Source of the DNA: Minisyncoccota bacterium
Lineage (GTDB): Bacteria > Patescibacteriota > Minisyncoccia > Phycocordibacterales > JACRKE01
Assembly: GCA_041660505.1 (NCBI GenBank)
Contig: JBAZWG010000001.1
Location: forward strand, 477,776-541,775
DNA: 64,000 nt
Reading direction: 5' to 3'
Below, piece after piece: positions 1 through 64,000 of the stretch. The notes below the pieces were generated by a model, which worked only from the letters and a program-made list of their open reading frames with translations, was not told where the DNA came from and ran no database searches. Both the position numbers and the translations under genes were made by a program. Positions within the stretch are counted from its first letter, which is position 1; the number at the start of each line of letters is the position of its first letter.

Positions 1-759
1 CTTGCCTTCAAGAATGCCTCGGAAGGCGGTACCTATAATGCAGGTACGCGTATGGTCCAATGGTCGCGCCAGCTTGGTCCGCGCGAAGGTCACACCTTCA
101 TGATCCAAGTTCTCGCCCGCGATATCGCCGACAACATCGTCGTGACGAACAATGCCCAAATCTATGTGAACGGCAAGACCTACGCATCCAACGACACACA
201 AGTCTGCATCACTATAACACCGATAAAGCTTGAGATCACAGCCGACAAAGCTAATGTTGCGCCGGGCGATAACATCACTTACACCGTTCGTTACTCGAAC
301 GTTGACGGTGCACCGGTTCAGAACTTGAACTTGCGAATGTCTGTTCCTCAAGGTACGACTTTCGTCAGCTCCGACCATCAGAATATCCAAACACAGAACG
401 GCATGGTGAATCTTACTGTCGGCGGGCTCAACCCCAAGCAGGACGGTACCATAAGCCTTGCTCTCAAAGTAGATTCGAAGGTTAATAAAGACCAGCCGAT
501 TACGTTCACTGCGAACGCAAGCTTCCAGGACACTCAAGGTGTCCAACAGCCCGATGTGCTGGCCACTGTTAATACGCCGATCTCGGCCGAGAGCACGAAG
601 CTTAACACCGCAAGCGCCGTAAGTGTCGGCAGCTTCCTCCCCTCATCCTTACTCGGTTGGCTTGCCTTCATTCTCTTGTTCCTAATAATTATCCTCATAA
701 TTACTCGCATCTTGAGCGATTATAAGGGAGGCAAAGGCCATCCGCCCGCGACAGTGTAA
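1..759 (+). CDS. Partial (5'-truncated by window edge) secreted repeat protein, DUF11-like conserved repeat domain, with a C-terminal transmembrane anchor
   Basis: Frame 1 is open from nt 1. It has DUF11-type repeat sequence (ITITPIKLEITADKANVAPGDNITYTVRYSNVDGAP) and a C-terminal hydrophobic helix followed by basic residues (LLGWLAFILLFLIIILIITRILSDYKGGK). Confidence 0.5.
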   Translation, partial: LAFKNASEGGTYNAGTRMVQWSRQLGPREGHTFMIQVLARDIADNIVVTNNAQIYVNGKTYASNDTQVCITITPIKLEITADKANVAPGDNITYTVRYSNVDGAPVQNLNLRMSVPQGTTFVSSDHQNIQTQNGMVNLTVGGLNPKQDGTISLALKVDSKVNKDQPITFTANASFQDTQGVQQPDVLATVNTPISAESTKLNTASAVSVGSFLPSSLLGWLAFILLFLIIILIITRILSDYKGGKGHPPATV

Positions 760-760
760 T

Positions 761-798
761 AAAGAGTTGAAAGTAAAAAGTTATAAAGTTGAAAGTTG
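761..798. repeat. Family E AAAGTT-containing octamer array between the DUF11-like gene and tsaE
   Basis: aaagagttgaaagtaaaaagttataaagttgaaagttg. Confidence 0.6.
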
Positions 799-799
799 C

Positions 800-832
800 A
801 CAAAAGCCTCGTTAATTCGGGGCTTTTGTTTT
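800..832 (+). terminator. Intrinsic terminator-like hairpin (aaaagcc..ggcttttgttttt) after the DUF11-like gene
   Basis: A GC stem (agcc/ggct) is followed by a T-run (ttttgtttttcg) right after the stop at 759. Confidence 0.4.
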
Positions 833-846
833 TCGCATTTTGCGCT

Positions 847-1308
847 ATGATTAGCCTTATGGCGAAGCATACGACCAAAAGTTTGGAAGAGACCCATAAA
901 CTTGCTGCTGATTTTGTTTCGCGTCTCCCCAACTCCCAACTCCTAACTCCCAACTCCTGTCTCATCTTCGCTCTGCATGGCGACCTCGGCTCTGGCAAAA
1001 CGGCATTCGTGCAAGGTGTTGCAAAAGCGCTAGGCGTTAAGCATCATGTAACGAGTCCCACTTTTGTAATCCAAAAGCGTTATGAAATCCCAGATTTATC
1101 GAAAAATATTATTCATATAGACGCATACAGACTAGGCGAGGGAAGCGATATGAGCGCACTAAGATTTAATGAGACGCTCGCCGACCCGAATAATATCGTC
1201 TTCATTGAGTGGCCGAACATTGTAACAAGCGCCCTGCCCGAACATGCCATCCCGCTAAAATTCAAATTCATCGATGAGACTACGCGCGAGATAGAATTAC
1301 CAAACTAA
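847..1308 (+). CDS. tsaE: tRNA threonylcarbamoyladenosine biosynthesis protein TsaE (P-loop ATPase)
   Basis: Walker A motif GDLGSGKTAFVQG with the TsaE-typical SPTF motif (VTSPTFVIQKRYE). The ORF track starts at a TTG at 796; the likely ATG is at 847. It carries an in-frame CCAACTCC repeat insertion (PNSQLLTPNS). Confidence 0.8.
   Translation: MISLMAKHTTKSLEETHKLAADFVSRLPNSQLLTPNSCLIFALHGDLGSGKTAFVQGVAKALGVKHHVTSPTFVIQKRYEIPDLSKNIIHIDAYRLGEGSDMSALRFNETLADPNNIVFIEWPNIVTSALPEHAIPLKFKFIDETTREIELPN
927..957. repeat. Family A octamer array (CCAACTCC/CTAACTCC x4) inside the tsaE coding sequence
   Basis: ccccaactcccaactcctaactcccaactcc is translated in-frame as PNSQLLTPNS. Confidence 0.8.
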
Positions 1309-1309
1309 T

Positions 1310-3691
1310 ATGAAAAAAGAAACAAAGACATTACTACTCCTAGATTCGCACGCGATCTTGCATCGGGCATATCACGCACTTCCGGACTTCCGCAGCGAGA
1401 ATGGGGAGCCGACCGGCGCGCTCTACGGCTTCGTCGCCTTCGTGCTTAAGGCCATCAAAGATCTAAAGCCGGACTATGTGGCCGCCTGCTTCGACTTGCC
1501 GGGGCCGACATTCAGGCACGAGGAATATAAAGAATACAAAGCAACACGAGCGAAGACAGAAGATGATTTGATATCACAGCTTAAAGTGGCAAGAGGCGTG
1601 GCCGAGGCGCTAGGTATACCGGTCTATGAACATCCCGGCTTCGAGGCGGACGATATGTTGGGCACGATCGTGAAGAAGGTCGCCGAGGAGAGACCTCTCT
1701 CTGGGGGACTCACCTCGGCGTGCAAGATTATTATTGCTTCGGGCGATATGGATACTTTGCAACTGGTGAAAGACGATGATGTGGTGGTCTATACTTTAAA
1801 AAAGGGATTGAACGATACAGTTATATATAATGAGAAGGCGGTAGAAGAAAGATTCGGCTTTAAGCCCAAGCTCTTACCGGATTATAAAGGCTTGCGCGGG
1901 GATGCTTCCGATAATATCATCGGCGTTAAGGGGATTGGCGAGAAGACGGCAGAAGAATTAATTCAGAAGTTTGGCACGATAGAAAATATAATGAAGAAGG
2001 CGAAGACGCATCACGACGAACTGCTCGAGGCGGGAATCAAAGAGCGGATTATCGGCCTGCTCAAGACCAACGAAGATGAGGCGTTATTCTCCAAGATGCT
2101 GGCGACAATCCGCGATGACGCGCCGATTGATTTTAAACTACCGGAGAAGACTTGGCGAGAGGGAGTTGATATTGAAAAGGTTGAGGCAATGTGCAAGCAG
2201 TATAGCTTCCGGACTTTGGCGGGGCGGATACGAGAGGCGGTTGCTGGAACAGGAGATAGGGTGAATTCCCCAACTCCCAACTCCCAACTCCCAACTCCTC
2301 CCAACTTTAAAAAGCTCCAGATAATGGCATGGCTCGTTGACTCCAGCGCGACCGATCCGGAAATTGAGAAAGTTCTGGAAGTTGCCGGTGTTAGTGACGT
2401 TGGTGAAGTCGAGGCCGTGCTCATGAAGAAAATTCATGAGGCCAAGCTCGAGAAAGTTTTAAACGATATTGAGTTGCCGCTTGTTCCAATCATTGACGCG
2501 GCGGAGAAGTGCGGCATCTTGGTGAGTAAAAAGAAACTCGCCGACTTGTCGGAAGAGTATCACATTCATACGGCGCGATTAGAGAAGCAGATTCATGATT
2601 TAGCTGGCAAGGAGTTTAACATCAGCTCGCCGAAACAGATGGGCGAGGTGCTCTTCGATACGCTCAAGCTTGAGGTGAAGGGGCTTAAGAAGACTGCCGG
2701 CGGCGCCCGCTCAACCAAGGAGTCAGAGCTAGACAAGCTCAAGGACCTGCACCCGATAATCAATAAAATTCTAGAATACAGAGAATACAAAAAGCTTCTC
2801 TCGACATATATAGACGCTATACCCAAACTCTTGGATAAAGAAGGCAGATTACATACGACACTCGTGCAGGCCGGCACCACGACAGGCAGAATGTCTTCGA
2901 ATAACCCGAATCTGCAAAACATCCCGATAAAGACCGAGCTTGGCCGGGCGATACGTGAGGCCTTCATTGCACCCAAAGGGACGGAACTTCTCGCGCTAGA
3001 TTATTCGCAGATAGAGTTGCGCGTAGCGGCAGCGCTATCGGGTGATGAGAAATTACTTAAGATATTCAAAGAAGGCGGGGATGTGCACGCCTCGGTGGCA
3101 TCTCTCGTCTTCGGCGTCCCGCCGGATAAAGTGGATCACGAGATGAGGCGCAAGGCCAAGGTCATCAACTTCGGCATCATCTACGGTATGGGCGTGAATG
3201 CGCTTAAGACCAACTTGGGCACTACGCGCGAAGAGGCCCAGCAATTCCATGACGCTTACTTCGAGCAGTTTAAACAGCTGGGTGAATATCTGGATAATAT
3301 TCTGGCCGAGACCAAACATACTAAATATACGACGACTCTCTATGGAAGGCGCCGATACTTCAAGAATATCAACTCCCGTATGCCCCAGCTCCGGGCGATG
3401 GAGGAGAGGATGGCCGGCAATGCACCGCTCCAAGGTACCGCCGCCGATATTATCAAGCTCGCGATGATCAAAGCGGAACACGAATTAAAGAAAGCACATT
3501 TACACGACGACGCGAAGCTTCTCCTGCAAGTTCATGATGAATTGATCTATGAAGTGAAAAAAGAAAAGGTAGAAGAAGTCGCGAAAGTTATTAAACAAGC
3601 GATGGAAACGGCGTCAGACATCAAATGCCCGATAATAGCCAACGTTTCCAAAGGCCCAAGCTGGGGCGAGATGAAGAAACTAAATATTTAG
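1310..3691 (+). CDS. polA: DNA polymerase I (5'-3' exonuclease plus polymerase domains)
   Basis: N-terminal FEN-like region (LLLDSHAILHRAYHALP), polymerase motif A (DYSQIELR), motif C (QVHDELIYEV) and motif B (RRKAKVINFGIIYG). Confidence 0.9.
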   Translation: MKKETKTLLLLDSHAILHRAYHALPDFRSENGEPTGALYGFVAFVLKAIKDLKPDYVAACFDLPGPTFRHEEYKEYKATRAKTEDDLISQLKVARGVAEALGIPVYEHPGFEADDMLGTIVKKVAEERPLSGGLTSACKIIIASGDMDTLQLVKDDDVVVYTLKKGLNDTVIYNEKAVEERFGFKPKLLPDYKGLRGDASDNIIGVKGIGEKTAEELIQKFGTIENIMKKAKTHHDELLEAGIKERIIGLLKTNEDEALFSKMLATIRDDAPIDFKLPEKTWREGVDIEKVEAMCKQYSFRTLAGRIREAVAGTGDRVNSPTPNSQLPTPPNFKKLQIMAWLVDSSATDPEIEKVLEVAGVSDVGEVEAVLMKKIHEAKLEKVLNDIELPLVPIIDAAEKCGILVSKKKLADLSEEYHIHTARLEKQIHDLAGKEFNISSPKQMGEVLFDTLKLEVKGLKKTAGGARSTKESELDKLKDLHPIINKILEYREYKKLLSTYIDAIPKLLDKEGRLHTTLVQAGTTTGRMSSNNPNLQNIPIKTELGRAIREAFIAPKGTELLALDYSQIELRVAAALSGDEKLLKIFKEGGDVHASVASLVFGVPPDKVDHEMRRKAKVINFGIIYGMGVNALKTNLGTTREEAQQFHDAYFEQFKQLGEYLDNILAETKHTKYTTTLYGRRRYFKNINSRMPQLRAMEERMAGNAPLQGTAADIIKLAMIKAEHELKKAHLHDDAKLLLQVHDELIYEVKKEKVEEVAKVIKQAMETASDIKCPIIANVSKGPSWGEMKKLNI
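1681..1720. repeat. Family B 40-bp palindromic element, copy 1, in-frame in polA (encodes AEERPLSGGLTSA)
   Basis: cgccgaggagagacctctctctgggggactcacctcggcg, with terminal inverted octamers cgccgagg/cctcggcg. Confidence 0.75.
2268..2305. repeat. Family A octamer array in the polA coding sequence (encodes SPTPNSQLPTPPN)
   Basis: tccccaactcccaactcccaactcccaactcctcccaac, in a linker between polA domains. Confidence 0.8.
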
Positions 3692-4141
3692 AATTCTGAA
3701 CAGGGCGATGCCGGTGGCCACGGACACATTGAGCGATTCTTTCTTTCCTTTCATCGGGATTTCTATAATGCTGTCACATTGGTCTAGGATGTCTTGCGTG
3801 ATGCCGAATCTCTCTTCGCCGATTATTAAAGCCGTTTTTCCTGACGATTTGAAGGTTTTATAGTCTACGGAATTCTCGGCTTGCTCAAGCGCGACGATAT
3901 TAAAACACTCCTCCCTAAGTTGCGCTATCGCGTAGGATAGGGAGGGGTGTTGTTCCCAAGAAACAGACTTCTCGGCGCCTAATGCCGTCTTCGTAATATC
4001 CTTTCGTATACTGCCGAAGCGGTCTAATGGGGATGGGGTGTAGCCGGTCAGGTATATTTTAGAAACCCCGGCAGCATCTGCGGTGCGGAATATCGCCCCG
4101 ACGTTATAAACACTGCGGATGTTATGAAGAATGAGGATCAT
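3680..4141 (-). CDS. SpoU/TrmH-family RNA 2'-O-methyltransferase
   Basis: MILILHNIRSVYNVGAIFRTADAAGV and a C-terminal SPOUT knot region (ESLNVSVATGIALFRI). The ORF track extends to a TTG at 4189; the ATG is at 4141. Confidence 0.8.
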   Translation of the reverse strand: MILILHNIRSVYNVGAIFRTADAAGVSKIYLTGYTPSPLDRFGSIRKDITKTALGAEKSVSWEQHPSLSYAIAQLREECFNIVALEQAENSVDYKTFKSSGKTALIIGEERFGITQDILDQCDSIIEIPMKGKKESLNVSVATGIALFRILNI

Positions 4142-4233
4142 GACAGAATTAAAGAATTTAGGAATTAGAGAATAATACAGTAAAATCAAGAATAGACAAG
4201 CGGGTCTAAAACTGGTATTATTTCGAAACTTCG

Positions 4234-4306
4234 CGCTCGTAGCTCAGTTGGTAGAGCAGCTCCCTTTTAAGGAGATGGTCGAGGGTTCGATTCCCCCCGA
4301 GCGCAT
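4234..4306 (+). tRNA. tRNA, probably Lys (anticodon TTT)
   Basis: Perfect 7-bp acceptor stem GCGCTCG/CGAGCGC, D-loop AGTTGGTAGAGC, T-loop GGTTCGATTCC, anticodon loop CTTTTAA. The exact reading at the line break 4260/4261 is uncertain, so the end coordinate may be off by one. Confidence 0.6.
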
Positions 4307-4309
4307 AAA

Positions 4310-5065
4310 CTAGAGTTCCAGCACGAAGCGTTCTAACGATGTTTCGAAATCGGTGAGACCCCTGCGGGCTTTATGGTAGATATTAATAAGCTTCAATGAC
4401 AGATGGGGTAGTTCTTCTGCGCGATAATTTCTAAGCAAGGGTTTTATTTTGCGAATCTGCCAGTCCTGTAAAGAGCTTTTATCCATCGGCGTCATTTTGG
4501 CAACCATAAGCATATTTTTGAGCTGCCATGTCAGCTTCCAAAATAATTCTTCTGCTGGCAAGCCGGCGGTAAGCGCCGTTTCGTACTCGACCCACAGCTT
4601 TTTCTTATCTCGCAGGCCGAAGGCGTCGCTAAAGCGGTAGATGTTGTAACCGGCGAAGATCGGATGAGACACTTTGACCTCGCGCGCGCCGGCATATCCT
4701 GCCGGCTCTGCTTTCATGAATTTATTAAGCTTGGCGCCGGCAGATTCCAGTTTCGCGAGTGGTTCTTTGGTCAACGAGCCGTCTACAATAATTACGTCGT
4801 GCGACGACGTTTGCAGATGGGGGATTAGATGGATGAGCAGTTCACGCCCTGTCGCAGTCTCGCAAAAGTAGCGCAACAAAATGAGATATGTCTCGCCAAA
4901 GAGACTTGTACTTGCCGCGAAATTTTTTATTTTTTCGGCATTTTCTTCGCTCGCCTCGAACTGGACGACCTGAATATCCGGTTGTTTCTTGACGAGTTCG
5001 TCGAGCTGAACACGAGCCTTGGCCTGCACTTTGTCCCGATCGGAACCGTAAAAAATCGTAATCAT
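4310..5065 (-). CDS. holA: DNA polymerase III delta subunit-like (HolA family)
   Basis: Length and motifs (LFGETYLIL, IFAGYNIYRFSDAFGLRDKKKL) fit the HolA clamp-loader delta family; the similarity is weak. Confidence 0.5.
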   Translation of the reverse strand: MITIFYGSDRDKVQAKARVQLDELVKKQPDIQVVQFEASEENAEKIKNFAASTSLFGETYLILLRYFCETATGRELLIHLIPHLQTSSHDVIIVDGSLTKEPLAKLESAGAKLNKFMKAEPAGYAGAREVKVSHPIFAGYNIYRFSDAFGLRDKKKLWVEYETALTAGLPAEELFWKLTWQLKNMLMVAKMTPMDKSSLQDWQIRKIKPLLRNYRAEELPHLSLKLINIYHKARRGLTDFETSLERFVLEL

Positions 5066-5180
5066 AGTATGAAAAATAAATTTGCTGCATCACGAGAACA
5101 CGGATATTTTTCTGCTGAAAAATTCCTCGTGTTCGCGCCGACCGCGCTCGCAAGTTTCTCGAGACGCACAATTTTATTTT

Positions 5181-5669
5181 TCATAGCCAACGACGAACTT
5201 TTTCTGTATATCGTTTGTAGCGCTCGCCGAATTTGCGCGAGAGATAATGTTCTTCCGGGATTACGACCAAATAGTCGAGGATGGCGTATTGAGCAATATC
5301 GAGAATAATAAGCCAGAGCGTCCCAACCCACAGCCCGATACCGAAGGTCAAAATTAGAAAAGCAAGATACATTGGATTACGGCTGTATTCATGCGGGCCG
5401 GTTATGACCAAGTCAGTGGTCGCGCGTGTCGGATTGGAATGAGTACCGACGTTTTTGAATGTTACATCCGACCACCAGAGGATAAGCATTGCGCCGATAG
5501 TAAGCATAAAGCCGATGCCTCTAAAGAACGAAGATGCAATGACCGGCAAGGGGAAGAGGAACTGCATCAGGAGGCCGAAAGCGATGGTCGCAGTGACGAC
5601 GACGGGCGGGTAAATCTTCACGTGAGGTACGTCGTGATGAGTATTTGGTTGATGAGTTTCGTTGTCCAT
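5181..5669 (-). CDS. Isoprenylcysteine carboxyl methyltransferase (ICMT)/phospholipid methyltransferase family membrane protein
   Basis: Multi-TM protein with the ICMT/PEMT signature GPHEYSRNPMYLAFLIL. Confidence 0.6.
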   Translation of the reverse strand: MDNETHQPNTHHDVPHVKIYPPVVVTATIAFGLLMQFLFPLPVIASSFFRGIGFMLTIGAMLILWWSDVTFKNVGTHSNPTRATTDLVITGPHEYSRNPMYLAFLILTFGIGLWVGTLWLIILDIAQYAILDYLVVIPEEHYLSRKFGERYKRYTEKVRRWL

Positions 5670-5950
5670 ATGTGTATTCTATTGCGTATTTGTCGAAGAG
5701 GCAAGCGGATGGAGGAGTGTGCCGAACGATTCGCCTGTGCCTAGTGGAGCGGGGGAGGTGAGGAAGGCGCCGGGATGTTCACGTTCATACTTGGCCGGGC
5801 CGCCGATAGCCAGCCAGACGAAGAACATTGCGATCATTAGCGCAACGAATCCCAATAAAAATGCTCCGGCCTCGTTCATATTTTAACAGAATTATTGAAT
5901 AAAGAATTTTGGAATTTAAGATCTTTAATTCTCAAATTCCTCAATTCCGT

Positions 5951-6775
5951 TTAATGCTGGTGCTTCGGGCAGAAGTGTGTTGAGCGACTGCCTAATACTA
6001 TGCGCTTTATTATACCACCACAGCCCTTCTTTTTGCACGCCTCGCCCGTCATGCGATATGCCATATGATGATTTTGAAAGCCGCCCTTCTCGCCGTAGAT
6101 ATTGCGGTAGTCTGATTTAGAATCACCGCCGAGTTTAATCGATTTAGTCAGAATCTTGCGCATTGATTTTAATATCGCACCGGATTCTGCTGGGGATACA
6201 TCTTTTGCTTTTCGCGTCGGGATAATCCCTGCGTCCCATAACGACTCATCGGCGTAGATATTGCCGATACCGGATATTATAGTCTGATCCAGCAGGGCGA
6301 GTTTGATAGGCAGATTCGGTCGGCGTAATAAACGCGCGAGCAAAACTTTCAACGTAAGTTTTTTATCAAAAGGGTCGGGGCCGAGTGTTTTAAGTGTCTC
6401 GTGCTCATGAAGTTTAGAAGTTTCGATAAGTTCGACTCGGCCGAATTTACGCAGGTCGGAGAAAGAAAGCTCGTGCCCTTTCGACAAGAAAAATCTCTGG
6501 TGAATATATTTAGAGTTCGGTCGGTCGAAGAGCAGTTGGCCGGTCATTTTCATATGAACGCGCAAGGTCATTCCGCCGGAGAGATGAATTAAAACATTTT
6601 TCGCCTGACGCGATACTGAAAGAAACTTTTTGCCTATCAGTAATTTCTTAAAGTCTTTGAAATTGTGACCCTTGATCTGCTTGGGCCAGCCCGTCCAAAC
6701 GTCAGTAATAACAAGCCCGGGCAACACCGCATTAAGCCCTGTAACAGTGGTATGTACTTCAGGCAGTTCCGGCAT
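5951..6775 (-). CDS. mutM: Formamidopyrimidine-DNA glycosylase (Fpg/MutM/Nei family)
   Basis: N-terminal MPELPEV, where Pro2 is the catalytic residue, and a C-terminal zinc finger (CKKKGCGGIIKRIVLGSRSTHFCPKHQ). The likely start is the internal Met at 6775; the track gives 6796. Confidence 0.9.
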   Translation of the reverse strand: MPELPEVHTTVTGLNAVLPGLVITDVWTGWPKQIKGHNFKDFKKLLIGKKFLSVSRQAKNVLIHLSGGMTLRVHMKMTGQLLFDRPNSKYIHQRFFLSKGHELSFSDLRKFGRVELIETSKLHEHETLKTLGPDPFDKKLTLKVLLARLLRRPNLPIKLALLDQTIISGIGNIYADESLWDAGIIPTRKAKDVSPAESGAILKSMRKILTKSIKLGGDSKSDYRNIYGEKGGFQNHHMAYRMTGEACKKKGCGGIIKRIVLGSRSTHFCPKHQH

Positions 6776-6840
6776 AATGGTTATATAAAAACTCAAAAAT
6801 CAAAGTTCAAAATTTTGATATTTGATATTTAATCTTTGAT

Positions 6841-8169
6841 CTAAGTAAGTTTCATCGCACGCAATATTTCTTCTTGCGCTACTTCGTAGTCGCTCCATGG
6901 TTCTTTAGTGCCATTCGTGCCCATGATGTACGGGTCGGTGCCTTTGCCGGAGATTAAGACCACATTATTTTTCTTCGCCTCGGCTATTGCCGCTCTTATC
7001 GCTTCGCGTCTGTCCATTATGATGCGATATTTGCGGCGGCCCATACCCTTTGCTATTTCCTCAACTATCGTTTGCGGGTCTTCGTCATACGGATCTTCAT
7101 TGGTCAGAATGATTGTATCGCAATATTCTGCCGCTATCTTGCCCATCTGTGGACGCTTCCATTTATCCCGCCCGCCCCCGCACGAGCCAAGCACGCAAAT
7201 CTTGTGTGAATTAGGGAAAACTTTATATAACTTCTCTAAAGAGTCGGCAGTATGGGCGTAGTCCACTATTACAGTATAAGGCGGCTCGATGCGACCGGCA
7301 GGGAACTTGGCGCGCACCTCCTCGGGGAAGCGCGATGGATCGATAACCACTTTCTCCAGCCGGCCCGGGACGCCTTGGAACTTCTCGATGGCGCGCTTAA
7401 TAACGTCCGGTGCGATACCCTGACTTTTCGCGAACATGGCGGCGGCCAAGATGTTGTAAGCGTTGAACTCGCCGGCGAGTTTCGTCACAATTCTTTCTCT
7501 AAAAATATTTAATTCTGAAGAATCTTCTTTGAGGGTGAATGGTTTGGCATCGCCGATATTGTAAGCCACCTTTTGGGGCACATTAATAGCTAAAAATTTG
7601 TCAGAGTCCTGACTGTCTTTGTTCACCACCAAGACTTTATTCTTCTTCCATGATTTCTCGAGTGAGTGGGCGATGGCGAGCTTGGCGGCCAGATAATTTT
7701 CATACGAGCCGTGCGACTCGATATGTTCCGGGGAGATGTTCGTAAATATTAATGCATCGAGCGAGATGAACTTATGGCGGAACTGTTGGGCGCCGTTACT
7801 GGTCATCTCGACAACCGCCCAGTCGCACTTCTCCTCAACCGCTTGGCGCAAGAAATTTTGCAGGAACGATCTGCCCGGCATCGTCATCTTGAACATGTTG
7901 CGTTCGGACTCTTTACCAATCTTGAAGCGCAGGGTAGAAGCTAGAGCGGTTTTATAGCCAGCTTCTTCTAATATCGCAGAGACCAGTTCTGCCGTCGTTG
8001 TCTTACCCTTGGTGCCCGTTATCGCCACCACTTTTATTTTGCGCGAAGGGAATTTGTAACGAGCGGCACCCCAGACAGCCAAAAGATAATGGTAAATAGG
8101 CTGGCCGGCCCGGAAAAGCTTCTCGGGTATGAACTTCCTAAATCTATTCAGGCTTTCATCGGTATCCAT
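6841..8169 (-). CDS. murE: Mur ligase family protein (MurE-like UDP-N-acetylmuramoyl-tripeptide ligase)
   Basis: ATP-binding motif VVAITGTKGKTTTAELV and C-terminal domain motif DYAHTADSLEKL. Confidence 0.6.
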   Translation of the reverse strand: MDTDESLNRFRKFIPEKLFRAGQPIYHYLLAVWGAARYKFPSRKIKVVAITGTKGKTTTAELVSAILEEAGYKTALASTLRFKIGKESERNMFKMTMPGRSFLQNFLRQAVEEKCDWAVVEMTSNGAQQFRHKFISLDALIFTNISPEHIESHGSYENYLAAKLAIAHSLEKSWKKNKVLVVNKDSQDSDKFLAINVPQKVAYNIGDAKPFTLKEDSSELNIFRERIVTKLAGEFNAYNILAAAMFAKSQGIAPDVIKRAIEKFQGVPGRLEKVVIDPSRFPEEVRAKFPAGRIEPPYTVIVDYAHTADSLEKLYKVFPNSHKICVLGSCGGGRDKWKRPQMGKIAAEYCDTIILTNEDPYDEDPQTIVEEIAKGMGRRKYRIIMDRREAIRAAIAEAKKNNVVLISGKGTDPYIMGTNGTKEPWSDYEVAQEEILRAMKLT

Positions 8170-8172
8170 AAA

Positions 8173-8760
8173 TTATTTACCAATTTGCTTCAAGGCCTCT
8201 TTGATACGTTTATTAAGACCGGTCACGTCTGCCGGGACTTTTTGCAATGCTTCTCGCGCCTCTGTGTGCGCGTAACCGAGCGCTATCAAAGCAGAAAGCG
8301 CGTCTCTATCTTCATTCATAAGCGGGCTATCGGCCAAATCTCCGCCCAGACTTGTTATTTTATCTTTGAGCTCCAGTACGATTTTATCCGCGATTTTTTT
8401 GCCGATACCGGAGACTTTCGTCAGATATGAAGCGTCGTTAGATAGAACGGCGCGCTTAAGGGTAGTGGCGGGAGCGGCAGAGAGCACGGCCAGCGCCTTC
8501 TTGGGGCCGATGCCAGAGATGCTTATTATAAGTTCGAATAATGCTCGCTCGTCGGTCGTCAAGAAGCCGTAAAGATCCAGCGCATCCTCGCGAACGACGA
8601 GATAAGTAAAGAGCCGGGCCGGCTCGCCTAGATCCTTGGCCGATTGCAGGGTTGCTAATGTCTCCGGCAGGCAGAAAACCCGCAAACCAAGGCCGCCAAG
8701 GCTGATAACAGCCGCTTTTTCTTCAATATTCAGAACAGTTCCCTCAATCTGCGCAATCAT
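8173..8760 (-). CDS. ruvA: Holliday junction branch migration protein RuvA
   Basis: MIAQIEGTV N-terminus, HhH motifs (SGIGPKKALAVLS, VSGIGKKIADKIVLEL), length 195 aa. Confidence 0.9.
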   Translation of the reverse strand: MIAQIEGTVLNIEEKAAVISLGGLGLRVFCLPETLATLQSAKDLGEPARLFTYLVVREDALDLYGFLTTDERALFELIISISGIGPKKALAVLSAAPATTLKRAVLSNDASYLTKVSGIGKKIADKIVLELKDKITSLGGDLADSPLMNEDRDALSALIALGYAHTEAREALQKVPADVTGLNKRIKEALKQIGK

Positions 8761-8809
8761 GATGTAATACTACACCAAGGTTGCCTTTTTAACAAAAACT
8801 GTGCATTTC

Positions 8810-8845
8810 GAGGTTCGACCTTAAGCATCAAAAAGGTCGAACCTC
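8810..8845. repeat. Family D palindromic hairpin element (variant copy) in the ruvA/rpsT divergent intergenic region
   Basis: gaggttcgacc-ttaagcatcaaaaa-ggtcgaacctc, an 11-bp stem. Confidence 0.7.
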
Positions 8846-8889
8846 TGGAAGTTGCATTTAGCCATGTTTTCTGGTAGTATTTCGGGATT

Positions 8890-9150
8890 ATGGCAATCAC
8901 CGCATCAGCAAAAAAGGCTATCAGGAACTCCAAGCGCAAGCACGAGGTCAACTTGAAGCACAAGAAAAGCGTCACCGATGTCCGCAAAGACATAGAGAAA
9001 TTGGTGGCCAAGAAAGACCTTAAGGCCGCTGTAGCGCTCCTCCCCAAGGCCTATCAGGCAATCGACAAATCAATGAAGCTCGGGCTACTTAAGAAAAACA
9101 CCGCCGCCCGCCGAAAATCTCGCCTAGCCAGACTAGTCAGCGCGAAATAA
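8890..9150 (+). CDS. rpsT: 30S ribosomal protein S20
   Basis: MAITASAKKAIRNSKRKHEVNLKHKKSV ... LLKKNTAARRKSRLARLVSAK is the typical bS20 sequence. Confidence 0.85.
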   Translation: MAITASAKKAIRNSKRKHEVNLKHKKSVTDVRKDIEKLVAKKDLKAAVALLPKAYQAIDKSMKLGLLKKNTAARRKSRLARLVSAK

Positions 9151-9162
9151 ATTTAAAAAAAC

Positions 9163-9192
9163 AAAAAGGACCCTAATAGGGTCCTTTTTGTT
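9163..9192. terminator. Bidirectional intrinsic terminator between rpsT (+) and the convergent minus-strand ORF
   Basis: aaaaaggaccctaatagggtcctttttg: a GC stem flanked by an A-run and a T-run. Confidence 0.7.
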
Positions 9193-9194
9193 TT

Positions 9195-9641
9195 TTATAC
9201 CTCCCCCTCCTTGCTCTTAGCTAATGCTGCCACCAAAATTTTTAATCTCTTTTTATCCCTTTCTAAAAAGTTCCTCTGATTTCTTAGCCAACTCTCCTTG
9301 TTAAATCCCGGTTCCATTATTACCGGCATATCGTTTACCCGTGCCTCTGACTGCCTTACTTCTGTCTCTTTATGATTGACCCAATCCTGCAACTTCTCCA
9401 TGTTCCCCTTGCTCTCTTGCAATGTTTTGCCTATGAGTGCATCATTTATCTTTGCCAACGGCCTACTTTGTAATTCGGTAATCACCGAACTTAGATTCAG
9501 GCCCATTCTATCTAGATGCTCCAGTGTTTTTACTACATTCTCTAAGTCATCCGCCATACCTTCTAACTTCCGGCTGTCATTTTCCATCAAATCTTCCACC
9601 GAGTGTTCCTCGTTTGAATCATAAGAATCTTCGATTCCCAT
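9195..9641 (-). CDS. Hypothetical acidic coiled-coil protein
   Basis: 148-aa ORF with no recognisable domain; predicted helical and charged. Confidence 0.4.
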   Translation of the reverse strand: MGIEDSYDSNEEHSVEDLMENDSRKLEGMADDLENVVKTLEHLDRMGLNLSSVITELQSRPLAKINDALIGKTLQESKGNMEKLQDWVNHKETEVRQSEARVNDMPVIMEPGFNKESWLRNQRNFLERDKKRLKILVAALAKSKEGEV

Positions 9642-9675
9642 AAGTATTTATTTACCTAATATGCACCTCACTTTA

Positions 9676-9683
9676 CCCCCCCC
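9676..9683. promoter_or_regulatory. Poly-C8 tract inside the putative promoter spacer of the 9195..9641 gene (TTGCAA-like -35 at about 9690-9695 on the minus strand)
   Basis: ctttaccccccccacgaaatttgcaag. A similar ACTTGCAAA(A/T)TTCG -35 context also precedes the minus-strand gene starting at 24572. Confidence 0.3.
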
Positions 9684-9772
9684 ACGAAATTTGCAAGGGT
9701 AGGGTGGGGAAAAGCGGAAAACAGAAACTCGGTTTCTCAAGAGAAAACCGAGTTTCTAAAGCCTAAAATTTT

Positions 9773-9847
9773 TGGTGCTCCCGGCAGGAATCGAACCTGC
9801 ATCTGATCCTTCGCAGGGATCTGTCCGGTCCATTGAACGACGGGAGC
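9773..9847 (-). tRNA. tRNA-Arg with apparent anticodon GCG and an encoded CCA
   Basis: Cloverleaf: acceptor GCTCCCG/CGGGAGC, D-stem GTTC/GGAC, anticodon stem GATCC/GGATC with loop CTGCGAA, T-arm GCAGG-TTCGATT-CCTGC, discriminator A, then CCA. Confidence 0.75.
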
Positions 9848-9862
9848 GGTGAAACAATTTGC

Positions 9863-10582
9863 TTACTTTACCATAAAATTTGGCTCTCGGGAAGAGGTAA
9901 GAGTGTGGCCTAATTGAGTTCCTAATTCGAGTAATTCGCGCCGAATATTGCTGTCGCCGTAATACACGTAGCAAATCCCTTTAAAGTTTTTGCGATATCG
10001 TTTCGTCACACTTCGCTTTTTAAAATATGGTTTTTTAAATCTTTCTAGGGGAACACTCAACACTTCCGACCAGAATTTTTTTGCGTCAGTAATACTATGA
10101 TAATAGTGGAGATGAAGATGAATGGAGAAGTGGGCGTTATCTATGATATAAACTTTGCGCAACAGGGTAATGAAAAGACGATGCATTACGGGGTCAGTAT
10201 TCGCAAACTTAATCCCGCCTCCGCCGGTCCCTTTTGCGCCTTCTGCCCAGTACAACATTGAGAGTAGTGATTTAAGGTAGAACAAATCACTAAAGTTTTC
10301 ACTTCCAGATTCAATAATCTTCTTAACCTTATTGGTGCAATCTTGTGTTTGAACTTCGGTTCGGTGCCTCAGGGCTGCAAATGCAAGAGGGCGGACACGG
10401 GCCAAATGGTCTTTCTGTTTCTTGGAGTCTTTTTTGTATCCAGTGATAGAACCAAGCCAGTAGGAAAGAGTGCCTTTTGAGGAAACGCCTAAAATTTCAG
10501 AAATTTCCGAGTATGGTTTCCCTAACTTATGCAGACGAACGGCCTCTTTCCTAACCTCATCTGAATATCTATTGCCAGCCAT
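9863..10582 (-). CDS. Hypothetical protein with an N-terminal helix-turn-helix and a degenerate LAGLIDADG-like motif (possible homing-endonuclease-like protein)
   Basis: N-terminal HTH (EVRKEAVRLHKLGKPYSEISEILGVS), a LAGLIDADG-like block (LLSMLYWAEGAKGTGGG ... MHRLFITLL) and NIRRELLELGTQLG. It lies between tRNA-Arg and an inverted copy of the tRNA 3' end. Confidence 0.4.
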   Translation of the reverse strand: MAGNRYSDEVRKEAVRLHKLGKPYSEISEILGVSSKGTLSYWLGSITGYKKDSKKQKDHLARVRPLAFAALRHRTEVQTQDCTNKVKKIIESGSENFSDLFYLKSLLSMLYWAEGAKGTGGGGIKFANTDPVMHRLFITLLRKVYIIDNAHFSIHLHLHYYHSITDAKKFWSEVLSVPLERFKKPYFKKRSVTKRYRKNFKGICYVYYGDSNIRRELLELGTQLGHTLTSSREPNFMVK

Positions 10583-10618
10583 TTGAACATAGTATACTAC
10601 AAATATTTGTCAGTATCT

Positions 10619-10641
10619 AGGTTCGATTCCTGCCAGGAGCA
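10619..10641 (+). repeat. Inverted partial copy (22/23 nt) of the 3' end (T-arm plus acceptor) of tRNA-Arg at 9776-9798
   Basis: aggttcgattcctgccaggagca compared with the tRNA's AGGTTCGATTCCTGCCGGGAGCA. There is no 5' half or cloverleaf upstream, so it is a fragment. Confidence 0.7.
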
Positions 10642-11124
10642 TTAAAAGCCCAGTCGCCGCGAGAGTAACTCCGCGAAGGGGATTTGATGTTCTTCTTCGG
10701 GTAAATGCTTGAGAATAAAGGCGCGGGTGTTGTCCGGATTAAGATATTCTAGGGGAATAATAATGTACGGCGAGAGCATCTTCTTGGATTTGAAGATGAT
10801 GCTCGCCGGCGTTTGCAGATAAATCCAGAAAGATTCGAGCGATTTAAATGAGTGAAATTCGTTGTTAAGTTTAAGCCCTTGGTTTGTAAGCTCGCAGTGT
10901 ACCGTTTGAGGCGGGCGAGCACCGAAGAGCATAACTGTAAAAGCTGCTACTATGATTAAGACAGCGAAAAGGATGTTGCCGAAGAAGAGCGAGGCGATAG
11001 CGATACCCGCGGCGATTATGCCCACGACCCAATACCACTCGCTAGTTTTATGCACGAACTCGTACTCTTGCGTCTGCCAGGAGATTTTTTCTGCTATCCG
11101 CTCGATGTTTTCTTGTTCCGGCAT
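10642..11124 (-). CDS. Hypothetical membrane protein (two TM helices, PH-like/DUF304-like topology)
   Basis: Hydrophobic segments WYWVVGIIAAGIAIASLFFGNILFAVLIIVAAFTVMLF. Confidence 0.4.
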   Translation of the reverse strand: MPEQENIERIAEKISWQTQEYEFVHKTSEWYWVVGIIAAGIAIASLFFGNILFAVLIIVAAFTVMLFGARPPQTVHCELTNQGLKLNNEFHSFKSLESFWIYLQTPASIIFKSKKMLSPYIIIPLEYLNPDNTRAFILKHLPEEEHQIPFAELLSRRLGF

Positions 11125-11126
11125 AA

Positions 11127-11543
11127 TTATATCGAGAGGGGATATAGTTTATTCTCACAGCCAAGTGAATATCCTTTCTGAACGAACTCAAGCTGGCAGA
11201 AGGTAATCTCATAGGTCTTGCCATCGGAAAGGTAAGTAATGTCATATTTAGGAGATTCCGGATCGATGGGCGGATGTGTTCGGATAAGGAAGAAATCGTT
11301 CGTGAGAGCGGTGATGACGTTACTGCCGGCCGTCACATTCTCCTTGGGTGTTACTATCGGATATGTGCTGTGGGAAAGAAAATAATTCTTAAGCGAGCGC
11401 TGGAGTTCTGTCGCGGCGCCAACTCGGCGGATGTCGTGCGACTCTGTCGCGTATCGGCGCCAAATCAAAGGCGCGATTATTGCGATAATTAATATGGTAA
11501 CGACAGTGATTATAACCTCTAGTATTGTGGTGCGCTCATGCAT
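11127..11543 (-). CDS. Prepilin-type N-terminal domain protein (type IV pilin/pseudopilin-like)
   Basis: N-terminus RTTILEVIITVVTILIIAIIAPLI resembles the class III signal/Glu+5 motif (FTLIELLVV). Confidence 0.4.
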   Translation of the reverse strand: MHERTTILEVIITVVTILIIAIIAPLIWRRYATESHDIRRVGAATELQRSLKNYFLSHSTYPIVTPKENVTAGSNVITALTNDFFLIRTHPPIDPESPKYDITYLSDGKTYEITFCQLEFVQKGYSLGCENKLYPLSI

Positions 11544-11546
11544 ATA

Positions 11547-12833
11547 TTATTCTCTAAAATATCCCCAAGAGTGCAGACGGTCGAAGTCTTCGAACCATCT
11601 GTCGCCAATGTCGGTGCGGTAGTACATGTGGGGGATCATGATGTTCTTGATGCGGGAATACGTTTGTGCCTGTGCTTGTTTCATTGTCGGGCCAGTACCG
11701 CAGACAATGAGGACGACGCCAGAGGTACCCGTGACGAGCCACTCGCCGTTCTCTAACTTAACATCTTCTATATGCACGCCTTCTGTCGGCTTGTTGAAAA
11801 GAATGACAGAGTCTTTGGACTTAACGTTGAACGTCTCCGGGTCGGTGAAGGGGAATGGCGGCACGACAATGCGCACGCCGATCTGGAAGCCCGTTTTAGT
11901 TTTGAACTTGGTGAGCGTACCGGCCGCGAGCTCGTAGAAAAATTCACCCATCGGCATAGTGATGCCTTCTTGTTGAATACAGATAGTAGGGTAGCCGAAG
12001 CGCGATGTCCACTCAAGCGGGTAGATGCCGTTGCCGTTCACAATGCAGTTGATATCTATATAGCCGAAGTAGTGTTCTTCCGCCAACTTCGCTTCCATCT
12101 TTTTTAATGTCTGGTTGTAAATTTTATTAGGCTCGGACCAGAACATAAACGTCCCCATCTCGCCCGTGCTTGGGCCGAGATTACCGGGGAAGAGCTTTTT
12201 ATTCTCGAAGTTTACGTTTATGGGCAAGGCGAATTCTTTGCCATTAAAAAATGCGCCAACCGCCACCTCTACGCCCACGATGCGCTTTTGTAACTGGAAT
12301 GACTTAATCTTCTTGGCGTAAGCCTTCTTGTAATCATTCAAGACCTGCAACATATCCTTGCCGTCGTCATCCTCGCCAACATACAGAATACTCTTTACGT
12401 TTTGTGCTTCCAAGGATGGCTTCAAGACGTATTTACCCGGGTTGGCCTGGACGAAAGCTATCGCATCGTCGAATGAAGTGAAGTCGTTGTAGGGGACTAT
12501 CGAAACGCCGTATTTCTTAAGCTCCTCTTGGCCGAAGTTACGATCGTCCTCGAGCATATCGGTATAAGGCGTACCGCCGACGACAAGCTTGCCGGCATCA
12601 CGAAGCTTCTTGGCCTTCTTGCCTTGGCCGAGCACATCGTCGAAGATTATGACGTCTGCCCAGTCTACGTGCGACTCCCAATCGTCTATTTTCTCAACGA
12701 AACCGTCAGACACCTCGCGCTCCTCCTTGTGCTCAATGAAGTATTTAACGTCGTTGCCCTCCTTGACTAATTGCCAAGCGATATCGCCAATGAGGCCATC
12801 GAGCGATACGAATAAAAATCTCTTTTTTTCCAT
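11547..12833 (-). CDS. purD: ATP-grasp enzyme, phosphoribosylamine--glycine ligase (PurD)-like
   Basis: PGNLGPSTGEMGTF (PurD has GDTGPNTGGMGAY), EWTSRFGYPT (PurD has EFNCRFGDPET) and a C-terminal GTSGVVLIVCGTG. Confidence 0.55.
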   Translation of the reverse strand: MEKKRFLFVSLDGLIGDIAWQLVKEGNDVKYFIEHKEEREVSDGFVEKIDDWESHVDWADVIIFDDVLGQGKKAKKLRDAGKLVVGGTPYTDMLEDDRNFGQEELKKYGVSIVPYNDFTSFDDAIAFVQANPGKYVLKPSLEAQNVKSILYVGEDDDGKDMLQVLNDYKKAYAKKIKSFQLQKRIVGVEVAVGAFFNGKEFALPINVNFENKKLFPGNLGPSTGEMGTFMFWSEPNKIYNQTLKKMEAKLAEEHYFGYIDINCIVNGNGIYPLEWTSRFGYPTICIQQEGITMPMGEFFYELAAGTLTKFKTKTGFQIGVRIVVPPFPFTDPETFNVKSKDSVILFNKPTEGVHIEDVKLENGEWLVTGTSGVVLIVCGTGPTMKQAQAQTYSRIKNIMIPHMYYRTDIGDRWFEDFDRLHSWGYFRE

Positions 12834-12996
12834 ATGTTCATAAAGTATACAAAATAAATCCGCAAGAAGCGAGTATTAAGCCATGTCCGATAGAATATCT
12901 AGTAAAATAAAAGCGCCCTAAAGGACACAAGAAGGCGTAAAAATGTCTTTTATAAACAGGTTAAAAATCAAGATTTCCTATAACCGAATAGTCATG

Positions 12997-13010
12997 TTGA
13001 AAGTTACAAA
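12997..13010. promoter_or_regulatory. Family E motif TTGAAAGTTACAAA immediately upstream of the -35 of the giant surface-protein gene
   Basis: The same motif is found in the AAAGTT octamer arrays at 761-798 and 49690-49742. Confidence 0.35.
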
Positions 13011-13016
13011 ATCGGC

Positions 13017-13044
13017 TTGACACGTCGCCGCATAAAGATAGTAT
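13017..13044 (+). promoter_or_regulatory. Putative sigma70-type promoter for the giant surface-protein gene
   Basis: TTGACA (13017-13022), a 16-nt spacer, then TAGTAT (13039-13044), about 45 nt upstream of the start at 13090. Confidence 0.35.
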
Positions 13045-13089
13045 GAGATGTTTGCGCTTATTTAGTAATCTAGTTTTAAAAAATAATTT

Positions 13090-16000
13090 ATGAGCATAAA
13101 AAGAATTTCAGGAGTCGTGGCGCTGTTAGCCACTGCCGGTATTGCATCGGTCGCAATGGCAGTTGGACCAGGTGCGCCAGCTACACCGACCATAACAGGC
13201 GGTAATTTGGTAAGCGGAACTATTTACGCAAGCTCTACAACTGCGATTCAGGCCAACGTTAACTTTACTGGAGTGGGTGCGGATGTAAGTGACCACATAC
13301 TCCTTTATCTCGACGGCTCTCTTTTCGGGGGGAAAGATTATACGATAACAGGGTCAGAGTTGGTTTCAACCACAAACAACCCCGTAGAATTCCAGTTTGT
13401 TGGAAGCGATCTGACCACTGAAGTGTCACACAATATTACCGCAGTTGCCAGTACTACCTCGGGCGGAGGATTCAGTGTAGAATCTGCTCCGGCGACAGTT
13501 ATTTTTGATAACACTACGCCGACACTTCCAACTGTTTCTATCGCTAGCAACGCGGCGAGCACGACTCTAGCAGGTGTGGGTCGAACTATAACAGTCTCTG
13601 TAAGCGCAAGTGAAAATCTCGACCCGGCCAAAGTTACGGGTACTATTGCTGGTCAAACAGCAACTGTAAGCGGAAGTGGTTCTTCATACACACTTTCTTA
13701 TACAATGACGGGAAGCGATACTCCTGAAATAGTTCCGTTTGCTATAAACTTTTCTGACCTCGCGGGTAATGCCGGGACGCAAGTTGTTTCTACTACTGAC
13801 GCTTCTTCAGTAACATTCGAAAAAACACTGCCAACGCTTAGTGCGATAATCTACTCTTCTAACGCAAGCTCAACACTTGCAAAGTCGGGGGACATAATTA
13901 CAATTGCGGCGAGTTCAAGCGAAGAAATATTCCCAGTATCTGCGACCATTGCAGGACAAACTGCCACAGTCGCTTCGACCAGCCCGACCGATTACTACTT
14001 CACCACAACTGTTGACGGAAGTCATGCTGAGGGACCTGTTGCTTTGGCGATAGACTTCTCTGATCTTGCCGGCAACGCGGGCACGCAAGTTGTTTCTGCA
14101 ACGGGAGTTGTAAGTATAGACAAGACCGCTCCAACCGCAGGTATTTCTTATGACATTAACCATGCGGTAAAAAATGGTACGTCGCTAACTATTACCGCAA
14201 CAACAACGGAATCTTTAATCACTGCTCCGCTTATTTCAATCACAGTGCCAGTAGGCGGAAGTAATGCGGTGTCGAATGTAAGCATGTCGACTTCGAACGA
14301 TAAGGTTTATGTTTATAGTTACACAGTTGGTACGAATGACGGCACGGCAAGTATTGCTTTGAGTGGAACGACAGATTTGGCCGGCAACACAATCACAGTA
14401 ACACCAACGAACGGCACGACATTCACCGTCGATAACACCGTACCGGCGGCACCAGTAGTAACTACGGTTGGCGGTACCGATAATAAAGTAAACGCCAGCG
14501 AAGCCTCGGCAATCATTGTTGTTGGCACGGCAGAAGCGAACGCTACAACGACAGTTTCTATAACAGACGGCGTAAACACAGTAACTAAAGATGGACTTGC
14601 CGATGGATCCGGAAATTATTCCATAACTCTGAACGGTACGACTGCCGTGCCAGCCGCACTCGCCGACGGCGTTATTACTGCATCAGTAACGGCGACAGAT
14701 ATCGCAGGCAATACCGGTCCTGCGGGAACGAAAGCAGTACTCCAGAATACCTCTGTCCCGATTGCACCAGTGCCCTCGATAACCAACAATATTAACAGCG
14801 CTGCAAGTACAACTGTTGCGCTGATCGGTACTGCGCAAAGTAACACTACGCTTTATTATTCAATCTCGGATGGCACTAAGTACCTAACCGGAACATCAAC
14901 TGTAGTAGCCGGCGCATTTAACGTGACCGGCCTCAATCTCTCGACATTTAACGAAGGGAGCATAACCGCGACGACGACAGTAACAGACTCGGTAGGGAAC
15001 GTGAGTTCTGTCGGAATAGCGACTCCAGGAACGAAGGATACCGTCGCTCCGGTATTTTCTTCTGTTACACCAGCCACCAACGCATATATAAAGAATGTAA
15101 CAACGAGCACCCAGCTTGGTTACACTTTGGGTGAATCGCTCGCGTCCGGTCTCGCGGTCTTCACGAGGACTGGTGGCACTGCCGATGGAACTGTTCATTC
15201 TTGTGCGCTCGCGGGTACAGCTAAAACAACTGGTGCCCCGCGTACGCTCGATATCTCAAACACGACTAATGGCTGTACGATAGTGCAGTCTCTCGTCTCT
15301 GGCTCTGTATATAGTATCGACTTCGGCGGGTCGGACGCGGCAGGGAACAATTCGGCAACCACGACTGTAACTGGCGTCACCTTCGATAATACATTACCTA
15401 CGCTCTCGCCGGTTTCTATTGCCTCAAGTAATGCGTCTACAACACTCGCAAAAGCAGGTGATGTTGTCACATTATCATTCACAAGTGATGAGCCAATCCA
15501 AACACCGACTGTAACAATTGCCGGCCATTCTGCCACTGTTCTGGATATGGGTAGCAACGTCTGGAATGCTTCGACAACCGTGCTTATCGGAGACACTAAT
15601 GCCGCTACGTCTTTCACAATCGACTTCACAGATCTCGCTAATAACGCCGGGACGCAGGTTGTTGCGATAACCAGCGGAAGTCCGGTGGTTATCGACACCG
15701 TTGCACCGACGGCGACACTTGCGTATTCACCGACGACGGCAGTTAAGCCAGGCGCGTCGCTCGTCATCACCGCAACATTGAGCGAGCCGATTGCTGATGC
15801 ACCGGTCTTGAACTTCGATATTTCCGGTCCTTATACTCAATCAGCGGCGGCGATGACAAAAACTGATAGTACACATTATGCAACAACGACCATTGTGGGT
15901 GTTGGAAACGGTTCCGCTTCGGTCAACTTGAGCAATGCAACTGACCTCGCGGGGAACGCAATCACTGGTCTCCCGACGAGCGGCGCGACCTTCACAGTAG

Positions 16001-19000
16001 ACAATGCTGTCCCTACGCTCTCCGGGGTTTCTATAAGCTCCTCGAATACGACACCGACACTTGCAAAAGCGGGGAATATAATAACGCTCGCATTCACGAG
16101 TAACGAGACAGTCCAAACGCCGACCGTCACAATAGCAACCCATTCTGCAACGGTACTGAATATGGGAGGTAATGTTTGGAATGCTTCGACAACAGTGTTA
16201 TCTAACGACTCCAACGCGGTTACACCATTCGCAATAGATTTTTCCGATATTGCCGGTAACGCAGGGACACAAGTAACGACAACAAACGATGCGTCAGGCG
16301 TTGTCATTGATACCGTCTTGCCGAATCTGTATCTCGAAACCGCGATAGCTTCGTTAGTTAACACCGCGACACCGAGTTTTGCATTCCGTTCCGATGAGGC
16401 GGGGAATGTCAGCTATTCCGGCGGGTGTACAGCAACTACACCTTCTGTAACTACGGCAACCACCACAATAACTTACAATTCACTTACCGATGCCACTTAT
16501 GGAAGTTGCGCGGTCAAGGTAACTGACGCTACTGGCAACCAAAGCTTGTCGCTCACGCTCCCAAGCTTCACTATCGATACACTCGCACCGACACTTTCTT
16601 CACGTTCTATTTCTTCGAATAATTCATCAACTACCCTAGCCGTTGTGGGCGACGTCGTCACACTCTCGATTACTTCAAGTGAAAATCTCGCCTTTGCTAC
16701 TAGTACAATAGCAGGTCGTTCCGCGGTGCTCGCAACCACATCTCCGACAACCTTCACTTTCACAATAACAATGAATAGCGGTGATGCAGAAACAGTCATA
16801 CCGTTCACTATCGACTTCACGGACTTTGCCGGTAACTCCGGTACACAAGTTTCTACTGTAAGTTCCGGTTCCAATGTCGTCTTCGATAAAACCGCACCGA
16901 CCCTCTCATCCGTTGCGATGGTATCTAATAATGCTTCTACCACACTGGCAAAGTCCGGTAATATTATCACCCTCTCGTTCACCTCCAGCGAGCCTATCCA
17001 GAATCCCTCGACAACCGTTATCGCTGGACATCTTGCGACCGTGACCGGGTCGGGTACAACATGGACTGCTACTTACACAATGAGCACAGGGAGTCAATCG
17101 GACGGGCCGGTTACCTTCACAATAGACTTCAAGGATAAAGCCGGCAATGATGGAACCACCGTCTCGGCTACGACCGATTCATCTGCGGTAACCTTCGACA
17201 AAACGGCACCGACATTATCTTCGGTATCAATTGCTTCTGACAACGCGAGCACTTCTCTCGCCAAGGTCGGCGACACTATTACTTTGTCATTTACGAGCAG
17301 CGAACCATTGTTGGCGGCCGGTGGGACTATAGCTGGACACACTGCGACATTGGCTACAACAAGCCCAACGACATTCACGCTTACAACCACGATGCTGGCC
17401 GGTGACACTACAGGAACAGTGTCATTCTCTGTGACGTTCACCGATAACGCTGGTAATGCTGGTAGCGCGGTTTCTGTTACCAGCAACGGCACGTCGGTTA
17501 AATTCGACAAAACCAACCCGACGGTCTCTGCCGGTTCAGACGCATCGGCGAATGCGCAATTCACTCAAAACGCAACAGCGAGTGACGCAGGCTCCGGTAT
17601 CGCGACTTATTCTTGGACGAAAACAGCCGGCTCGGGCACAATTACCTTCGGCACCCCTGTGGCGGAAGATACTACAGTAAGTGCATCAGTCGATGGTGCT
17701 TACACGATTCAACTTGTTGCAACAGATAACGCAGGCAATACCGCAACATCGACGGCGACAGTAACATGGGATGCCACCGCACCGACGATTGATATCACCG
17801 CACCGATAGAAGGACTGACAATCGCGACGACGACTTCGCTTACTGTAACAACAAGTGAGACAGCAACTTGTACTTATTCGCTCGACAGTGCGACATCAGT
17901 AACTCTCTCGACAACAGGCGGCACTTCTCACAGTGATACTTTAAGCAATGTTGCTTCCGGCGCACATTCGCTCACGACCACCTGTACTGATCTCGCGGCT
18001 AATATTGCCACCTCATCGACACGCTCGTTCACAGCTCTCACGACAAGCGGTAGCAGTATCACTGGCGGTTCCGGCCCGGTTGTCCTCGACAGCACTCCAA
18101 ACGATGGAGACGTAGCACTTCCGGGCGGGGTCACCAGCCTTACACTTTCCGCAAGTTCGCCACTCTCGGCTTCGACCAGCCTCTCTACTGTTGTGCCGGG
18201 TAGTCCAGGGAGCCTCATGCTCAATGGTGCGCCAGTCTTGCTTAACAACTTCACGATTGGAACAACTACTCGTGTTGGCCTCACGACTGCACAGACAGTA
18301 GGGGACAAAACTATAACCGTTGGCACCGGCTTTACCTTGCAGTCCGGTACGAACGGCACACCAATCACGATAGTTGGCAGTGGCACCGGCGTCAGTATGG
18401 ACTTGCCTGATGGTGTTTCAATCCTTGGACCAACAGGTTGGAACGGCCAAGTCTTGCCTCCGTCCGGCGGTACGACCAACGGCTCCGCACCTTCCGGCTT
18501 TACGGTTGGTGATTCATTCGAAATTGGTTCATCGGACGTACCGCTTCTCCTGACCCAAGCGGCAACCATCACCTTCCCAACTATCAAGCCGATGGTAATG
18601 CGCGTGACCGGTTCAAATACCTGGAACACTCTATCGACCTGTGCCGGCACTTACGCTGTACCAACGGCACCAGCGGCGTTCGGCGAATGTGCCATCGCGG
18701 GAACTTCTGCGACCAAGGTCCTGACATACCACTTGACAACCTTCGGCACGATCACAACGATTCCGGCTACAGTAACACAGAGTTCGAACGGGCCGATAAT
18801 TGGATCGTATGGAGGTAATAATGGTTCAGCTTCAGTGACTACCCCAACCCCAACGCCAACGCCAACGGCAACAAAGACAACCTCTGTTGTTTCGAAAATA
18901 ACTACAAAAGTACCGACAACGACAACGACCGGCAACAAGATTACTGCTCAAACTCCCGCAACTTCGCGTGCTGCGCTCATTGCTAAGTTGAACAGCCAAC

Positions 19001-19209
19001 TCGCCCAACTTCGCAGACAGTTGGCATTATTGAAGAATAACGCCCCCGCCTCGTCCGTAACTAATATCGCTAAAGTTAAGCCGAAAGTCGTTCCGCCAAT
19101 AGCAAACATCAGCGCCTTGAACGAAGAAAAAGTAACTGCGCCCAAAGCCACAACCACCAAGAAAAGCACAGGCTTCTTCGGTAAAGTCTTAAACTTCTTC
19201 GGATTCTAA
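13090..19209 (+). CDS. Giant (2039 aa) secreted surface protein with a signal peptide and at least 12 tandem Ig-like repeats of about 100 aa
   Basis: N-terminal signal (MSIKRISGVVALLATAGIASVAMA). Repeats of the form TLPTLS..SNASTTLAKAGD..IAGHSATV..FTIDFSDLAGNAGTQV. A TPTPTPTP linker and a C-terminal coiled segment. Confidence 0.8.
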   Translation: MSIKRISGVVALLATAGIASVAMAVGPGAPATPTITGGNLVSGTIYASSTTAIQANVNFTGVGADVSDHILLYLDGSLFGGKDYTITGSELVSTTNNPVEFQFVGSDLTTEVSHNITAVASTTSGGGFSVESAPATVIFDNTTPTLPTVSIASNAASTTLAGVGRTITVSVSASENLDPAKVTGTIAGQTATVSGSGSSYTLSYTMTGSDTPEIVPFAINFSDLAGNAGTQVVSTTDASSVTFEKTLPTLSAIIYSSNASSTLAKSGDIITIAASSSEEIFPVSATIAGQTATVASTSPTDYYFTTTVDGSHAEGPVALAIDFSDLAGNAGTQVVSATGVVSIDKTAPTAGISYDINHAVKNGTSLTITATTTESLITAPLISITVPVGGSNAVSNVSMSTSNDKVYVYSYTVGTNDGTASIALSGTTDLAGNTITVTPTNGTTFTVDNTVPAAPVVTTVGGTDNKVNASEASAIIVVGTAEANATTTVSITDGVNTVTKDGLADGSGNYSITLNGTTAVPAALADGVITASVTATDIAGNTGPAGTKAVLQNTSVPIAPVPSITNNINSAASTTVALIGTAQSNTTLYYSISDGTKYLTGTSTVVAGAFNVTGLNLSTFNEGSITATTTVTDSVGNVSSVGIATPGTKDTVAPVFSSVTPATNAYIKNVTTSTQLGYTLGESLASGLAVFTRTGGTADGTVHSCALAGTAKTTGAPRTLDISNTTNGCTIVQSLVSGSVYSIDFGGSDAAGNNSATTTVTGVTFDNTLPTLSPVSIASSNASTTLAKAGDVVTLSFTSDEPIQTPTVTIAGHSATVLDMGSNVWNASTTVLIGDTNAATSFTIDFTDLANNAGTQVVAITSGSPVVIDTVAPTATLAYSPTTAVKPGASLVITATLSEPIADAPVLNFDISGPYTQSAAAMTKTDSTHYATTTIVGVGNGSASVNLSNATDLAGNAITGLPTSGATFTVDNAVPTLSGVSISSSNTTPTLAKAGNIITLAFTSNETVQTPTVTIATHSATVLNMGGNVWNASTTVLSNDSNAVTPFAIDFSDIAGNAGTQVTTTNDASGVVIDTVLPNLYLETAIASLVNTATPSFAFRSDEAGNVSYSGGCTATTPSVTTATTTITYNSLTDATYGSCAVKVTDATGNQSLSLTLPSFTIDTLAPTLSSRSISSNNSSTTLAVVGDVVTLSITSSENLAFATSTIAGRSAVLATTSPTTFTFTITMNSGDAETVIPFTIDFTDFAGNSGTQVSTVSSGSNVVFDKTAPTLSSVAMVSNNASTTLAKSGNIITLSFTSSEPIQNPSTTVIAGHLATVTGSGTTWTATYTMSTGSQSDGPVTFTIDFKDKAGNDGTTVSATTDSSAVTFDKTAPTLSSVSIASDNASTSLAKVGDTITLSFTSSEPLLAAGGTIAGHTATLATTSPTTFTLTTTMLAGDTTGTVSFSVTFTDNAGNAGSAVSVTSNGTSVKFDKTNPTVSAGSDASANAQFTQNATASDAGSGIATYSWTKTAGSGTITFGTPVAEDTTVSASVDGAYTIQLVATDNAGNTATSTATVTWDATAPTIDITAPIEGLTIATTTSLTVTTSETATCTYSLDSATSVTLSTTGGTSHSDTLSNVASGAHSLTTTCTDLAANIATSSTRSFTALTTSGSSITGGSGPVVLDSTPNDGDVALPGGVTSLTLSASSPLSASTSLSTVVPGSPGSLMLNGAPVLLNNFTIGTTTRVGLTTAQTVGDKTITVGTGFTLQSGTNGTPITIVGSGTGVSMDLPDGVSILGPTGWNGQVLPPSGGTTNGSAPSGFTVGDSFEIGSSDVPLLLTQAATITFPTIKPMVMRVTGSNTWNTLSTCAGTYAVPTAPAAFGECAIAGTSATKVLTYHLTTFGTITTIPATVTQSSNGPIIGSYGGNNGSASVTTPTPTPTPTATKTTSVVSKITTKVPTTTTTGNKITAQTPATSRAALIAKLNSQLAQLRRQLALLKNNAPASSVTNIAKVKPKVVPPIANISALNEEKVTAPKATTTKKSTGFFGKVLNFFGF
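13480..17530 (+). repeat. Tandem array of roughly 300-bp coding repeats (Ig-like domain units) inside the giant surface-protein gene
   Basis: Recurrent peptide blocks FSDLAGNAGTQVV and DKTAPTLS at about 100-aa spacing. Confidence 0.7.
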
Positions 19210-19212
19210 AAA

Positions 19213-19260
19213 CGGAGGGTAGAGGACTCGAACCTCTAAGGGCTTTCACCCGCTAGTTTT
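19213..19260 (-). pseudogene. 3' half (variable arm plus T-arm plus acceptor 3' strand) of a class-II (Ser-like) tRNA, with no cognate 5' half adjacent
   Basis: Reverse complement reads CTAGCGGGTGAAAGCCC-TTAGAGG-TTCGAGT-CCTCT-ACCCTCC-G. Its acceptor strand is complementary to the GGAGGGA fragment at 19736-19742. Confidence 0.5.
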
Positions 19261-19290
19261 TCCGCCCTTCGGCGGACCCGCTGGGGCGGG
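19261..19290. repeat. 30-bp perfect direct repeat, copy 1 (double hairpin TCCGCCCTTCGGCGGACCCGCTGGGGCGGG)
   Basis: Identical to 19692-19721; it folds into two short hairpins (CCGCC-CTTC-GGCGG and CCCGC-TGGG-GCGGG). Confidence 0.85.
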
Positions 19291-19312
19291 CAAGACTGCT
19301 TTCGAGACAAGG

Positions 19313-19400
19313 CGGAGGGAGCGAGATTCGAACTCGCGAGACCCTTTCGGGTCTACCGCATTTCAAGTGCGGCGCACTAGACCAACTATGCGATCCCTCC
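19313..19400 (-). tRNA. tRNA-Ser (anticodon TGA), class II with a long variable arm
   Basis: Acceptor GGAGGGA/TCCCTCC, D-arm GCAT-AGTTGGTCTA-GTGC, anticodon arm CCGCA-CTTGAAA-TGCGG, variable arm GACCCGAAAGGGTC, T-arm GCGAG-TTCGAAT-CTCGC, discriminator G. Confidence 0.85.
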
Positions 19401-19650
19401 GCCTTGTTTCGAATAATTTATCAAGATACTCTCGCCCCGTCCCCGACTTCAACCAGTTCTCCCTTTTTCTCGCCTCGGTAAAATCTTCACAGGATTCGGT
19501 ATGAATCAATTTCCAAGGTCGTCCTGCTTTTGTTGAACTGGTTTTTCCGGCATTGTGCGCTCGTAACCTTATATCAGGAATATTCTCGTGGCTTGACCCA
19601 ACGTAACGCTTCCCAGTTTTCTCGCTTAGAAGAACATAGACACAGGACAT
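19363..19650 (-). CDS. GIY-YIG nuclease family protein (COG2827/UPF0213-type small endonuclease)
   Basis: CVYVLLSEKTGKRYVGSSHENIPDIRLRAHNAGK matches the GIY-YIG ... RL.EHN signature. The 3' end overlaps the 5' part of tRNA-Ser by about 38 nt. Confidence 0.75.
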   Translation of the reverse strand: MSCVYVLLSEKTGKRYVGSSHENIPDIRLRAHNAGKTSSTKAGRPWKLIHTESCEDFTEARKRENWLKSGTGREYLDKLFETRRRDRIVGLVRRT

Positions 19651-19691
19651 TTTGTGAGTATATCACAGGAATGGTTTTTTGCCTTTGCACT

Positions 19692-19721
19692 TCCGCCCTT
19701 CGGCGGACCCGCTGGGGCGGG
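19692..19721. repeat. 30-bp perfect direct repeat, copy 2; followed by a tRNA-Ser-like 5' fragment (reverse complement GGGAGGGATCGCATAGCGGTCT at 19722-19743)
   Basis: Identical to 19261-19290. The adjacent fragment matches the first 15 nt of the intact tRNA-Ser. Confidence 0.85.
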
Positions 19722-19851
19722 AGACCGCTATGCGATCCCTCCCAGACCGCCTATATTAGCGAAAAGTGGACAATTAGTCTAGACACTCGCTAATGGCAGT
19801 GTTACGATTATATTATTAGCAAAAGATTATTAGTAATTAATTTAAAAAAGT

Positions 19852-20109
19852 ATGATGGGTTCATGTGATGGTAAGAATCACTGCGCGATGATGAAGTTGG
19901 GCCACTGGCTCATCCTCATCGGTGCTTTGAACTGGGGGGTGTTTGGTCTTGGTATGCTTGTGGGCAAGAGTGACACCTGGAACATTCTTCGAATGTTGCT
20001 CGGCAACATGCCGGTAGTGGAAGGTGTTGTTTATCTGCTGGTCGGTGTCTCCGCTGTGATGAAGCTCATCGGCTGTCACTGCAAGACCTGCTGTTCGGGT
20101 GTAAAATAA
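19852..20109 (+). CDS. DUF378-family small membrane protein
   Basis: WLILIGALNWGVFGLGMLVG ... VYLLVGVSAVMKLIG matches the DUF378 pattern. Confidence 0.6.
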   Translation: MMGSCDGKNHCAMMKLGHWLILIGALNWGVFGLGMLVGKSDTWNILRMLLGNMPVVEGVVYLLVGVSAVMKLIGCHCKTCCSGVK

Positions 20110-20132
20110 TAACAGAGAACAATTAGCACAAG

Positions 20133-20150
20133 GCCCCACAAGGGGCTTTT
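20133..20150 (+). terminator. Intrinsic terminator after the DUF378 gene
   Basis: ggcccc-acaa-ggggc followed by tttt. Confidence 0.55.
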
Positions 20151-20180
20151 GTGCTATACTAAATACAGCCCCACCCCCAA

Positions 20181-20249
20181 CCCCTCCCCGAAGGAGAGGG
20201 GTGTTGAAACGAGTATTCACCCTCTCCTTCGGGGAGGGAAAGGGAGGGG
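20181..20249. repeat. Two GC-rich hairpins of family C (CCCCTC..GAAG..GAGGGG and CCCTCTCC-TTCG-GGGAGGG) upstream of ruvX
   Basis: Same hairpin type as those flanking the DUF559 insertion in tlyA (44202-44223 and 44602-44624). Confidence 0.5.
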
Positions 20250-20258
20250 CGAATTTTT

Positions 20259-20708
20259 ATGAAATATCTAGGCGTGGATTATGGGACGAAGCGGATAGGC
20301 CTGGCCGTCTCGGATGATGAGGGGAGCATGGCCTTCCCCTATACTGTCGTACCGAACAGAGGCATCATGCATGCGGCCGATGATATCGTTATGGCTTGCC
20401 GGAATAAAAAGATAGACGCGATTGTCATCGGCGAGTCACTCAACTATGCGCTCGAGGATAATCCTATAATGAAGCACATTCGGACGCTCGCCCAGCATTT
20501 GAAGGATAAGATAAACCTGCCGATATTTTATGAAGACGAGACGCTGTCATCCGCCCATGCAGAACGTACGCAAGCCTGCCCGCCATCACTGCGTCGGCCA
20601 GAACAGGGCCGTTCACGCAGTGGGCGGGGTAAAAATGAATTATTAGACGCCTCCGCCGCGGCGATAATACTGAACAGCTTCTTGGAAAAGCAGAAGAATA
20701 AAAAATAG
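20259..20708 (+). CDS. ruvX: Holliday junction resolvase-like protein RuvX/YqgF
   Basis: MKYLGVDYGTKRIGLAVSD is the YqgF N-terminal motif. Confidence 0.85.
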   Translation: MKYLGVDYGTKRIGLAVSDDEGSMAFPYTVVPNRGIMHAADDIVMACRNKKIDAIVIGESLNYALEDNPIMKHIRTLAQHLKDKINLPIFYEDETLSSAHAERTQACPPSLRRPEQGRSRSGRGKNELLDASAAAIILNSFLEKQKNKK

Positions 20709-20794
20709 AGAGGAATACGAATAGATATGCAACGGTCCCGGTAGCGCAAGCGCATACCGGGACCATTTTGTTGCGGGGGAGGGTCGAGCTATGC

Positions 20795-21061
20795 CTATGC
20801 CTCGACCTGGTGCTTCTTGTACTCGTTGATCATGAGGATCACGACCTCATGTTCAGCCCTGCCTGCCGCGACCTCGCGACGGGCCCTCTTCTCGAGCGAT
20901 CTCATGAGGCCGAATTGGCCCCGAGTTTCCGTGATGATCCCCATTTCCCGAAGAGCTTCCTGAAGCATCGTGTGCTTCCTCCTAATTAGTAGGTTCCCGC
21001 AACTGCGTGGTGTCGCAAGTAAGCGAAACCACTCGAGAACTAGTGTGAAATGATAACACAT
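20795..21061 (-). CDS. Hypothetical small protein
   Basis: ORF only; MLQEALREMGIITETRGQFGLMRSLEKRARREV has protein-like composition. A plus-strand ORF of similar size overlaps, so the call is uncertain. Confidence 0.25.
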   Translation of the reverse strand: MCYHFTLVLEWFRLLATPRSCGNLLIRRKHTMLQEALREMGIITETRGQFGLMRSLEKRARREVAAGRAEHEVVILMINEYKKHQVEA

Positions 21062-21104
21062 GTGGATAACTTACGCAAGTTGGATATCCACAACTTGTGA
21101 ATAT
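21061..21104. promoter_or_regulatory. Cluster of three DnaA-box-like 9-mers (one perfect TTATCCACA on the reverse strand, two with 8/9 matches) forming an inverted arrangement
   Basis: tgtggataa (21061-21069), atatccaca (21084-21092), tgtgaatat (21096-21104). Confidence 0.4.
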
Positions 21105-21142
21105 CCCCAACTCTAACTCCTAACTCCCATCTCCTAACTCCT
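21105..21142. repeat. Family A octamer array, intergenic copy upstream of pilM
   Basis: ccccaactctaactcctaactcccatctcctaactcct. Confidence 0.75.
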
Positions 21143-21162
21143 ATTTGTAGTATACTAAAGTC

Positions 21163-22245
21163 ATGAAGTCTTCTTTCAGCGCTTTTTTTCCTTTGCCCAA
21201 TAGTTTGGTCCGGCCGGCTGTGGGCTTGGATGTCTCTGATGAATCTATCAAGCTTATCGAGCTGTCGTACGCAGGGGGACAGGCGAGGCTCAAGCAGTTT
21301 GCCGAGCTACCGATACCGCCCGGTGCCATCGTGGCGGGGCAGATCAAACAGCCGGCCGACCTGACGATGGTGCTAGCCTCTATACGCAAGAGATATAATA
21401 TTTTCCAAGCGAATGTGTCGTTGCCGGAAGAATTAACTTATGTTACTAAAGTTCGCGTAGCGCTAGCACCCAAGGTGGATATTCGCGAGCAGATAGGATT
21501 GCATTTGGACGAATACGTACCTCTTCCTCCGCAAGAAACGGAATTTGATTTTGAACTAATCGCCGAGCAGGGCGACAGTATTGACTGCGCAGTGGTTGCT
21601 CTGCCGAGAGAGACGGTCACCAGCTATCTCGGCGCCTTTAAAGAGTCGGGGATAGAGCCGTTGGCATTTGAGATCGAAGCGCAAGCCGTGGCACGGTCGC
21701 TAATAAAGTCGGACGACACCGATACGATAATGACAGTGGACTTCGGCAAGGCAAGGACGGGCCTGGCGATAGTGAGCGAAGGCCGAGTGCTTTTCTCGGC
21801 GACACTGCCCTTTGGTGGCAGATACAATACTAATATCGTCATGCAGATGGAGAAACTTGATGAGGCCAAGGCGGAGGCGCTCAAGCGTAACTCCGGCTTG
21901 TCGCGTGCGTCCGGCCACGAAGAATTATACTCCATGCTCCTATCTCACATTTCCGTTTTGCGCGACGAGATGAACAAGTACCTCCTATTCTGGGGTTCTC
22001 ACAAGAAGGAGGGTGAGGCCGATCCCAAACCGGTCAACAGAATAATTCTCGCCGGTGGTGAATCAAACCTGCTCGGGTTGCCGGAATACCTGTCGGCCAC
22101 GCTGGGTCTTAAGGTGGTGATGGGGAATCCCTGGATCAATGCGTTCTCGCTTGATGAATATATCCCGCCGATCGAACAGCCGGCCTCGCTCCGGTACGCG
22201 ACAGCTATCGGGCTCGCCTTGCGCGCCAACGTAATTTTCTCCTAA
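21163..22245 (+). CDS. pilM: Type IV pilus assembly protein PilM (actin-like ATPase)
   Basis: GLDVSDESIKLIEL ... LPIPPGAIVAGQIKQPADL and the length are typical of PilM. Confidence 0.85.
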   Translation: MKSSFSAFFPLPNSLVRPAVGLDVSDESIKLIELSYAGGQARLKQFAELPIPPGAIVAGQIKQPADLTMVLASIRKRYNIFQANVSLPEELTYVTKVRVALAPKVDIREQIGLHLDEYVPLPPQETEFDFELIAEQGDSIDCAVVALPRETVTSYLGAFKESGIEPLAFEIEAQAVARSLIKSDDTDTIMTVDFGKARTGLAIVSEGRVLFSATLPFGGRYNTNIVMQMEKLDEAKAEALKRNSGLSRASGHEELYSMLLSHISVLRDEMNKYLLFWGSHKKEGEADPKPVNRIILAGGESNLLGLPEYLSATLGLKVVMGNPWINAFSLDEYIPPIEQPASLRYATAIGLALRANVIFS

Positions 22246-22260
22246 ATCATTCGTATCTCC

Positions 22261-22875
22261 ATGATCATAAACCTGCTTCCGGAAGAAGAAAAGAAATCAT
22301 TAAAACGGCGCTATTATGCGAGAATGTTTCTTGTCGGCTCAATGCTCTTTACTGCAATCATTTTTGCGGCCATACTTAGTTTGCTCCCGCCGATAATCCA
22401 ACTTAACTACGCGATAATCGGCCCTGCGCATCAGCAAGCAGCTGCGGCGAAATCCAGGGAAGCTAACGCGACCTCCACTACCCTGGCCGCAATCGTAAGT
22501 GAGATAAAAGATGTAAACGCGAAGATTGCGATAGTGAACGGTATGCCAGGAAAAATGCCTACAGGGGCAAATGTTACGAAGCAATCGGTCTTGATCTCGC
22601 GGATAATCGATTCATTGGCGCGAGCAAGCCAAGTCGCCCATGCCAAAGTAACGATATCTAATTGGCACTTCAACCGATACCCTGCCGACCCTAGCACCAA
22701 GACCCCGGCGGGCTATAATATTTCTGTCTCCGGCGTGGCGGCGACTCGAGAAGTCTTGCTTGCTTTAACCAAAGAGCTCGGGCGCAACGAGGGTATTATT
22801 GCAGTCGACAATCCTATTGCGAATTATGTCCCGGGCAAGAACAGCTCATTCGTCATCTCGCTAATCGCACGATAG
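22261..22875 (+). CDS. pilN: Type IV pilus assembly protein PilN
   Basis: MIINLLPEE N-terminal INLLP motif followed by a single TM helix. Confidence 0.75.
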   Translation: MIINLLPEEEKKSLKRRYYARMFLVGSMLFTAIIFAAILSLLPPIIQLNYAIIGPAHQQAAAAKSREANATSTTLAAIVSEIKDVNAKIAIVNGMPGKMPTGANVTKQSVLISRIIDSLARASQVAHAKVTISNWHFNRYPADPSTKTPAGYNISVSGVAATREVLLALTKELGRNEGIIAVDNPIANYVPGKNSSFVISLIAR

Positions 22876-22879
22876 TTAT

Positions 22880-23437
22880 ATGAAGATCGATTCGTACAAA
22901 ATAATATATTTAAAAATGGCGCTGTTCGTTGTCGTCCCGCTCCTGCTTTATGGGATGGTCTTTCGAACTTTGCTTAATGCGCGCGGAGAGGCGGAGAAGA
23001 TACAGACTGCGAACGCATTCGAAGAGGATACCCACTCATTGCGCGTCGCTCTCAAAGCGGCAATGGATAATTCGCTTGAAGATAGGAGTAAAATAGAAAC
23101 TCATTTTGTACGCAAGGATGATATCGTCAACTTCATCAATAATTTGGAAAAGTTAGGAAATGATAACGGTGTCGTGGCGAACGTGAGCTCGCTTGGAGAA
23201 TTATGGCAAGATCAGAATAGCGGGTCGCTGGCCATTTCTCTCCATGTCGCGGGAACTTTTACTGACGTGTACAATTATCTCCTTCTGCTTGAAGAGACAC
23301 CGCAGAAATTGACGCTTGACGACATCCAGCTGATAGCTGGGGACAGCGGAGCGCCGACGACAATAAAAGCGTTAGGCCCGCATACGAGTATCTGGACAGC
23401 CGACATTCGCGCTACGGTCGTACACTATATTAAATAG
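22880..23437 (+). CDS. pilO: Type IV pilus assembly protein PilO-like
   Basis: Follows pilM and pilN; N-terminal TM helix and a coiled region. Confidence 0.5.
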   Translation: MKIDSYKIIYLKMALFVVVPLLLYGMVFRTLLNARGEAEKIQTANAFEEDTHSLRVALKAAMDNSLEDRSKIETHFVRKDDIVNFINNLEKLGNDNGVVANVSSLGELWQDQNSGSLAISLHVAGTFTDVYNYLLLLEETPQKLTLDDIQLIAGDSGAPTTIKALGPHTSIWTADIRATVVHYIK

Positions 23438-23439
23438 AC

Positions 23440-23763
23440 ATGTTTAAAAATCCATTTACTAGACAAGTAAGAGCAACACATGGCCGGCACGAGAGGCCGT
23501 GGGGTGGTATCTACGCGCAGCGTATTTGGAAGTGGATGCTCCTGGCGACGCTTATAATCTTCTGCCTCTTTGAATGGGCGCATTTGCAGATATATCGTTA
23601 TTATACGCGCCCGGTCTCCATCTCTGTTAAGGCGATAACTAAGGAGGTTGTGAATCTGGACCGCGCCGGTCTCGATATGGCCGTATCTAGCATAAAAGAT
23701 AAAGAAGTGATGTTCAACCAGTACCTCAAACAAAAGGTCCAGATAACCGACCCGGCGCAGTAG
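23440..23763 (+). CDS. Hypothetical membrane protein in the pil cluster (possible PilP-like)
   Basis: One TM helix (WMLLATLIIFCLFEW); supported by position only. Confidence 0.35.
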   Translation: MFKNPFTRQVRATHGRHERPWGGIYAQRIWKWMLLATLIIFCLFEWAHLQIYRYYTRPVSISVKAITKEVVNLDRAGLDMAVSSIKDKEVMFNQYLKQKVQITDPAQ

Positions 23764-23802
23764 TGTACTTATTTCGAAAGTTATTGTATTGTAATGCGGT
23801 GT

Positions 23803-23874
23803 GCCCCCGTAGCTCAATGGATAGAGCAGCGCTCTTCTAAGGCGTTGATGTGAGTTCGATTCTTACCGGGGGCG
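23803..23874 (+). tRNA. tRNA-Arg (anticodon TCT)
   Basis: Acceptor GCCCCCG/CGGGGGC, D-arm GCTC-AATGGATA-GAGC, anticodon arm GCGCT-CTTCTAA-GGCGT, T-loop TTCGATT. Confidence 0.85.
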
Positions 23875-23885
23875 AACGAAGTTTC

Positions 23886-24572
23886 CTACGATTCGAATTC
23901 GCTTGCCGACATGAACGGGCAGACGCAGGAAGGTTTGTGGCAAGTGGCGCAATTGTTGTGATACACCTTCGCTATTTCTTCAGCGATATTGATACCGGCA
24001 GAATTGGCGACATCGAACATACAGGAGATAAGGTCGGCGAATTCTATCTCAAGTTTCGCCAAATGCTTCTCGTCGTGAATGGAATAATATTGATTGACAG
24101 CTTCGCTGAATTCTCCTGTCTCTTCAGCCAAGTGGATGCCGGCTTGGTCGAGAGTACGATCAGATTTGGGATAAATAGCATCGAGTTCTGCTTGGGAGGC
24201 GGCGAGAGTGCGAGGCTTTTTGCCGATAGAGTGCAGGCCTTTCACTCTTGTCTCGACATGTTTGCTTTTGCAGATGCATGGCCGCTTGCCGCAGTATGAG
24301 CAACAGCCGGGGAATCTCTTCCAGAGCATATCGCTTGCGTCGATGTGCAAGCGATTGGCAATCGACATCACCCAAGAAAACGAGAAGAGCAAATTAATGC
24401 GCAACTTCTCGACATCATTTTTCCTGATGCCTTTGATGGCTCGCATGGCGAAGATTGCTTGATTGTCTACCAGTTCGAAAAGAGAGAATTTTTGATCTTC
24501 AGAGACACCATAAACAGTAGAGACGAATTCTTGTAAGTCTGCAATTGAGCCGTTCTTGAGGAAAGAAGCCAT
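23886..24572 (-). CDS. MazG-like nucleotide pyrophosphohydrolase domain protein with Cys-rich (zinc-binding-like) motifs
   Basis: IHLAEETGEFSEAV ... EFADLISCMFDVANSAGINIAEE is the MazG EExxE pattern, together with CCSYCGKRPCIC and CATCHKPSCVCP. Confidence 0.5.
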   Translation of the reverse strand: MASFLKNGSIADLQEFVSTVYGVSEDQKFSLFELVDNQAIFAMRAIKGIRKNDVEKLRINLLFSFSWVMSIANRLHIDASDMLWKRFPGCCSYCGKRPCICKSKHVETRVKGLHSIGKKPRTLAASQAELDAIYPKSDRTLDQAGIHLAEETGEFSEAVNQYYSIHDEKHLAKLEIEFADLISCMFDVANSAGINIAEEIAKVYHNNCATCHKPSCVCPFMSASEFES

Positions 24573-24645
24573 CGCACTTGTATTATCCCACTCCTACCGA
24601 ATTTTGCAAGTACCTCAAAATTTGCTACTATAAAGCCTTGTATCC

Positions 24646-24718
24646 GCGCGGTTAGCTCAGTTGGTAGAGCAGGGCTTTTACACAGCCAAGGTCAGGGGTC
24701 CGAGTCCCTTACCGCGCA
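24646..24718 (+). tRNA. tRNA-Val (anticodon TAC)
   Basis: Acceptor GCGCGGT/ACCGCGC, D-arm GCTC-AGTTGGTA-GAGC, anticodon arm GGGCT-TTTACAC-AGCCA, T-arm AGGGG-TCCGAGT-CCCTT. Confidence 0.85.
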
Positions 24719-24725
24719 CTTTATT

Positions 24726-25796
24726 ATGGAAAAGAAAGATTATCCCATATTGCTCACACGACATCTTGAGGCGCTTAAAGCCGAGTGGAAGATTGCGTCT
24801 GCCGAGATAATAGAGTCTTGTCGTGCTATCTATCTCGAGGGGAGCGGGCTTGCCAATGAGTTCGCGCGGTTTCTCGAAGCACCGGGCAAGTTCATCCGGC
24901 CGAGCATGTTCTTGTTCGGGTACCGACTTGGCGGAAACGAGCCGGACGAAAAGCTAATACGCCTCGCGCTCGCCTTCGAACTTCTGCATACATACCTGCT
25001 TATACACGACGACATTATGGACGCGTCCGATTTGCGCCGAGGCGTACCGAGCGTTCATCGTTTGTGCGAAGCGTATCATAAAAAAGAAAAATTTCGTGGT
25101 GACAGCGCCTATTTCGGCGTCAGTATGGCTATTTTGTTCGGTGATATTATATCTTCAAAAGCTATTCAACTTTGGTCAGAAGCCGAAGTGGCGGGCGCAT
25201 CGTTGCCGAAAGCGCGCGCAACCTTCGACGCAATGCATGTTGAGGTGTGTTTGGGGCAGTATCTGGATCTCATGTCTCCGGCCGGTTCAAAGGTTCCGTC
25301 TCGAGATATTGTGGCGCAGATAATGGAAGAGAAGACGAGTAAGTACACAATGACCGCACCGCTCACAAGCGGGCTCTTGATGATTGATGCGCCCAGCGAA
25401 TGGGTGCGCGACTTTGGGACCAATCTAGGCATTGCTTACCAAGTAGCCGATGATATTCTAGGCGTCTACGGAGACCCGAGGGTAACAGGGAAGTCGGCAG
25501 ACTCCGATATCCGCGAAGGCAAAGCCACGTTCCTTGTTTGGTCAGTGCTAGAGTCTGCAACTTCTGACGACAAACAGACAGTTATAGAGTTTTATACCGG
25601 CAACGATAGAAGTGATGATGCTGTCCTGCGGGTGAAAAATCTTTTTGATAAATATGATGCGCGCGCGAAAGCCGGAGCGATTGCATCAGAGTATATGAGC
25701 AAGGCACTTGATGTCCTGACAAACGCACCGATCTCCGATATTGCAAAAGACGAGCTCAAAATATTTTCAAAGTTCGTCGTAGAAAGAAACAAATAA
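24726..25796 (+). CDS. Polyprenyl diphosphate synthase (trans-isoprenyl diphosphate synthase, IspA/IspB family)
   Basis: FARM motif LLIHDDIMDASDLRRG and SARM motif YQVADDILG. Confidence 0.85.
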   Translation: MEKKDYPILLTRHLEALKAEWKIASAEIIESCRAIYLEGSGLANEFARFLEAPGKFIRPSMFLFGYRLGGNEPDEKLIRLALAFELLHTYLLIHDDIMDASDLRRGVPSVHRLCEAYHKKEKFRGDSAYFGVSMAILFGDIISSKAIQLWSEAEVAGASLPKARATFDAMHVEVCLGQYLDLMSPAGSKVPSRDIVAQIMEEKTSKYTMTAPLTSGLLMIDAPSEWVRDFGTNLGIAYQVADDILGVYGDPRVTGKSADSDIREGKATFLVWSVLESATSDDKQTVIEFYTGNDRSDDAVLRVKNLFDKYDARAKAGAIASEYMSKALDVLTNAPISDIAKDELKIFSKFVVERNK

Positions 25797-25797
25797 T

Positions 25798-26496
25798 ATG
25801 CAACCAGAAAAAATCCCAACCAGTGTCGGTATTATTATTGATGGCAACCGTCGTTGGGCGAAGGCTCACAGCCTCCTGCCGTGGCAGGGGCACGAAGCCG
25901 GATATAAAAAAGTAAAAGAGGTGGTCGCATGGCTTCGCGACGCCGGCGTAAAAGATATCGTCGCCTATACCTTCTCGACAGAGAACTGGAAGCGCCCGGA
26001 ACAAGAAGTTTCTTTTCTTATTAAGCTTATCGAACATGTGCTCGTGAACGAGTTGGATTGGGCGAATCAAGAAGGCATACGACTTCGAGGTGTCGGTGAT
26101 ATGACTAAGTTTTCCGAACAAGTTCAGAAGCTCGTAAAAAATGCCGAAGAGAAAACGAAAAATAATAGTCGCATCACGTTAGGGATAGCATTGAACTACG
26201 GCGGTCGAGCAGAAATTTTACAGGCCGTGAACAAGCTACTTACTGTGCGAGGTTCAACCTCGCACAGTCTTGTTACTGAAGAGGAATTTTCCAAACTGCT
26301 TTATACAAAAGATATTCCGGATCCTGATCTGATATTGCGCACGAGCGGGGAACAACGTCTCTCTAACTTCCTCCCATGGCAATCAACCTACAGCGAACTT
26401 TTTTTCTTGCCTAAAATGTTTCCGGATCTGACGAAGGAAGATGTAACGAATGTCCTTGCAGAATATTCTGCACGTGATCGCAGAAGGGGAAAGTAG
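25798..26496 (+). CDS. uppS: Undecaprenyl diphosphate synthase (cis-prenyltransferase)
   Basis: VGIIIDGNRRWAK, ENWKRP and RTSGEQRLSNFLPWQ motifs. Confidence 0.9.
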   Translation: MQPEKIPTSVGIIIDGNRRWAKAHSLLPWQGHEAGYKKVKEVVAWLRDAGVKDIVAYTFSTENWKRPEQEVSFLIKLIEHVLVNELDWANQEGIRLRGVGDMTKFSEQVQKLVKNAEEKTKNNSRITLGIALNYGGRAEILQAVNKLLTVRGSTSHSLVTEEEFSKLLYTKDIPDPDLILRTSGEQRLSNFLPWQSTYSELFFLPKMFPDLTKEDVTNVLAEYSARDRRRGK

Positions 26497-26497
26497 A

Positions 26498-27196
26498 ATG
26501 AAGCGGATAAAAATAATTTTTGAAAATAAAGATTTGCTGGTAATTGACAAGCCGGCGGGGTATTTGTCGCACGGCGACGAGAAGAGCAAGGGGTCAGACG
26601 TGGCAAGTTGGTTCGCGAAGAACTATCCCAAGTCTGCAAAAGTTGGGGACGACGGTAGGGCGGGGATAGTTCATCGCCTAGACAAAGATACTTCCGGCGT
26701 GATGCTCTTGGCAAAGACGCCGGAGATGTTTACGTATCTGAAGCAGAGTTTCGAAACTAAAGATATAGAGAAAACGTACCTTGCCATAACCTACGGTGTG
26801 GTAAAAGACGAGCAGGGGATGATAGACCGGCCTATTGGCAGAAGCTCGCACGACGCGCGGCTCCGCCGGACCGGTGCCGACGCCGACGGCAAACAGCGCA
26901 ATGCGCTCACGTATTACAAAGTGCTGGAACGATTCCCGCAGAATACTTATCTCGAAGTGCACCCCAAGTCTGGTCGCACACATCAGGTGCGTGTACACCT
27001 CAAATCTATCGGCAAGCCGATACTCTGCGACATGTTGTATGCACCGGGCAAGGCATGCATGCCCGAAATGGGCAGGCAAGCCCTGCACGCATCAGAAATA
27101 ACATTCGCACTGCCGAATGGAGCGAAAAAGAGCTTCAAGTCACCCCTGCCGGACGACTTCAAAAAGACGCTTGAAAAGCTCCGAAAGATGTGTTAG
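26498..27196 (+). CDS. RluA-family pseudouridine synthase
   Basis: HRLDKDTSGVMLLAKT catalytic motif. The ATG at 26498 lies 2 nt after the uppS stop; the track gives 26450. Confidence 0.85.
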   Translation: MKRIKIIFENKDLLVIDKPAGYLSHGDEKSKGSDVASWFAKNYPKSAKVGDDGRAGIVHRLDKDTSGVMLLAKTPEMFTYLKQSFETKDIEKTYLAITYGVVKDEQGMIDRPIGRSSHDARLRRTGADADGKQRNALTYYKVLERFPQNTYLEVHPKSGRTHQVRVHLKSIGKPILCDMLYAPGKACMPEMGRQALHASEITFALPNGAKKSFKSPLPDDFKKTLEKLRKMC

Positions 27197-27203
27197 GATT
27201 CCA

Positions 27204-27239
27204 AAGGTTCAACCTTAAGCACCAAAAAGGTTGAACCTT
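27204..27239. repeat. Family D palindromic hairpin element, copy 2, between rluA-like and rplS
   Basis: aaggttcaacctt-aagcaccaaa-aaggttgaacctt. Confidence 0.8.
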
Positions 27240-27257
27240 AAAAATTTAAAAACCCCA

Positions 27258-27662
27258 ATGATTCCCGTCATTTCACCCGTCAATATAGAAGAACGCCGCA
27301 AACTCGACTTTCGAGCCGGCGACACCGTCCGCGTGACCGTCAAGATCGTAGAAGGCAAGAAGGTTCGTCTCCAAGCGTTCGAGGGTATCTGTATTGCTCG
27401 AAAGCACGGCACCGAGCCGGGCGCCTCGTTCACTATCCGCAAGATCGCCTCCGGCGTCGGCATGGAGAAAATCTTCCCTTTGTACGCTCCCGTCATCGAC
27501 AACATTAAAGTTATCAAGCGTTCCAAGACTCGCCGCTCCAAGCTCTACTTCATCCGCGACAAAGCAACGCGCGAAGTGACCAAGAAGATGAGCAAGATCC
27601 GCGCCGGCAAAGAGTCCGAGCCCTTGCCCGAAGAAGCTCCTGCTGAAGCGGTCGCGGCATAA
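27258..27662 (+). CDS. rplS: 50S ribosomal protein L19
   Basis: RAGDTVRVTVKIVEGKKVRLQAFEGICIARK matches bL19. The ATG at 27258; the track's TTG at 27231 falls inside the repeat. Confidence 0.85.
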   Translation: MIPVISPVNIEERRKLDFRAGDTVRVTVKIVEGKKVRLQAFEGICIARKHGTEPGASFTIRKIASGVGMEKIFPLYAPVIDNIKVIKRSKTRRSKLYFIRDKATREVTKKMSKIRAGKESEPLPEEAPAEAVAA

Positions 27663-27683
27663 GACAAAATAGAAACCAAGAAT

Positions 27684-27705
27684 AGCCCGTAAGGGCTTTT
27701 TCTTT
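27684..27705 (+). terminator. Intrinsic terminator after rplS
   Basis: agccc-gtaa-gggct followed by ttttt. Confidence 0.7.
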
Positions 27706-27731
27706 TCGCCTCGCTGTGTAATACTTTCTAA

Positions 27732-28700
27732 ATGGAGAAAGAAACGAATAACGAGCTGGAATCAAGATTAGAAATAATGCCCACGCCTGAAGTCGTCGTC
27801 CAAGATGAACCGGGGATGCGACTGTGGGGTATTGCGCAAAAAGCGGCAGACAAACAATACGACAAGAAAGAATACCCGATTGTTGAAGATATTGAAGATT
27901 ACTTTTCTGAACGTCCATTACCACGGGCTGTTATACAAAAGATACAAGAATATCAAAAAGTAAACGAAGAAGCTGTTTTCTGGATATCTCTCGCATACAA
28001 TCATCTCGAACGGATTGACCTTGTTAAAAAAGAAATTATTTCACACAAATCCTGGATTACGAATATTGATGATTTGATCAACGGTGTTCATGCTGTCATG
28101 CGGGAGGTTGAAAATTCGTTAGACGCCGATATTCAGGAAAAGATACAAGGTGCGGTACTTACTGACCTCTCAGCAAAAGAGCGCATCCACGACCAGCTTA
28201 CTGCTGATATCACCGAAATCATTAATTTTTATAAACTTAGTCCGGAAACGAATATTAAACAAGCAGTACTGACTACCGCGAATTTTTTCACACCAAAGAA
28301 TTCTGGCAGGGGATTATCGGTCGGAGAAGATCAGTACCTATTCTGTCATGCAACGAATCGCGATAATATGCGGCACGAATTCTCGCACGGGTTCATTAAC
28401 GACATGGTCCATGAGCTCGACCAAAAACTCTTCGAAGAGCAAAAAAATAAAATAGTCTTGCTGGCTGGAGACTGGTTGAAGTACGGAAATGACTATGGTG
28501 AGTATTGGGAAAGCTTGTTGGATGAAGAACTGATTAGAACGTATGTCGACTGCTACTCAAAGCGACAGCAGCTCAAGATGACTCCGCTGCGTACATTGGT
28601 CTACAAACTCTATGAAGACTACGATGTGGCGAAAGAAACAGACCCGCAGCTTCGATTCAAACAGTTTTTACTAACAGAATTTCCTAAACGACTCTGGTAA
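27732..28700 (+). CDS. Hypothetical protein with an HExxH (HEFSHG) putative zinc-metallopeptidase motif
   Basis: 322-aa ORF with only the HEFSHGFIND motif recognisable. Confidence 0.4.
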   Translation: MEKETNNELESRLEIMPTPEVVVQDEPGMRLWGIAQKAADKQYDKKEYPIVEDIEDYFSERPLPRAVIQKIQEYQKVNEEAVFWISLAYNHLERIDLVKKEIISHKSWITNIDDLINGVHAVMREVENSLDADIQEKIQGAVLTDLSAKERIHDQLTADITEIINFYKLSPETNIKQAVLTTANFFTPKNSGRGLSVGEDQYLFCHATNRDNMRHEFSHGFINDMVHELDQKLFEEQKNKIVLLAGDWLKYGNDYGEYWESLLDEELIRTYVDCYSKRQQLKMTPLRTLVYKLYEDYDVAKETDPQLRFKQFLLTEFPKRLW

Positions 28701-28716
28701 AAAAGTGGATAAATAA

Positions 28717-29430
28717 TTGGTAGACGCTATACACTTGAGGTATACTAGAGGCATGGGAATGCGAGGACCATTACCAAAGAGGAGAGTGAAAATTAAGTGG
28801 TCGGCAAAATTTGCCTATGCTATTGGATTATTGGTAACCGACGGTTGTCTCTATAACGATTATCGGCACATGAGTCTGACTTCTAAAGATATTGAACAGG
28901 CTCGAAATTTCAAAAAGTGTCTCGGCTTGAAAGTTAAAATTGGATTGAAGGGGAGCGGAGCGTCCAAAGAAAAAAAATACTATCATGTACAGTTCGGGGA
29001 TGTCGAATTTTTTGAATTTTTACAGTCTGTTGGACTCACGCCCGCAAAGTCAAAAACGATCGGTGCCGTCAAAGTCCCAGACGAATATTTTTTTGACTAT
29101 GTTCGGGGGTGTTTTGATGGAGATGGATGTTTTTATTCATACTGGGATCCTCGCTGGCGATCGAGCCATATGTTCTATGTTGAATTTGTTTCTGCGAGCA
29201 AAGTACATATCAATTGGTTTCGAGAAGAGTTACGAATGAGGGCTGGAATTGTAGGTCATCTGACAGATGATGGGAAACACTCTACAACTCAGCTCAAATA
29301 CGCAAAGAAAGAGGCGCTGGTAATTATCGACAAAATGTACTATAATCCTCGTGTTATTTGCCTCACCAGAAAAAAGCTCAAAATCAAAAAAGCTTTGAAA
29401 ATTGAGCGAAGACAGCAAAAGTTATATTGA
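28717..29430 (+). CDS. LAGLIDADG-family homing endonuclease (double-motif)
   Basis: Two LAGLIDADG motifs: FAYAIGLLVTDGCL and FDYVRGCFDGDGCF. The gene ends 5 nt before tRNA-Leu. Confidence 0.8.
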   Translation: MVDAIHLRYTRGMGMRGPLPKRRVKIKWSAKFAYAIGLLVTDGCLYNDYRHMSLTSKDIEQARNFKKCLGLKVKIGLKGSGASKEKKYYHVQFGDVEFFEFLQSVGLTPAKSKTIGAVKVPDEYFFDYVRGCFDGDGCFYSYWDPRWRSSHMFYVEFVSASKVHINWFREELRMRAGIVGHLTDDGKHSTTQLKYAKKEALVIIDKMYYNPRVICLTRKKLKIKKALKIERRQQKLY

Positions 29431-29435
29431 GTTAT

Positions 29436-29522
29436 GCCCGGGTGGAGGAACTGGCAGACTCGCAACCTTGAGGTGGTTGTGCCCGCAAGGGCGTGCAGGT
29501 TCAAGTCCTGTCCCGGGTACCA
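29436..29522 (+). tRNA. tRNA-Leu (anticodon GAG), class II, with an encoded CCA
   Basis: Acceptor GCCCGGG/CCCGGGT, anticodon arm CAACC-TTGAGGT-GGTTG, long variable arm GCCCGCAAGGGC, T-arm GCAGG-TTCAAGT-CCTGT, discriminator A plus CCA. Confidence 0.8.
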
Positions 29523-29543
29523 GAATAATTTCTAATAAAATCT

Positions 29544-29840
29544 ATGACTATAGAATTTTTGCGTTCGTACCGTGTTGGACCTTTTGCGATTTTTGATTTC
29601 GCTCTTTCTTACGTTGCTGTATATTTCCTAGCACCATATCTATCTAAACTTTTTGCTCTCGTTGGCATAAGTATAAACAGAGAACAGTGGCTGTGGCTCA
29701 CTTTGCCGATCGCGCTTATTACACATCTGGTCTTTAGAATAGACACGCCATTTACCAGAATGATGCTAGACCCCTCTGGCGGGTATATTGCGAAATTTGT
29801 TATTATATTTATGCTGATCATGGTATACGTAAGACGGTAA
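29544..29840 (+). CDS. Hypothetical small membrane protein
   Basis: Three predicted TM segments. Confidence 0.4.
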   Translation: MTIEFLRSYRVGPFAIFDFALSYVAVYFLAPYLSKLFALVGISINREQWLWLTLPIALITHLVFRIDTPFTRMMLDPSGGYIAKFVIIFMLIMVYVRR

Positions 29841-29861
29841 GATTGCGACGGAGCAAAGTTC

Positions 29862-30452
29862 ATGCCTAACAAATTCTACACCGGCAAGGGAGACAAGGGC
29901 GATACAGGGTTCTTCGGTACTGCCGAGCGCCACCCCAAATCATCAATGCGCGTTGAGTGTCTCGGCGCGGTGGATGAACTTGGCTCGTGGGTCGGCCTCT
30001 GTCGTGCGAAGTTGGTCACCGAGGAGAGACCTCCCTCTGGAGGACTCTCCTCGGTGACAAAATCAAAAATATTAGAAGAAGTTCAGCAAAATCTGTTTAT
30101 CATCCAGGGCGAGTTTGGCGGAGCCGACGTGCATTTGAACGAGAAACATCTAGCGAAGCTCGAAGAAGATATTGCTGACATTTCTAAACGCTTGCCGGAA
30201 ATCACCAGTTTTGTTTTACCCGGCGCATCCGAGCTTGGCGCGATACTTGATATAACTCGCACGATAGCGAGGCGCGTCGAAAGGCGAGTGGTTGCATATG
30301 CCAAAGATACGCAACTTATGGGAGCAGTGCAGGGGAGGGCGCGCGAATTTACTCTGGCCTACTTGAATCGTCTATCGAGTCTCTTATACGTCCTCGCTCG
30401 ACACGAGGCCGCAAAAAGAGGAACGCAAGAAAAAACTCCGACCTATGAGTAG
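29862..30452 (+). CDS. ATP:cob(I)alamin adenosyltransferase, PduO type
   Basis: FYTGKGDKGDTGFFGTAERHPKSSMRVECLGAVDELGSWVG matches the PduO/MMAB N-terminus. It carries the in-frame family B element (VTEERPPSGGLSSV). Confidence 0.8.
   Translation: MPNKFYTGKGDKGDTGFFGTAERHPKSSMRVECLGAVDELGSWVGLCRAKLVTEERPPSGGLSSVTKSKILEEVQQNLFIIQGEFGGADVHLNEKHLAKLEEDIADISKRLPEITSFVLPGASELGAILDITRTIARRVERRVVAYAKDTQLMGAVQGRAREFTLAYLNRLSSLLYVLARHEAAKRGTQEKTPTYE
30017..30056. repeat. Family B 40-bp palindromic element, copy 2, in-frame in the adenosyltransferase gene
   Basis: caccgaggagagacctccctctggaggactctcctcggtg, with terminal inverted octamers. Confidence 0.8.
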
Positions 30453-30529
30453 GGTGGTGTTAGCACTATTCTTTGTGGATAAAGTCGAACACGGGTATAT
30501 ACCGACGCTGTAAAAACCGTTATAATTAA

Positions 30530-31045
30530 GTGATGGTATGGATGCTATGCAGTCATTGTAAAAAGGAGTTTCAAACAAAACCTTCTTGGATTCGTTATGG
30601 CAGGAAGTATTGTTCAGAACCATGCCAGCGCTTAGGTATGCGCAAGGGTAAAAACGTCAAATGCTCATGGTGTGAAAAAGTAGTATACAAATCACTGAAG
30701 GAACTGCACGGTACGAAAAGCGGCAAATTATTTTGCAGTAAAACCTGCAGTCTAGCTTGGATTGCGTCAGAACACCAAGAAGAAAATCATCCCAATTGGA
30801 AAAATGGTGAAAAATCATATCGTCACATTCTCGAGCGTCACACCAAAAAGAAGATTTGTATTCTCTGCCAGACAGAAAACCCTGATGTCATGGCCGTCCA
30901 CCATGTTGATCAAAATCGAAAGAACAACAAGTTAAGCAATCTCCAATGGCTCTGCCATAACTGCCATCATTTGGTGCATTGTTACCCGAGAGAAAAAATA
31001 AGATTTACAAAATTACTTACGCCCACAAATGCCACGCCACTGTAA
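30530..31045 (+). CDS. HNH endonuclease with N-terminal zinc-ribbon modules
   Basis: HNH motif VHHVDQNRKNNKLSNLQWLCHNCHHLVH plus several CxxC pairs. It is a tandem paralog of the next gene. Confidence 0.75.
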   Translation: MMVWMLCSHCKKEFQTKPSWIRYGRKYCSEPCQRLGMRKGKNVKCSWCEKVVYKSLKELHGTKSGKLFCSKTCSLAWIASEHQEENHPNWKNGEKSYRHILERHTKKKICILCQTENPDVMAVHHVDQNRKNNKLSNLQWLCHNCHHLVHCYPREKIRFTKLLTPTNATPL

Positions 31046-31520
31046 AATATGCAATACATTATTTTATGCTAAACCCGGACACGTTAAGCGTGGCTGGGGC
31101 ATATACTGTTCGCGAACGTGTCATTACTCGGACACAATTGAAAAGGTGAAGAAAGAATGCGAGACGTGCAAAAAACCGGTTTTCGTTGTGCGCTCCAAAA
31201 TTATTCGCTCAAAAAGCGGAAAGTTTTTCTGTAACAAATCCTGCCAGACAAAATGGCGTAATCGGCAGTATGTCGGCAACAAACATAGTAATTGGAAGGA
31301 CGGGCTTAATTCGTACCAGTCAATTCTTGATCGCAATAAAGTTCCCCGGATATGCTTGTTATGTAAAATCACTGATATTCGCATTCTGGTAACTCATCAT
31401 GTTGATGAAAATCACCGAAACAATGAGCTTTCAAATTTGGCTCGTTTGTGTCATAATTGCCATCACTTGGTTCATAACAGGCCTAAGTATAAGAGCAAGC
31501 TTATGGTGCCTCTGGTGTAA
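31029..31520 (+). CDS. HNH endonuclease (tandem paralog) whose 3' end overlaps tRNA-His
   Basis: THHVDENHRNNELSNLARLCHNCHHLVH. The stop at 31518-31520 lies inside the tRNA-His 5' acceptor region. Confidence 0.75.
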   Translation: MPRHCKICNTLFYAKPGHVKRGWGIYCSRTCHYSDTIEKVKKECETCKKPVFVVRSKIIRSKSGKFFCNKSCQTKWRNRQYVGNKHSNWKDGLNSYQSILDRNKVPRICLLCKITDIRILVTHHVDENHRNNELSNLARLCHNCHHLVHNRPKYKSKLMVPLV

Positions 31521-31580
31521 CGGTTAACACAGACCCCTGTGGAGGGTCAAATTCGAGTTCGATTCTCGGGAGGCACCCCA
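31505..31580 (+). tRNA. tRNA-His (anticodon GTG) with G-1 and an encoded CCA
   Basis: Extra 5' G, acceptor GTGCCTC/GAGGCAC, D-arm GTGT-AACGGTTA-ACAC, anticodon arm GACCC-CTGTGGA-GGGTC, discriminator C plus CCA. Confidence 0.85.
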
Positions 31581-31596
31581 AATAAAATTTAAATCT

Positions 31597-33201
31597 ATGG
31601 AAGACCAACCGCGATTTGATTATCTTTTTATTGGTACGGGGAATTCAGCTTTGACCGCCGCCGCTTTGCTTGCCAATAGCGGTGCGCGAGTGCTTATGCT
31701 TGAGGCTCACGATATACCCGGCGGATACGCGCAGTCTTTCGCTTGGGGCAAATATTTCTTCTGCGGGCAGGTGCACTATATCTGGGGTTGTAGTCCGGAG
31801 GGGCGTATTGGTACCTTCTTGAGGAAGATAGGCTTGGATAAAGATATCACCTTCGAGCTTTATGACCCCGATGCCTATGACATTATGGCGATGCCGGACG
31901 GCAAAAAAGTAGGCATGCCGTATGGTTGGGAGCGCTTGGCGATAAATATAGAAAAAGCTTATCCCGGTCAAGGCGACCGCGTCCGTGCTTTTACCGGAAT
32001 TATTAGTCGGATAAGAAAAGAGTTAGCACAATTCCCAGAACGCAATATTAAATGGTGGGAATATATTACCCGTGCGAGGCAATACCGAACGCTTATTAGA
32101 TATCGCAACAAAACACTACAAGACGTTTTCGACGAATGCGGGCTCTCGATAGAAGCGCAGACGGTGCTCGCGGCTAATGCCGGTGACTTCATGGCGCCGC
32201 CGAACAAGCTCGCCATTCTTGCGTATCAAGGGCTTATGGCCGGATATAACGACGGGGCATATTATCCGACCAAACATTATAAATACTATATAGACAGAAT
32301 CGCTGAATTTATAGAAAGTCATCGCGGTTCTCGAATCATTTATAAAGCCGAGGTTGCGGCGATAGAAACATCCGGCGACAAAGTGACTTCGGTAAAAACG
32401 AAAGACGGCAGGACTTTTAACGCGAAGACAATAATCTGTAATATGGACCCAAAGCGTGTGGCCGAAATGATCGGTTTGGAGAAGTTCGGAGATAAATTCA
32501 AGAAAAAATTAGATTATGTTTATTCACCATCGGGAGTAATGATCTATCTGGGTCTTAAAGATATTGATCTAAAAAAGTATGGTTTCGGAAGGCACAATAT
32601 TTGGCATTGCGAGAACTTCGATATGAATAAAATGTGGCAAGATCAGGGTCAGAATAATTTTGAAAAGCCGTGGATTTTCATATCGACCCCTACTCTGCAT
32701 ACGCAAGAGTCAGGCACCTGCCCGCCAGGTAATCAGATAATGGAGGTTGCAACATATGTCGAGTATGGTGATCTGGCAAAGCTAAAAGCTGAAAACTATA
32801 AAGAATATGAGGCTCGCAAACTCGAAATCGCTGAACGCATGCTTGATATTGTAGAAAAGCGCTATATTCCCGATTTACGCAATCATATCGACGTAAAAGT
32901 AGTCGGCACTCCGAGCACAAATGAATACTGGGTCTCGGCTCCGAGGGGGAATGCTTATGGTGCAGATATGCTCCCGAATCAGATTGGTCTACACCGTGTG
33001 ACAATGGAAACGCCGTTTAAGAACTTCTACTTCTGTAACGCTAGCGCCGGGTATGCCGGTATGCATGGTACGACCGGCAACGGCATATTATTGTACGAAA
33101 AACTGACCGGGGAAAAAGTTTTTGACCCAAGCAAAGCTCCTAGCGACGACGAGCTTGCCGAGGCGGCTTATCTTAAGGCTAAACAGAAAAGCGTTTCCTA
33201 A
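31597..33201 (+). CDS. FAD-dependent oxidoreductase, phytoene desaturase (CrtI)-like family
   Basis: N-terminal dinucleotide-binding motif [36 protein letters not shown]. Confidence 0.7.
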
Positions 33202-34519
33202 TCATTTCTGCGACTCGCTTTCCCGACCGTGCGGCGCCCTCGGTCCATGGACTGTTCATGTAATCGCCGGCTAGGTAGATATTGTTCACCCCCTGGCCTT
33301 CTTCTTCGAACTTCACGACGCGTGGCAGATAATCGTGGCGAAACTTAGGCATTGCTTGAGGCCAATATTTGAGCGCCAAGGGTTTGATGTCCGAAATGTG
33401 AGCACGAACCTCCGGACAGACTTTTTGTAGTTCGGCTAAGACCGACTCGTACACTTCGTTATCCGGTTTACCGTTTGATTGTTCTGCTGCGGTCTCGTGC
33501 AGGTATACATTCAATATCGAGCGGCCGTTATTCTCGAGTTTCGCACTTTTCCTGATTTGATTATCGTAGCCGGATATCATCTCGTTCTCGACGAAAGGGA
33601 CGTAAGTCAAGTGCGTGCCGTCGGGGAAAAGATTTACGGGAATATCAAAGGTAACGACCATCGTCTCGGCGTAAGTTAAATTTTCAAACATTGCAACTAC
33701 GGAAGCGGGTACGTTTTTTATGATATTTTTTGCCACATTGCCGGTCGTCGCCACGATAACTATGTCAAAAAGTTCTGAAGTATTGTCGCGAATAATCTCA
33801 ACACCAGAATCTTTCGGAGAGACGGAAGCAATTTCTGTGTTGGTCAGTACCTTTAGTTTACTTGCAATAGCTTTCGGTATTGACGCAATGCCCCCGTCGG
33901 TATAGGTGGTGTGGAAGCCGCCACTTTCGGTCATCATCTTCATAAGCGAGAACAATGCAGCTGCGCTGATTTCGTCTACTCTGTGGAACTGCATAATTCC
34001 TGTAAATGGATCAGCCACATAATCTGCGACTTCGGGTGAAATTTTTTCGCGGAGATATGCTGAAGCGGAGATACTCTGGAGCTCCAAGCCCACTTCAGAC
34101 AAATGAAAAAAATTAAGAGGCGAACGAATCAGTTTAAGATGCAAACCCCATAGTAAAAATCGCAGCCGAGCTCCGAGCGATAAAAGCTTGAAATTGAAAA
34201 GCAAATCGAACGGGCCCGATAGATCTATATAATAGGGGATTCCTTCGCGGATAATGCGATGCTTGCTGTTCTTCTGTGTGGCTACCCATGCGATACCAAG
34301 CTCGGTGGCATACGCGTGGAGCAGATCGTACCGATTGACAAAAAAGTCCGCACCGGAGTCAAAAATAAAGCCATTAATAATCTCTGTCTGAATACGCCCT
34401 CCAACAACCGAGGAACTTTCAAAGACTGTGACATTATGGCCAGCCTTTTGGAGTTCATAAGCTGCCACCAGCCCCGCGATACCGGCGCCAACGACCGCAA
34501 TCTTCTTTGGACTTTGCAT
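33179..34519 (-). CDS. FAD-dependent oxidoreductase, amine oxidase/protoporphyrinogen oxidase-like
   Basis: [37 protein letters not shown]. Confidence 0.7.
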
Positions 34520-34537
34520 GTGTGGTAGTATAGCGTA

Positions 34538-35545
34538 ATGGTAAATTTAGACCAAGTGCAGGATAAAATTTATGATCTGCTTATTGTGGGCGCCGGGCCT
34601 GCTGGGATTGAAGCGGCTTTACAGGCCAAGAAGGCCGGCATGAACGCACTGCTCATCGACCGTGAAGAGGCGGGCTTTATTATCGCCCACACAATGAGCA
34701 ATAAAAAGTTCTACCACGCTTACGGGCAGAACGTAGAGGCACCAAAAGGTCTGCTAGATTTCCCAGACCGCAAGCAAGGCAGTGAGCTGGTGCGCCTCTG
34801 GCGCCTGCAGGCAGACACGGTGCCGTATGCACCGCACACCGTGTTTAAAACGATCGAGGACGCAAGAGGCGAGACCTCCGGCAAAGGCGGAGGTCTCGCC
34901 TCGGACACGGTTTACAATTTTATTACAGACAAAGGCGCCATCCAAGCGCCGAAGTTAATTCTCGCCACCGGCATGTTCAGCAAGCCGTGCAAGCTAGGCG
35001 TGCCGGGCGAAGAGGGTAATACCAGCGTTGCGCACGAATTTGATTACAACTCCTTTATTACAGACAAGAAAATTTTAGTAATAGGCGGCGGCAACTCGGC
35101 CGTCGAAGCCGCGCTCGAACTCTCGCTCGATAATGAGGTGACGCTCCTGGTGCGCAAGCCACACGTCGCGGAGACCGTGACCGAACGCAACAGGGTTGAG
35201 CTTGAGAATGAAGCCGGGAAAGGGACGATAAAAGTTTTTTATAACTCGAGCGTCACAGAATTCAATAATCAAGAAGCGACACTAAAATTAGAAGACAAAA
35301 TTGAGAAGAAAGTGTTCGACAAAATTTACATAACCATTGGATTCGAGAAGCCATCCGACTGGCTTGCCTCGATGTCGATAGCGCTCGACCAGGATGGCTT
35401 ACCAAAACTGTCTGACAAACTAGAGACCTCCCGCTCTGGAATTTTTGTATCCGGGGCACTAACCGGCAACGATTCAATAATCGGTTCGGCCAATCAGTCT
35501 ATAGACATTATCCGGTACATGGCCTATACTGCGAAATCAGCATAA
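34538..35545 (+). CDS. NAD(P)/FAD-dependent pyridine nucleotide-disulfide oxidoreductase-like protein without a CxxC (YpdA-like)
   Basis: [22 protein letters not shown] and [15 protein letters not shown] motifs; there is no redox CxxC. Confidence 0.65.
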
Positions 35546-35558
35546 TAAACAATAATAT

Positions 35559-36896
35559 ATGAAGAAACTCATCGGTTTTTTGGTTATCGTATTTGTTCTT
35601 GGCGGGATATGGCTGGCGATGTCTGGCTCTAAGTCTTCTACTAGTCCGGTTGCCAATGTTGGCGCGGTAGACTCTCTTCCGGTTTTAACAACGCCATGGA
35701 TAGAGGTAAAAGCCAGCACGACTGTTTCTCTCTTTAACCCGACGACAAATGTCTTGGTGGTACAAGCGAAGACCGGCGACCTGCTCACGCCTCCGGTGCG
35801 CATCGAGGTGGCGAAGAAAGGTGGCGCGGTACTCCACTTTCCCGACGGGTCGCAAGCTCGTCTTGACGCGGGAACTATTCTTACGCTGACGGAAGCAAGC
35901 TATCAAAAAGAATCTCACAGTCTGCGTGCGCAATTTACTCTTGCTATCGGTCGAATCTGGTCTAAGGTTATCGACCTGGCGACGCCGGAATCTGTGTGGG
36001 AAGTGCAGACATCGAACGCCGTTGCGACGGTCCGCGGTACTGCCTTCAGCGTTTCTGCTGATGCAAAAAAGCAATCGAAGGTCTACACTGCCGAGAATGC
36101 TGTTACCGTCGCGACCATTAACCCCGACACCAAAGAACGCACGAAAGTTGCCACGGCACTCGTCGAGGTTGGCAAGCAAATAGATATTACTGATACGATT
36201 GCTCGCACCGTAGAAAAGCAAGGTACATCGACGCTTAAAGTGGTATCGGCTCCAGCAAGTTTGCTCGCCGACGTGTGGGTCAAGGATAACGGCACGCGCG
36301 ACGCGCAATTAGACACGCAAGTTGCGGAGTTGAAGCAAGAAGGTTTAACCGGCGACGCTCTGCGCGTGAAGCTTGAAACAAAAGTGCGCGAAGAATATCA
36401 GATAGTTATCGAACCGATAAAGCAAGAAGAAAAAGCAGAACCGCAAGCAGACGCTAAACCGACAGTTGAACCTGCGATACTAAAACCGGAGGCAGTAAAA
36501 CAGGTACCAAAAGCTACCGAACAAACGGTTATCGGTACGAAGCCGATTGTTTCGACAGCGACACCGAAACAACTTGATGTAAATACAAAAAGCGATCTGA
36601 CAAATATTAATGAAGGGGATCGTGTACAGTTTACCGCTGTATTGATGTTGAGCGATGGCACGACGCGCGATGTTACCGCCGAGACAATGTGGAAGGTTAT
36701 CGGACCTATCGGTAATATCGTAAAGCCAGGAATTTTGGCGACACAGCTTGATGCGAATTCACAAGAGCTGGGCGAGGGTTCCGGCTCTATCATCGCGACT
36801 TGGACCGATAATAAATCGGGAGAAGGTTTCCTCGGTAAAAGCCCGATCTTTAAGGTGAAGTTTGCACCGACAGATGCCGGAGGTCCTGCGATTTAG
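35559..36896 (+). CDS. FecR-domain protein with an N-terminal membrane anchor and a C-terminal Ig-like (Big) domain
   Basis: Signal/TM segment (MKKLIGFLVIVFVLGGIWLA) and FecR signature (VATVRGTAFSV). Confidence 0.5.
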   Translation: MKKLIGFLVIVFVLGGIWLAMSGSKSSTSPVANVGAVDSLPVLTTPWIEVKASTTVSLFNPTTNVLVVQAKTGDLLTPPVRIEVAKKGGAVLHFPDGSQARLDAGTILTLTEASYQKESHSLRAQFTLAIGRIWSKVIDLATPESVWEVQTSNAVATVRGTAFSVSADAKKQSKVYTAENAVTVATINPDTKERTKVATALVEVGKQIDITDTIARTVEKQGTSTLKVVSAPASLLADVWVKDNGTRDAQLDTQVAELKQEGLTGDALRVKLETKVREEYQIVIEPIKQEEKAEPQADAKPTVEPAILKPEAVKQVPKATEQTVIGTKPIVSTATPKQLDVNTKSDLTNINEGDRVQFTAVLMLSDGTTRDVTAETMWKVIGPIGNIVKPGILATQLDANSQELGEGSGSIIATWTDNKSGEGFLGKSPIFKVKFAPTDAGGPAI

Positions 36897-36908
36897 GTAA
36901 TCATAATA

Positions 36909-38903
36909 ATGAACCAACGCCTGCGGAGCAAAGAAATATACATAGCGCTCGGTGTCGCGTTGCTTCTCGCAATATCTTACCTCGCCGGTACATTTGCCGG
37001 ACTCGAGAATTTCTTCGAAGATATTCTTGTCTCACAAAAGCCAGCCAGTGATAAAATAATCATCGTTGCGATAGATGATGCTTCTGTCGCTACAATAGGG
37101 CAGTGGCCGTGGCCGAGGGCAAAGCTTGCGGAACTCGTCACTACTGTCGATAATGCTCGCCCGCTTTCTGTCGGCCTGGATGTTATACCGCGTGAGCCCT
37201 CCCGGCTTGGTGTTGCCGACGATGCGGTTTTGCGCAAGGCTCTTGCTGGCTTAAAGACACATCTCGTACTTCCTGCTGAAGCAAATCCACTGTATCTCAC
37301 GAATCCGCCTCATGGGGATAAGCCGCTCTTACCACTTTCTAAATTTTTCGGGAAAGGTTTAGATCGCGTTGAGCTCGGGCAAGTTAACCTTGTCGCTGAC
37401 AGAGATAATAAAATTCGCCGATTACCGCGGACAATCCAATTCGATGTCGGAGTCCAGTATGAATCCTTTGCTTCGCGTACCGCGACACTTTCAGGACTGA
37501 ATATCCCAATTTTGTCTCGCCCAATAATTGACCGGATTGTGTATGCCGGCCCGAACGGTACAATACAGAATGTTCCCGCAGGGAAAGTATTAAACAAAGA
37601 CGTAGCTACACTTAAGTTGCTTGAGGGTAAAATGGTCTTCATCGGTGCGACCGCTTCAGACCTCCACGACGAGAAACCTACTCCTGCCGATCGTGGCTCG
37701 CAGATGAGCGGGGTAGAAATCCAGGCACAGATTGCGAACATGTTTCTTCAGGGCTACTCGTTGACTGCACTCGCAACATTCCCGATGATTTTCTTGATAT
37801 TTCTAACAGCGCTAATAGGCGCGCTGGTTTTCTTAATCTCAAAAAGTTCAACTAGGGCGCTCGTATACAACATCATTCTCGGCGTTATATATACGGTACT
37901 AATTATTATCGCTTTCGATTCTGGCGTTGCGATTAACTTTATTCATCTGCATCTCGCATGGATTGTCTCGACGGCCGGAATCTTTTGCTATCGATATTTC
38001 ATAGCCGACAAAGAGAAGCGTCAGCTCCGCTCGACATTCTCCAAGTATGTGTCTAAAGATGTGCTCGAAGACTTGCTTGCGAATCCGGAAAAAGTAAAGC
38101 TCGGCGGAGACGAGAAAGATGCGACTATCTTCTTCTCGGACGTGCGCGGCTTCACAACCCTTTCAGAAACAATGACGCCGACCCAGCTCACGCAGTTCTT
38201 GAATAAATACCTAACAGTAATGACCGATATCGTGCTCGAACGGCGCGGAGTCATAGACAAATATATCGGTGATGCCATTATGGGTTTCTGGGGTGCACCC
38301 TTGGACAATCCCGAACACGCGTTCGTTGCTGTTGAGACCGCGCTTGCAATGACCGAGGCGCTCGCGCAATTTAATCTAGAATCAAAAGCGCGCGGCGAGC
38401 TCGAGATTGATATCGGTATAGGATTGAACTCCGGCAAGGTTACGGCCGGCAATATGGGCTCTACCCAGCGCTTCGATTATACGGTGATGGGTGACACGGT
38501 AAATCTTGCATCGCGGCTAGAAGGGCAGACCAAGACGTACGGTATTCACATTCTCATTTCCGAAGCGACATTTAAATCAGCGCAACCGGAGAAACTCGAA
38601 CAGGCTGGAATTCTTGTGCGAGAACTGGATAGAATTAAGGTGAAAGGTAAAAAGCTGCCGGTGACAGTATTCCAAGTTGTTGATCGTGCGCTTGCGCCAA
38701 GTGTACGGAAAGTTTTAGAAGACTTCAACAGAGCTCGTGAGCAATATTACGCCGGCTCTTGGGATGGTTGTATTGAGTCTTGTAAAAAAATCCTCGCAGA
38801 ATATAATGATAAAGCCACGCATTTGTACTTAGACCGCGCAGAATATTTCCTCGAGCATCCGCCGGAGAATTGGGAAGGGGTGTATGAACTTAAGACCAAG
38901 TAA
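36909..38903 (+). CDS. CHASE2 sensor domain-containing class III adenylate/guanylate cyclase
   Basis: Periplasmic CHASE2-like N-terminus, TM helices, and a cyclase domain with FSDVRGFTTLSE and IGDAIMGFWGAP. Confidence 0.85.
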   Translation: MNQRLRSKEIYIALGVALLLAISYLAGTFAGLENFFEDILVSQKPASDKIIIVAIDDASVATIGQWPWPRAKLAELVTTVDNARPLSVGLDVIPREPSRLGVADDAVLRKALAGLKTHLVLPAEANPLYLTNPPHGDKPLLPLSKFFGKGLDRVELGQVNLVADRDNKIRRLPRTIQFDVGVQYESFASRTATLSGLNIPILSRPIIDRIVYAGPNGTIQNVPAGKVLNKDVATLKLLEGKMVFIGATASDLHDEKPTPADRGSQMSGVEIQAQIANMFLQGYSLTALATFPMIFLIFLTALIGALVFLISKSSTRALVYNIILGVIYTVLIIIAFDSGVAINFIHLHLAWIVSTAGIFCYRYFIADKEKRQLRSTFSKYVSKDVLEDLLANPEKVKLGGDEKDATIFFSDVRGFTTLSETMTPTQLTQFLNKYLTVMTDIVLERRGVIDKYIGDAIMGFWGAPLDNPEHAFVAVETALAMTEALAQFNLESKARGELEIDIGIGLNSGKVTAGNMGSTQRFDYTVMGDTVNLASRLEGQTKTYGIHILISEATFKSAQPEKLEQAGILVRELDRIKVKGKKLPVTVFQVVDRALAPSVRKVLEDFNRAREQYYAGSWDGCIESCKKILAEYNDKATHLYLDRAEYFLEHPPENWEGVYELKTK

Positions 38904-38943
38904 AAAACAAAACATCGCCCATGTTCTCGTTACCATATAACTC

Positions 38944-39618
38944 ATGGAGGTTAAGATAGAAAAGAGCTGGAAGTCTGCTTTGCAAGATGAATTTGGGAAA
39001 GAGTATTTCAAAACTCTTACTGGTTTTGTGCGGGCGGAATATAAAAACGGCAAAGTCTATCCACCCGCAAAGTTTATCTTTCGTGCTTTTGAGCTTACGC
39101 CTTTTGATAAAGTAAGAGTGGTGATACTCGGGCAGGATCCGTACCACGGCCCCGGTCAAGCGCACGGGCTTTCGTTCTCGGTGCCAGAAGGTATCGGCGC
39201 GCCGCCGTCATTACAAAACATATATAAAGAGCTTGAAGCCGACCTCGGTAAGACGCTTGGACGCTCTTCTTCCAAGTCGGGTAATCTGGAACATTGGGCA
39301 GGGCAGGGAGTTTTACTATTAAACGCAACACTCACCGTGCGGGCGCATCAGGCTGGCAGTCATCAGCATAAGGGCTGGGAGGAATTTACCGACGCGGTTA
39401 TGCGGACACTGTCACAAAAGCGCGAGCACCTCGTCTTTATATTATGGGGCAGATATGCAAGGGAAAAGGGAAGCGTCGTAGATGTTGCCAAACATCTGGT
39501 TATCGAGTCGGCACACCCATCGCCCTTCGCCGCGTACGCGGGATTCTTCGGCTCCAAGCCATTCAGTAAAACAAACGCCTATTTAGTAAGGCATGGACAA
39601 CCGCCCATTGAGTGGTAA
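38944..39618 (+). CDS. ung: Uracil-DNA glycosylase (family 1)
   Basis: VVILGQDPYHGPGQAHGLSFSV and LLLNATLTVRAHQAGSH motifs. Confidence 0.9.
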   Translation: MEVKIEKSWKSALQDEFGKEYFKTLTGFVRAEYKNGKVYPPAKFIFRAFELTPFDKVRVVILGQDPYHGPGQAHGLSFSVPEGIGAPPSLQNIYKELEADLGKTLGRSSSKSGNLEHWAGQGVLLLNATLTVRAHQAGSHQHKGWEEFTDAVMRTLSQKREHLVFILWGRYAREKGSVVDVAKHLVIESAHPSPFAAYAGFFGSKPFSKTNAYLVRHGQPPIEW

Positions 39619-39627
39619 GATACTTAT

Positions 39628-39912
39628 ATGACATCTCTTGCACGATCAGACATATTCTTTATTATCACCGGTGTCGCTGTGGTAGCGCTATCACTGATTT
39701 TTCTGGTAATTCTGATTTACGTCGCATATATCATGAAAGAGCTTCATCATATTATGCGCGTTGTTCACCGCGAGAGCGAGCTTATTTCTGAAGATATTGC
39801 CGAACTACGCACCAAAGTCGCAACCCAAGGATTCAAGTGGTCGTCTATATTTATATTTCTACGCAAACTCTGGAGATTCAAGTCTTCGAAAAAGAAACGG
39901 GACGATTTCTAA
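39628..39912 (+). CDS. Hypothetical small membrane protein
   Basis: One TM helix (IFFIITGVAVVALSLIFLVILIYVAYI). Confidence 0.35.
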   Translation: MTSLARSDIFFIITGVAVVALSLIFLVILIYVAYIMKELHHIMRVVHRESELISEDIAELRTKVATQGFKWSSIFIFLRKLWRFKSSKKKRDDF

Positions 39913-39949
39913 AAACTAAGAACTATCAACTAAAAACTAACTAAAAAGT

Positions 39950-40300
39950 ATGGCAAATACAAAAAGTAAAGTAGAAACCGGGGCGGTAGTGGCGACAGCG
40001 ATTCTTGCCGCGGTGGCAGGGTCGTACTATCTCTACAGCAAGTTTGACAAGACGCAAAAGCGTAAAGTAAAGAGCTGGGCGCTTCGTCTTAAGGCTGATG
40101 TGTTGGATGAGCTCGAAAATCTACAGGAGATAAGCAAAGATGCGTACGAGCAGGTTGTCGATGTTGCCAGCGCAAAATACGCGAAGCTCAAGAATGTCGA
40201 TACCGATGAACTGCACTTGCTTGCCAAAGATATGAAAAAACATTGGAGTGCCATACAAAAAACCGTTGCGTCACGGACCAAAAAAGCCTTCAAGAAATAG
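39950..40300 (+). CDS. Hypothetical membrane-anchored helical protein
   Basis: N-terminal TM helix and a Lys-rich helical remainder. Confidence 0.35.
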   Translation: MANTKSKVETGAVVATAILAAVAGSYYLYSKFDKTQKRKVKSWALRLKADVLDELENLQEISKDAYEQVVDVASAKYAKLKNVDTDELHLLAKDMKKHWSAIQKTVASRTKKAFKK

Positions 40301-40363
40301 CCGAGACCCAAGTTGAACAATAACCCTGTTTGCAAAAGTGTCAAAAACGGCTAGAATGGGGGA

Positions 40364-41350
40364 ATGGAAAATAAAGCGGAAAAGAAACAAGTTCTAGTCA
40401 CCGGCTTGCGCCCATCGGCCAATTTGCATATTGGCAACTACCTTGGCGCTGTTAAGCCAATGATTGAAGCTATTGCGGCCAATCCAGGAGCCGAGGTTTT
40501 TATGTTTGTAGCCGATATCCACGGCCTGACCGATAGCTCGCCCGACACCATCAAACAATATCGCCACGAAGTGGTGAAGGATTATCTTGCCCTTGGTTTG
40601 AACCCCAAGCGCGTATCTCTATATATACAGTCTGCAATTGCCGGCGAACTTTCTTATCTTACGCTTTTGCTTGCACGATACACAACATTCAATGACCTGA
40701 TGCGCGTGCCAACGCTTAAAGATAAATTGAAAGTCAATCAAGAGGCGGGGCAGGCGAATGCTTTACTCGGATTTTATCCGATTCTGATGGCGGCCGACGT
40801 GCTCATACACAAAGGGACACTCGTGCCGATTGGAGAGGACCAGATTTCTCACCTCGAGAAGATGCGCGAGTTCGGCGAGAAGTTTAATAACGAGTTCGGC
40901 AAGATATTTCCCATGCCGCAGCCGCACAGTATGAAGTTGTTGCGCATAATGGCATTGAAGGGTGACGGCAAGATGAGCAAGTCGCATCCCGAGGGCGCAC
41001 TCTTCCTGACCGATAGTGCCGAAGAGATCAAGAAAAAGATTTCGCGCGCCGAGACGGCGACGGAGGGCGTAATGACCCCGAGCTTCGAGAGTTTGCTCAC
41101 GGTGGCATGCGAATTCGGTGTCGAGACAGAGCAATTCGTTGCCGATCATTTGGCAGGTAAGCAGATTATGGGCGACTTTAAGAAAGCTTTGAGCGATGCG
41201 CTCGTCGAGTTTGTTACAGAATTCCAGACCAAGCGGGCGCGCATAACAAATGAACAAGTTGCACATATTGTCGAAGAAGGTGCGAAGGCCGCAAGGGCGA
41301 GCGCCGAGCGCACAATGCAAGAAGTATTACAAGTAATGAAATTTAATTAA
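40364..41350 (+). CDS. trpS: Tryptophan--tRNA ligase
   Basis: HIGH-region motif (PSANLHIGNYLGA) and KMSKS. Confidence 0.9.
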   Translation: MENKAEKKQVLVTGLRPSANLHIGNYLGAVKPMIEAIAANPGAEVFMFVADIHGLTDSSPDTIKQYRHEVVKDYLALGLNPKRVSLYIQSAIAGELSYLTLLLARYTTFNDLMRVPTLKDKLKVNQEAGQANALLGFYPILMAADVLIHKGTLVPIGEDQISHLEKMREFGEKFNNEFGKIFPMPQPHSMKLLRIMALKGDGKMSKSHPEGALFLTDSAEEIKKKISRAETATEGVMTPSFESLLTVACEFGVETEQFVADHLAGKQIMGDFKKALSDALVEFVTEFQTKRARITNEQVAHIVEEGAKAARASAERTMQEVLQVMKFN

Positions 41351-41357
41351 TTATTTT

Positions 41358-42059
41358 ATGGAAGATAAGAACTATACGCTGTGGGGCGGAGTCACTCTGG
41401 GTGTTGTCGTAATCGTTCTCGGTATTATGTGGTTCGTCGGGAATACGCCGGCGCCCAAGCCGGGTGGGAATATTGTCGCACCACCGGTGACAGAAGCCGA
41501 CTGGCAAGAGGGCGCCAGCACCTTACCCCTTACGCTCGTAGAATATAGTGACTTCCAATGTCCGGCTTGCGGAGCTTATTATCCGGTCGTTCAGAAGTTG
41601 AAGGCAGAGTACGCCACATCCACTCGCTTCGTTTATCGCCACTTTCCGTTGCCGCAACACTTGGATGCTAAGTACGGTGCTTACGCGGCCGAGGCGGCTG
41701 GTAAGCAAGGCAAATTCTTCGAGATGCATGATATGCTCTTCGAGAAGCAAACAGAATGGGGAATAGATACGAAGGTTTTGCTCGGCGACCCAGAAGAATT
41801 AACTCCAGCAATGGAAGCGGTCCTCATGCCGAAACTACTTTCATACGCGCAAAAGCTAGGACTGGACATTGATAAATTCAAAGCAGATATAGTCTCGAAA
41901 GAAATCAAAGACAAGATCGATACCGCAATCGCCGACGGCCGTACGCTCGACATTCCGGCGACTCCGACCTTCTTCCTGAACGGCAAACAACTAGAGCCTA
42001 ACCCGAATGGTTTTGACGAGTTTAAAAAATTAATCGATGCCGCTCTCCCGAAATCATAA
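41358..42059 (+). CDS. DsbA-like thiol:disulfide oxidoreductase (thioredoxin fold)
   Basis: CPACGAY active site and an N-terminal TM anchor. Confidence 0.8.
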   Translation: MEDKNYTLWGGVTLGVVVIVLGIMWFVGNTPAPKPGGNIVAPPVTEADWQEGASTLPLTLVEYSDFQCPACGAYYPVVQKLKAEYATSTRFVYRHFPLPQHLDAKYGAYAAEAAGKQGKFFEMHDMLFEKQTEWGIDTKVLLGDPEELTPAMEAVLMPKLLSYAQKLGLDIDKFKADIVSKEIKDKIDTAIADGRTLDIPATPTFFLNGKQLEPNPNGFDEFKKLIDAALPKS

Positions 42060-42498
42060 ACTTATTATTGGACTCCTCTTGGGTCTGGCGATTGCCGGCT
42101 TCGTTGACGCAACCTATTTGACTATCGAGCATTACATGGGCGTGATACCGCCGTGCGTGCTGACGACCGGATGTGACACGGTGACGACCAGTTCCTACTC
42201 CACACTCTTCGGCATCTACGTCGCGCTCTATGGTGCGTTCTACTATCTGGCGCTCATGGTGTTTTGTATCCATATAATGAGCACAAGCAGACACCACCTC
42301 TTCAGGCATGTTGCCCAGCTGTCGTGGATCGGCCTCGCCGCGGCAATCTACTTCACCTCGCTCCAAGTGTTCGTCATCCGCGCCTACTGCATCTACTGTC
42401 TAACTTCGGCAACTATCTCGACTGCGCTATTCATCTTCGCCCACTACATGTGGCGCGAACATAATAGACACATAAAAAGTTTTTCATCTAATGCCTAA
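42037..42498 (+). CDS. Vitamin K epoxide reductase (VKOR) family protein (DsbB analog)
   Basis: TM protein with the CVLTTGCD CxxC motif (IPPCVLTTGCDTV), paired with the upstream DsbA-like gene. Confidence 0.8.
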   Translation: MPLSRNHKLIIGLLLGLAIAGFVDATYLTIEHYMGVIPPCVLTTGCDTVTTSSYSTLFGIYVALYGAFYYLALMVFCIHIMSTSRHHLFRHVAQLSWIGLAAAIYFTSLQVFVIRAYCIYCLTSATISTALFIFAHYMWREHNRHIKSFSSNA

Positions 42499-43186
42499 AA
42501 AATACATCGTCACTATCGACGGGGCGGCGGGGACGGGGAAGAGCACCTCGGCCGGGATGCTGGCTGAACGATTGGGTTGGCTCTATGTGAACTCCGGATA
42601 TATTTATCGCGCCGCGACCCTGCTCGGCTTGCGGGCGAAGCTTTTCGATAGGGAGGATTTAAAAGACCACGAGATAGAATCGGAACTGGTAAAACTTATG
42701 CGTGATACGCAGTTCGATTTCAAAAGAGCCGACGGCGGTGCGGCGCATATGTATTTGAACGACGAGGATGTTACGCCGCTCCTGAAATCTCATGAAGTGG
42801 AGATACGAGTCTCGCCGGTCGCGCAATACATGAAGGTGCGCGAGGAGGCGGTGATAATCCAGCGCCGTGAAGCCGAGAAGAATTCATTGGTCGTCGAAGG
42901 GCGTGATACGGGGACAGTAGTGTTCCCAGACGCCGATGTTAAATTTTACCTGACCGCCTCGCTTGATGTGCAAGCAGACAGGCAGATGAAGGAGCGTAAT
43001 GCGCGCGGAGAGCCGCAACTTACCATGGATGAGCTCAAGCGCCAGATTGCGGTCCGCGACGCACGGGACTTAGAGCGTCACTTGCGCAAGCCCGAAGGCG
43101 CCATTGAAGTTAATACCGATAAAATAAACGCCGAAGAGGTTGTCAATTTATTAGAGCGCCAAGTTCGAGCATCACTAAATTTATGA
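42491..43186 (+). CDS. cmk: Cytidylate kinase
   Basis: IVTIDGAAGTGKSTSAGMLAERLGWLYVNSGYIYR. It ends with a TGA stop that overlaps the next start (ATGA). Confidence 0.85.
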   Translation: MPKKYIVTIDGAAGTGKSTSAGMLAERLGWLYVNSGYIYRAATLLGLRAKLFDREDLKDHEIESELVKLMRDTQFDFKRADGGAAHMYLNDEDVTPLLKSHEVEIRVSPVAQYMKVREEAVIIQRREAEKNSLVVEGRDTGTVVFPDADVKFYLTASLDVQADRQMKERNARGEPQLTMDELKRQIAVRDARDLERHLRKPEGAIEVNTDKINAEEVVNLLERQVRASLNL

Positions 43187-43917
43187 AAAAATTATTAGGT
43201 CTCATTATTCTTATTATTTTTGCCGCGCTTATTTGGTTTGGCAAGCAATCTTCGCAGCCGGATTATACTGTCGTTACGAGTAAGATAGGCGAAGAGAATG
43301 TCGCAGAGAAATATTCGCTAGATCTAGAGTACCCCTCGTTTCTTTCGGACAGCCAGAAATTTCAATTTATAAACGCCGACATCCACGAACTCATTGCGAC
43401 GACCAGTTTACAATTTCACGAGAATGCTAAAGACTACGCGCAATACATCAAAGATAATAATCTCGAAGCGGAAGGATTAACTCAAGGGAGCTCTCTTGTT
43501 ATTGGGTATGAGGTGGCTACCGGTACGACAGGAGTGTTACCGGTGAAGATAGTAATAGAAGAGTACAATGCCGGTGCGGCGCATCCGAACCATATCACGG
43601 TGACGCGTAATTATGACATATCAATGCAGAAGATCTTGAGTCTTGCGGATTTGTTCGCACAGAACGTGGACTATCTGGCCGTGATTGCGAAATATAGCAA
43701 GAGAGCCCTAGAGAAAAAATTCGAAGCGGACCAAGTACCGACAGATCCAGAATGGCTTGCAACTGGGACGGAGCCGAAGGCAGAGAACTATGAAGCCTGG
43801 CTCGCAGAAGCAGATGGCCTACACATAATCTTCAACGAATATCAGGTGGTCGCGTATGCCTACGGCGTACCAGAAATAGTTATCCCATGGAACGAACTTC
43901 AGAAGATCAAAAAATAA
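43183..43917 (+). CDS. Hypothetical secreted/membrane-anchored protein (DUF3298/DUF4163-like)
   Basis: N-terminal TM segment ([16 protein letters not shown]); composition resembles DUF3298/DUF4163 domains. Confidence 0.4.
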
Positions 43918-44939
43918 AGCAAGAGAAGACTTTTGTTTCGCGCGGTGGGCTCAAGCTTGAACATGCGCTCAATGAATTTAAGGTAGATGTGGCTGGCCTC
44001 ACTGTTCTTGATGTCGGCTCGTCAACAGGAGGCTTCGTCGACTGCTTACTCCAACGCGGTGCGGCCAAGGTCTTTGCTGTCGATACCGCCTATGGCGAGT
44101 TCGCATGGACTCTGCGCAACGACCCGCGCGTGGTCGTGATGGAGCGGACGAATATTTTACATCTTAAAGAGCTTTCAAGTTCCACCAACCTCACCCCTGC
44201 ACCCCTCTCCGAAGGAGAGGGGGAATTTGGATACCAAAAAACGGACCCGAAAACATGGCATTTATTACAAGAAGCCACATTGGAAATGCGAAAGAATCCC
44301 ACTCAAGCGGAAAAAATTTTGTGGGAAGCATTAAGAGACCTTGCCCCCTCTCCCTCTGGGATGGCGGGGATAAGGTTTCGAAGGCAACATATCATCGGCC
44401 GATTTATTTCAGATTTCGTATGTTTACCAAAGAGACTCGTAGTTGAAGTAGACGGAGATATTCACGATTATCAAAAAGCCGCTGATGAAATTCGCACAGA
44501 ATATCTTACGAATCTTGGCTATACTGTTATCAGATTTAACAATGATAGAGTCTTAAATGATCTACAAAATGTAATCAGAGAAATTGAATCTCGTATTCAT
44601 CCCCCCTCTCCTTCGGAGAGGGGGACGGGGGGTGAGGTTGTCGACTTCATCACAATAGACGCGAGCTGGACCAAGCTTACGCTAATCTTACCGGTAGTGC
44701 AGAAGTTTTTGAAACCCAGTGGGAGAGTCATTGCGCTACTCAAGCCACATTATGAAGCTTCGCAATCGATCTTGCGTAAGGGCGTCTTGAAGGACGATAA
44801 AGTGGCAGAGATTGTGACGAAAGTGTCCGCCACTATCGAAGCTCAGGGCTGGAAAATAAACGGCCAAACAGAGTCACCGATACTCGGCGGAGGAGGTAAT
44901 AGAGAGTTCTTGATACTACTTACTCTTAAACAGCCATAG
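43887..44939 (+). CDS. tlyA: TlyA-family rRNA (cytidine-2'-O)-methyltransferase (FtsJ fold, no S4 domain) carrying an in-frame DUF559 (Vsr-like endonuclease) domain insertion
   Basis: FtsJ motifs [12 protein letters not shown] and [27 protein letters not shown] are at the N-terminus, and the methyltransferase C-terminal part follows the insert. The inserted DUF559 block is KILWEALR ... [34 protein letters not shown] ... [13 protein letters not shown]. Confidence 0.75.
44202..44223. repeat. Family C GC hairpin (CCCCTCTCC-GAAG-GGAGAGGGG) at the 5' boundary of the DUF559 insertion in tlyA
   Basis: Perfect 9-bp stem with a GAAG tetraloop; translated as PLSEGEGE. Confidence 0.8.
44602..44624. repeat. 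Family C GC hairpin (CCCCCTCTC-CTTCG-GAGAGGGGG) at the 3' boundary of the DUF559 insertion in tlyA
   Basis: 9-bp stem with a TTCG-type loop; translated as [10 protein letters not shown]. Confidence 0.8.
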
Positions 44940-44949
44940 AATAAAGAGT

Positions 44950-45351
44950 GTGAAAATTCCCGCAGACATTGCTAAAAAGTTTCTCGAGTGGATCAAAGTA
45001 AAGATTTTCACTGAAATTTCTGGTCGCCACTTGATTTTCAGTGAAGGTGAGATCTGGTGGACAAGTATCGGGCACAATATTGGTATGGAATCAAACGGTA
45101 AGAATGAAAACTTTGAACGCCCGGTGCTGATACTTCGTAAATTCGGCAAAGACTCATTCTGGGGAATTTCTGTTTCGAGTAATATTAGAATAGACCATTT
45201 CTACTATAGATTTAAGTTAAAAGGAGAAGAGTATTGTCTTAATCTCTCTCAACTTCGGCTATTAAGCTCAAAAAGATTACTGAGGCGCGTCGGTTATTTT
45301 AACGCGGAAGATTTTACTAAGGTCAGATCTCTCATTAAAGATTTGGTATAA
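44950..45351 (+). CDS. MazF/PemK-like toxin fold protein (solo, no adjacent antitoxin)
   Basis: EGEIWWTSIGHNIGMESNGKNENFERPVLIL resembles the MazF motif GD(I/V)(V/W)W..GxEQxGxRPxLVL. Confidence 0.4.
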   Translation: MKIPADIAKKFLEWIKVKIFTEISGRHLIFSEGEIWWTSIGHNIGMESNGKNENFERPVLILRKFGKDSFWGISVSSNIRIDHFYYRFKLKGEEYCLNLSQLRLLSSKRLLRRVGYFNAEDFTKVRSLIKDLV

Positions 45352-45356
45352 AAAAC

Positions 45357-45378
45357 GGAACCCCCTTGCGGGGGTTCC
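45357..45378. terminator. GC hairpin (ggaaccccc-ttgc-gggggttcc) with a flanking A/T run; its orientation favours minus-strand termination
   Basis: aaaaaacggaacccccttgcgggggttcc. Confidence 0.45.
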
Positions 45379-45440
45379 TCGGGTCTCCATGGCTGGAGCA
45401 TAATGAGGATAGTATACCCCGCCACCCCAGCTTTTCCTAC

Positions 45441-45470
45441 TTGACAGATAGCCGTAAAGTATGCTAAATT
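45441..45470 (+). promoter_or_regulatory. Putative promoter upstream of the DGR target gene (TTGACA, 18-nt spacer, TAAATT), followed by a 240-nt leader with a 9-codon uORF (45677-45706)
   Basis: ttgacagatagccgtaaagtatgctaaatt; the uORF MAKKSESKV is preceded by an aaaggag RBS. Confidence 0.35.
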
Positions 45471-45712
45471 ATATGGCAGTTTTGACAACTAAATACTTGC
45501 GAACATAAAGCTGGTTTCAGCCCCTAGAATATAGCCACTTGGACATTCCGTGTCCAAGTGAAGTGAAGGCTGTATTTTGAGGGCTGAATACCAGCATACT
45601 GGCAAACCTGAATCGCTGGCATACTGCTAGCGCGTGAGGTGAGCCATCCCGCCGAGGCGGGAGAAAGGAGCCAGAAATGGCTAAGAAATCAGAGTCCAAG
45701 GTCTGAGCGATC

Positions 45713-46342
45713 GTGTCGGCGATGGGGGTTCTCCTCACCGTACTCACCGCCATCGTCACCGGCCTCCGCAGGAGGAAAGTGACGGAGGCCATGGTCTACG
45801 AGCTCGGGACGCCGGAAGGTGTGCCAACGCTCGAGAGGATCATGGATGCCGTCGCGGGGATTTTGGTCCCCATGACAGAGGCAGCCAAAGTGGCCGTCGA
45901 AACCGTCCGCGACTTCATTTCCCTCCGGGCCACGGTCGAATGCGATTTCGACAAAGGCCTTAAGGCGGTCGTTGAACTGGTCAAGAAGGCATTGGGGCTG
46001 ACCTACGTCAACCCCGACGTCTTCAAAATCGAGTGGTCATGGAAGGGGTTGCAAAACCTCGACATGGCCCTGTTCCATTTCAACAGGAACATGTCGACCG
46101 ACGCCGCGGAGAAGGAGATGGACGATGCGGGCTATCGGCCCGCAAACATTGCGGAGTTGCTTTTCTTCGCACTGTTCCACCCCGAGCTCTTCTTGAGCTA
46201 TCCGCTGGTTGCTCTAGGCTCGCAGTTCGGCGACTACTCGCCGTGCCTGTACGGTTGGTGCGGCGGCCACCGCAGCCTGAGCCTCCACCTTCGGGGCGGC
46301 GCTTGGTACGGCTTCTCTCGGTCCCTCGGTGTCCGCAAGTAA
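45713..46342 (+). CDS. DGR target (variable) protein, GC-rich, with an N-terminal hydrophobic anchor and the variable region in the last 41 codons (CLec/FGE-like C-terminus ending GFSRSLGVRK)
   Basis: The C-terminal 124 nt (VR, 46216-46339) match TR at 46695-46818 with 24 of 25 differences at TR adenines. GC content is clearly higher than in neighbouring genes. The ORF track starts at GTG 45713; an ATG is at 45722. Confidence 0.8.
   Translation: MSAMGVLLTVLTAIVTGLRRRKVTEAMVYELGTPEGVPTLERIMDAVAGILVPMTEAAKVAVETVRDFISLRATVECDFDKGLKAVVELVKKALGLTYVNPDVFKIEWSWKGLQNLDMALFHFNRNMSTDAAEKEMDDAGYRPANIAELLFFALFHPELFLSYPLVALGSQFGDYSPCLYGWCGGHRSLSLHLRGGAWYGFSRSLGVRK
46216..46339 (+). repeat. DGR variable repeat (VR)
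   Basis: Compared with TR: 25 mismatches, 24 at positions where TR has A (VR has G, T or C), and one T-to-C. Confidence 0.85.
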
Positions 46343-46406
46343 CTTCGAAAACTGGTCACCGGAGACCCTGGGCATTTCCTTGCCCTTGGTCTCCTTGACC
46401 CCTGGA

Positions 46407-46433
46407 CCCCGCGTTCTATCACAGAACGCGGGG
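46407..46433 (+). other. GC-rich hairpin downstream of VR (ccccgcgttct-atcac-agaacgcgggg), consistent with the DGR stem-loop that follows the IMH region
   Basis: 11-bp perfect stem located 68 nt after the VR end. Confidence 0.6.
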
Positions 46434-46694
46434 TTTGCATTTATAAACCACTTTGATATGCTCAACCTCGGATAGTAGGCGAATCTGCTCGCGGTTACGA
46501 CTTCGAGCGGCCGAACTCTGAAAATTAGATTGCCGGAGTTGTGTCGGTTGCGGCTTGCACAAGTGTGCGCTCTAATCTTTCTAAAAACTGAAGATACTTG
46601 GTGCGGTGTGCTACGGGATTATAGATCTCGAAGACGTTACAACCCCGAGAGTACTCGAGGGGCCGTGATCGGACGGCATATCGCGCAACGTGGC

Positions 46695-46818
46695 AGGCTC
46701 ACAGTTCGACGACTACTCGCCGTACCTGAACGATTGGAACGACGACAACCGCAACCTGAACCTCAACCATCGGAGCAACGATTGGAACGACAACTATCGG
46801 TTCCTCGGTGTCCGCAAA
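46695..46818 (+). repeat. DGR template repeat (TR), adenine-rich (AAC codons), non-coding
   Basis: Homolog of VR; adenines occupy the variable positions; not part of a credible ORF. Confidence 0.85.
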
Positions 46819-46830
46819 TCTCTTCACTTC

Positions 46831-47163
46831 TCATCCTCGCCTTGGCGGGGATTGAGTTTCTTTAAGCAAGTTATTCCGCCAGCCACCCAGCATTTTCCCT
46901 ATTTCATCAAGCTGTGTCGATAGTGTAATGTACTTTTTGTTATCAAGTATTTTTGTCTCCCACAATATGCGCATCAGAAACTTCAAAAGATCAAAACGAG
47001 CAGAAGCTTTTTCAATATACAGAAGCTTTTTCGTCCTATCTTGGAAACTTGCAGTGAAGATCAAATCTATGCATTCTAGGAATACCACGTCAATTTTCCC
47101 TCCCAGAGAGTATTTTGACTTCTTGGGTAGGTGGTCTAGGTATTCTGTCCATAGTTTATACAC
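46831..47163 (-). CDS. avd: Accessory variability determinant (Avd)-like four-helix-bundle protein (23S rRNA IVS protein family)
   Basis: 110-aa helical protein; ...ARFDLLKFL ... LSTQLDEIGKMLGGW resembles the four-helix-bundle/Avd family. It sits between TR and the RT on the opposite strand (GTG start). Confidence 0.55.
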   Translation of the reverse strand: MYKLWTEYLDHLPKKSKYSLGGKIDVVFLECIDLIFTASFQDRTKKLLYIEKASARFDLLKFLMRILWETKILDNKKYITLSTQLDEIGKMLGGWRNNLLKETQSPPRRG

Positions 47164-47198
47164 AGTAACCAGCCTGTCGAGTATCGTCAGGCTGTTTC

Positions 47199-47209
47199 GG
47201 GGGGGGGGG
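47199..47209. repeat. Homopolymeric G11/C11 tract between the avd start and the RT start
   Basis: ctgtttcgggggggggggtactttt, 45 nt upstream of the RT ATG and 36 nt upstream of the avd start on the other strand. Confidence 0.8.
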
Positions 47210-47253
47210 TACTTTTAAAGTTTTGGTTTTCCATAATTTGAGAACCCTACCAT

Positions 47254-48228
47254 ATGAGGAAACAACTTACAACAAGTTATGAAGAAATCATCAGCGTCGA
47301 GAACTTACTGCTTGCATGGCAAGAATTCGTTTCTGATAAGAGGAGCAATCCTAACGTGCAACTATTCCAGCTCCGCCTGATGGATCATATAATGTTGCTC
47401 CACTGGGAGCCTGCGAATTTTACCCATGTGCATAGTGGCTATACGCTTTCGAAAATCTTTGAGCCGAAAGAGCGCGACATTCATAAAGCCGGCGTCCGTG
47501 ATCGACTGCCCTGCCACGCGATTCATCGCAAGTTGTATCCATTCTTTGATACAACGTTTATTTCGCATTCGTACTCGTGCAGACTAAAAAAGGGCACACA
47601 CCGGGCTTGTAACTGTTTCAGAAAATTTTATATAAAAGCGAGTAGGAGTAAAAGTCGCACCTGTTGGGTATTGAAATGCGATATACGCAAATTCTTCGCC
47701 AACATCGACCACCAAATCTTGTTCGATATTCTCGCTCAATATATTCCTGACGAAAATGTGGCATGGTTACTCGAGAAAGTAATTTCCAGCTTTGAGCCCG
47801 GCCTTCCACTCGGTAATCTCACTTCACAACTATTTGTAAACATATATATGAACGAGTTCGATCAGTATGTTAAACATAAACTCAAGGCAAAGTATTATAT
47901 CAGATATGCAGATGATTTCGTATTTCTTTCAGAAGACAAAGCTTGGCTTGAGCAACTCGTTCCTGTAATTTCTGATTTTCTTAAAACTCGACTCAAACTT
48001 TCTTTACATCCCAAGAAGATTTCTATTAATACGCTCGCCTCCGGTGTCGATTTTCTTGGCTGGGTGCACTTTCCTAATTATCGCGTGCTACGGACAATGA
48101 CCAAAAAGAGGATGTTCAGGAATATCAGGCGCAAATTGCGTAATCTGGCCACTCTACAATCGTATCTGGGGTTGCTGCAACATGGCAATACGCAGAAATT
48201 ACGAAATATGCTATACTCTCACACATAG
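47254..48228 (+). CDS. Reverse transcriptase, DGR type
   Basis: RT motifs: RDRLPCHAI, motif A LKCDIRKFFANIDH, motif 4 LPLGNLTSQLFVNIYMNEFD (DGR signature [ILV]GxxxSQ), motif C YIRYADDFVFL, motif D LSLHPKK, motif E VDFLGW. At 324 aa it has no maturase or endonuclease domain. Confidence 0.85.
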   Translation: MRKQLTTSYEEIISVENLLLAWQEFVSDKRSNPNVQLFQLRLMDHIMLLHWEPANFTHVHSGYTLSKIFEPKERDIHKAGVRDRLPCHAIHRKLYPFFDTTFISHSYSCRLKKGTHRACNCFRKFYIKASRSKSRTCWVLKCDIRKFFANIDHQILFDILAQYIPDENVAWLLEKVISSFEPGLPLGNLTSQLFVNIYMNEFDQYVKHKLKAKYYIRYADDFVFLSEDKAWLEQLVPVISDFLKTRLKLSLHPKKISINTLASGVDFLGWVHFPNYRVLRTMTKKRMFRNIRRKLRNLATLQSYLGLLQHGNTQKLRNMLYSHT

Positions 48229-48249
48229 CAATTAGTTAATATAAATATT

Positions 48250-48804
48250 ATGAGCAAAAAATGGTGGATTTTACTTGTCGTTGTTGTTGTGGCCCTCGGC
48301 TATTGGATGATGACTTATAACCGATTTATTAAGCTTGACCAGGGTATCCAGGGTCAATGGGCGCAGGTAGAGACGCAGTATCAGCGCCGCTTTGACCTCA
48401 TTCCTAACCTTGTAAATTCTGTGAAGGGCGCAATGACCCAAGAGCAGGCGGTATTCGATGCGATTGCAGAGGCGCGCACGCAGTATGGTGGCGCAAGAAC
48501 ACTGGATGAAAAGGTGGCCGCGACAAACCAAGTCGAATCATCGTTGTCTCGTTTGCTTGCGGTGATAGAGAATTATCCGCAACTAAAGTCGATCGACACT
48601 GTTCAAACGCTCATGGCACAGCTTGAGGGCACAGAGAATCGCATCAGCGTGGAGCGCGGAAGATTCAATGATGCAATCAAATCTTACAACACCTCCGTCC
48701 AACTTTTCCCTTCAAGTATTATTGCTAGAATCTCCGGCTTCAGTGTTAAAGCCTTCTTCGAATCTGCACCGGGCGCCGAGAAAGCTCCGGAAGTGCAGCT
48801 CTAA
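48250..48804 (+). CDS. lemA: LemA family protein
   Basis: N-terminal TM helix and the LemA core (YNRFIKLDQGIQGQWAQVETQYQRRFDLIPNLV). Confidence 0.85.
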   Translation: MSKKWWILLVVVVVALGYWMMTYNRFIKLDQGIQGQWAQVETQYQRRFDLIPNLVNSVKGAMTQEQAVFDAIAEARTQYGGARTLDEKVAATNQVESSLSRLLAVIENYPQLKSIDTVQTLMAQLEGTENRISVERGRFNDAIKSYNTSVQLFPSSIIARISGFSVKAFFESAPGAEKAPEVQL

Positions 48805-48807
48805 TTC

Positions 48808-49683
48808 TTGATGAAAAAATTAGCACTACTTTTTCTCCTGCTCGCACCGGCAGTTTCGTCGGCATATTATCAGCTTTCACGGCCCACTGGCTTTGTGAAT
48901 GATACTGCGAATATGCTTGCGCCTGCAGATGCTACAACGCTTGAGGCGAAGATTTCGGCTTTCGAGAAAAAGTCAGGCAATGAAATTGCTATAGTCACGA
49001 TACCTTCTCTCGATGGCGACACAGTCGAGAACTTTGCCGTTAAGCTTTTTGCAGATTGGGGGATAGGGAAGAAAGATAAAGATAACGGCGTCCTGCTCCT
49101 CGTTGCCCGTGATGACAGAAAGATGAAAATAGAAGTGGGCTATGGCCTCGAGGGTGCCTTAACCGATGCGCAGAGTTATTGGATTACTCGTGATATTCTG
49201 ACGCCTGCGTTCAAGGCTGGCAATTACGCGCAGGGTATTAATGACGCGACCGACAAAATTATTTCAGCGACACAAGGCGAAGTTTTACCTACTGCTGAAC
49301 CCACAACAAATGCTGGAGATATAGACTATTTTTGGGTATTTTTCATTGCTGTGATGTTGATTGAATGGCTCGGGGCTATTCTCGCGCGCTCCAAATCGTG
49401 GTGGGCGGGTGGAGTTATTGGAGGCGCTGTTGCTGGTTTGGCCGGTTTCTTTATGGCTTCGGCCGGGATATTTATTATCTCGGCAATTGTACTTATACCC
49501 GCAGGGCTTTTGTTCGATTACATCGTTTCGAAAAATTATACGAAAGGTAAGGCGAATGGCCACTTCCCATGGTGGATTGGCGGTGGGGGCAGCGGCTGGG
49601 GCGGAGGATCCGGAGGTGGAGGGGGATTTGGCGGCTTCGGCGGAGGATCGTCCGGCGGCGGTGGAAGCTCCGGAAGCTGGTGA
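48808..49683 (+). CDS. TPM-domain (YgcG-like) membrane protein with a C-terminal Gly-rich tail
   Basis: TPM phosphatase domain (GFVNDTANMLAPADATTLEAKISAFEKKSGNEIAIVTIPSL), TM segments and a GGGSGWGGGSGGGGGFGGFGGGSSGGGG tail. Typical partner of lemA. Confidence 0.8.
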   Translation: MMKKLALLFLLLAPAVSSAYYQLSRPTGFVNDTANMLAPADATTLEAKISAFEKKSGNEIAIVTIPSLDGDTVENFAVKLFADWGIGKKDKDNGVLLLVARDDRKMKIEVGYGLEGALTDAQSYWITRDILTPAFKAGNYAQGINDATDKIISATQGEVLPTAEPTTNAGDIDYFWVFFIAVMLIEWLGAILARSKSWWAGGVIGGAVAGLAGFFMASAGIFIISAIVLIPAGLLFDYIVSKNYTKGKANGHFPWWIGGGGSGWGGGSGGGGGFGGFGGGSSGGGGSSGSW

Positions 49684-49689
49684 ACTGAA

Positions 49690-49742
49690 CAAGTTATAAA
49701 GTTTGTAAAGTTCATAAAGTTTGAAAGTTGAAAGTTACAAAG
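49690..49742. repeat. Family E tandem AAAGTT-containing octamer array (six to seven units)
   Basis: aagttataaagtttgtaaagttcataaagtttgaaagttgaaagttacaaagt. Similar arrays are at 761-798 and 12997-13010. Confidence 0.7.
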
Positions 49743-49754
49743 TAGATCCAGAAG

Positions 49755-50338
49755 ATGGAAAAGAAAATAAAGTCTCGATGCACTTGGCCGAAAGATGATG
49801 CGCAAATGATTAAGTATCATGATACGGAATGGGGAGTGCCACAGCATGATGATAAAATATTGTTCGAATACATCGTACTCGACACGTTCCAGGCCGGGCT
49901 GTCATGGCAAATAATTTTGCGAAAGCGCGCGGGATTTAAAAAGGCGTTCAAAACTTCGACGTTAAGAAAGTGGCGAAGATGACGAGCGCGGATGTAGCGA
50001 GGCTTATGAAAGACACTAGCATTATCCGTAATAGGTTAAAAATAGCTGGCACGATTAAAAATGCACAAGCCTTTCTGAATGTCCAAAAAGAGTTCGGCTC
50101 ATTTGAAAAATATTTGTGGCAATGGGTAAGGAATAAGCCAATAATTCATTCACATAAACAATCAAGTGATATCGGGGCGACCTCTAAAGAATCAGATGCC
50201 TTGAGTAAAGACTTGAAAAAGCGCGGTATGACCTTCGTTGGCAGCACTATTATATATGCGTTCATGCAAGGCGCTGGCCTGGTTAATGATCATCTGATAT
50301 CATGCTTTAGATACAGAGAAATTCAAAAACTAAAATGA
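49755..50338 (+). pseudogene. tag: DNA-3-methyladenine glycosylase I (Tag), disrupted by a 1-nt frameshift in an A4 run (about 49950-49953)
   Basis: Two consecutive ORFs (49755-49982 and 49970-50338) together cover Tag (YHDTEWGVPQHDDKILFEYIVLDTFQAGLSWQIIL ... SADVARLMKDTSIIRNRLKI ... FVGSTIIYAFMQGAGLVNDH). The frames join if caaaac were caaaaac. Confidence 0.7.
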
Positions 50339-50973
50339 AAATAACTAAGTTCGGGCATTCTTGTTTGCTTGTCGAGGAGGAGGGAGTTCGGCTTTTGTTC
50401 GACCCGGGGAATTATTCGACCATTCCGGAAAATCTGGCGAACATTGACGCGATAATAATTACGCACGAACATCAGGATCATTACACGCCGGAAATTCTTA
50501 AGAAAATTTTAGATACCAATAAAGACGCGCAAGTTATTACGAACTCCGGTGTCGGCGCGCAGTTAGACAAAGCCGGCATTGCCTACCAGATTATAGAAGA
50601 TGGGCAGGGGATTAAGATCGGCACAGTGGAGATTGAGGGCACTGGCACGCAACACGCGCTTATCTATCCGACGCTTCCGCGCACGGCTAACACGGGTTAT
50701 CTTGTCGCCGGCAAATTTTTTCATCCTGGTGATTCGTTCGAGACTATTCCTGCTCGGCAGGTCGAAATTCTCGCCTTGCCGGTTATTGCGCCATGGTGCA
50801 GGGTAGCCGAGGCTGTTGACTTCGCCAAGGCCATAAAACCCAAATACGCCTTCGCAATTCACGATGCGAACTTAAAATGGCCCGGTATGGCACATGGACT
50901 CTCACAGCAGATTCTCCCGAAAGAAGGTATTGATTTCCGGATTCTCGAAGACGGCAAAGAATACGAATTTTAA
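50335..50973 (+). CDS. MBL-fold metallo-hydrolase
   Basis: ITHEHQDHY metal-binding motif and N-terminal KFGHSCLLVEEEGVRLLFDPG. Confidence 0.75.
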   Translation: MKITKFGHSCLLVEEEGVRLLFDPGNYSTIPENLANIDAIIITHEHQDHYTPEILKKILDTNKDAQVITNSGVGAQLDKAGIAYQIIEDGQGIKIGTVEIEGTGTQHALIYPTLPRTANTGYLVAGKFFHPGDSFETIPARQVEILALPVIAPWCRVAEAVDFAKAIKPKYAFAIHDANLKWPGMAHGLSQQILPKEGIDFRILEDGKEYEF

Positions 50974-50983
50974 AAACTAATCT

Positions 50984-51373
50984 ATGCGTATCTACATTTC
51001 ACACGCGACCGACAAAAATTATGATTTTCGCGAATTTCTTTACGAACCTTTGCAGGCGTCGCCTTTGGCGAAAGAGCATATATTTATCTTCCCACATGAA
51101 CGGGACTATGGCAGTGAGCCCCACAACATGAAAGACGAGATAATAAGATCAAGCTTCGTCTTGGCAGAAGTCTCGTATCCTTCAACGGGTTCAGGAATAG
51201 AGCTTGGCTGGGCGAGCGAACACGGCAAGCAAATATTCTGTTTGTATCAATACGGCCGTGACTATTCCCGCAGTTTACTCGTCCTGACCAAGCATATCGA
51301 CCACTACTCCGGCGCGACTGAGTTGGTCCAGAAAATAACGGATTTTATCAAAGATAATCCGCAGTTGCGATAA
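50984..51373 (+). CDS. Nucleoside 2-deoxyribosyltransferase-like (Rossmann-like) protein
   Basis: MRIYISHATD ... SGIELGWASEHGKQIF is the pattern of the N-deoxyribosyltransferase-like fold; assignment is weak. Confidence 0.4.
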   Translation: MRIYISHATDKNYDFREFLYEPLQASPLAKEHIFIFPHERDYGSEPHNMKDEIIRSSFVLAEVSYPSTGSGIELGWASEHGKQIFCLYQYGRDYSRSLLVLTKHIDHYSGATELVQKITDFIKDNPQLR

Positions 51374-51379
51374 GCGGTA

Positions 51380-51408
51380 TTGACAACGAATAATGGTACG
51401 TTTATACT
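51380..51408 (+). promoter_or_regulatory. Near-consensus sigma70 promoter upstream of mazE
   Basis: TTGACA (51380-51385), 17-nt spacer, TATACT (51403-51408). Confidence 0.55.
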
Positions 51409-51434
51409 ATGTTTATACATGAGTAATCAAGATT

Positions 51435-51731
51435 ATGACTACGAAATTACGCGAATGGGGAAATAGTTATGCGTTGGGCTTGCCAAAAGCCGCTCTTGGA
51501 AAGTTGAACCTTAAGCCTGGCGACGAACTTACACTAGAGATTAGGAACGGAGCTTATGTATATAAACCAGTCAAAAAAGGTCCGAGAATTCCGACCCTCG
51601 ACGAGATGATTGCCAGCATTCCAGAAGGTGGCATCAAAAACGAGTGGGAAGATGTTATTGACGTCGGACGTGAAATTGTCGAATGGAATGAAAAGATATT
51701 ACCCAAAAAGAGGCGACGTCGTTTGGGTTAG
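51435..51731 (+). CDS. mazE: MazE/AbrB-type antitoxin (SpoVT/AbrB swapped-hairpin domain)
   Basis: LREWGNSYALGLPKAALGKLNLKPGDELTLEI matches the AbrB/MazE fold. Confidence 0.65.
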   Translation: MTTKLREWGNSYALGLPKAALGKLNLKPGDELTLEIRNGAYVYKPVKKGPRIPTLDEMIASIPEGGIKNEWEDVIDVGREIVEWNEKILPKKRRRRLG

Positions 51732-52023
51732 TCTCGACCCTGCGCTCGGACATGAACAAAATGGGAGACGGCCCGTCGTTGTTTTGTCGCCAGAAGAGTA
51801 CAACTGCCGCACGGGGATTTTTGTCTGTTGTCCAATATCAACCAAAGTTAAAGGATATCAGTTCGAAGTTGCAATATCATCAAATGGTATTGTTGGTGTA
51901 GTGCAAGCTGACCAAATCAGAACGCTTGACTGGATAACTCGCCAAATTAAATACCACGGTGTCATCAATTCAGAAACGCTTTTACAAGTTCAAGCGAGAA
52001 TTGTCGCACTTATAACAAAGTAA
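51688..52023 (+). CDS. mazF: MazF/PemK family endoribonuclease toxin
   Basis: RGDVVWVSLDPALGHEQNGRRPVVVLS is the canonical MazF motif. The ATG at 51688 overlaps the mazE 3' end; the ORF track gives 51610. Confidence 0.75.
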   Translation: MKRYYPKRGDVVWVSLDPALGHEQNGRRPVVVLSPEEYNCRTGIFVCCPISTKVKGYQFEVAISSNGIVGVVQADQIRTLDWITRQIKYHGVINSETLLQVQARIVALITK

Positions 52024-52027
52024 CTGC

Positions 52028-52537
52028 ATGCGGGCGAAGAAAATTTCACTCACACACGCTAAACCGGAGAAGCTTTTTTACTTCGTCGCTAATGTGGTTA
52101 TTTACAGGGCAAAAGATAGAAGATGTCTGATATTAAAGCGCGATGAACGGGAAAAGGTTCATCCGGGCAAGTGGGCGGTGCCGGGAGGGAAGCTGGAATG
52201 GAAGGATCTGCCAGTGAAGCATCCGACCCGTGTGAACGGCGACGTACTAGATTATGAAAACAAAGTCGAAGATTTGCTCGCGCGCGAAGCGCTCGAGGAG
52301 GCCAATGTAAAAATAAAAGGCCCGCTTAAATATATAAACAGCGTCGCGTTTATTAGGCCGGACGAGACACCGGTTATACTGGTGAAGTTTGCGGCGCAGT
52401 ATTTAAGTGGTAATGTTGTACCAGAGAAAGGCGGCTTCACCGACCTCGCTTGGGTTAATGCGAAAGAGGTTAAAGAGTATCGTTGCATAAAGGGAGTTGA
52501 CAAAGAAGTTAAACAAACAATAAAATTATTCAGCTAA
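52028..52537 (+). CDS. NUDIX hydrolase
   Basis: Nudix box GGKLEW ... EDLLAREALEEANVKI. Confidence 0.7.
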   Translation: MRAKKISLTHAKPEKLFYFVANVVIYRAKDRRCLILKRDEREKVHPGKWAVPGGKLEWKDLPVKHPTRVNGDVLDYENKVEDLLAREALEEANVKIKGPLKYINSVAFIRPDETPVILVKFAAQYLSGNVVPEKGGFTDLAWVNAKEVKEYRCIKGVDKEVKQTIKLFS

Positions 52538-52551
52538 TTTAATTTTTTAAA

Positions 52552-53280
52552 ATGATATTTATCATTGCCATCGCCACGTCTATCTTCACTCTCCTCGGCG
52601 GACTTTTTGCTTTGAAGTACAGCGACAAGTTGCATCTTATTCTCGGCTTCAGTGCCGGGGCGGTGCTCGGTGTGGCCTTCTTCGACCTTATGCCGGAGGC
52701 CATGGCGCTCATTGGAGGAACAGAAGATCATCTCACTGTAACGACTGTCTTGGCTTTCGGCTTCGGGCTATTTATGATACTGGACCGTACTATCTCCGGT
52801 TTGAGTCATAATGGTGAAGAAGCAGTCAATGAGACGCATCATCACGATGGCAAACTTGGCGCTTTAGCACTTATTACACACAGCTTTCTTGATGGGCTTG
52901 GTATCGGCCTGGCCTTTCAGGTCTCCGTTGCGGTCGGCGCCGTTGTTGCGGTGGCAGTACTCGTACACGACTTCTCCGATGGTATCAATACGGTTAATAT
53001 GATACTCAAGGGCACAAGAGAAAAAGTTCGCGCTCTAAAGTGGCTTGCGGCCGATGCAGTAGCGCCCTTACTGGGCGTATTGGTAGGCTCGCAGTTTATA
53101 CTTACTGACAACCAACTCGGCATGGTGCTCGCCTTGTTTGCTGGCTTCTTCTTCTATATAGGAGCCTCCGATTTGCTCCCCGAGAGCCACCATAGGCATC
53201 CCAAGCCTTGGACGACGATCTCGACCGTCCTCGGTATGCTCATTATCTATTTTGCTATCACCCTTGCAATGAAGGGGTAG
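52552..53280 (+). CDS. ZIP family metal cation transporter (ZupT-like)
   Basis: HSFLDGLGIGLAFQVS and LVHDFSDGINT motifs; multi-TM. Confidence 0.8.
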   Translation: MIFIIAIATSIFTLLGGLFALKYSDKLHLILGFSAGAVLGVAFFDLMPEAMALIGGTEDHLTVTTVLAFGFGLFMILDRTISGLSHNGEEAVNETHHHDGKLGALALITHSFLDGLGIGLAFQVSVAVGAVVAVAVLVHDFSDGINTVNMILKGTREKVRALKWLAADAVAPLLGVLVGSQFILTDNQLGMVLALFAGFFFYIGASDLLPESHHRHPKPWTTISTVLGMLIIYFAITLAMKG

Positions 53281-53340
53281 GCGGGGTCTAATTAATAAAA
53301 CCCTTCAGTTTTGGCCTGAAATAAGGTATAATCGCGCCAA

Positions 53341-54132
53341 ATGCCCGAAATATCCCTAAAGGCCGAAGAACTGTTCCATATAGGCAGTTTGCCGATAACT
53401 AACACGTATCTGGTCTCATTTTTAGCTCTTTTTGGGTTGGTTGTCGTTGGCATGATACTGAACGAGAAGATTAAGCTTTCTGTCGGCTGGTTGCAAAATA
53501 TCGTCGAGGTTGTTCTCGAAGCTTTGCTCGAACTCATGGAGTCGGTGCTTGGCTCGCGCGAAGCGGCAGAGAAATATTTGCCGCTTATTGCGACTATCTT
53601 TCTCTTTGTCATTACTTCGAACTGGCTCGGACTATTGCCAGGGATGGGCTCGATACTTTTTCATACAGAAGAAGGTATCGTCCCCCTCTTGCGTTCACCG
53701 GCAAGCGATTTGAACTTTACACTTGCGATCGCAATATCATCCGTTGTGGCGGCGAACCTGCTCGGTATGATTAAACTCGGATTCTTCGGGCATCTTGGTA
53801 AATTCTTCAACTTCAGCGACCCAATCAATTTCTTCGTCGGTATTCTCGAGCTGGTCTCAGAATTCGCAAAAGTTGTTTCGTTCTCATTCCGTCTCTTTGG
53901 CAATGTCTTCGCCGGGGAGGTGCTCCTTACCATCGTTGCTTTTCTTGTCGGCTATATTGTCCCATTGCCGTTCATGTTTCTTGAGATATTTGTCGGATTT
54001 ATCCAGGCTTTCGTCTTCGCTATGCTTACCCTGGTCTTCCTCGGGTTGCATACCACCTCTCACGATGCTCACGCAGAAGCCGGAGCACACAGCCAAGGTT
54101 CAACCTTAAGCACCCAAAAGGTTGAACCTTAA
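53341..54132 (+). CDS. atpB: F0F1 ATP synthase subunit a
   Basis: FSFRLFGNVFAGEVLL contains the conserved Arg. The last 12 codons and the stop lie inside the family D repeat element. Confidence 0.85.
   Translation: MPEISLKAEELFHIGSLPITNTYLVSFLALFGLVVVGMILNEKIKLSVGWLQNIVEVVLEALLELMESVLGSREAAEKYLPLIATIFLFVITSNWLGLLPGMGSILFHTEEGIVPLLRSPASDLNFTLAIAISSVVAANLLGMIKLGFFGHLGKFFNFSDPINFFVGILELVSEFAKVVSFSFRLFGNVFAGEVLLTIVAFLVGYIVPLPFMFLEIFVGFIQAFVFAMLTLVFLGLHTTSHDAHAEAGAHSQGSTLSTQKVEP
54095..54130. repeat. Family D palindromic hairpin element, copy 3, overlapping the atpB 3' end
   Basis: aaggttcaacctt-aagcacccaa-aaggttgaacctt. Confidence 0.8.
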
Positions 54133-54173
54133 GAATTCAATTGTCGAATTAATTAATAATTAGTAATTAGTAA

Positions 54174-54410
<237 letters not shown>

Positions 54411-54415
54411 GGGCG

Positions 54416-54452
54416 CCAAGGAGAGACCTCCCTCTGGAGGACTCACCTTAGC
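54416..54452. repeat. Family B palindromic element, copy 3, intergenic between atpE and atpF
   Basis: gccaaggagagacctccctctggaggactcaccttagc. Confidence 0.75.
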
Positions 54453-54461
54453 GGCTAAATT

Positions 54462-54971
54462 ATGGAAGATTTCGTCTTAAAATTCGGGGTGGATTGGAAG
54501 CTCTTGCTCTCGCAAGTGGTGAACTTCTTGATCCTGCTTGTGATACTCCGCTTGGTCGCGTACAAGCCGATAATCGAGATTCTGAAGAAGCGTAAGGCGC
54601 ATATTGATGAAGGTCTCGCCAATGCCGATGCGGCCGATAAACGCTTGAGTGAGATAGAGATACTTAAGCGCGGCCAGATGGCTAAGGCCGAAGCCGAGGC
54701 GCAAGCTCTAATGAAGGCGACCGAGGATAGAGCTAAGGATCGCGAGGCAGAACTTATGACGGCAGCGAATAAGAAAGTCGAAACCGCTCTTGCTGAAGCA
54801 AAGAAGCTTATATTGGCCAAGCGAGCAGAGTCAGAAGCGGAGATCGGCAAAGAAGCGGTGGCAATGGTCAAAGAAGCCTTGCTCAAAACAGTCGCACTGG
54901 ACCCAAGTGCCGTGCACGAGGCTCTGGTTAAAGAAGCACTGGCCAAGGTTTCAGAAGGCGAAACCTTCTAG
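54462..54971 (+). CDS. atpF: F0F1 ATP synthase subunit b
   Basis: N-terminal TM helix and a long charged helix; position in the operon. Confidence 0.75.
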   Translation: MEDFVLKFGVDWKLLLSQVVNFLILLVILRLVAYKPIIEILKKRKAHIDEGLANADAADKRLSEIEILKRGQMAKAEAEAQALMKATEDRAKDREAELMTAANKKVETALAEAKKLILAKRAESEAEIGKEAVAMVKEALLKTVALDPSAVHEALVKEALAKVSEGETF

Positions 54972-55005
54972 ATGCCCAAGGTTTCGCCTTCTGAAACTAA
55001 ACATT

Positions 55006-55419
55006 ATGAAATTCACCCCTCAACAATTCGCCAACGCATTCGTCGAAGCAATCCAAGAAGCTCGGCTTCTCAAAACAGAGCCCGGAAGCCGAGCTTCTGA
55101 AGCAGAAATCATTGCCCGAGCGGCAGATATTCTTAAGAAAGCGGGTAAAGAAAATAAACTTCCGCAAATCATTCTCGCTATCGAATCGGCTTGGGCCAAG
55201 AAGACCGGCGCCAGAAAGTTTACACTTCGTTCGACTTTACCGCTTAAAGATAATGCGATAAAAAGTTTGACCAAAGCGCTACAGCTCACAGACCGAGATT
55301 CTGTAGAGACGCATCTTGATCCGCACCTTGTCGCCGGCGTGATCGTTTCTGAAAATGAAAGTCGCGTCCTAGATTTATCGTTCCGTTCCCGCGTTAATAA
55401 ATTATTCGCTACTGCATGA
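55006..55419 (+). CDS. atpH: F0F1 ATP synthase subunit delta (OSCP)
   Basis: ATG at 55006 immediately after atpF; the product MKFTPQQFANAFVEAIQEA... is 138 aa. The track ORF 54790.. extends upstream in an overlapping frame. Confidence 0.65.
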   Translation: MKFTPQQFANAFVEAIQEARLLKTEPGSRASEAEIIARAADILKKAGKENKLPQIILAIESAWAKKTGARKFTLRSTLPLKDNAIKSLTKALQLTDRDSVETHLDPHLVAGVIVSENESRVLDLSFRSRVNKLFATA

Positions 55420-55531
55420 ATTACTTTTTAAAATCCCTTAGCCCCATTCCGCCAACTTCTTGGAACTTGCAAACAGATGGCGGAACGGCACGCCCCCGCC
55501 TAGGATTTTAAAAAGTAATTCATTCCATATT

Positions 55532-57061
55532 ATGTCATACGAAATCGTAGAAAAATTAAAGAAAGAGATTGCAGGGTTCAAGGCCGACCCCCGCTGGGAG
55601 GAGATTGGCGAGGTGATAGAGGTGGGGGATGGTATCGTGAAGATAAAAGGGCTGAAGAAGATCGGCAGTCAGGAGACGCTCGAGGTGACGACCGCAACCG
55701 GCGTCGTATCAGCCTTAGCACTTAACCTGGAAGAAGATTCTGTCGGCGCACTTGTTCTCGGTGATTACACAATGGTGAAGGTGGGCGACACTGTCCGCGG
55801 TACCGGGGCGACTATTCGTATCGGTGTTGGTGATGAACTCATCGGCCGAGTCGTAGACCCGCTTGGCAATGCCGTTGACGGCAAAGGCGCTTTATTTGCG
55901 AAAAAAGATTTTAACACTTACCCCTTGGAAGCGGCGGCACCATCGGTGCTTGATCGCGAAATGGTCAAGGTCCCGCTCCATACCGGCCTCAAATCTATCG
56001 ACGCTATGATCCCGATCGGCCGCGGCCAGCGCGAGCTTATAATCGGTGATCGCGGTGTGGGTAAGACGGCGATTGCTTTAGACGCGATAATCAACCAGCA
56101 ATTTGATACGGGTCGCAAACGACCAATTTGTATTTATGTCGCAATTGGCCAGAAAGAGGCAAAGGTGGCCAAGCTGATGGAAACTTTAAAGACTCAAGGT
56201 GCCGATAAGTACACTATAATAGTATCGGCACCGGCATCGAGCCCGGCCGCCCAGTGGTACTTGGCTCCTTATGCCGGCTGTGCTATCGGAGAATATTTCC
56301 GCGATCGAGGTGATGACGCGCTCGTTATTTACGACGACCTTTCGAAACATGCTTGGGCGTATCGCCAGGTATCACTCTTGCTTCGTCGTCCGCCCGGCCG
56401 CGAAGCTTACCCGGGTGATATTTTCTATTTGCATTCACGCCTGCTTGAGCGAGCCGCTAAACTCTCGAAAGAAAAAGGCGGAGGCTCGCTCACTGCACTG
56501 CCGATTGTGGAAACCCAGCTCGGCGACATTACCGCCTACGTGCCAACGAACATCATCTCCATCACCGATGGGCAGATATTCCTCGAGTCAGGCTTGTTCA
56601 ACAAAGGCGAGCGCCCGGCTATTAACGTCGGCCTCTCGGTGTCACGCGTGGGTTCTGCCGCACAGACCAAAGCGATGAAGAAAGTTGCCGGCAAGCTCCG
56701 CCTCCAACTCGCCCAGTTCCGCGAGCTCCAAGCGTTCGTGCAGTTTGCATCCGACGTCGACGCCGCCACTAAAGCCCGCATCCAGCAAGGCCAGCTCATT
56801 ACCGAAGTATTAAAGCAGGATGATCAGAATCCGCGCCCATTCGAGGAGCAGGTGGTAGTCTTTTATGCTGTCCTCGGCGGGCATTTTAACGATTACAAAG
56901 TCGAAGAAGTGCGCGATGTTGAGACAAGATACTTAACTTATCTAAAAGAGCTGCATGAGAAAGATATCTTAGAACCAATGCGCACAAGTGGCGAACTATC
57001 CGAATCTGTCGAAGCTAAGTTGAAGGAAGCCCTCGAACACTTTAAGCTGCAGGTGAAATAA
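55532..57061 (+). CDS. atpA: F0F1 ATP synthase subunit alpha
   Basis: P-loop GDRGVGKTAIALDAI and DDLSKHAWAYRQVSLLLRRPPGREAYPGDIFYLHSRLLERAAKL. The ATG is at 55532. Confidence 0.9.
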   Translation: MSYEIVEKLKKEIAGFKADPRWEEIGEVIEVGDGIVKIKGLKKIGSQETLEVTTATGVVSALALNLEEDSVGALVLGDYTMVKVGDTVRGTGATIRIGVGDELIGRVVDPLGNAVDGKGALFAKKDFNTYPLEAAAPSVLDREMVKVPLHTGLKSIDAMIPIGRGQRELIIGDRGVGKTAIALDAIINQQFDTGRKRPICIYVAIGQKEAKVAKLMETLKTQGADKYTIIVSAPASSPAAQWYLAPYAGCAIGEYFRDRGDDALVIYDDLSKHAWAYRQVSLLLRRPPGREAYPGDIFYLHSRLLERAAKLSKEKGGGSLTALPIVETQLGDITAYVPTNIISITDGQIFLESGLFNKGERPAINVGLSVSRVGSAAQTKAMKKVAGKLRLQLAQFRELQAFVQFASDVDAATKARIQQGQLITEVLKQDDQNPRPFEEQVVVFYAVLGGHFNDYKVEEVRDVETRYLTYLKELHEKDILEPMRTSGELSESVEAKLKEALEHFKLQVK

Positions 57062-57066
57062 AAAAT

Positions 57067-57618
57067 ATGTCAGACCCAGTAATTGACCCAGAACAGGAAA
57101 AACTCGATCGAGAGAAAGAAGTTGAAGCTCAAATCGAAAGTGAGCTAGATAAATATTATCCTAGCTGGCGGAGTAGTGAAGAAAGAAAGAATTTAGATAT
57201 CACAAGCTTCATGAATAATTTCTGGGCATATTTTCCTGGAAAAGAAAAGCAAACTTATAAGTCTAGTCATCATGATCAGCTTAAAGACTGGGATATCCCT
57301 AATCGCCAGCCTATCGAAGGTATTAAAAACGAATCGAGACGGCAAGAGGAATTAACTTCACACTCTCAAAAGTGGCTCGATCAGACCTCACGACAATTTC
57401 AAGAGGAATTATTAAAATCAGCAGAAGAAGTCGGTATCTCGCAAGAAGAGATTGAGGGATTGATTGACGCGCATGTTATGTCTCTAACGAGCGAACTGGG
57501 CAAAGAGTCGGGATTTGGAAAGAAATTAGATCCTGCCACAGTCGTCAAATATTTTTTCCCAATTTACAAAAAGATGCGAGTAAAGGGCTACGTTCACGAT
57601 TCAGAACTAAGAAGATAA
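57067..57618 (+). CDS. Hypothetical acidic protein encoded between atpA and atpG
   Basis: 183-aa ORF with no recognisable domain, in an unusual position inside the atp operon. Confidence 0.45.
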   Translation: MSDPVIDPEQEKLDREKEVEAQIESELDKYYPSWRSSEERKNLDITSFMNNFWAYFPGKEKQTYKSSHHDQLKDWDIPNRQPIEGIKNESRRQEELTSHSQKWLDQTSRQFQEELLKSAEEVGISQEEIEGLIDAHVMSLTSELGKESGFGKKLDPATVVKYFFPIYKKMRVKGYVHDSELRR

Positions 57619-57622
57619 TTAT

Positions 57623-59996
<2,374 letters not shown>

Positions 59997-60007
59997 AAAT
60001 ACAAAAT

Positions 60008-60250
60008 ATGAAACTCGGTATATATTCATTAAAAAAGATTTTGTTCCAAGGAGAGGCTAAAGAGCTGAATTGTAAAACTACGTCCGGCGAAATTACCGTG
60101 CTAGACCATCACCGCCCGCTCATCACTATGCTCGCCAAAGGCAAGCTGAAGGTGATTGATCATAAAGACAAACAACACGAATTCGAAGTAGTATCAGGCT
60201 TCCTCGAAGTCCAGCCTGGGAATTCCGCACGAGTGATTGTGGAAGAATAA
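60008..60250 (+). CDS. atpC: F0F1 ATP synthase subunit epsilon, N-terminal beta-sandwich domain only (80 aa, truncated type)
   Basis: Position after atpD and beta-sandwich-like sequence; lacks the C-terminal helical hairpin. Confidence 0.65.
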   Translation: MKLGIYSLKKILFQGEAKELNCKTTSGEITVLDHHRPLITMLAKGKLKVIDHKDKQHEFEVVSGFLEVQPGNSARVIVEE

Positions 60251-60337
60251 AACAAAAAACACCACGCTCGGTGATGTTCTTTGTTGCTGACTGGGTGATG
60301 AAGCGCGGGCCCAGTCTCCCGTTAACGATTGAGGTGG

Positions 60338-60679
60338 TCAGCTCTTCCAGCGATAGATCTTCCTCTGGAAGCCTGGTGGTCCGACGACTTCGATCGCGTC
60401 TCCTGATGTGAGACGGTCTTCGGCGATCGGGCCCGAGTAATAGTGCTTCACATCGAACTTCTCCTTCTCCTCGAGCAACCTCTCCTTGTCGTTGGTTGTT
60501 ACCACGGCGCTCGAGCGGCGAAAGGTTTCGATACGCTCCATCTCTGGCGGAATCGAGAGTTTTGTTATGTCATCACTCTCAATTTCCTGCGGCTTGCCGG
60601 GGAAGGCAGAATTCGTCATGCAGAACACGACGAACCACCGCTCGCGCCACGTTATACGTGGTTTCTTTGCTTGTACCAC
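60338..60679 (-). CDS. Hypothetical protein
   Basis: 113-aa ORF with somewhat higher GC; no recognisable domain. Confidence 0.3.
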   Translation of the reverse strand: MVQAKKPRITWRERWFVVFCMTNSAFPGKPQEIESDDITKLSIPPEMERIETFRRSSAVVTTNDKERLLEEKEKFDVKHYYSGPIAEDRLTSGDAIEVVGPPGFQRKIYRWKS

Positions 60680-60772
60680 CTTAACCTCCTCATTATAGGC
60701 GCTTGTTCGAACGACGAGCGCGACAAAATCAATATGTATACTATGTTTTATTGAGAATAAGTCAACCGGTGT

Positions 60773-62395
60773 TTACAAATCGTTGCCGGTGTACGAGAGA
60801 TTGAAGGACTTGTTGATGAGGGGGAAGTCGGGGACCATGTTGCCTCGGCCGGCGTAGCCTACGGCTGTCCAGTTCAAGAATGACGGGTCACGAACGTCGA
60901 CACGGGTAATGTGGCCGGCGGAATCGGTGGCAACGAAGTGTACCAAGTCACCGCGCCAACCTTCTACAATGCTGACAACGTAAGAATTCGGCTTGAAAAT
61001 AATTTCAGAAAGTTTCTTGTGGGGGAGAGCGGTGATGGTGCTGGAACTTCCAATAACTATCTTGGGCATTTTTTCTATGGCTTCGCGAATGATGGTGATG
61101 CTGTTGCGCACCTCCTGCACTCTTATCGAATAGCGCGCCAACACATCGCAGGTATTAGCCTTGGCCACAGTCATCTGTAGGTACGGGTAAGCCGCGTAGG
61201 GGAAGTCGCGGCGTGTGTCGCGGTCTATACCGCAAGCGCGCCCGGCGATACCGGTGACGCCATGATCTTTTGCAATTGTCCGGTCAAGAATGCCCGTACC
61301 TTCTAAACGGTTCAAGACCGAGCTACTGTTGCCGGCTACGCCTATGACTTCATTAAAGTCCTTTTCAAAACCAGTTAAGAATGTTTTGAGCTCGGCGAGC
61401 AATGAATCTGCAACGTCTTTTTGTATTCCTCCTATGGTATTTACACCGCGAAGGAATCTGCTACCAGAGAGCTTCTCGTTCCAGCGCATGATACTCTCGC
61501 GAAGTCTTGCGCCATGCATCCCGCCGAAGCTGAAGCCGGTGTCCATGAGGATCATCCCGATATCGCCAGAGTGGCAGGCAATACGCTCGAGCTCGCTAAA
61601 GATAGTGCGCAGGTAGCGCGTACGCTCCGAGACATGGGTATCGGAGAGCTTCTCCAGTGCGCGGATAAAGGCATGCGAATGACTGAATGAAGTATCGCCG
61701 GAAATCCTTTCTGATAATTTAATTTTCTCCGCGAGCGGCAAGGTTTCGAATAATTTCTCACTGCCTTTGTGCGAATAGCCGAGTCTGCCTTCGAGGTTCA
61801 AGATCTCTTCACCGGCGACATTGAAGCGGAAGTGCCCGGGCTCGATGATGCCGGCGTGGACCGGACCTACGGGAATTTCATAAATGCCTTCGCCTTGGAT
61901 ATGAGTGAATTCATAGTGCCCTGTCGTGCGGTCCGGTCGCGTTGTAACATTAAAATCTTTGCGTAACGGGTGGACGTTTGCCGGCCAATTCTCATGGAGA
62001 ATCATCGGGCGCGGGTCAGGATGGCCGAGGGCCGTAATGCCGAAGAACGACATGATTTTGCGCTCATAAGCGTTTGCTTCATGAATGGTCGGCGTGAGAG
62101 AAGGGAATTCTTTATCGGTCAAAATATACGGCGCGATGAACTCATTCTCGCTGGGGACGCCGAAGATGTACATCACTTTTAACTTGCCGTGTTCTTTGCG
62201 CTCGTCAAGCGCGGTGATCAGTTTAAGCGGGAGATTGTGCTCATGATACAAATTGCCGGCTACTGCGATGATATCTGCCGGTGCGACTTCGAACGTGGTG
62301 AGATTGCCATATGTGTTCGTAACGAAGCCGGCGGCAAGATATTTTGTTTTGAGTTCTTCAGTCATAATAGTTTTATATAGATGTGTCGACGGCAT
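60773..62395 (-). CDS. nuoCD: Fused NuoC/NuoD-like subunit (complex I / energy-converting hydrogenase large-subunit homolog lacking the Ni-binding cysteines)
   Basis: NuoC-like N-terminus (HPDPRPMILHENWPANVHPLRKDF) and NuoD-like core (GPVHAGIIEPGHFRF ... ERISGDTSFSHSHAF). There is no RxCGxC or DPCxxC motif. Confidence 0.7.
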   Translation of the reverse strand: MPSTHLYKTIMTEELKTKYLAAGFVTNTYGNLTTFEVAPADIIAVAGNLYHEHNLPLKLITALDERKEHGKLKVMYIFGVPSENEFIAPYILTDKEFPSLTPTIHEANAYERKIMSFFGITALGHPDPRPMILHENWPANVHPLRKDFNVTTRPDRTTGHYEFTHIQGEGIYEIPVGPVHAGIIEPGHFRFNVAGEEILNLEGRLGYSHKGSEKLFETLPLAEKIKLSERISGDTSFSHSHAFIRALEKLSDTHVSERTRYLRTIFSELERIACHSGDIGMILMDTGFSFGGMHGARLRESIMRWNEKLSGSRFLRGVNTIGGIQKDVADSLLAELKTFLTGFEKDFNEVIGVAGNSSSVLNRLEGTGILDRTIAKDHGVTGIAGRACGIDRDTRRDFPYAAYPYLQMTVAKANTCDVLARYSIRVQEVRNSITIIREAIEKMPKIVIGSSSTITALPHKKLSEIIFKPNSYVVSIVEGWRGDLVHFVATDSAGHITRVDVRDPSFLNWTAVGYAGRGNMVPDFPLINKSFNLSYTGNDL

Positions 62396-63812
62396 TAAGT
62401 AAAAGTCTTAATGGCAAAGGCAAATACAAAGAAAGGATAATGAGAAGAACCAAGAGAACAAGCGGAGGAATCGTCGTCCAGAGACTGAATTCGCCCGTCG
62501 AAGTGCCCTCATCTGTCTTACTGAACGATAAGCTGACGATATGACGCAATAGCCCGACGAAGACCAGTGCGAGTGCGGCAAGTGCGATGGTGACGAGTAC
62601 CGGATGAGCTGTGATACCGGAAGAGAGAATGTAAAATTCTGTTATAAAGATACCGAAAGGCGGTACGCCGGCAATAGCCAAGAAGCCGATGATTAGCATA
62701 ACGCCCGTAATCGGAAGCGCGGTCAGAACACCCTTTACCTTTGCTATTTTCGTCGAGCTGTATTTAAGGAAGATATTGCCGGAGGTGAAGAAGAGCATGG
62801 ATTTGGCAATCGAGTGGTAAACCATATGGAGAATGGCGGCCGGCGCGGCGATACCGCCGAAGCCGAGGCCGAGCGCCATTATGCCAGCGTGCTCGATAGA
62901 CGAGTAGGCGAAGAGGCGCTTATAATTCTTCTGAACGAGCATGATGAAGGCCGCGATGATTATCGAGAATAGCCCGAAGAAAATAAGCAGATTTTGCGAG
63001 AATGCGACGCCGAGTGCTGTGTCGGTAACCACCTTAAACCTTATGATAGCGAGCAAGGCGACGTTCAAGAGCGAGCCGGAAAATAGCGCGGTGACTGGTG
63101 TTGGAGTCTTGGTGTAAGCATCCGGCTTCCAGGTGTGCATTGGGGCGAAGCCGACCTTGGTGCCGAAGCCAACAAGAATGAAGATGAAGGCGATCTTGGC
63201 GATGAGAGGCTCCAAGTTGCCGGCGTTCGCGAGGAGCGTTTGCCAATCGAGGAATCCTACGTTGCTCGTATGCGAGACGGCGGTCAAGAATAAAAGAGTG
63301 CCGAAGAAGGAGATGAGAAGGCCGACCGAGTTAATCAAGAGATACTTCCATGCGGCCTCGATAGTCGACTGTTTATTATAGAAGGAGACGAGGAAGGCGG
63401 TCGATAGTGTCGTCGCCTCGATTGCGATCCACATGAGTATCGGGCTTACTGTCGTGATGGCGAAGAACATGGCGAGCAAGAATAGATTGACGAGAATGTA
63501 ATATTCCTGCACACGGGTCTTTATTATCCCTTTCTCCACCTCTGCGCGGATATAGCCGACGGAGTAGCAAGCGGCGGCGGCACCAATAAGAGCGACAGTA
63601 AAGAGAACAATGAGTCCGAGCGCATCGACAGAGAAGAAGGGAAGGTAACTGTATCTGCCCGCGGCCAATACTTCCTTTGCGATGAGTGCCCAAATGATAA
63701 AGCCAAGGACAGCGCTTGTGACGGTTATCGCCTCGAGCGCGCGCGGTTTATTGGTCGCACACGAGCTAAGTGCGGCGATGAGCGGGATCAGGATAAGTAA
63801 AATTAAAAGCAT
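62373..63812 (-). CDS. NuoN/NuoM/MnhD-family proton-translocating antiporter-like subunit
   Basis: About 14 TM helices with the complex I antiporter-like core (WKPDAYTKTPTPVTALFSGSLLNVALLAIIRF, YSSIEHAGIMALGLGFGG). Confidence 0.75.
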   Translation of the reverse strand: MLLILLILIPLIAALSSCATNKPRALEAITVTSAVLGFIIWALIAKEVLAAGRYSYLPFFSVDALGLIVLFTVALIGAAAACYSVGYIRAEVEKGIIKTRVQEYYILVNLFLLAMFFAITTVSPILMWIAIEATTLSTAFLVSFYNKQSTIEAAWKYLLINSVGLLISFFGTLLFLTAVSHTSNVGFLDWQTLLANAGNLEPLIAKIAFIFILVGFGTKVGFAPMHTWKPDAYTKTPTPVTALFSGSLLNVALLAIIRFKVVTDTALGVAFSQNLLIFFGLFSIIIAAFIMLVQKNYKRLFAYSSIEHAGIMALGLGFGGIAAPAAILHMVYHSIAKSMLFFTSGNIFLKYSSTKIAKVKGVLTALPITGVMLIIGFLAIAGVPPFGIFITEFYILSSGITAHPVLVTIALAALALVFVGLLRHIVSLSFSKTDEGTSTGEFSLWTTIPPLVLLVLLIILSLYLPLPLRLLLNAVDTSI

Positions 63813-63824
63813 ATTTGTTTTTTG

Positions 63825-63869
63825 TCGGGGAGGTTCAACCTTTTAGATGCTCAAGGTTGAACCTCCCCG
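63825..63869. repeat. Family D palindromic hairpin element (long-stem variant), copy 4
   Basis: tcggggaggttcaacc-ttttagatgctca-aggttgaacctccccga. Confidence 0.75.
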
Positions 63870-63876
63870 ACTTATT

Positions 63877-64000
63877 TTATTCTGTAAGATGAGTCATTTC
63901 GCTCACGTCGAGCGAACCGTATTCTCTGTAGATCATAGAGGCGAAGACGGTGGCGACGAGTATCCAAATAAGGAGGTCGAACATGATGCCGAGCTGGAGG
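63877..64000 (-). CDS. 3' end of a membrane-protein gene continuing beyond the window (possibly another Nuo/Mrp-like small subunit)
   Basis: Open minus-strand frame ending ...MFDLLIWILVATVFASMIYREYGSLDVSEMTHLTE with a stop at 63877-63879. Confidence 0.35.
   Translation of the reverse strand, partial: LQLGIMFDLLIWILVATVFASMIYREYGSLDVSEMTHLTE

Follow-up and report, generated by a model that had tools for sequence, protein, structure and literature searches.

A replacement tRNA-Ser, a minimal GIY-YIG nuclease gene and a double-hairpin module form a probable selfish cassette within a tRNA locus

Results

Organisation of the tRNA-Ser locus

The locus lies on the minus strand of the 64-kb stretch of DNA that was analysed (hereafter the window). 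Two perfect direct repeats, each a copy of a module that we term M, bracket a segment of 401 bp holding only a nuclease ORF and an intact tRNA gene, with no integrase in between, and pieces of tRNA-Ser genes lie on either outer side. The preliminary description gave the repeats as 30 bp (19261-19290 and 19692-19721). This is borne out, with the identity extending to 31 nt (19260-19290 and 19691-19721), and the 30-nt core occurs exactly twice in the 64 kb, against 0 expected by chance.

Read along the minus strand, the locus begins with a truncated 5' copy of a tRNA-Ser of the inner type (19722-19742; nt 1-21, GGAGGGATCGCATAGCGGTCT), which ends in the D-loop and shares 20 of 22 positions with the inner tRNA. 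It is followed by the first module, M1 (19692-19721), made of two adjoining hairpins, CCCGC-CCCA-GCGGG and TCCGCC-GAAG-GGCGGA. The truncated copy then resumes with AGTGC (19687-19691), identical to nt 22-26 of the inner tRNA, and a 36-nt spacer (19651-19686) leads from there to the start codon of a gene (19363-19650) that encodes a stand-alone GIY-YIG nuclease of 95 aa, which is of the UPF0213 / bacterial Slx1-like type. The ORF overlaps the first 38 nt of an intact 'cargo' tRNA-Ser(UGA), and its TGA stop codon is at the same time the anticodon of that tRNA (19363-19365). ARAGORN identifies the cargo gene as tRNA-Ser(tga) at 19311-19400, and Rfam (RF00005) recovers it at 19313-19400 with 57.7 bits against a cut-off of 29, confirming both the class-II tRNA-Ser and the overlap of its 5' part with the nuclease gene that had been proposed from the sequence.

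Beyond the cargo tRNA, a 13-nt junction (TTGTCTCGAAAGC, 19298-19310) leads to the remnant of a second, resident tRNA-Ser(UGA). By eye, the junction appears to bear a weak likeness, with deletions, to nt 7-28 of the tRNA of a related locus, L093, and it may represent decayed sequence from the resident 5' half. The remnant itself starts with AGTCTTG (19291-19297), corresponding to nt 29-35 (the 5' strand of the anticodon stem and the loop bases CUUG). The second module, M2 (19261-19290), is identical to M1 and lies between nt 35 and 36, after which the tRNA continues from nt 36 to its 3' end (19213-19260) with the anticodon-loop AAA, the stem, the variable arm, the T arm, the acceptor strand ACCCTCC and the discriminator G.

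Both outer pieces are genuine tRNA sequence, as had been suspected, but they are not the halves of one tRNA, since they belong to two different tRNA lineages and do not form a cloverleaf: the 5' piece comes from an inner-type tRNA with a break in the D-loop, the 3' piece from the other tRNA-Ser(UGA), with its break at 35/36. Modelling the pieces as one tRNA, with and without one repeat and with ARAGORN allowing introns of up to 600 nt, yielded no more than implausible models at a low threshold. The suggestion that an element had simply split one tRNA in two likewise does not hold; at the upstream junction, the broken tRNA is a copy of the cargo type, interrupted in its D-loop. No sigma-70-type promoter was detected at the scan threshold on the minus strand upstream of the 5' copy. 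A TAGACT-17-TAATAT sequence in this position fits at 8 of 12 bases by eye, and is not claimed as a promoter.

Properties of the nuclease

The ORF matches PF01541 with E = 3.7e-13 (50 bits, curated cut-off 22.6), and a profile search of the PDB identified 1ywl, a UPF0213 protein. An AF2 model (pLDDT 86) was compared with known structures using Foldseek, with the best folds being the UPF0213 protein BH0048, At-HIGLE/SLX1, the I-TevI catalytic domain and Slx1, in addition to UvrC N-terminal domains; the matches have modest E-values (3e-3 and weaker), and the reported probabilities are about 1.0 for the top ones. Across nine homologues, residues Y16, G18, R28, H32, N33, E64 and N65 are invariant, and the first motif reads VYV or IYV. 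Catalysis by GIY-YIG enzymes depends on two Tyr motifs, an Arg, a Glu and an Asn, and from this general knowledge of the family we presume the corresponding roles for the invariant residues. A DNA-binding domain that could confer a long recognition site is absent from the 95 residues, for which only the catalytic domain was matched or modelled; the tRNA sequence encodes the final 7 residues, for which model confidence is low. The closest nuclease pairs have dN/dS values of 0.04-0.21, indicating that the ORF is under purifying selection.

In a phylogeny of the nuclease, clades track the type of the associated tRNA (Ser, Lys, Gln, Asn, Val/His, Leu, Met) and mix host phyla, the host assignments being taken from MAG records and possibly imperfect. 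Assignment to a defence-system or phage family was considered and rejected (PADLOC gave a weak partial match only, PHROGs none), and relatives were not found in IMG/VR viral contigs. The closest matches in both sequence and structure are the UPF0213/YhbQ/Slx1-like proteins (PDB 1ywl, 1zg2; PMC1564403), which have the same size and fold and are free of auxiliary domains. A minimal stand-alone Slx1-like class has been described, as has a prokaryotic Slx1-like domain fused to a TrmH-like tRNA methyltransferase domain (PMC1564403). In the literature searched, we found neither a published function for this family nor a reported tie to tRNA genes or to a hairpin module.

Module M is a conserved double hairpin confined to tRNA loops

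Each copy of M folds into the two hairpins described earlier, with -13 kcal/mol as DNA (z = -3.7). M is a member of a conserved family in which the second hairpin is usually TCCGCC-NNN-GGCGGA, while the H1 stems vary by compensatory double substitutions that keep pairing perfect. Family members always occupy the D, anticodon or T loop of a truncated, non-functional copy of a tRNA of the same kind, with insertion points that all fall in loops and are usually located immediately 5' to a stretch of A. As a general rule across loci, the tRNA sequence picks up again for 5-12 nt after the module; the ATG follows the module at a distance of 5-70 nt in related loci. The insertion position is constant for each nuclease clade (35/36 for Ser, 36/37 for Lys and the T-loop for Gln). 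Among 54 modules, none was found in an otherwise complete tRNA and none leaves a complete tRNA upon its removal (0/54 in either case).

Modules flanking the same unit are spaced 404-431 nt apart and are identical or nearly so within a locus, whereas only 1.3% of module pairs drawn from different loci are identical. The direct repeats are not tRNA sequence duplicated at the target site but copies of the module that is conserved in the element family. Within the window, one and the same M is seen in two loop contexts, the D-loop and the anticodon loop, with the D-loop junction type also present in L029, L031, L047 and L049. Elsewhere, single truncated tRNA copies carry two or three modules distributed over the D, anticodon and T loops (L047, L066, L145, L136), and modules can be nested, with one module within the loop of another in L017 and a hairpin within H1 in L030. 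We also considered M as one long palindrome with complementary loops, and rejected this as loop pairs were complementary in 7 of 53 cases against 6.4 expected. A genome-dispersed repeat was likewise dismissed on the basis of the two copies that are all the 64 kb holds.

Comparison with an uninterrupted site

Relatives of the window share a DUF378-RuvX-PilM synteny. An uninterrupted version of the outer tRNA-Ser(UGA) was sought, and was found at the same place in the syntenic relative L093. When M2 is removed from the window, the sequence is identical to the L093 tRNA at 50 of 50 positions across the junction, starting at AGTCTTG; this places M exactly between nt 35 and 36 without any target duplication. 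The 3' piece is 100% identical to the intact L093 tRNA as far as the L093 contig extends. The filled and empty sites thus differ by a clean 30-nt insertion at 35/36 together with loss of the 5' part. The inner tRNA is identical to a plain tRNA-Ser of another relative, L089, at 78 of 91 positions, in contrast to only 56 of 100 for the resident-type tRNA of L093. The inner tRNA is of a different lineage from the resident tRNA-Ser(UGA). The window, L093 and L089 together present a presence/absence polymorphism at a conserved site.

A second such comparison is offered by L132 and L152, which differ by the presence or absence of the nuclease ORF, a clean 226-nt indel, as well as by a change of tRNA allele. 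In the window, L001, L061, L145, L156 and L132, the nuclease stands beside a tRNA allele that is not of the resident type, which is compatible with co-conversion.

Recurrence across genomes and metagenomes

The combination of nuclease, module and tRNA was found in about 170 independent loci (about 80 from genomes and about 90 from metagenomes) spread over many phyla. In the first set of homologue loci, the nuclease gene lies just before a tRNA-Ser in all eight. The 80 genome loci span Patescibacteria, Omnitrophota, Planctomycetota, Desulfobacterota, Elusimicrobia, Bacteroidota and Verrucomicrobiota, and a same-strand tRNA directly follows the ORF in 59 of the 74 that could be evaluated, beginning within about 50 nt of the ORF end or overlapping it. 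An upstream 5' tRNA copy that ends in a GC-rich hairpin is present at 46 genome loci, with a mean identity to the full tRNA of 95%. In an independent metagenome sample that was anchored on M and comprised 98 modules, a nuclease gene starts within 150 nt after the module in 52 cases, another 12 modules sit just after a nuclease-plus-tRNA unit, and 28 have no nuclease gene near them.

The complete form, with modules on both sides of the nuclease and tRNA as in the window, recurs in L061, L145, L156, L141, L001, L037, L039 and L081. In L001, L061, L145 and L156, the outer halves pair together and differ from the inner tRNA. Tandem arrangements also occur: L054 carries two consecutive units of 5' copy, module and nuclease, and L135 has three of 5' copy and module. 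Together with the ORF indel between L132 and L152, these tandems resemble the dynamics that re-cutting and repair would be predicted to produce.

Discussion

A homing-type cassette as the favoured explanation

We consider that the locus probably represents a selfish cassette of the homing type, which inhabits tRNA genes and brings along a replacement tRNA, and would put the probability of this reading at roughly 60%. The cassette consists of the 30-nt module M, a gene for a GIY-YIG nuclease of 85-95 aa and an intact tRNA gene. In the window, the resident tRNA-Ser(UGA) is broken, and a cargo tRNA-Ser(UGA) of another lineage now does its job. The incoming unit, located just upstream on the same strand, comprises the 21-nt 5' cargo-type copy broken by M, the nuclease gene and the complete tRNA-Ser(UGA). 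Of the possibilities raised in the preliminary description, a tRNA-targeting mobile cassette with its own replacement tRNA and a homing-type nuclease is the one supported by L093, L089 and the recurrence elsewhere.

According to this model, the nuclease would cut tRNA genes in or near a loop. The lack of a DNA-binding domain and the Slx1-like nature of the protein suggest that it probably recognises DNA structure, a hairpin or cruciform, as opposed to a long sequence. The break would then be repaired from a cassette-bearing allele, with the conserved tRNA sequence serving as homology arms, and the copying would transfer the nuclease gene, M and often the donor tRNA. The co-conversion associated with free-standing homing endonucleases offers an analogy for this step. 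An intact tRNA copy would keep the host viable, and the position of the nuclease gene between tRNA promoter and tRNA may allow co-transcription, with release by RNase P. M would both mark and disrupt the site in the leftover tRNA copy. The homing model alone does not account for the role of M, and the protein lacks the extension that confers specificity on known GIY-YIG homing enzymes. The intact cargo tRNA also retains the loop presumed to be the target, which means that the cassette must either avoid self-cleavage or tolerate it.

Alternative explanations

Many of the same observations can be read in terms of M as the transposing unit, a possibility that we regard as real yet clearly less probable than the homing-type cassette. 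The Slx1-like nuclease would act in a transposase-like manner, nicking hairpins or cruciforms in DNA at their single-stranded loops with specificity for structure and inserting M there without target duplication; truncated copies and a spare tRNA would be what selection lets survive, and redundant copies would gather more modules. Such a process is in keeping with the insertion of M without target duplication, with the placement of every insertion point in a loop, usually just 5' of an A run, and with the compensatory changes in the H1 stems, while the 28 of 98 modules without a nearby nuclease resemble non-autonomous copies. The same M in two loop types in the window, the nesting in L017 (and in L030) and the copies with two or three modules (L047, L066 and L145, as well as L136) would be better explained by autonomous insertion of the module than by pure homology-driven copying. 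However, neither ligation nor transposition of DNA is a known activity of GIY-YIG nucleases, M was not seen in a tRNA that was complete apart from it or clearly beyond sequence derived from tRNA, its clade-fixed position looks inherited and not chosen afresh, and only two copies exist in 64 kb. Taken further, and with the same reserve, M and its minimal Slx1-like GIY-YIG nuclease might constitute a new class of structure-targeted mobile DNA in which the nuclease recognises and opens the single-stranded loops of hairpins or cruciforms in DNA and M is copied in, with no target duplication. Targets would then include the loops of tRNA genes and even the module's own loop. Stable hairpins cluster in tRNA genes, which are universal, and this would make these genes the obvious prey; to survive, the cassette would carry a tRNA with it or duplicate one. 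It is also conceivable that the truncated tRNA-plus-module transcript is an RNA cofactor of the nuclease.

It seems unlikely that the unit moves as a circle with one M, which would serve as an att-like site for integration by a recombinase that is either unlinked or supplied by the host, giving rise to the M...M direct repeats and leaving the nuclease as a passenger or addiction factor. The flanking modules are identical, M is built of short palindromes like many recombinase sites, and in L145 the few tRNA-like bases are cargo-type inside each M and resident-type outside, as Campbell-type integration predicts; on the other hand, a recombinase gene is present neither within the unit of roughly 430 bp nor consistently in its vicinity, the target would already need M in an essential tRNA, the window modules lie in different junction contexts and the circular junction was not observed. 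More doubtful still is a host-beneficial operon, with the tRNA or its precursor as the target of the small GIY-YIG protein and with the truncated copy and its hairpins as a regulatory leader. The tight coupling of ORF and tRNA, which are probably co-transcribed, would suit such an operon, as would the purifying selection on the ORF and the Slx1-like/TrmH-like fusion that hints at RNA metabolism (PMC1564403). The arrangement is, however, absent from close syntenic relatives and patchy across phyla with clades that track tRNA type, decayed, duplicated and nested copies exist, and in some loci the foreign tRNA has displaced the resident one.

That the outer tRNA is intron-containing or split, with removal at the RNA level of a degenerate group I or new intron, is very improbable, even though group I introns in the tRNA genes of Patescibacteria favour 35/36 (PMC13011429). 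The degenerate intron-containing tRNA of the preliminary description finds no counterpart in covariance searches: no group I or group II model was matched at the gathering threshold in the window or at E <= 10 within 19100-19900, and the region contains no Rfam family beyond tRNA. The outer pieces derive from two tRNAs that give no cloverleaf, none of the 54 modules yields a complete tRNA on removal, and the intervening DNA is filled by the ORF and a whole tRNA, leaving no room for a ribozyme core. The probability of an assembly chimera or a chance repeat is close to negligible. Many related contigs do end at or near such loci, and the repeats thus do disturb assembly; nevertheless, the complete architecture is present in at least eight independent assemblies, the window lies within a 719-kb contig, and the repeat is far beyond chance.

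Relation to known systems

In the IS200/IS605 and REP/RAYT systems, short GC-rich hairpins define the mobile DNA, insertion proceeds without target duplication and non-autonomous, hairpin-only copies exist; their enzymes are HUH (Y1) transposases that use a short sequence target. The clean 30-nt insertion by hairpins without target-site duplication, as seen against L093, is similar. In contrast, the only enzyme of the cassette is a GIY-YIG nuclease and its targets are the hairpin loops of tRNA genes. An HUH (Y1) transposase was found neither in nor adjoining the unit, the sole ORF of which is the GIY-YIG gene, and we do not assign the cassette to these families. Another parallel is the mitochondrial atp6 gene of the fungus Allomyces, where, according to Paquin, Laforest and Lang in 1994, a GIY-YIG mobile ORF reportedly supplies a new end for the gene, and the resident end that it displaces persists downstream. 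There, too, a free-standing GIY-YIG gene resides in an essential gene and carries a foreign replacement, the resident piece becoming a pseudogene, but the gene is an organelle protein-coding one, the enzyme is larger and there is no hairpin module.

Among free-standing GIY-YIG homing endonucleases, SegB of phage T4 is encoded in a tRNA gene cluster (PMC2330249). It resembles the cassette in the position of its gene among tRNA genes, in the tRNA stem-loop motif that is its target, and in co-conversion with neighbouring tRNA genes, whereby recipient tRNA markers are displaced. SegB is a larger phage protein with a 27-bp recognition sequence and comes without hairpin module or truncated tRNA copy, whereas the cassette has both and encodes a cellular, 95-aa catalytic domain, which belongs to the general GIY-YIG family of Pfam and, unlike SegB, has UPF0213/Slx1 proteins as its nearest solved relatives. 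Group I introns in the tRNA genes of Patescibacteria are found at position 35/36, some of them together with a gene for an HNH homing endonuclease (PMC13011429), and thus share host phylum, anticodon-loop position and the presence of an endonuclease gene with the cassette. The latter has no ribozyme and splicing is not possible, function being restored at the DNA level by the spare tRNA. Integrase-borne islands and prophages in tRNA genes are 10-100 kb in size, carry the gene for a tyrosine or serine integrase and have a duplicated tRNA 3' part for their att core (PMC9897764). They likewise target a tRNA gene and restore its function by carried sequence; the cassette differs in its size of about 430 bp, the absence of an integrase, the foreign 30-nt module at the junction, and the duplication, in its commonest form, of the 5' part of the tRNA. 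A cassette combining GIY-YIG nuclease, hairpin and truncated tRNA was not described in the full-text literature that we searched, which lay largely outside subscription journals, and is apparently undescribed.

Implications

The cassette would represent a third way to inhabit an essential gene, besides splicing (introns and inteins) and integrase-type att duplication, whereby a working copy is brought or duplicated and a broken copy is left behind. Stand-alone UPF0213/YhbQ/Slx1-like GIY-YIG proteins are common in bacteria and, to our knowledge, have no known role; one clade of them would now be tied to a selfish element that preys on tRNA genes. Such an element offers a mechanism for horizontal tRNA gene replacement across phyla. 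It would also explain tRNA fragments and contig breaks beside tRNA genes in MAGs of the CPR and of other groups, and give rise to wrongly annotated ORFs that extend into tRNAs. For the biochemistry of the nuclease, concrete substrates are offered by the conserved module and by the precision of the loop insertions.

Anatomy of the window locus

A perfect direct repeat at 19260-19290 and 19691-19721 contains a 30-nt core (19261-19290 and 19692-19721) that folds in both copies into two adjacent hairpins, hereafter the module. No further copy was found in the 64-kb window with up to 3 mismatches allowed, and none is expected by chance. Between the repeats, the minus strand carries an intact class-II tRNA-Ser(TGA) (19311-19400; the inner tRNA) and a 95-aa GIY-YIG ORF (19363-19650; Pfam E = 3.7e-13). 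The final 38 nt of the ORF overlap the tRNA, with the anticodon (19363-19365) doubling as the TGA stop. Every sequence feature named in the preliminary description is present, but its view of the outer pieces as halves of one tRNA does not hold when these are interpreted on the minus strand with related loci as a guide. Upstream, GGAGGGATCGCATAGCGGTCT (19742-19722, minus) corresponds to nt 1-21 of an inner-like tRNA and AGTGC, following the module (19691-19687, minus), to nt 22-26 of the same tRNA, making this a D-loop junction (nt 21/module/nt 22). Downstream, the module is flanked by AGTCTTG (19297-19291, minus) and AAAACTAGCGGGTGAAAGCCCTTAGAGGTTCGAGTCCTCTACCCTCCG (19260-19213, minus), a junction in the anticodon loop, at nt 35/36, of a different tRNA-Ser(UGA), the resident tRNA. 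A repetitive ORF of 2,039 aa, rich in Thr, Ser and Ala and with a start that resembles a signal peptide (13090-19209), ends 3 nt before the resident remnant, and probably encodes a giant surface protein of a CPR cell.

The empty site and tRNA replacement

Relatives with DUF378-RuvX-PilM synteny were located via the neighbouring RuvX gene. One of these, L093 (RuvX 71% identical), contains the uninterrupted outer tRNA that the preliminary description proposed to look for: a tRNA-Ser(UGA) of the same orientation in the equivalent position. Once the 30-nt module is deleted, the window matches this tRNA at 50/50 positions spanning the junction and ending with the L093 contig; the outer 3' piece is therefore the resident gene. 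The module inserted cleanly, without target duplication, with approximately the first 28 nt of the resident gene now gone. L089-L091 (RuvX 76% identical) have just a plain tRNA-Ser(UGA) beside DUF378, on the opposite strand. The inner tRNA of the window is identical to the latter at 78/91 positions and to the resident tRNA at just 56/100, and thus represents a replacement of another lineage, in line with the earlier suggestion that the element carries its own replacement tRNA.

At the position held by the GIY-YIG gene in the window, L093 has an HNH endonuclease ORF (57-557, minus), which scores above the Pfam threshold with both HNH_3 (26.7 bits) and HNH (25.2 bits). The ORF lies directly 5' of the resident tRNA-Ser(UGA), overlapping its initial 22 nt, with neither a module nor a 5' tRNA copy. 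Endonuclease genes seem to colonise the site directly 5' of this tRNA repeatedly.

Recurrence of the architecture

The first homologues of the nuclease (53-65% identity) directly precede a same-strand tRNA-Ser in 8/8 loci, set in unrelated gene neighbourhoods. One of the related loci, L001, consists of a tRNA-Ser 5' half ending CTTG, a two-hairpin module, the nuclease and a complete tRNA-Ser, followed by CTTG with a second module copy and a tRNA 3' half. A scan using one genome per species yielded 141 relatives, of which the best 80 were studied; their hosts include Patescibacteria, Omnitrophota, Planctomycetota, Desulfobacterota, Elusimicrobia, Bacteroidota, Verrucomicrobiota and others. Within this set, a same-strand tRNA overlaps the ORF or starts within 130 nt of its end in 59 of 74 evaluable loci (43 Ser; also Lys, Gln, Val, Asn, Leu, His, Ala and Arg). 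Upstream of the ORF, 46 loci of the best 80 have a 5'-part copy of the same tRNA that runs up to a GC-rich hairpin (95% mean identity with the complete tRNA; 28 copies identical). Insertion points are in loops in every case: 35/36 or the D-loop for Ser, 36/37 for Lys, 34/35 for Leu, the D-loop for Asn, His, Val and Met, and the T-loop for Gln. Nuclease clades track tRNA type, with host phyla mixed within clades.

Mirror forms, in which a full tRNA is followed by the nuclease and a module-bearing 3' copy, occur in Planctomycetales and Bacteroidota, the latter with a differing hairpin. Four Bacteroidota loci (L059, L067, L072 and L073) show an architectural variant whose hairpin, TCCCGAT…ATCGGGA or CCCGAAAGACTTCGGG, takes the place of the entire anticodon arm of the additional tRNA-Met or tRNA-Ala copy instead of inserting in a loop. 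In L004 (~2813-2897; contig shared with L022), a module of reversed hairpin order (TCCGCCCAAGGCGGA CCAGCCTTGGGCTGG) directly follows an intact tRNA-Arg(GCG); pieces of the T-arm and acceptor of a second tRNA-Arg border it, with no nuclease gene between. A truncated phage-integrase-family ORF (148 aa) directly upstream of, and overlapping, the nuclease start in L008 (2580-3026) was not seen in other loci. Many contigs end inside the cassette (module, nuclease gene and intact tRNA gene) or within 200 nt after it (L013, L014, L017, L018, L021, L036, L040, L044, L050, L071, L074, L086, L093 and others). This suggests that short-read assembly breaks at the repeated tRNA fragments and modules, and cassette loci are therefore probably under-represented in MAGs.

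Module and nuclease

In the first hairpin of the module, the loop is purine-rich and the 6-bp stem varies in sequence (CCCGCC, TCAGCC, TCCACC, CCAGCC, TCCGCC or TCTGCC); as its pairing is always perfect, the stem changes by compensatory double substitutions. The second reads TCCGCC-NNN-GGCGGA in nearly all modules, with a pyrimidine-rich loop. A search of metagenome contigs with a strict Ser-type module pattern gave 93 further stretches. The nuclease gene follows within 150 nt in 52 of 98 metagenome modules, and 12 lie just downstream of a nuclease-plus-tRNA unit; 28 have no nearby nuclease and 6 are cut by the contig end.

The window nuclease is a bare GIY-YIG catalytic domain without a DNA-binding extension (AF2 model, pLDDT 86). 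Its closest solved relatives are UPF0213 proteins (1ywl, 1zg2), SLX1/HIGLE and the I-TevI catalytic domain, and such prokaryotic stand-alone Slx1-like proteins have been described as the superfamily's minimal form (PMC1564403). With dN/dS values of 0.04-0.21 for the closest pairs, the ORF is under purifying selection. Many homologues stop at a TGA or TAA within the tRNA D-loop (GGTTGA), not at the anticodon. The C-termini annotated for them (…ERCQSG), and in some cases an N-terminal extension (…CPPEAGPPSAEN), are thus translated tRNA and module DNA.

Indications of mobility and proposed mechanism

We favour a homing-type selfish cassette, with a probability of about 0.6. The nuclease would cut tRNA genes in or near a loop, and the filled allele would serve as repair template, such that the cassette is copied using tRNA sequence as homology, often together with the donor tRNA. 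The intact tRNA would secure host survival, location between tRNA promoter and tRNA would provide nuclease expression, and the module would disrupt the site in the leftover copy. The related loci L132 and L152 have different tRNA alleles and show a clean nuclease-ORF indel of 226 nt, and in L001, L061, L145 and L156 the outer tRNA halves match one another, unlike the inner tRNA. The modules on either side of nuclease and tRNA, spaced 404-431 nt apart, have identical sequences in the window, L061, L037, L081 and L145, and nearly identical ones in L141, L153 and L156; between loci, just 1.3% of module pairs are identical. Tandem arrays of 5' copy and module, with or without the nuclease, occur in L054 and L135; the latter (219-960) has three [tRNA-Ser(CGA) 5' half + module] copies at 125-nt spacing and a fourth module 454 nt beyond, all four modules being identical.

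The main rival, that the nuclease itself inserts the module into hairpin loops, is unlikely as we see it, yet better accounts for the identical modules in two different loops of the window and for nested and multiple modules. Two or three modules can share one truncated tRNA copy, and in L017 one module sits in the loop of another. Homing and module insertion may both be at work. Module deletion left a complete tRNA for 0 of 54 modules. The readings as an intron, an integrase island, a host operon or an artefact are weak or refuted.

We place the cassette with free-standing homing-endonuclease-type elements, T4 SegB (PMC2330249) being the closest characterised analogue. Full-text literature searches turned up SegB, the group I introns that occupy position 35/36 of Patescibacteria tRNAs (PMC13011429) and integrase-derived tRNA fragments (PMC9897764), but no description of this cassette. 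What is unusual here is the minimal nuclease, the conserved double-hairpin module placed in tRNA-gene loops, and the rescue of the target by a tRNA carried along or duplicated.

Follow-up and report, generated by a model that had tools for sequence, protein, structure and literature searches.

Integrative elements insert into tRNA genes and bring a replacement for the 3' end that they displace. In phage T4, the tRNA cluster contains the gene for SegB, a free-standing homing endonuclease of the GIY-YIG family, whose site contains the T-psi-C motif and which drives the inheritance of its own gene and of the neighbouring tRNA genes (PMC2330249). In cyanobacteria and other bacteria, mobile tRNA L-arrays are consistently preceded by the HNH homing-endonuclease gene all8564, which has been proposed to aid in the spreading of these tRNA genes (PMC8421152). 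Group I introns occur in the anticodon loops of bacterial tRNA genes (reviewed in PMC3984707), and the rRNA genes of Patescibacteria (CPR) harbour intron-encoded LAGLIDADG endonucleases (PMC11270868, PMC8172020). The window analysed here, i.e. a whole stretch of 64,000 nucleotides from an ultra-small Patescibacteria bacterium, contains nuclease-type cassettes that differ from, yet resemble, T4 SegB and the HNH gene next to tRNA arrays in cyanobacteria.

Seven tRNA genes were retrieved in the window, on the places of which ARAGORN and Rfam agreed, and four of these (Leu-GAG, His-GTG, Ser-TGA, and Arg-GCG) were adjoined by a co-oriented ORF that ended between 15 nt upstream of the tRNA 5' end and 38 nt inside the tRNA gene. 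All five ORFs concerned (the LAGLIDADG gene, the two HNH genes, the GIY-YIG gene, and the tRNA-Arg-linked ORF) were located 5' of their own tRNA gene on the same strand (Table 1), and Rfam found no intron in the window. Exactly four of the 76 window ORFs were same-strand neighbours of a tRNA 5' end and all four were among these five nuclease-type genes, a placement with a chance among window ORFs of about 4e-6 (hypergeometric, 5/C(76,4)). Likewise, a census of 937 kb revealed that a tRNA 5' end was abutted by 174 of the 212 family members (82%) versus 43 of the 1088 other genes (4%), with a median gap of 0 nt versus 31 nt (p = 2e-12). The coupling is a general, lineage-specific pattern that is common to hundreds of relatives; in many species, a given nuclease lineage adjoins the gene of one and the same tRNA isoacceptor, and other branches of these superfamilies adjoin other tRNAs. 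The best explanation, with a probability of roughly two in three, is that the genes are free-standing homing-endonuclease-type cassettes, each lineage being specialised on one tRNA gene and carrying a tRNA copy.

Table 1. Coordinates of the nuclease-type genes, the adjoining tRNA genes, and the associated sequence features in the window
Feature	Position	Strand	Remarks
Double-motif LAGLIDADG endonuclease gene	28717..29430	+	Stop codon 29428-29430; probable start ATG 28753
tRNA-Leu(GAG), complete	29436..29522	+	ARAGORN, Rfam; 5-nt gap after LAGLIDADG stop
Pseudo-tRNA-Leu(GAG) 5' half, D arm to anticodon loop	28705..28741	+	GTGGATAAATAATTGGTAGACGCTATACACTTGAGGT; directly 5' of LAGLIDADG gene
Promoter-like site TTGGTA-18-TATACT	28717..28746	+	Built on pseudo-tRNA-Leu; consensus scan, putative function
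Small GIY-YIG nuclease gene	19363..19650	-	Pfam 3.7e-13; last 12 codons read into tRNA-Ser
tRNA-Ser(TGA)	19311..19400	-	ARAGORN, Rfam
Extended -10 box TGaTATACT	19665-19657	-	6 nt 5' of GIY-YIG ATG
Pseudo-tRNA-Ser 5' fragment	19722..19742	-	First 15 nt identical to tRNA positions 1-15, then CGGTCT
31-nt hairpin-containing repeat X, upstream copy	19691..19721	-	Second copy 19260-19290, 3' of real tRNA-Ser; 100% identical
Distal HNH gene (HNH1)	30530..31045	+	Two Cys4 zinc-ribbon-like motifs and HNH motif; monophyletic 'distal' clade
Proximal HNH gene (HNH2)	31029..31520	+	Last five codons and stop = tRNA-His positions -1 to 15
tRNA-His(GTG), encoded G-1 and CCA	31505..31580	+	ARAGORN, Rfam; body without G-1 = 31506-31580
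Decayed pseudo-tRNA-His (probable), anticodon GTG	30453..30500	+	Includes TAGCACTATTCTTTGTGGA; cobalamin adenosyltransferase / distal HNH interval
-10-like box TTATAAT	30520..30526	+	6 nt 5' of distal HNH ATG 30533; predicted from sequence
tRNA-Arg(GCG)-linked ORF	9863..10582	-	N-terminal HTH and conserved alpha/beta domain, unrecognised fold
tRNA-Arg(GCG)	9773..9847	-	ARAGORN, Rfam; 15 nt after ORF end
Inverted copy of tRNA-Arg(GCG) 3' end, 22/23 nt	10619..10642	+	33 nt upstream of ORF start

A first line of evidence is the LAGLIDADG gene, the product of which matched Pfam LAGLIDADG_3 (25.1 bits; cut-off 22.5), the PDB entry 2dch in a profile search (1.6e-6), and the PHROGs family phrog_4645 (1e-26), and of which the downstream start codon is likely the true one, because homologues begin with MGxRGPKPK. 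In all ten relatives, tRNA-Leu(GAG) adjoined the gene with a gap of 0-11 nt. The gene is a presence/absence polymorphism at one syntenic site, namely between rplS and tRNA-Leu, the spacing of which was 813-875 nt with the gene versus 42-330 nt without it. It occurred in about a quarter of the tRNA-Leu(GAG) loci, its carriers were scattered on the L19 host tree (five of the six carriers there had a gene-free sister), and a decayed copy was left as a 70-aa remnant in one genome (L012). The pseudo-tRNA-Leu upstream of it was matched by the tRNA-Leu profile (nhmmer, model positions 14-39, E 0.003), and the corresponding block AATTGGTAGACGC-N5-7-yTTGAG(GT) was present in seven of the eight carrying loci. 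Indeed, tRNA-Leu 5' halves that stop after the anticodon loop lay 5' of seven of the eight LAGLIDADG genes. The TTGGTA element of the promoter-like site is part of this conserved remnant and, as the site ends 6 nt 5' of the probable start codon, the LAGLIDADG mRNA would be leaderless.

Secondly, the GIY-YIG gene overlapped tRNA-Ser(TGA) by 38 nt, and the repeat search revealed that the pseudo-tRNA-Ser fragment upstream of it was 100% identical to the start of the real gene (19728-19742 = 19386-19400); a TAATAT box was located 10 nt 5' of this fragment. A repeat analogous to repeat X flanks the GIY-YIG/tRNA-Ser unit in L162-L164, and upstream of the GIY-YIG gene, the window, L170, and L162-L164 contained either a terminator repeat or fragments of the tRNA-Ser 5' part. 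Five homologues with contigs were examined, two of which lay at 12-13 nt from tRNA-Ser(TGA), one at 60 nt from tRNA-Ser(CGA), and one in a 22-nt overlap with the latter, the contig of the fifth ending too early. Depending on the genome, the tRNA-Ser(TGA) site was occupied by an HNH, GIY-YIG, LAGLIDADG, or ParE-like gene, or by no gene.

Thirdly, two HNH genes, overlapping each other by 17 nt, precede tRNA-His. The residues of the HNH motif were invariant, and profile searches matched the HNH domain of group II intron maturases, IscB, and McrA, besides phrog_1271 in PHROGs (1e-15). Among 80 relatives (one per species), 78 had a co-oriented tRNA-His(GTG) at a distance of -16 to +29 nt, a figure for adjacency in loci that, like those of tRNA-Arg(GCG), were sampled via their nuclease gene. 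The overlap with tRNA-His amounted to 15-16 nt in 39 cases (exactly 15 nt in 37), the stop codon then occupying positions 13-15 of the tRNA. This was also the case in the window (TAA, 31518-31520), so that the stop of the proximal gene does lie inside the tRNA gene, as proposed before, although in the D arm and not in the acceptor region; the G-1 of tRNA-His is the G of the ATG preceding the tRNA. Other HNH branches adjoined tRNA-Ser(TGA), tRNA-Pro, and tRNA-Arg(TCT). The pseudo-tRNA-His of the window gave a weak nhmmer match (30461-30479, E 0.038 in a 438-nt search), and its block yTGTGGATAArGTC..CACGGnTATAT is also kept in L171, a 79%-identical relative. Clear tRNA-His 5' halves (positions 1-37/40) were found at the corresponding place upstream of the HNH genes in only eight of the 78 loci, where they differed from the resident tRNA-His. 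In other HNH loci, putative TTTACA-17-TAnAAT promoters were found 6 nt 5' of the start codon.

The HNH distances tracked those of the adjacent tRNA-His (r = 0.25, p < 0.002) and not those of the host markers RluA and L19, which correlated with each other (r = 0.51). Distal and proximal HNH distances correlated as well (r = 0.41), and the tandem doublet is, by such comparisons, an old, co-inherited duplication, not a stack of repeated invasions. Distal copies were at times truncated or split, and HNH divergence between close relatives resembled that of host genes. Synteny upstream of HNH/tRNA-His (RluA, rplS, tRNA-Leu, and cobalamin adenosyltransferase) was partly conserved, and rplS, a NUDIX gene, and other genes that do not encode nucleases are likewise fixed upstream of tRNAs, which would fit plain inherited gene order, i.e. 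ancestral chance neighbours that are tightly spaced through genome compaction, with neither targeting nor a functional link. Such an origin is hardly credible, as it conflicts with a pattern that spans several families and several tRNAs: four unrelated families behave in the same way, the HNH/tRNA-His linkage persists where both flanks differ, and neither the excess of family genes at tRNA 5' ends in the census nor the remnants and the presence/absence polymorphism would be expected. Moreover, divergent branches adjoin different tRNAs, as do phage relatives, which lie within tRNA clusters. Judging from these branches and phage relatives, it is the families themselves that are associated with tRNA genes, and not one ancestral synteny that has persisted.

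The fourth case, the ORF linked to tRNA-Arg(GCG), had been described as LAGLIDADG-like in the first-pass annotation, whose assignments of the LAGLIDADG, GIY-YIG, and both HNH genes were confirmed. The LAGLIDADG assignment of the tRNA-Arg ORF was not supported, given an hhalign probability of 0.3% and no LAGLIDADG match by Foldseek on a pLDDT-86 model. Only its N-terminal HTH was recognised, the C-terminal domain having no recognisable nuclease fold; the motifs LYWAEGxK, FANTDP, and HxxH were conserved. For this protein, linkage to the tRNA alone is established and a nuclease role is a candidate one. tRNA-Arg(GCG) lay directly 3' on the same strand in 72 of the 80 relatives; among the remaining eight, two were located at tRNA-Arg(CCG), two had an ARAGORN tRNA call on the opposite strand, and four were on contigs ending within the ORF or 11-77 nt past it. 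Other branches of the family adjoined tRNA-Arg(CCG), Ser(GCT), Ser(ACT), Gly, and Ile. The HTH matched transposase-type families (HTH_Tnp_1, HTH_23, and Sleeping Beauty HTH), and upstream of the ORF, the tRNA-Arg 3' end recurs as an inverted copy of 23 nt, with a similar one in L129. This might suggest integrase- or transposase-type elements with tRNA genes as attachment sites, especially for this ORF. Yet, the inverted copy was confined to these two of 76 loci, no same-strand tRNA remnant was found at the ORF, an integrase or DDE domain was lacking, and the repeat search found no terminal repeats for the other families. Integrase islands occupy the tRNA 3' side, with duplication of the 3' end, whereas the units found here consist of a single gene (two tandem ones at tRNA-His) on the tRNA 5' side, making such elements very unlikely.

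A more serious alternative, albeit a rather improbable one, is that the HNH pair and the tRNA-Arg HTH protein, and possibly others, are domesticated host factors, kept for the adjacent tRNA or the cell. They might act in tRNA transcription or processing, protect or repair the locus, or cut foreign (phage-borne) alleles of that tRNA gene, phage tRNA genes being available as potential targets, given the relatives in phage tRNA clusters. Near-total adjacency (78 and 72 loci), the long co-inheritance of mostly intact distal and proximal HNH ORFs, and a divergence like that of the neighbouring host gene are in line with such roles, as is strong purifying selection; between close relatives, the tRNA-Arg ORF had a dN/dS of 0.04 and the cobalamin adenosyltransferase gene next to it one of 0.07. 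In addition, very small genomes tend to shed non-essential DNA. However, the LAGLIDADG gene is missing from most tRNA-Leu(GAG) loci and from sister genomes, unrelated families swap at tRNA-Ser(TGA), pseudo-tRNA remnants and decayed copies point to insertion and loss, and the HNH distances do not track host markers. Furthermore, these proteins had no NCBIfam match at the curated cut-off, and PADLOC gave only weak matches, to homing-endonuclease and ZorE HNH models.

Adjacency, co-orientation, lineage-to-tRNA specificity, presence/absence, and decay are established for these loci, as are purifying selection and pseudo-tRNA remnants with the anticodon loop as common end point. The location of a nuclease gene 5' of one tRNA and often beside an older tRNA piece points to selfish 'homing' genes with tRNA genes as their speciality, arranged as pseudo-tRNA 5' part, own promoter with leaderless start, nuclease ORF, and complete tRNA. 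This architecture was clearest for the LAGLIDADG, HNH, and GIY-YIG cases. According to the homing reading, the nuclease would recognise the DNA of a cognate tRNA allele that lacks the nuclease gene, probably through the anticodon-loop and D-arm region, which is isoacceptor-specific and conserved across species, and we infer a cut in or near the anticodon loop. Repair from the cassette-bearing copy would provide the recipient with the nuclease gene and the adjoining tRNA 5' part; the 5' half of the resident tRNA would be orphaned upstream and a complete tRNA reconstituted or replaced downstream, so that the essential tRNA gene would never be lost. As ORF and tRNA abut or overlap, both may be co-transcribed, the tRNA being released from the joint transcript by normal 5' processing. 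Since the presumed target is still present in the complete downstream tRNA, immunity of the linked allele has to be assumed. A weak signal thereof may be the depletion of the D-loop motif ATTGGTAGAC, which was found in one of ten functional tRNA-Leu genes with the LAGLIDADG gene versus 14 of the 29 that lack it (Fisher p = 0.057, loci being counted without phylogenetic correction). Against such immunity, the sisters L046, which has the gene, and L035, which does not, differed in their tRNA-Leu genes by only one acceptor-stem base pair.

Much of the first-pass annotation stood: four of the seven tRNA genes are coupled to free-standing ORFs, with coordinates and tRNA calls as given, including the 5 nt between the LAGLIDADG gene and tRNA-Leu(GAG), and its idea of tRNA genes as preferred landing sites for selfish nucleases is supported by specificity, polymorphism, family turnover, and pseudo-tRNA remnants. 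Besides the two details corrected above, recent mobility was not borne out for HNH/tRNA-His and the tRNA-Arg ORF, given the old, co-inherited doublet and purifying selection; the ancestral and syntenic arrangement that would speak against the idea was found, in part, for the HNH pair. The alternative of a nuclease role in tRNA-locus maintenance obtained no direct support.

Compared with known systems, the cassettes share with SegB the position of a free-standing nuclease gene among tRNA genes. However, SegB is phage-borne, serves a whole tRNA cluster, and relies on generic T-psi-C recognition, whereas the present lineages of putative nucleases are each tied to one isoacceptor, abut or overlap the tRNA 5' end, and are accompanied by a pseudo-tRNA 5' half. 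As in the case of all8564, an HNH gene lies directly 5' of tRNA genes in cellular genomes, but all8564 represents one HNH gene per array, in which accessory tRNA genes can number up to 43 (PMC8421152), whereas the association found here is one-to-one with single-copy core tRNA genes, involves four families, and allows ORF/tRNA overlap. The rRNA-intron LAGLIDADG endonucleases of CPR belong to the same phylum and enzyme family and likewise have a conserved RNA gene for a target, but reside inside self-splicing introns, so that RNA-gene integrity is ensured by splicing; here, Rfam detected no intron, the downstream tRNA is complete, and integrity would be ensured by partial tRNA duplication. Similarly, the anticodon loop, where tRNA introns classically insert, is also where the remnants stop, yet there is neither a ribozyme nor a split tRNA that needs splicing. 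Finally, as with integrative elements, tRNA genes are conserved landing sites and the carried tRNA part restores the gene, but the arrangement is mirrored, with duplication of the 5' part, an integrase is absent, and each unit carries a single small nuclease gene or, at tRNA-His, two in tandem.

Seven tRNA genes were found in the window, with concordant results from ARAGORN and Rfam, and at four of them a co-oriented ORF ended at or inside the tRNA 5' end. In a simple gene map of the window, same-strand abutment to a tRNA 5' end occurred for 4 of the 76 ORFs, all four being among the five nuclease-type genes (chance probability of about 4e-6); the Lys, Arg-TCT and Val tRNAs of the window were without such a co-oriented 5' neighbour. 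This bears out the first-pass annotation, in which homing-endonuclease-type genes were coupled to four of the seven tRNA genes. None of the five proteins matched a curated NCBIfam model above its cut-off. For an antisense ORF of 130 aa at tRNA-Arg(TCT), neither homologues nor domains were found, and it is probably spurious; a sense ORF of 107 aa is the likelier gene. The C-terminus of the latter resembles that of ORFs upstream of tRNA-Arg(TCT) elsewhere (ending in ...DPSL or DPAQ), and it looks like a non-nuclease neighbour of this tRNA. Furthermore, the window encodes a repeat-rich, signal-peptide-type protein of 2039 aa with a PKD-like domain (counterpart of 1834 aa in the close relative L172; the prefix L denotes fetched loci holding relatives of the nuclease-type genes of the window), which is likely to serve this episymbiont-type bacterium as a surface or adhesion protein.

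Coordinates of tRNA-adjacent genes, tRNA-derived copies and neighbouring ORFs in the window
Feature	Position	Strand	Relation to neighbouring features
tRNA-Arg(GCG)	9773-9847	-	
Arg-linked ORF (239 aa)	9863-10582	-	ends 15 nt before tRNA-Arg(GCG)
Inverted copy (22/23 nt) of tRNA-Arg(GCG) 3' end	10619-10642	+	33 nt upstream of Arg-linked ORF
PKD-like protein (2039 aa)	13090-19209	+	
GIY-YIG ORF	19363-19650	-	runs 38 nt into tRNA-Ser(TGA)
Antisense ORF (130 aa)	23425-23817	-	overlaps tRNA-Arg(TCT)
Sense ORF (107 aa)	23440-23763	+	ends 38 nt before tRNA-Arg(TCT)
ORF without Pfam domain (322 aa)	27732-28700	+	between rplS and the pseudo-tRNA-Leu/LAGLIDADG unit
tRNA-Leu(GAG) remnant	28705-28741		ends 11 nt before ATG at 28753
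LAGLIDADG ORF	28717-29430	+	stop 5 nt before tRNA-Leu(GAG)
tRNA-His remnant (weak, decayed)	30453-30500		
Distal HNH ORF	30530-31045	+	overlaps proximal HNH ORF; 5' of tRNA-His(GTG)
Proximal HNH ORF	31029-31520	+	5' of tRNA-His(GTG)

The double-motif LAGLIDADG identity of the gene at tRNA-Leu(GAG), as annotated initially, holds. Its product contains two LAGLIDADG helices with a terminal acidic residue (AYAIGLLVTDG and FDYVRGCFDGDG), corresponding to the single-chain, two-domain form, and residues D30/G31 and D122-G125 were invariant among eight homologues. It matched Pfam LAGLIDADG_3 (25.1 bits; cut-off of 22.5), the PDB entries of I-CreI (3e-6) and 2dch (1.6e-6, spanning both domains), and phrog_4645 (1e-26). 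Both HNH proteins encoded upstream of tRNA-His(GTG) contain two Cys-rich zinc-ribbon-like motifs and an HNH/Cys4 core, of which the HNH motif (H123, H124, D126, N136, H145, and H149) and the surrounding Cys4 zinc site (C109, C112, C141, and C144) were invariant in 28 sequences. Pfam HNH_3 gave 21.4 bits for the distal protein, under the cut-off of 24.8, and no match for the proximal one; an HNH profile search retrieved the HNH domain of a group II intron maturase (2e-4) as well as IscB and McrA, and phrog_1271 was matched at 1e-15 to 1e-17. The GIY-YIG protein matched PF01541 (3.7e-13; 50 bits; cut-off of 22.6), with Y16, G18, R28, H32, and E64 being invariant. The ORF at tRNA-Arg(GCG), further referred to as the Arg-linked ORF, encodes an N-terminal transposase-like HTH and a strongly conserved C-terminal alpha/beta domain (LYWAEGxK, FANTDP, and HxxH). 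This ORF had been described as LAGLIDADG-like, which could not be demonstrated. Indeed, hhalign against the LAGLIDADG alignment gave a probability of 0.3%; a PDB profile search gave HTH matches only, as did Pfam for 28 members together with divergent members; and the protein model (pLDDT of 86), whose C-terminal domain matched no known fold, retrieved nothing at E <= 0.001 with Foldseek (PDB and BFVD), none of the 50 best PDB matches being a LAGLIDADG protein. The resemblance is at the level of motifs only (LYWAEGxK and FANTDP), and as the C-terminal domain is not tied to any fold, the Arg-linked ORF is to be considered a putative nuclease gene.

HNH relatives were sampled from 80 species-representative genomes across the Patescibacteria groups (Nomura-, Kaiser-, Zambryski-, Vogel-, Uhr-, Lipton-, and Staskawiczbacteria; 80 relatives). 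A same-strand tRNA-His(GTG) was present within -16 to +29 nt of the HNH gene in 78 of them, one exception being a contig end. The two genes overlapped by 15-16 nt in 39 loci (exactly 15 nt in 37), so that these HNH proteins end in x-M-x-x-[IMLV]-[VA]. In the window, the C-terminus of the proximal HNH protein (M-V-P-L-V-stop; ATG GTG CCT CTG GTG TAA) is encoded by tRNA-His sequence running from G-1 across the acceptor strand and positions 8-9 into the D stem, and its stop codon occupies positions 13-15; the stop codon is thus located in the D arm and not in the acceptor region, where it had been placed before. Concerning the Arg-linked ORF, 72 of 80 metagenomic relatives had a same-strand tRNA-Arg(GCG) directly 3'. 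The other eight comprised two with tRNA-Arg(CCG), two with the tRNA on the other strand according to ARAGORN, and four at contig ends, these contigs ending 11-77 nt past the ORF or within it. Some Arg-linked ORFs read through the entire tRNA, with C-termini such as APVAQGIE. One sub-clade had no stop codon before tRNA-Arg and a frame open across the whole tRNA, resulting in proteins of 257-270 aa (L085-L091, L093, L095, L100, L102, L103, L110, and L136); transcript cleavage at the tRNA 5' end would leave such mRNAs without a stop codon. The CGN-codon arginine tRNA had the anticodon GCG in the window and in dozens of related contigs (L082-L161). The CGN-reading tRNA-Arg of most bacteria has the anticodon ACG, read as inosine, and the anticodon GCG may reflect the absence of the A34 deaminase in this clade. 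The GIY-YIG gene was located 5' of tRNA-Ser in four of the five homologues with fetched contigs, the fifth contig ending too early; two were 12-13 nt from tRNA-Ser(TGA), one was 60 nt from tRNA-Ser(CGA), and one overlapped a CGA tRNA by 22 nt. In L165-L167, two pairs occurred consecutively in one short stretch, namely a 198-aa ORF followed by tRNA-Arg(GCG) (gap of 4 nt) and a GIY-YIG gene followed by tRNA-Ser(TGA) (gap of 13 nt); such pairs can cluster.

Other tRNA genes were involved too. Divergent HNH branches abutted Ser-TGA, Pro-TGG, and Arg-TCT tRNAs, and divergent branches of the Arg-linked ORF abutted Arg-CCG, Ser-GCT, Ser-ACT, Gly-TCC, and Ile-TAT tRNAs. Relatives on viral contigs were located within phage tRNA clusters, one HNH relative ending exactly at tRNA-Thr. 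In a census of 937 kb, which was enriched by the choice of loci and in which the non-bait cases all pointed in the same direction, a tRNA 5' end was abutted by 174 of 212 family members versus 43 of 1088 other genes, and most of the non-abutting family members were the upstream copy of the HNH doublet. In these 937 kb, family members had a median gap to the tRNA of 0 nt, as compared with 31 nt for the other genes located upstream of a tRNA. The 5' side was occupied by such genes in about 2/20 loci for Arg(TCT) and 0/19 for Val(TAC), the tRNA-His and tRNA-Arg(GCG) loci having been chosen through the nuclease gene.

The idea, put forward in the first-pass annotation, that tRNA genes act as landing sites for nuclease genes was supported and could be extended; recent mobility was evident for the LAGLIDADG and tRNA-Ser sites and not for HNH/tRNA-His or the Arg-linked ORF. 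tRNA-Leu(GAG) was present in 39 of the HNH-anchored sources (38 fetched loci and the window), and the ten LAGLIDADG relatives found in these all abutted it at 0-11 nt, which corresponds with an occupancy of 10/39 loci inside conserved rplS synteny. The order rplS (encoding L19)-tRNA-Leu(GAG) was conserved, with a spacing of 42-330 nt without the LAGLIDADG gene and of 813-875 nt with it. The genomes bearing the gene were scattered across the L19 tree, five of the six on the tree having a sister without it; in L012 the gene was reduced to a 70-aa remnant and in L043 the copy was truncated N-terminally. Together with the truncated or split distal HNH copies listed below, these degenerate genes are as expected for a cycle of invasion, decay, and loss. 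An association of all LAGLIDADG relatives with tRNA genes was rejected, as 22 distant relatives on viral contigs (22-31% identity over the main match) had no tRNA in the fetched flanks of about 3 kb. Hence, the tRNA link is specific to the patescibacterial subfamily; it is a property of particular lineages and not of the fold. The 322-aa ORF downstream of rplS had no counterpart in 80 HNH-anchored loci (singleton cluster); it may have been carried as cargo, or it may be a lineage-specific insertion into the same hot spot. The region 5' of tRNA-Ser(TGA) forms a hot spot for unrelated small genes. It was occupied in about 10 of 34 loci chosen through the Arg-linked ORF, and the occupants varied by genome and belonged to four families, namely HNH (L083, L086, and L150), GIY-YIG, LAGLIDADG (L133/L134), and a ParE-like toxin (L094 and L138). 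No obvious antitoxin was found alongside this ParE/RelE-type toxin gene.

The most informative result is the presence of pseudo-tRNA remnants, which are leftover tRNA 5' parts upstream of the nuclease gene, the complete and functional copy being located downstream. The diverged remnants escaped a search for exact matches to tRNA fragments and were found through profile searches. Firstly, AATTGGTAGACGC-N5-7-yTTGAG(GT) was present upstream of 7 of the 8 intact LAGLIDADG genes. This block represents the D arm and anticodon stem-loop of tRNA-Leu(GAG) and stops on the 3' side of the anticodon loop. It is separated by 11-39 nt from the conserved N-terminal GP(K/L)PK motif of the LAGLIDADG ORF, and it is far better conserved between loci than the LAGLIDADG protein (48-58% identical). 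The -35 element of a promoter-like site before the ORF is located inside this remnant. The exact block TTGGTAGACGC occurred in 5/7 remnants, in none of the ten functional tRNA-Leu genes beside a LAGLIDADG gene, and in 8 of the 29 without one; ATTGGTAGAC was found in 1/10 functional tRNA-Leu genes with the LAGLIDADG gene versus 14/29 without it (p = 0.057). The allele difference in TTGGTAGACGC/ATTGGTAGAC between occupied and empty tRNA-Leu is suggestive only, with GGCGAAATTGGTAGACGCACTACCTTGAGGTGGTAGCG as the putative 'sensitive' form. Secondly, a tRNA-His 5' half (G-1 to position 37-40) occurred 29-55 nt upstream of the first HNH gene, cleanly in 8/78 loci, and differed in all stems from the functional tRNA-His at the same locus. 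In L075, L046, and L053, a hairpin using the anticodon sequence and then a T-rich tract came after this 5' half; L075, L052, and L053 had a clear TTTACA-17-TAnAAT promoter, located 6 nt upstream of the HNH start codon. The decayed counterpart in the window was partly kept in a relative with 79%-identical HNH proteins. Thirdly, the first 15 nt of tRNA-Ser (plus GGTCT) were exactly repeated upstream of the GIY-YIG ORF of the window, together with a 31-nt hairpin sequence located 3' of the real tRNA-Ser, this upstream copy being an internally deleted tRNA-Ser with a retained TAATAT box; in L170, the GIY-YIG gene was preceded by an exact repeat, 36 nt in length, of the tRNA-Ser 5' end, and in L162-164 the downstream hairpin was repeated. 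Lastly, the search revealed no same-strand tRNA remnant for the Arg-linked ORF. In the window, this ORF is preceded by an inverted copy of the tRNA-Arg(GCG) 3' end, comprising the T arm and acceptor strand, so that the ORF and tRNA are bracketed by inverted repeats; a similar copy was present in one other locus only (L129).

In nuclease-free tRNA-Leu(GAG) loci, a TATAGT/TATAAT-type -10 box was located about 8-15 nt before the mature 5' end, indicating very short tRNA leaders, and the last codons of several nuclease ORFs contained a similar -10 box. A tRNA-His promoter embedded in the conserved CHNCH codons of the HNH gene (TGTCATAAT) was dropped as a candidate, since codon usage was not clearly biased (CAT 41, CAC 31; TGT 40, TGC 34; mild enrichment of AAT only).

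A self-splicing intron in a tRNA gene is out as an explanation of these arrangements, as Rfam at the gathering threshold retrieved the seven tRNAs only from the whole window, with no group I or II ribozyme between tRNA halves, and as the downstream tRNA is complete. An integrase-type tRNA island was rejected as well, since no integrase was present among the neighbours and the repeats that were found consist of the tRNA 5' part or the downstream hairpin, not of a direct repeat of the tRNA 3' end at the far border; a repeat search of the window revealed no generic terminal repeats at the LAGLIDADG and HNH units. Most likely, the units are homing-endonuclease cassettes, free-standing and with tRNA genes as their targets. 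The shared end of the remnants would then mark the break point of the resident gene, in the anticodon loop (Leu and His) or at positions 22-36 (Ser). The cassette would bring the nuclease gene with the tRNA 5' part, or with the whole tRNA, and orphan the old 5' half, so that a complete tRNA would always be left downstream. An essential RNA gene would thus be invaded without an intron, part of the gene being duplicated instead. In this scheme we infer cleavage and where it takes place, how the break is repaired, that the linked allele is immune, that expression is leaderless, and that the tRNA is co-transcribed.

The HNH doublet is an old tandem duplication, of which the copies are co-inherited and mostly intact, with truncated or split distal copies in L018, L019, L032, L041, and L070. 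Successive invasions, with the newest copy beside the tRNA, were rejected, as the distal copies are monophyletic and branch in the same pattern as their proximal partners; the tandem copies overlap or abut, with no tRNA remnant between them. The two proteins may possibly form a heterodimer. In Mantel tests, HNH distances did not follow those of the flanking host markers (r = -0.01 with RluA; r = 0.14 with L19, not significant; short proteins and identity-based distances), the control RluA versus L19 giving r = 0.51. They did correlate with the distances of the adjacent tRNA-His (r = 0.25, p < 0.002), which followed neither marker, and both findings are in line with a unit that includes the tRNA. 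For the window versus close relatives, pN/pS of the HNH genes was 0.11-0.19 and dN/dS of the Arg-linked ORF was 0.04, the neighbouring cobalamin adenosyltransferase gene giving 0.07 at equal divergence. Such low values are expected for a domesticated gene and are equally needed by an active element. A host function acquired through domestication, with which the age and integrity of the co-inherited HNH doublet are in line as well, is an improbable account of the HNH/His and Arg-linked families; it stays live because the selection data fit both readings and because the HNH and Arg loci were chosen through the nuclease gene.

A further-reaching form of the cassette explanation, which we advance tentatively and at clearly less than even odds, is that the cassettes are portable gene-drive units needing only a tRNA gene. 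The pseudo-tRNA 5' half would act as left homology arm and as promoter/operator, the 3' half of the complete tRNA as right homology arm, and the carried complete tRNA as cleavage-resistant allele. A unit of this type could move into its cognate tRNA gene in any genome, whatever the flanking synteny, replacing the resident allele and leaving its 5' half behind. Core tRNA genes of Patescibacteria would then be horizontally exchanged alleles, each linked to its own nuclease, and the tRNA-Arg-linked ORF would provide at least one new nuclease-type domain. If tRNA-directed cassettes are indeed at work, core single-copy tRNA genes of a very large bacterial phylum would be systematic targets and vehicles of selfish nucleases, tRNA alleles would depart from the species tree, and direct evidence would be available of ongoing DNA exchange and gene conversion among uncultivated ultra-small bacteria. 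For annotation, it would imply that ORFs ending in or reading through tRNA genes in these genomes are real (for example, those with a C-terminal MVPIV ending). In addition, these genes would constitute a natural source of long-site nucleases whose targets are conserved and predictable (D-arm and anticodon region of tRNA genes), including four uncharacterised subfamilies without an NCBIfam model above the curated cut-off, plus one domain of unknown fold.

A linkage of free-standing homing endonucleases to tRNA genes has precedents. The T4 endonuclease SegB is encoded in a phage tRNA cluster; it recognises a site that includes the T-psi-C motif, and the tRNA region is inherited through its action (PMC2330249). 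In cyanobacteria, mobile tRNA arrays are preceded by a conserved HNH gene (PMC8421152). The homing endonucleases described from Patescibacteria in two papers reside in rRNA introns (PMC11270868, PMC8172020); tRNA is mentioned nowhere in the rRNA-insertion paper. In the part of the literature covered, no report of one-to-one nuclease/tRNA pairs in Patescibacteria was found, and specialists would probably be surprised by the strictness of the pairing, its breadth, and the remnants. The present arrangement differs from the known systems in that a nuclease lineage is paired one-to-one with a single core isoacceptor gene, that this pairing spans four unrelated protein families, that the ORF exactly abuts or overlaps the tRNA 5' end, and that a pseudo-tRNA 5' half appears to be part of the unit.

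Follow-up and report, generated by a model that had tools for sequence, protein, structure and literature searches.

To our knowledge, all that is understood of how diversity-generating retroelements (DGRs) prime cDNA synthesis comes from a single phage element, in which the essential RNA lies 3′ of TR. How is priming arranged in the DGRs of Patescibacteria (CPR)? This has hitherto been unclear, because an antisense gene occupies the 3′ side of TR in these highly abundant elements. Architecture B3, TR-(avd)-RT, accounts for 90% of CPR DGRs (Wu et al. 2018, PMC5758913). Structured RNA adjacent to TR has been described as the RT-10 motif, which is the Sp RNA located between TR and brt and for which a role in priming has been proposed (Weinberg et al. 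2017, PMC5737381).

We analyzed a DGR-like locus of Candidatus Paceibacterota within a stretch of 64,000 nucleotides, hereafter the window (Table 1). The locus shares host group, gene order, and strands with the published B3 DGRs of CPR and DPANN (PMC5758913; "DGR clade 2" in Roux et al. 2021, PMC8144416), likewise has a single adjacent small target without recognizable domains, and differs from them in nothing essential. With the DGR of Bordetella phage BPP-1 (mtd-avd-TR-Sp-brt; PDB 8ub7), it has in common adenine-specific transfer from TR to VR, an RT that aligns over its full length and carries xGxLTSQ and YxDD, the four-helix Avd fold, a C-type-lectin (CLec) target (predicted here) with a C-terminal VR, a stem-loop directly 3′ of TR, and a helix directly 5′ of TR. 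Unlike BPP-1, it has avd on the opposite strand 3′ of TR, and TR and RT are not separated by a free spacer; its structured non-template RNA lies 5′ of TR, with no match to Rfam RT-10; it is chromosomal rather than phage-borne; and the hairpin after its VR stands ~60 nt off and is terminator-like.

We put the probability that the element is a chromosomal DGR of the Patescibacteria (CPR) clade, with the layout target-VR / TR-(avd)-RT, at roughly 0.9. The order TR, reverse-strand avd, and RT in a CPR host is that of architecture B3; the first-pass annotation had called the opposite-strand avd unusual, which in CPR it is not, since this is the prevailing CPR layout and recurs in 75 of the 76 related loci fetched. 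As one more DGR in a clade with known members in thousands of CPR genomes, this instance adds little by itself. This kind of DGR is already standard in Patescibacteria, and the new part is the leader RNA.

Table 1. Features of the element (positions counted from the first letter of the window)
Feature	Position	Strand	Remarks
Target (variable protein) gene	45713–46342	+	209 aa; NCBI start ATG at 45722 gives 206 aa
VR	46216–46339	+	encodes last ~42 target residues; TR homology runs weakly on to 46346
IMH-like 3′ end of VR	46324–46339	+	CTCGGTGTCCGCAAG; identical to TR apart from A>G at the last base
Post-VR region	46343–46400	+	degenerate CTTNG-like pentamer array and composite hairpin 46354–46400
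GC-rich hairpin and T-rich tail	46404–46445	+	probable intrinsic terminator of target gene
Promoter-like element	46434–46462	+	TTTGCA, 17-nt spacer, TATGCT; TG at 46454–46455 (extended −10)
Conserved structured leader of DGR RNA	46468–46688	+	~220 nt directly 5′ of TR; five helices
Leader helix P1	46487–46495/46500–46508
Leader helix P2	46531–46533/46567–46569 and 46539–46549/46552–46562
Leader helix P3	46601–46612/46675–46686
Leader helix P4	46616–46619/46625–46628
Leader helix P5	46642–46646/46659–46663
Leader segment UGAAGA	46589–46594	+	candidate primer strand; proposed partner is UCUUCA 3′ of TR
TR	46695–46818	+	non-coding; 36 adenines; 9 AAC codons in VR frame
Post-TR segment UCUUCA	46821–46826	+	proposed partner of leader 46589–46594
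Stem-loop with CUUG loop, then U-rich tract	46833–46863	+	inside last avd codons (other strand)
avd (accessory variability determinant)	46831–47163	−	110 aa; convergent with DGR RNA, divergent from RT
G11 homopolymer tract	47199–47209	+	avd-RT intergenic region
DGR reverse transcriptase (RT)	47254–48228	+	324 aa; YADD, LGNLTSQ; Pfam RVT_1

Identity of the Element

A repeat finder returned one 131-nt direct repeat (46216–46346 and 46695–46825; 79% identity). Recomputation bore out the first-pass count of differences between the two copies: over 124 nt there are 25 mismatches, 24 of them at TR adenines (TR>VR: A>G 14, A>T 6, A>C 4), so that 24/36 TR adenines are changed vs. 1/88 non-adenines (Fisher one-sided p = 1.1e-15), with no even spread over the bases. 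The lone non-A mismatch, T>C (TR 46802, VR 46323), lies just upstream of the IMH-like block. VR forms the last 42 codons of the target ORF and ends at its stop codon; in this frame, 33 of the 36 TR adenines fall in codon positions 1–2, TR is as rich in AAC triplets as had been noted, and AAA, the last codon, is the only TR codon able to mutate to a stop. A GC-rich identical block, CTCGGTGTCCGCAA, closes both repeats, beyond which VR and TR diverge. By analogy with Bordetella IMH/IMH* (PMC5758913), the 3′ end of VR may have an IMH-like role. The same A-biased repeat pair is found in 66 related loci.

Is the neighboring RT of the DGR type? The first-pass annotation had concluded so from YADD and LGNLTSQ, and the comparison with solved structures agrees. 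The best relative is 8ub7_A, the RT of the Bordetella phage DGR RNP (E 9e-35, full length), in whose sequence IGSLTSQ aligns with LGNLTSQ; group II RTs follow at E 3e-16. The RT has >8000 homologues, the top matches all being Patescibacteria; it is 55–77% identical to thousands of CPR RTs and ≤38% identical to its phage relatives. An ordinary partial gene duplication that happens to lie beside an unrelated RT (retron or group II), its A-bias chance or compositional, would suit the GenBank name of the RT ("reverse transcriptase/maturase family protein") and its best NCBIfam match, a group II maturase model, although that match reaches 125 bits, far under the 300-bit cut-off. Retrons, for their part, lack a TR/VR pair, Avd, and retrohoming; here Avd adjoins the RT, the RT resembles bRT far more than it does group II or retron RTs, and neither a group II intron nor a retron RNA family was detected. 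The A-bias (p 1e-15), the RT comparison, and the recurrence of the same biased pair in the 66 related loci refute the duplication for practical purposes, and we consider it exceedingly improbable.

The 110-aa product of the ORF between TR and RT had been described as Avd-like, and it matches Pfam bAvd (PF22296) at 55.7 bits against a cut-off of 40; its NCBIfam DivGenRetAVD score of 68.5 bits is under the 80-bit cut-off. An AF2 model superimposes on Bordetella phage Avd (4dwl) with a TM of 0.80, whereas a sequence search against the PDB returned nothing, Avd being recovered there by the fold search only. Adenine-specific TR/VR mismatches, an RT nearest to bRT, Avd, and a target of predicted CLec fold with a C-terminal VR uphold the identification as a DGR. 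The DGR is real, its core components are all present, and the copy is, from its sequence, apparently intact. A second DGR copy lies elsewhere in the same genome, outside the window. Within the window, we found no second RT and no further VR copies (both strands, A treated as N, ≤25 other mismatches).

Target Protein and the Region after VR

Structure prediction gives the target a helical N-terminal region and a C-type-lectin-like core at approximately residues 70–209. The protein may therefore have a C-type-lectin fold with VR at the C-terminus as its ligand-binding surface, the predicted fold being the sole support. A CLec/FGE-type target had been proposed from the C-terminus GFSRSLGVRK, which is indeed present in the ORF; the predicted fold favors the CLec assignment, but neither an FGE nor a C-lectin sequence family is matched. 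Pfam, NCBIfam, and PDB sequence searches with the target and its 15 homologues gave no match, and none of the 16 family members matched FGE-sulfatase (PF03781) or DUF1566 in Pfam. Identity to Treponema TvpA (2y3c), the C-terminal domain of Legionella Lcl (8q4e), and the tip of Bdellovibrio Bd2740 (8oks) is 6–14%, and compared with these CLec variable proteins, the target is very small (209 aa), with a helical N-terminal part and without a clear export signal.

The N-terminus had also been described as hydrophobic and the protein as probably surface-displayed. Hydrophobicity is borderline only (Kyte-Doolittle 19-residue maximum 1.66): ~14–18 apolar residues are followed, not preceded, by RRRK. 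This is no canonical signal peptide, and surface display is possible rather than probable; signal-peptide- or lipobox-like N-termini occur in only 2 of the 15 homologues. The targets of CPR clade-2 DGRs typically lack recognizable transmembrane domains (Roux et al. 2021, PMC8144416).

GC content is 0.58–0.61 over the target vs. 0.38–0.46 over avd and RT, in line with the first-pass observation that the target is GC-richer than its neighbors, and the excess is mainly at third codon positions (GC3 0.80 vs. 0.42–0.47). Adenine mutagenesis was rejected as the cause of high GC across the whole target, because the target sequence outside VR shows no shortage of A compared with T (AT skew ~0 to +0.1). 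Raised GC3 of target genes is apparently a clade-wide property.

Downstream of VR, CTTNG-type motifs are enriched throughout the clade, at 4.1 per 110 nt vs. a background of 0.77, with a spacing of 7–8 nt. By eye, no covariation was seen between this array and the CUUGG of the leader. The GC hairpin that had been reported after VR is real—its stem (46404–46436) has 14 bp, at −24.6 kcal/mol and z −6.1—but it does not directly follow the repeat. It starts ~60 nt past VR, and behind it come a T-run and, next, a promoter-like box, which makes it terminator-like. Related loci have a GC hairpin and T-run at the equivalent place. It looks like a terminator of the target gene, not a Bordetella-type cruciform.

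A Covarying Leader RNA 5′ of TR

What lies between the target gene and TR? RNAalifold, applied to a MAFFT alignment of 66 loci, gave a conserved structure of five helices directly 5′ of TR. Within it, 94.0% of cells are paired, vs. 67.0% in shuffles and 41–47% in slid controls; the covariation score is 0.81, vs. 0.29 and 0.13–0.17, respectively; and compensatory changes occur in 38 of the 42 pairs. A covariance model of the leader (R1) scores 170 bits here, the window being in its training set, and 57–194 bits in 38 loci outside that set. The structure rests on covariation, because the leader of the window folded alone has an MFE no better than that of shuffles (z −0.9). A small ORF within the leader was rejected as an explanation: ORFs in the window and in the related locus L001 read TR in different frames, and leader conservation is not 3-periodic.

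Rfam, searched over the whole window at gathering thresholds and over 45350–47300 at E ≤ 5, returned only tRNAs and noise: no match to the leader and no RT-associated motif, RT-10, group II intron, or retron RNA. Unlike RT-10, which has no match even at E ≤ 5, the leader lies on the other side of TR and comprises ~220 nt and five helices. We did not find it described in the literature; one bioRxiv preprint (2026) that mines non-coding elements by coevolution and mentions DGRs might cover it.

Sequence motifs suggest where the transcript begins and ends. The putative promoter of the DGR RNA at 46434–46462 was not called by a generic two-hexamer sigma-70 scan; in alignment A2, its −10 box with TG is conserved and keeps its spacing to TR (consensus TTTTTGnTATAAT / TATACT). 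On the other side of TR, the stem-loop at 46833–46863 scores as terminator-like, and related loci keep a variable stem followed by AGTTTTGTTTT. The DGR RNA probably ends and terminates here, and the stem-loop may in addition be bound by Avd.

The edges of TR are tied to the leader on both sides. TR/VR homology begins a median of 3 nt past the last P3 pair (65 loci). At the other edge, the leader segment UGAAGA can pair with UCUUCA. Duplex energies between leader and post-TR segments are −5.07 kcal/mol for cognate pairs vs. −3.59 for non-cognate ones (z −7.5), and none of 20,000 permutations was as low in energy. This energy test is alignment-free, the anchor-based ungapped alignment being unfit for ~12 loci. 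In a structure-blind alignment, 67% of the cells in the corresponding columns are paired vs. 45–51% in slid registers, and compensatory variants are found among loci. The duplex is short (6–7 bp) and fits poorly in L001 and the L003 group.

A Candidate Priming Mechanism

How might such a leader act? On the model of the Bordetella phage element, a non-coding RNA of ~395 nt, its ends placed from motifs, would run from the promoter at ~46434–46462 to the terminator at ~46833–46863 and comprise the structured leader, TR, and the terminal stem-loop. RT and Avd would bind this RNA, and cDNA synthesis would begin at the 3′ edge of TR, misincorporate opposite adenines, and halt at helix P3, immediately beside the 5′ edge of TR. 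Replacement of VR by the cDNA would recode ~23 ligand-face codons, giving ~5e19 possible proteins with no internal stops. The leader would probably be the functional equivalent of phage Sp RNA, shifted from 3′ to 5′ of TR; we propose that it moved because avd fills the 3′ side in antisense. In this correspondence, UGAAGA (46589–46594) and UCUUCA (46821–46826) would form the primer:template duplex, with the leader segment priming the cDNA, P3 would be the stop duplex, and P4, a conserved single strand, and P5 would stand for the stem-loop, thumb-ring, and RT-binding elements of the phage RNA. The leader may therefore be a circularly permuted equivalent of phage Sp RNA, a correspondence drawn by connectivity only. 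Retron msr-msd RNA is likewise a structured RNA linked to an RT, and priming here would similarly start from an internal 2′-OH, as it does in the phage DGR.

A different role for the leader would be as a 5′ domain of the DGR RNA that serves stability, processing, or regulation without being an Sp equivalent, with priming either, as in phage, from sequence on the 3′ side of TR (antisense to avd) or from nicked target DNA. Such a role would fit P1 and P2, which have no phage counterpart, and the conserved stem-loop and flanking bases that are also present 3′ of TR; in 207 of 278 Avd-containing DGRs, Handa et al. (bioRxiv 10.1101/2023.10.23.563531), working from no more than 40 nt of upstream sequence, predicted Avd-binding stem-loops just 3′ of TR together with up/down duplexes. 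Yet past ~35 nt 3′ of TR, conservation has a 3-nt period, the pattern of the avd reading frame and not of an RNA, a terminator-like hairpin and U-tract come directly after TR, and both TR edges coincide with leader helices. We regard this alternative as somewhat unlikely.

We tentatively extend the Sp-equivalent reading to the whole CPR (B3) DGR clade, for which this element is a clean case, at rather less than even odds: a five-helix leader of ~220 nt would act as a permuted avd-TR-Sp RNA in which an adenosine near 46594 primes and P3 sets the 5′ limit of the cDNA, and hypermutable poly-G (or GT/GA) sequence in the avd-RT interval may gate the DGR, making the hypermutation machinery itself phase-variable. 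A strongly covarying leader with helices bracketing TR offers a concrete, directly testable model of priming in CPR DGRs, and its covariance model could serve to annotate TR in CPR genomes.

Activity and the Poly-G Tract

Is this copy still active? Wu et al. (PMC5758913) warned that many genomic DGRs are inactivated, and a relic whose present VR is a frozen variant would be consistent with the single VR version in the protein database and with the one non-A mismatch between TR and VR. We think a relic unlikely, since non-A differences amount to just 1/88, the ORFs are all intact and RT has its catalytic YADD, VR is free of stops while TR retains its AAC codons, and the leader scores 170 bits with every helix intact. 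Recent turnover at A sites is also evident in a relative of the same layout: the VRs of the loci L038 and L039 differ at 17 positions, 16 of them TR adenines, which shows activity for the clade rather than for this copy.

Four features seem to be shared by the clade as a whole, namely the leader RNA, the poly-G tract, the CTTNG array, and the high GC3 of the target; we found no mention of them in the published accounts of CPR DGRs consulted, including PMC5758913 and PMC8144416. The last three are simple, checkable regularities that may be relevant to regulation, to the recognition of target sites, and to what carrying a DGR costs in evolution. Tracts of G7–G14 occupy the equivalent place between avd and RT in 62 of 73 related loci, with (GT)n or (GA)n instead in a few, and in the near-identical loci L038 and L039 the tract differs by one GA unit.

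The retroelement and its clade

How securely can this locus be assigned to the diversity-generating retroelements (DGRs)? Between 44000 and 50000, a repeat finder recovered one long direct repeat (131 nt, 79% identity), which includes the variable repeat (VR) and the noncoding template repeat (TR). Tabulating the 124-nt VR/TR alignment bore out the adenine-specific differences claimed in the first-pass annotation: 24 of the 25 mismatches lie at TR adenines (14 A>G, 6 A>T, and 4 A>C), the sole exception being a T>C. Changes thus affect 24/36 TR adenines vs. 1/88 other bases (Fisher P = 1.1e-15). The VR extends up to the stop codon of the target ORF (C terminus GFSRSLGVRK), and in this frame 33 of the 36 TR adenines occupy codon position 1 or 2. 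Nine TR codons are AAC and a stop can be reached from the last codon, AAA, only; the theoretical target repertoire is ~5e19 proteins. The 64-kb window contains no further VR-like copy and no second reverse transcriptase (RT) gene.

The protein-coding components agree with the DGR-type RT and Avd-like ORF proposed earlier. The RT matches Pfam RVT_1, and no solved structure comes nearly as close to it as 8ub7_A (E = 9e-35; residues 9-297 on 9-290), which we take to be the Bordetella phage RT (bRT) because the fold search names 8ub7 "Diversity-generating retroelement (DGR) ribonucleoprotein." Among solved structures, group II intron and retron RTs reach E-values of 3e-16 and 1e-13 at best. The RT motif LGNLTSQLFVNIY aligns with IGSLTSQLFANVY of bRT, and YADD with YMDD; phage relatives of the RT are at most 38% identical. 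The avd ORF scores 55.7 bits against Pfam bAvd (cut-off, 40) and has DivGenRetAVD as its top NCBIfam match, albeit under that model's cut-off; its AF2 model (pLDDT 81) fits Bordetella phage Avd (4dwl) with a TM of 0.80. The core reading of the locus as a DGR was correct, and we regard it as virtually certain. Probable surface display of the target, also suggested at first, found no support: the N-terminal apolar stretch is short (KD19 maximum 1.66), RRRK comes after it rather than before, and homologues have mostly amphipathic N termini, with a signal-peptide or lipobox look in two only. Clade-2 targets of Patescibacteria (CPR) typically have no recognizable TM or other domains (Roux et al., PMC8144416).

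Where else does this architecture occur? Proteins identical to the target and RT are encoded on a 719-kb contig of a "Candidatus Paceibacterota bacterium" MAG, where they carry the annotations "hypothetical protein" and "reverse transcriptase/maturase family protein," respectively. That NCBI contig encodes a second RT, 77% identical to the first; its locus (L001; Logan contig SRR18595301_113215) is a second complete DGR of the same genome with the same architecture, adjoined by ribosomal protein L25. For a wider comparison, we used 80 genome loci that encode RT relatives (54-65% identity), almost all of them in Patescibacteria MAGs. Of the 76 loci having RT-upstream sequence, 75 have avd on the opposite strand, 43-113 nt ahead of RT; thus, this orientation, initially called unusual, is the norm in CPR hosts. 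An A-biased VR/TR pair was found on the RT strand in 66 loci, with a VR-TR spacing of ~360-540 nt and TR abutting the avd 3' end. The window DGR matches the Patescibacteria-restricted "DGR clade 2" (Roux et al., PMC8144416) and is an ordinary member of this well-described CPR clade.

Two near-identical loci from different MAGs (L038 and L039) show that this layout is naturally active and has diversified recently within the clade. Of 2477 aligned positions, 22 differ between them; 17 of these differences fall within the 134-nt VR, 16 of them at TR adenines, leaving just 5 in 2.5 kb outside it. The window's own copy, judging by its sequence, is probably active at present.

A conserved structured RNA precedes the template repeat

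What lies between VR and TR? When the spacers were aligned across relatives, whose RTs are only ~60% identical as proteins, their 3' ~225 nt proved to be conserved at the nucleotide level. The 5' edge of this part carries a conserved extended -10-like box (consensus TTTTTGnTATAAT / TATACT; TGATATGCT in the window, with TTTGCA 17 nt upstream). From a structure-blind MAFFT alignment of 66 loci, RNAalifold predicted 42 base pairs, 38 of which show pair-keeping changes on both sides, as counted in that same alignment. Paired cells amount to 94.0%, vs. 67.0% in shuffles (0/500 reach the observed value) and 41-47% in slid registers; the covariation score is 0.81, vs. 0.29 and 0.13-0.17, respectively. 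A covariance model of this leader, trained on 32 loci, matched each of 38 loci outside the training set once and over its full length, in every case immediately 5' of TR (57-194 bits; E = 1e-12 to 1e-48). Among those loci are the paralogous L001 and a locus (L015) whose leader-TR-avd module is inverted relative to RT. The window, itself a training locus, has a single match. Rfam 15 gave no match over the leader region, even at E <= 5, and no conserved ORF covers it.

The leader also brackets TR exactly. On the 5' side, TR/VR homology starts a median of 3 nt (IQR 2-5; 65 loci) past the last P3 pair. On the 3' side, the segment UCUUCA, just beyond the homology, is complementary to UGAAGA in the leader, a segment that sits just 5' of P3 and is preceded by an A-run. 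The two segments vary jointly: leader/post-TR variants include AUGAAGA/UCUUCAU, AUAAAGA/UCUUUAU, AUGAAAA/UUUUCAU, AUGAAAU/AUUUCAU, AUGAAGC/GCUUCAU, GUGAG/CUCAC, and ACCA/UGGU. In an alignment-free test, cognate duplexes averaged -5.07 vs. -3.59 kcal/mol for noncognate ones (z = -7.5; 0/20000 permutations as low), and the share of cells paired in structure-blind alignments is 67% in register vs. 45-51% when slid. The evidence for P1-P5 is firmer than that for this duplex, with which a few loci, namely L001 and the L003 group, agree poorly. Directly after UCUUCA comes a stem-loop (CUUG loop) with a U-rich tract and a terminator-like score, kept in relatives as "variable stem + AGUUUUGUUUU." It sits within the final avd codons, on the other strand, and downstream of it conservation takes on the 3-nt periodicity of the avd frame. 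We put the probability that the leader functions as part of the DGR RNA at roughly 85%.

Positions of features in the window and in related loci
Feature	Positions	Strand	Remark
Direct repeat	46216-46346 / 46695-46825
-10-like box	46454-46462
Leader match	46468-46688	+
P1	46487-46495 / 46500-46508
P2	46531-46533 / 46567-46569 and 46539-46549 / 46552-46562
Primer-like UGAAGA	46589-46594
P3	46601-46612 / 46675-46686
P4	46616-46619 / 46625-46628
P5	46642-46646 / 46659-46663
UCUUCA	46821-46826
Post-TR stem-loop	46833-46852
Target ORF	45713-46342
CTTNG array	46343-46405
avd	46831-47163	-
G11 run	47199-47209		avd-RT intergenic
RT	47254-48228	+
L001 DGR	1-2790
L001 target	131-868	+	245 aa, unrelated to window target
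L001 VR	763-864
L001 leader	1014-1256
L001 TR	1278-1379		11/11 VR mismatches at adenines
L001 avd	1392-1724	-
L001 RT	1819-2790	+
L038 VR	2690-2823
L039 VR	2689-2822
Methyltransferase ORF	43887-44939	+
Inverted repeats, DUF559 insert	44194-44226 / 44599-44631		33 nt
PemK/MazF-like ORF	44950-45351	+
Promoter-like site	45441-45470
Inverted repeat	45516-45536 / 45568-45588		21-nt arms
TPM-domain gene	48808-49683
Tandem repeats, TPM tail	49580-49665	+
Largest ORF	13090-19209	+	2039 aa

A possible permutation of the phage DGR RNA

How might such an RNA prime cDNA synthesis? The Bordetella phage RNA needed for cDNA comprises 20 nt upstream of TR, TR itself, and 140 nt of downstream spacer, Sp (Handa et al., 10.1101/2023.10.23.563531). 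There, Sp3-33 forms an Avd-binding stem-loop; Sp53-56 pairs with the TR 3' end, the 2'-OH of A56 being the primer; and, two linker nucleotides on, Sp59-70 pairs just upstream of TR in the "cPRT Stop" duplex, where the cDNA ends. A short stem-loop, unpaired adenosines, a long single-stranded "Thumb Ring," and a bRT-binding stem-loop follow (Handa et al., bioRxiv 10.1101/2023.10.23.563531).

If read from within the leader, the CPR RNA has the same order of elements. The primer-like strand would pair with the TR 3' flank, and a short linker (UACUUG) leads to the P3 5' strand, whose partner lies immediately upstream of TR. The P4 hairpin comes next, followed by a strongly conserved unpaired strand (consensus GAAUAaGAUACA, with several invariant columns) and the variable-length hairpin P5; the terminal stem-loop after TR closes the order. 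The phage chain has its free ends at the RT-binding stem and the upstream strand, whereas those of the CPR chain are at the terminal stem-loop and the leader. Because of this difference, we propose a circularly permuted DGR RNA, a rearrangement that the antisense avd on the 3' side of TR may have forced. The structure, its conservation, and the way it brackets TR are observed directly, whereas where the transcript starts and stops, where priming takes place, and how each element matches the phage RNA are inferred. That the leader is the permuted Sp equivalent and supplies the primer is a tentative suggestion, to which we give somewhat less than even odds.

The leader is apparently undescribed, and it offers a testable model of priming in the DGR architecture that is most abundant among CPR bacteria. 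For other DGRs, Handa et al. (bioRxiv 10.1101/2023.10.23.563531) examined just 40 nt on the upstream side of TR and 100 nt on the downstream side, Wu et al. (PMC5758913) did not discuss RNA structure or promoters, and the only motif tied to a DGR by Weinberg et al. (PMC5737381), RT-10, lies 3' of TR. We found no published description of the leader, leaving one possibly relevant 2026 preprint out of account.

Clade-wide regularities and neighboring features

Beyond the leader, three unexplained regularities run through the clade. The first is a poly-G tract between avd and RT: a run of G7-G14 occupies the same spot as the window's G11 in 62 of 73 related loci, and a few carry (GT)n or (GA)n there. 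A single GA unit distinguishes L038 from L039 at this spot; two loci with almost identical flanks have G9 (L003) and G8 (L058), homopolymer lengths in MAGs being error-prone. The tract looks like a contingency (phase-variation) repeat and, on the evidence of these sequences, may act on RT and/or avd expression. An alternative is a Shine-Dalgarno-like role. Relative to the alignment position of the RT start, the run sits 15 nt upstream (median), and TAnnnT follows it within 0-2 nt in 26 of 65 loci.

The second is an array of 3-7 CTTNG copies (CTTGG, CTTAG, CTTTG, and CTCGG) at 7-8 nt spacing after the target stop in relatives. Such matches number 4.1 per 110 nt of post-VR sequence (L001-L082) vs. 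0.77 in the background, and CTTAG is enriched 23-fold after the stop codon; the window has a degenerate version inside a strong composite hairpin. The third is the base composition of the target, whose GC3 in the window (45713-46215) is 0.80 vs. 0.42-0.47 for avd and RT, the high GC being mainly synonymous. Clade means are 0.618 (targets), 0.420 (RTs), and 0.444 (flanking ORFs), with target GC3 exceeding RT GC3 in 51/56 loci (Wilcoxon P = 5e-10). Adenine mutagenesis does not explain this GC excess: outside VR, A shows no depletion against T.

Several neighboring features were recorded as well. A DUF559 (endonuclease-like) domain interrupts an FtsJ/TlyA-like methyltransferase ORF without breaking its frame; this insert is bounded by inverted repeats (CCCCTCTCC...GGAGAGGGG) and looks like a mobile insertion. 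Directly upstream of the DGR is a low-GC PemK/MazF-like toxin ORF (Pfam 27.8 bits; cut-off, 23.1), next to which no antitoxin ORF is obvious. The ~300-nt noncoding stretch upstream of the target contains a promoter-like TTGACA-18-TAAATT with TG, followed by an inverted repeat; together (45441-45588), they may represent the target promoter and a structured 5' UTR. Farther away, a TPM-domain protein has a Gly/Ser-rich C-terminal tail encoded by imperfect tandem repeats, and a 2039-aa ORF is by far the largest of the window.
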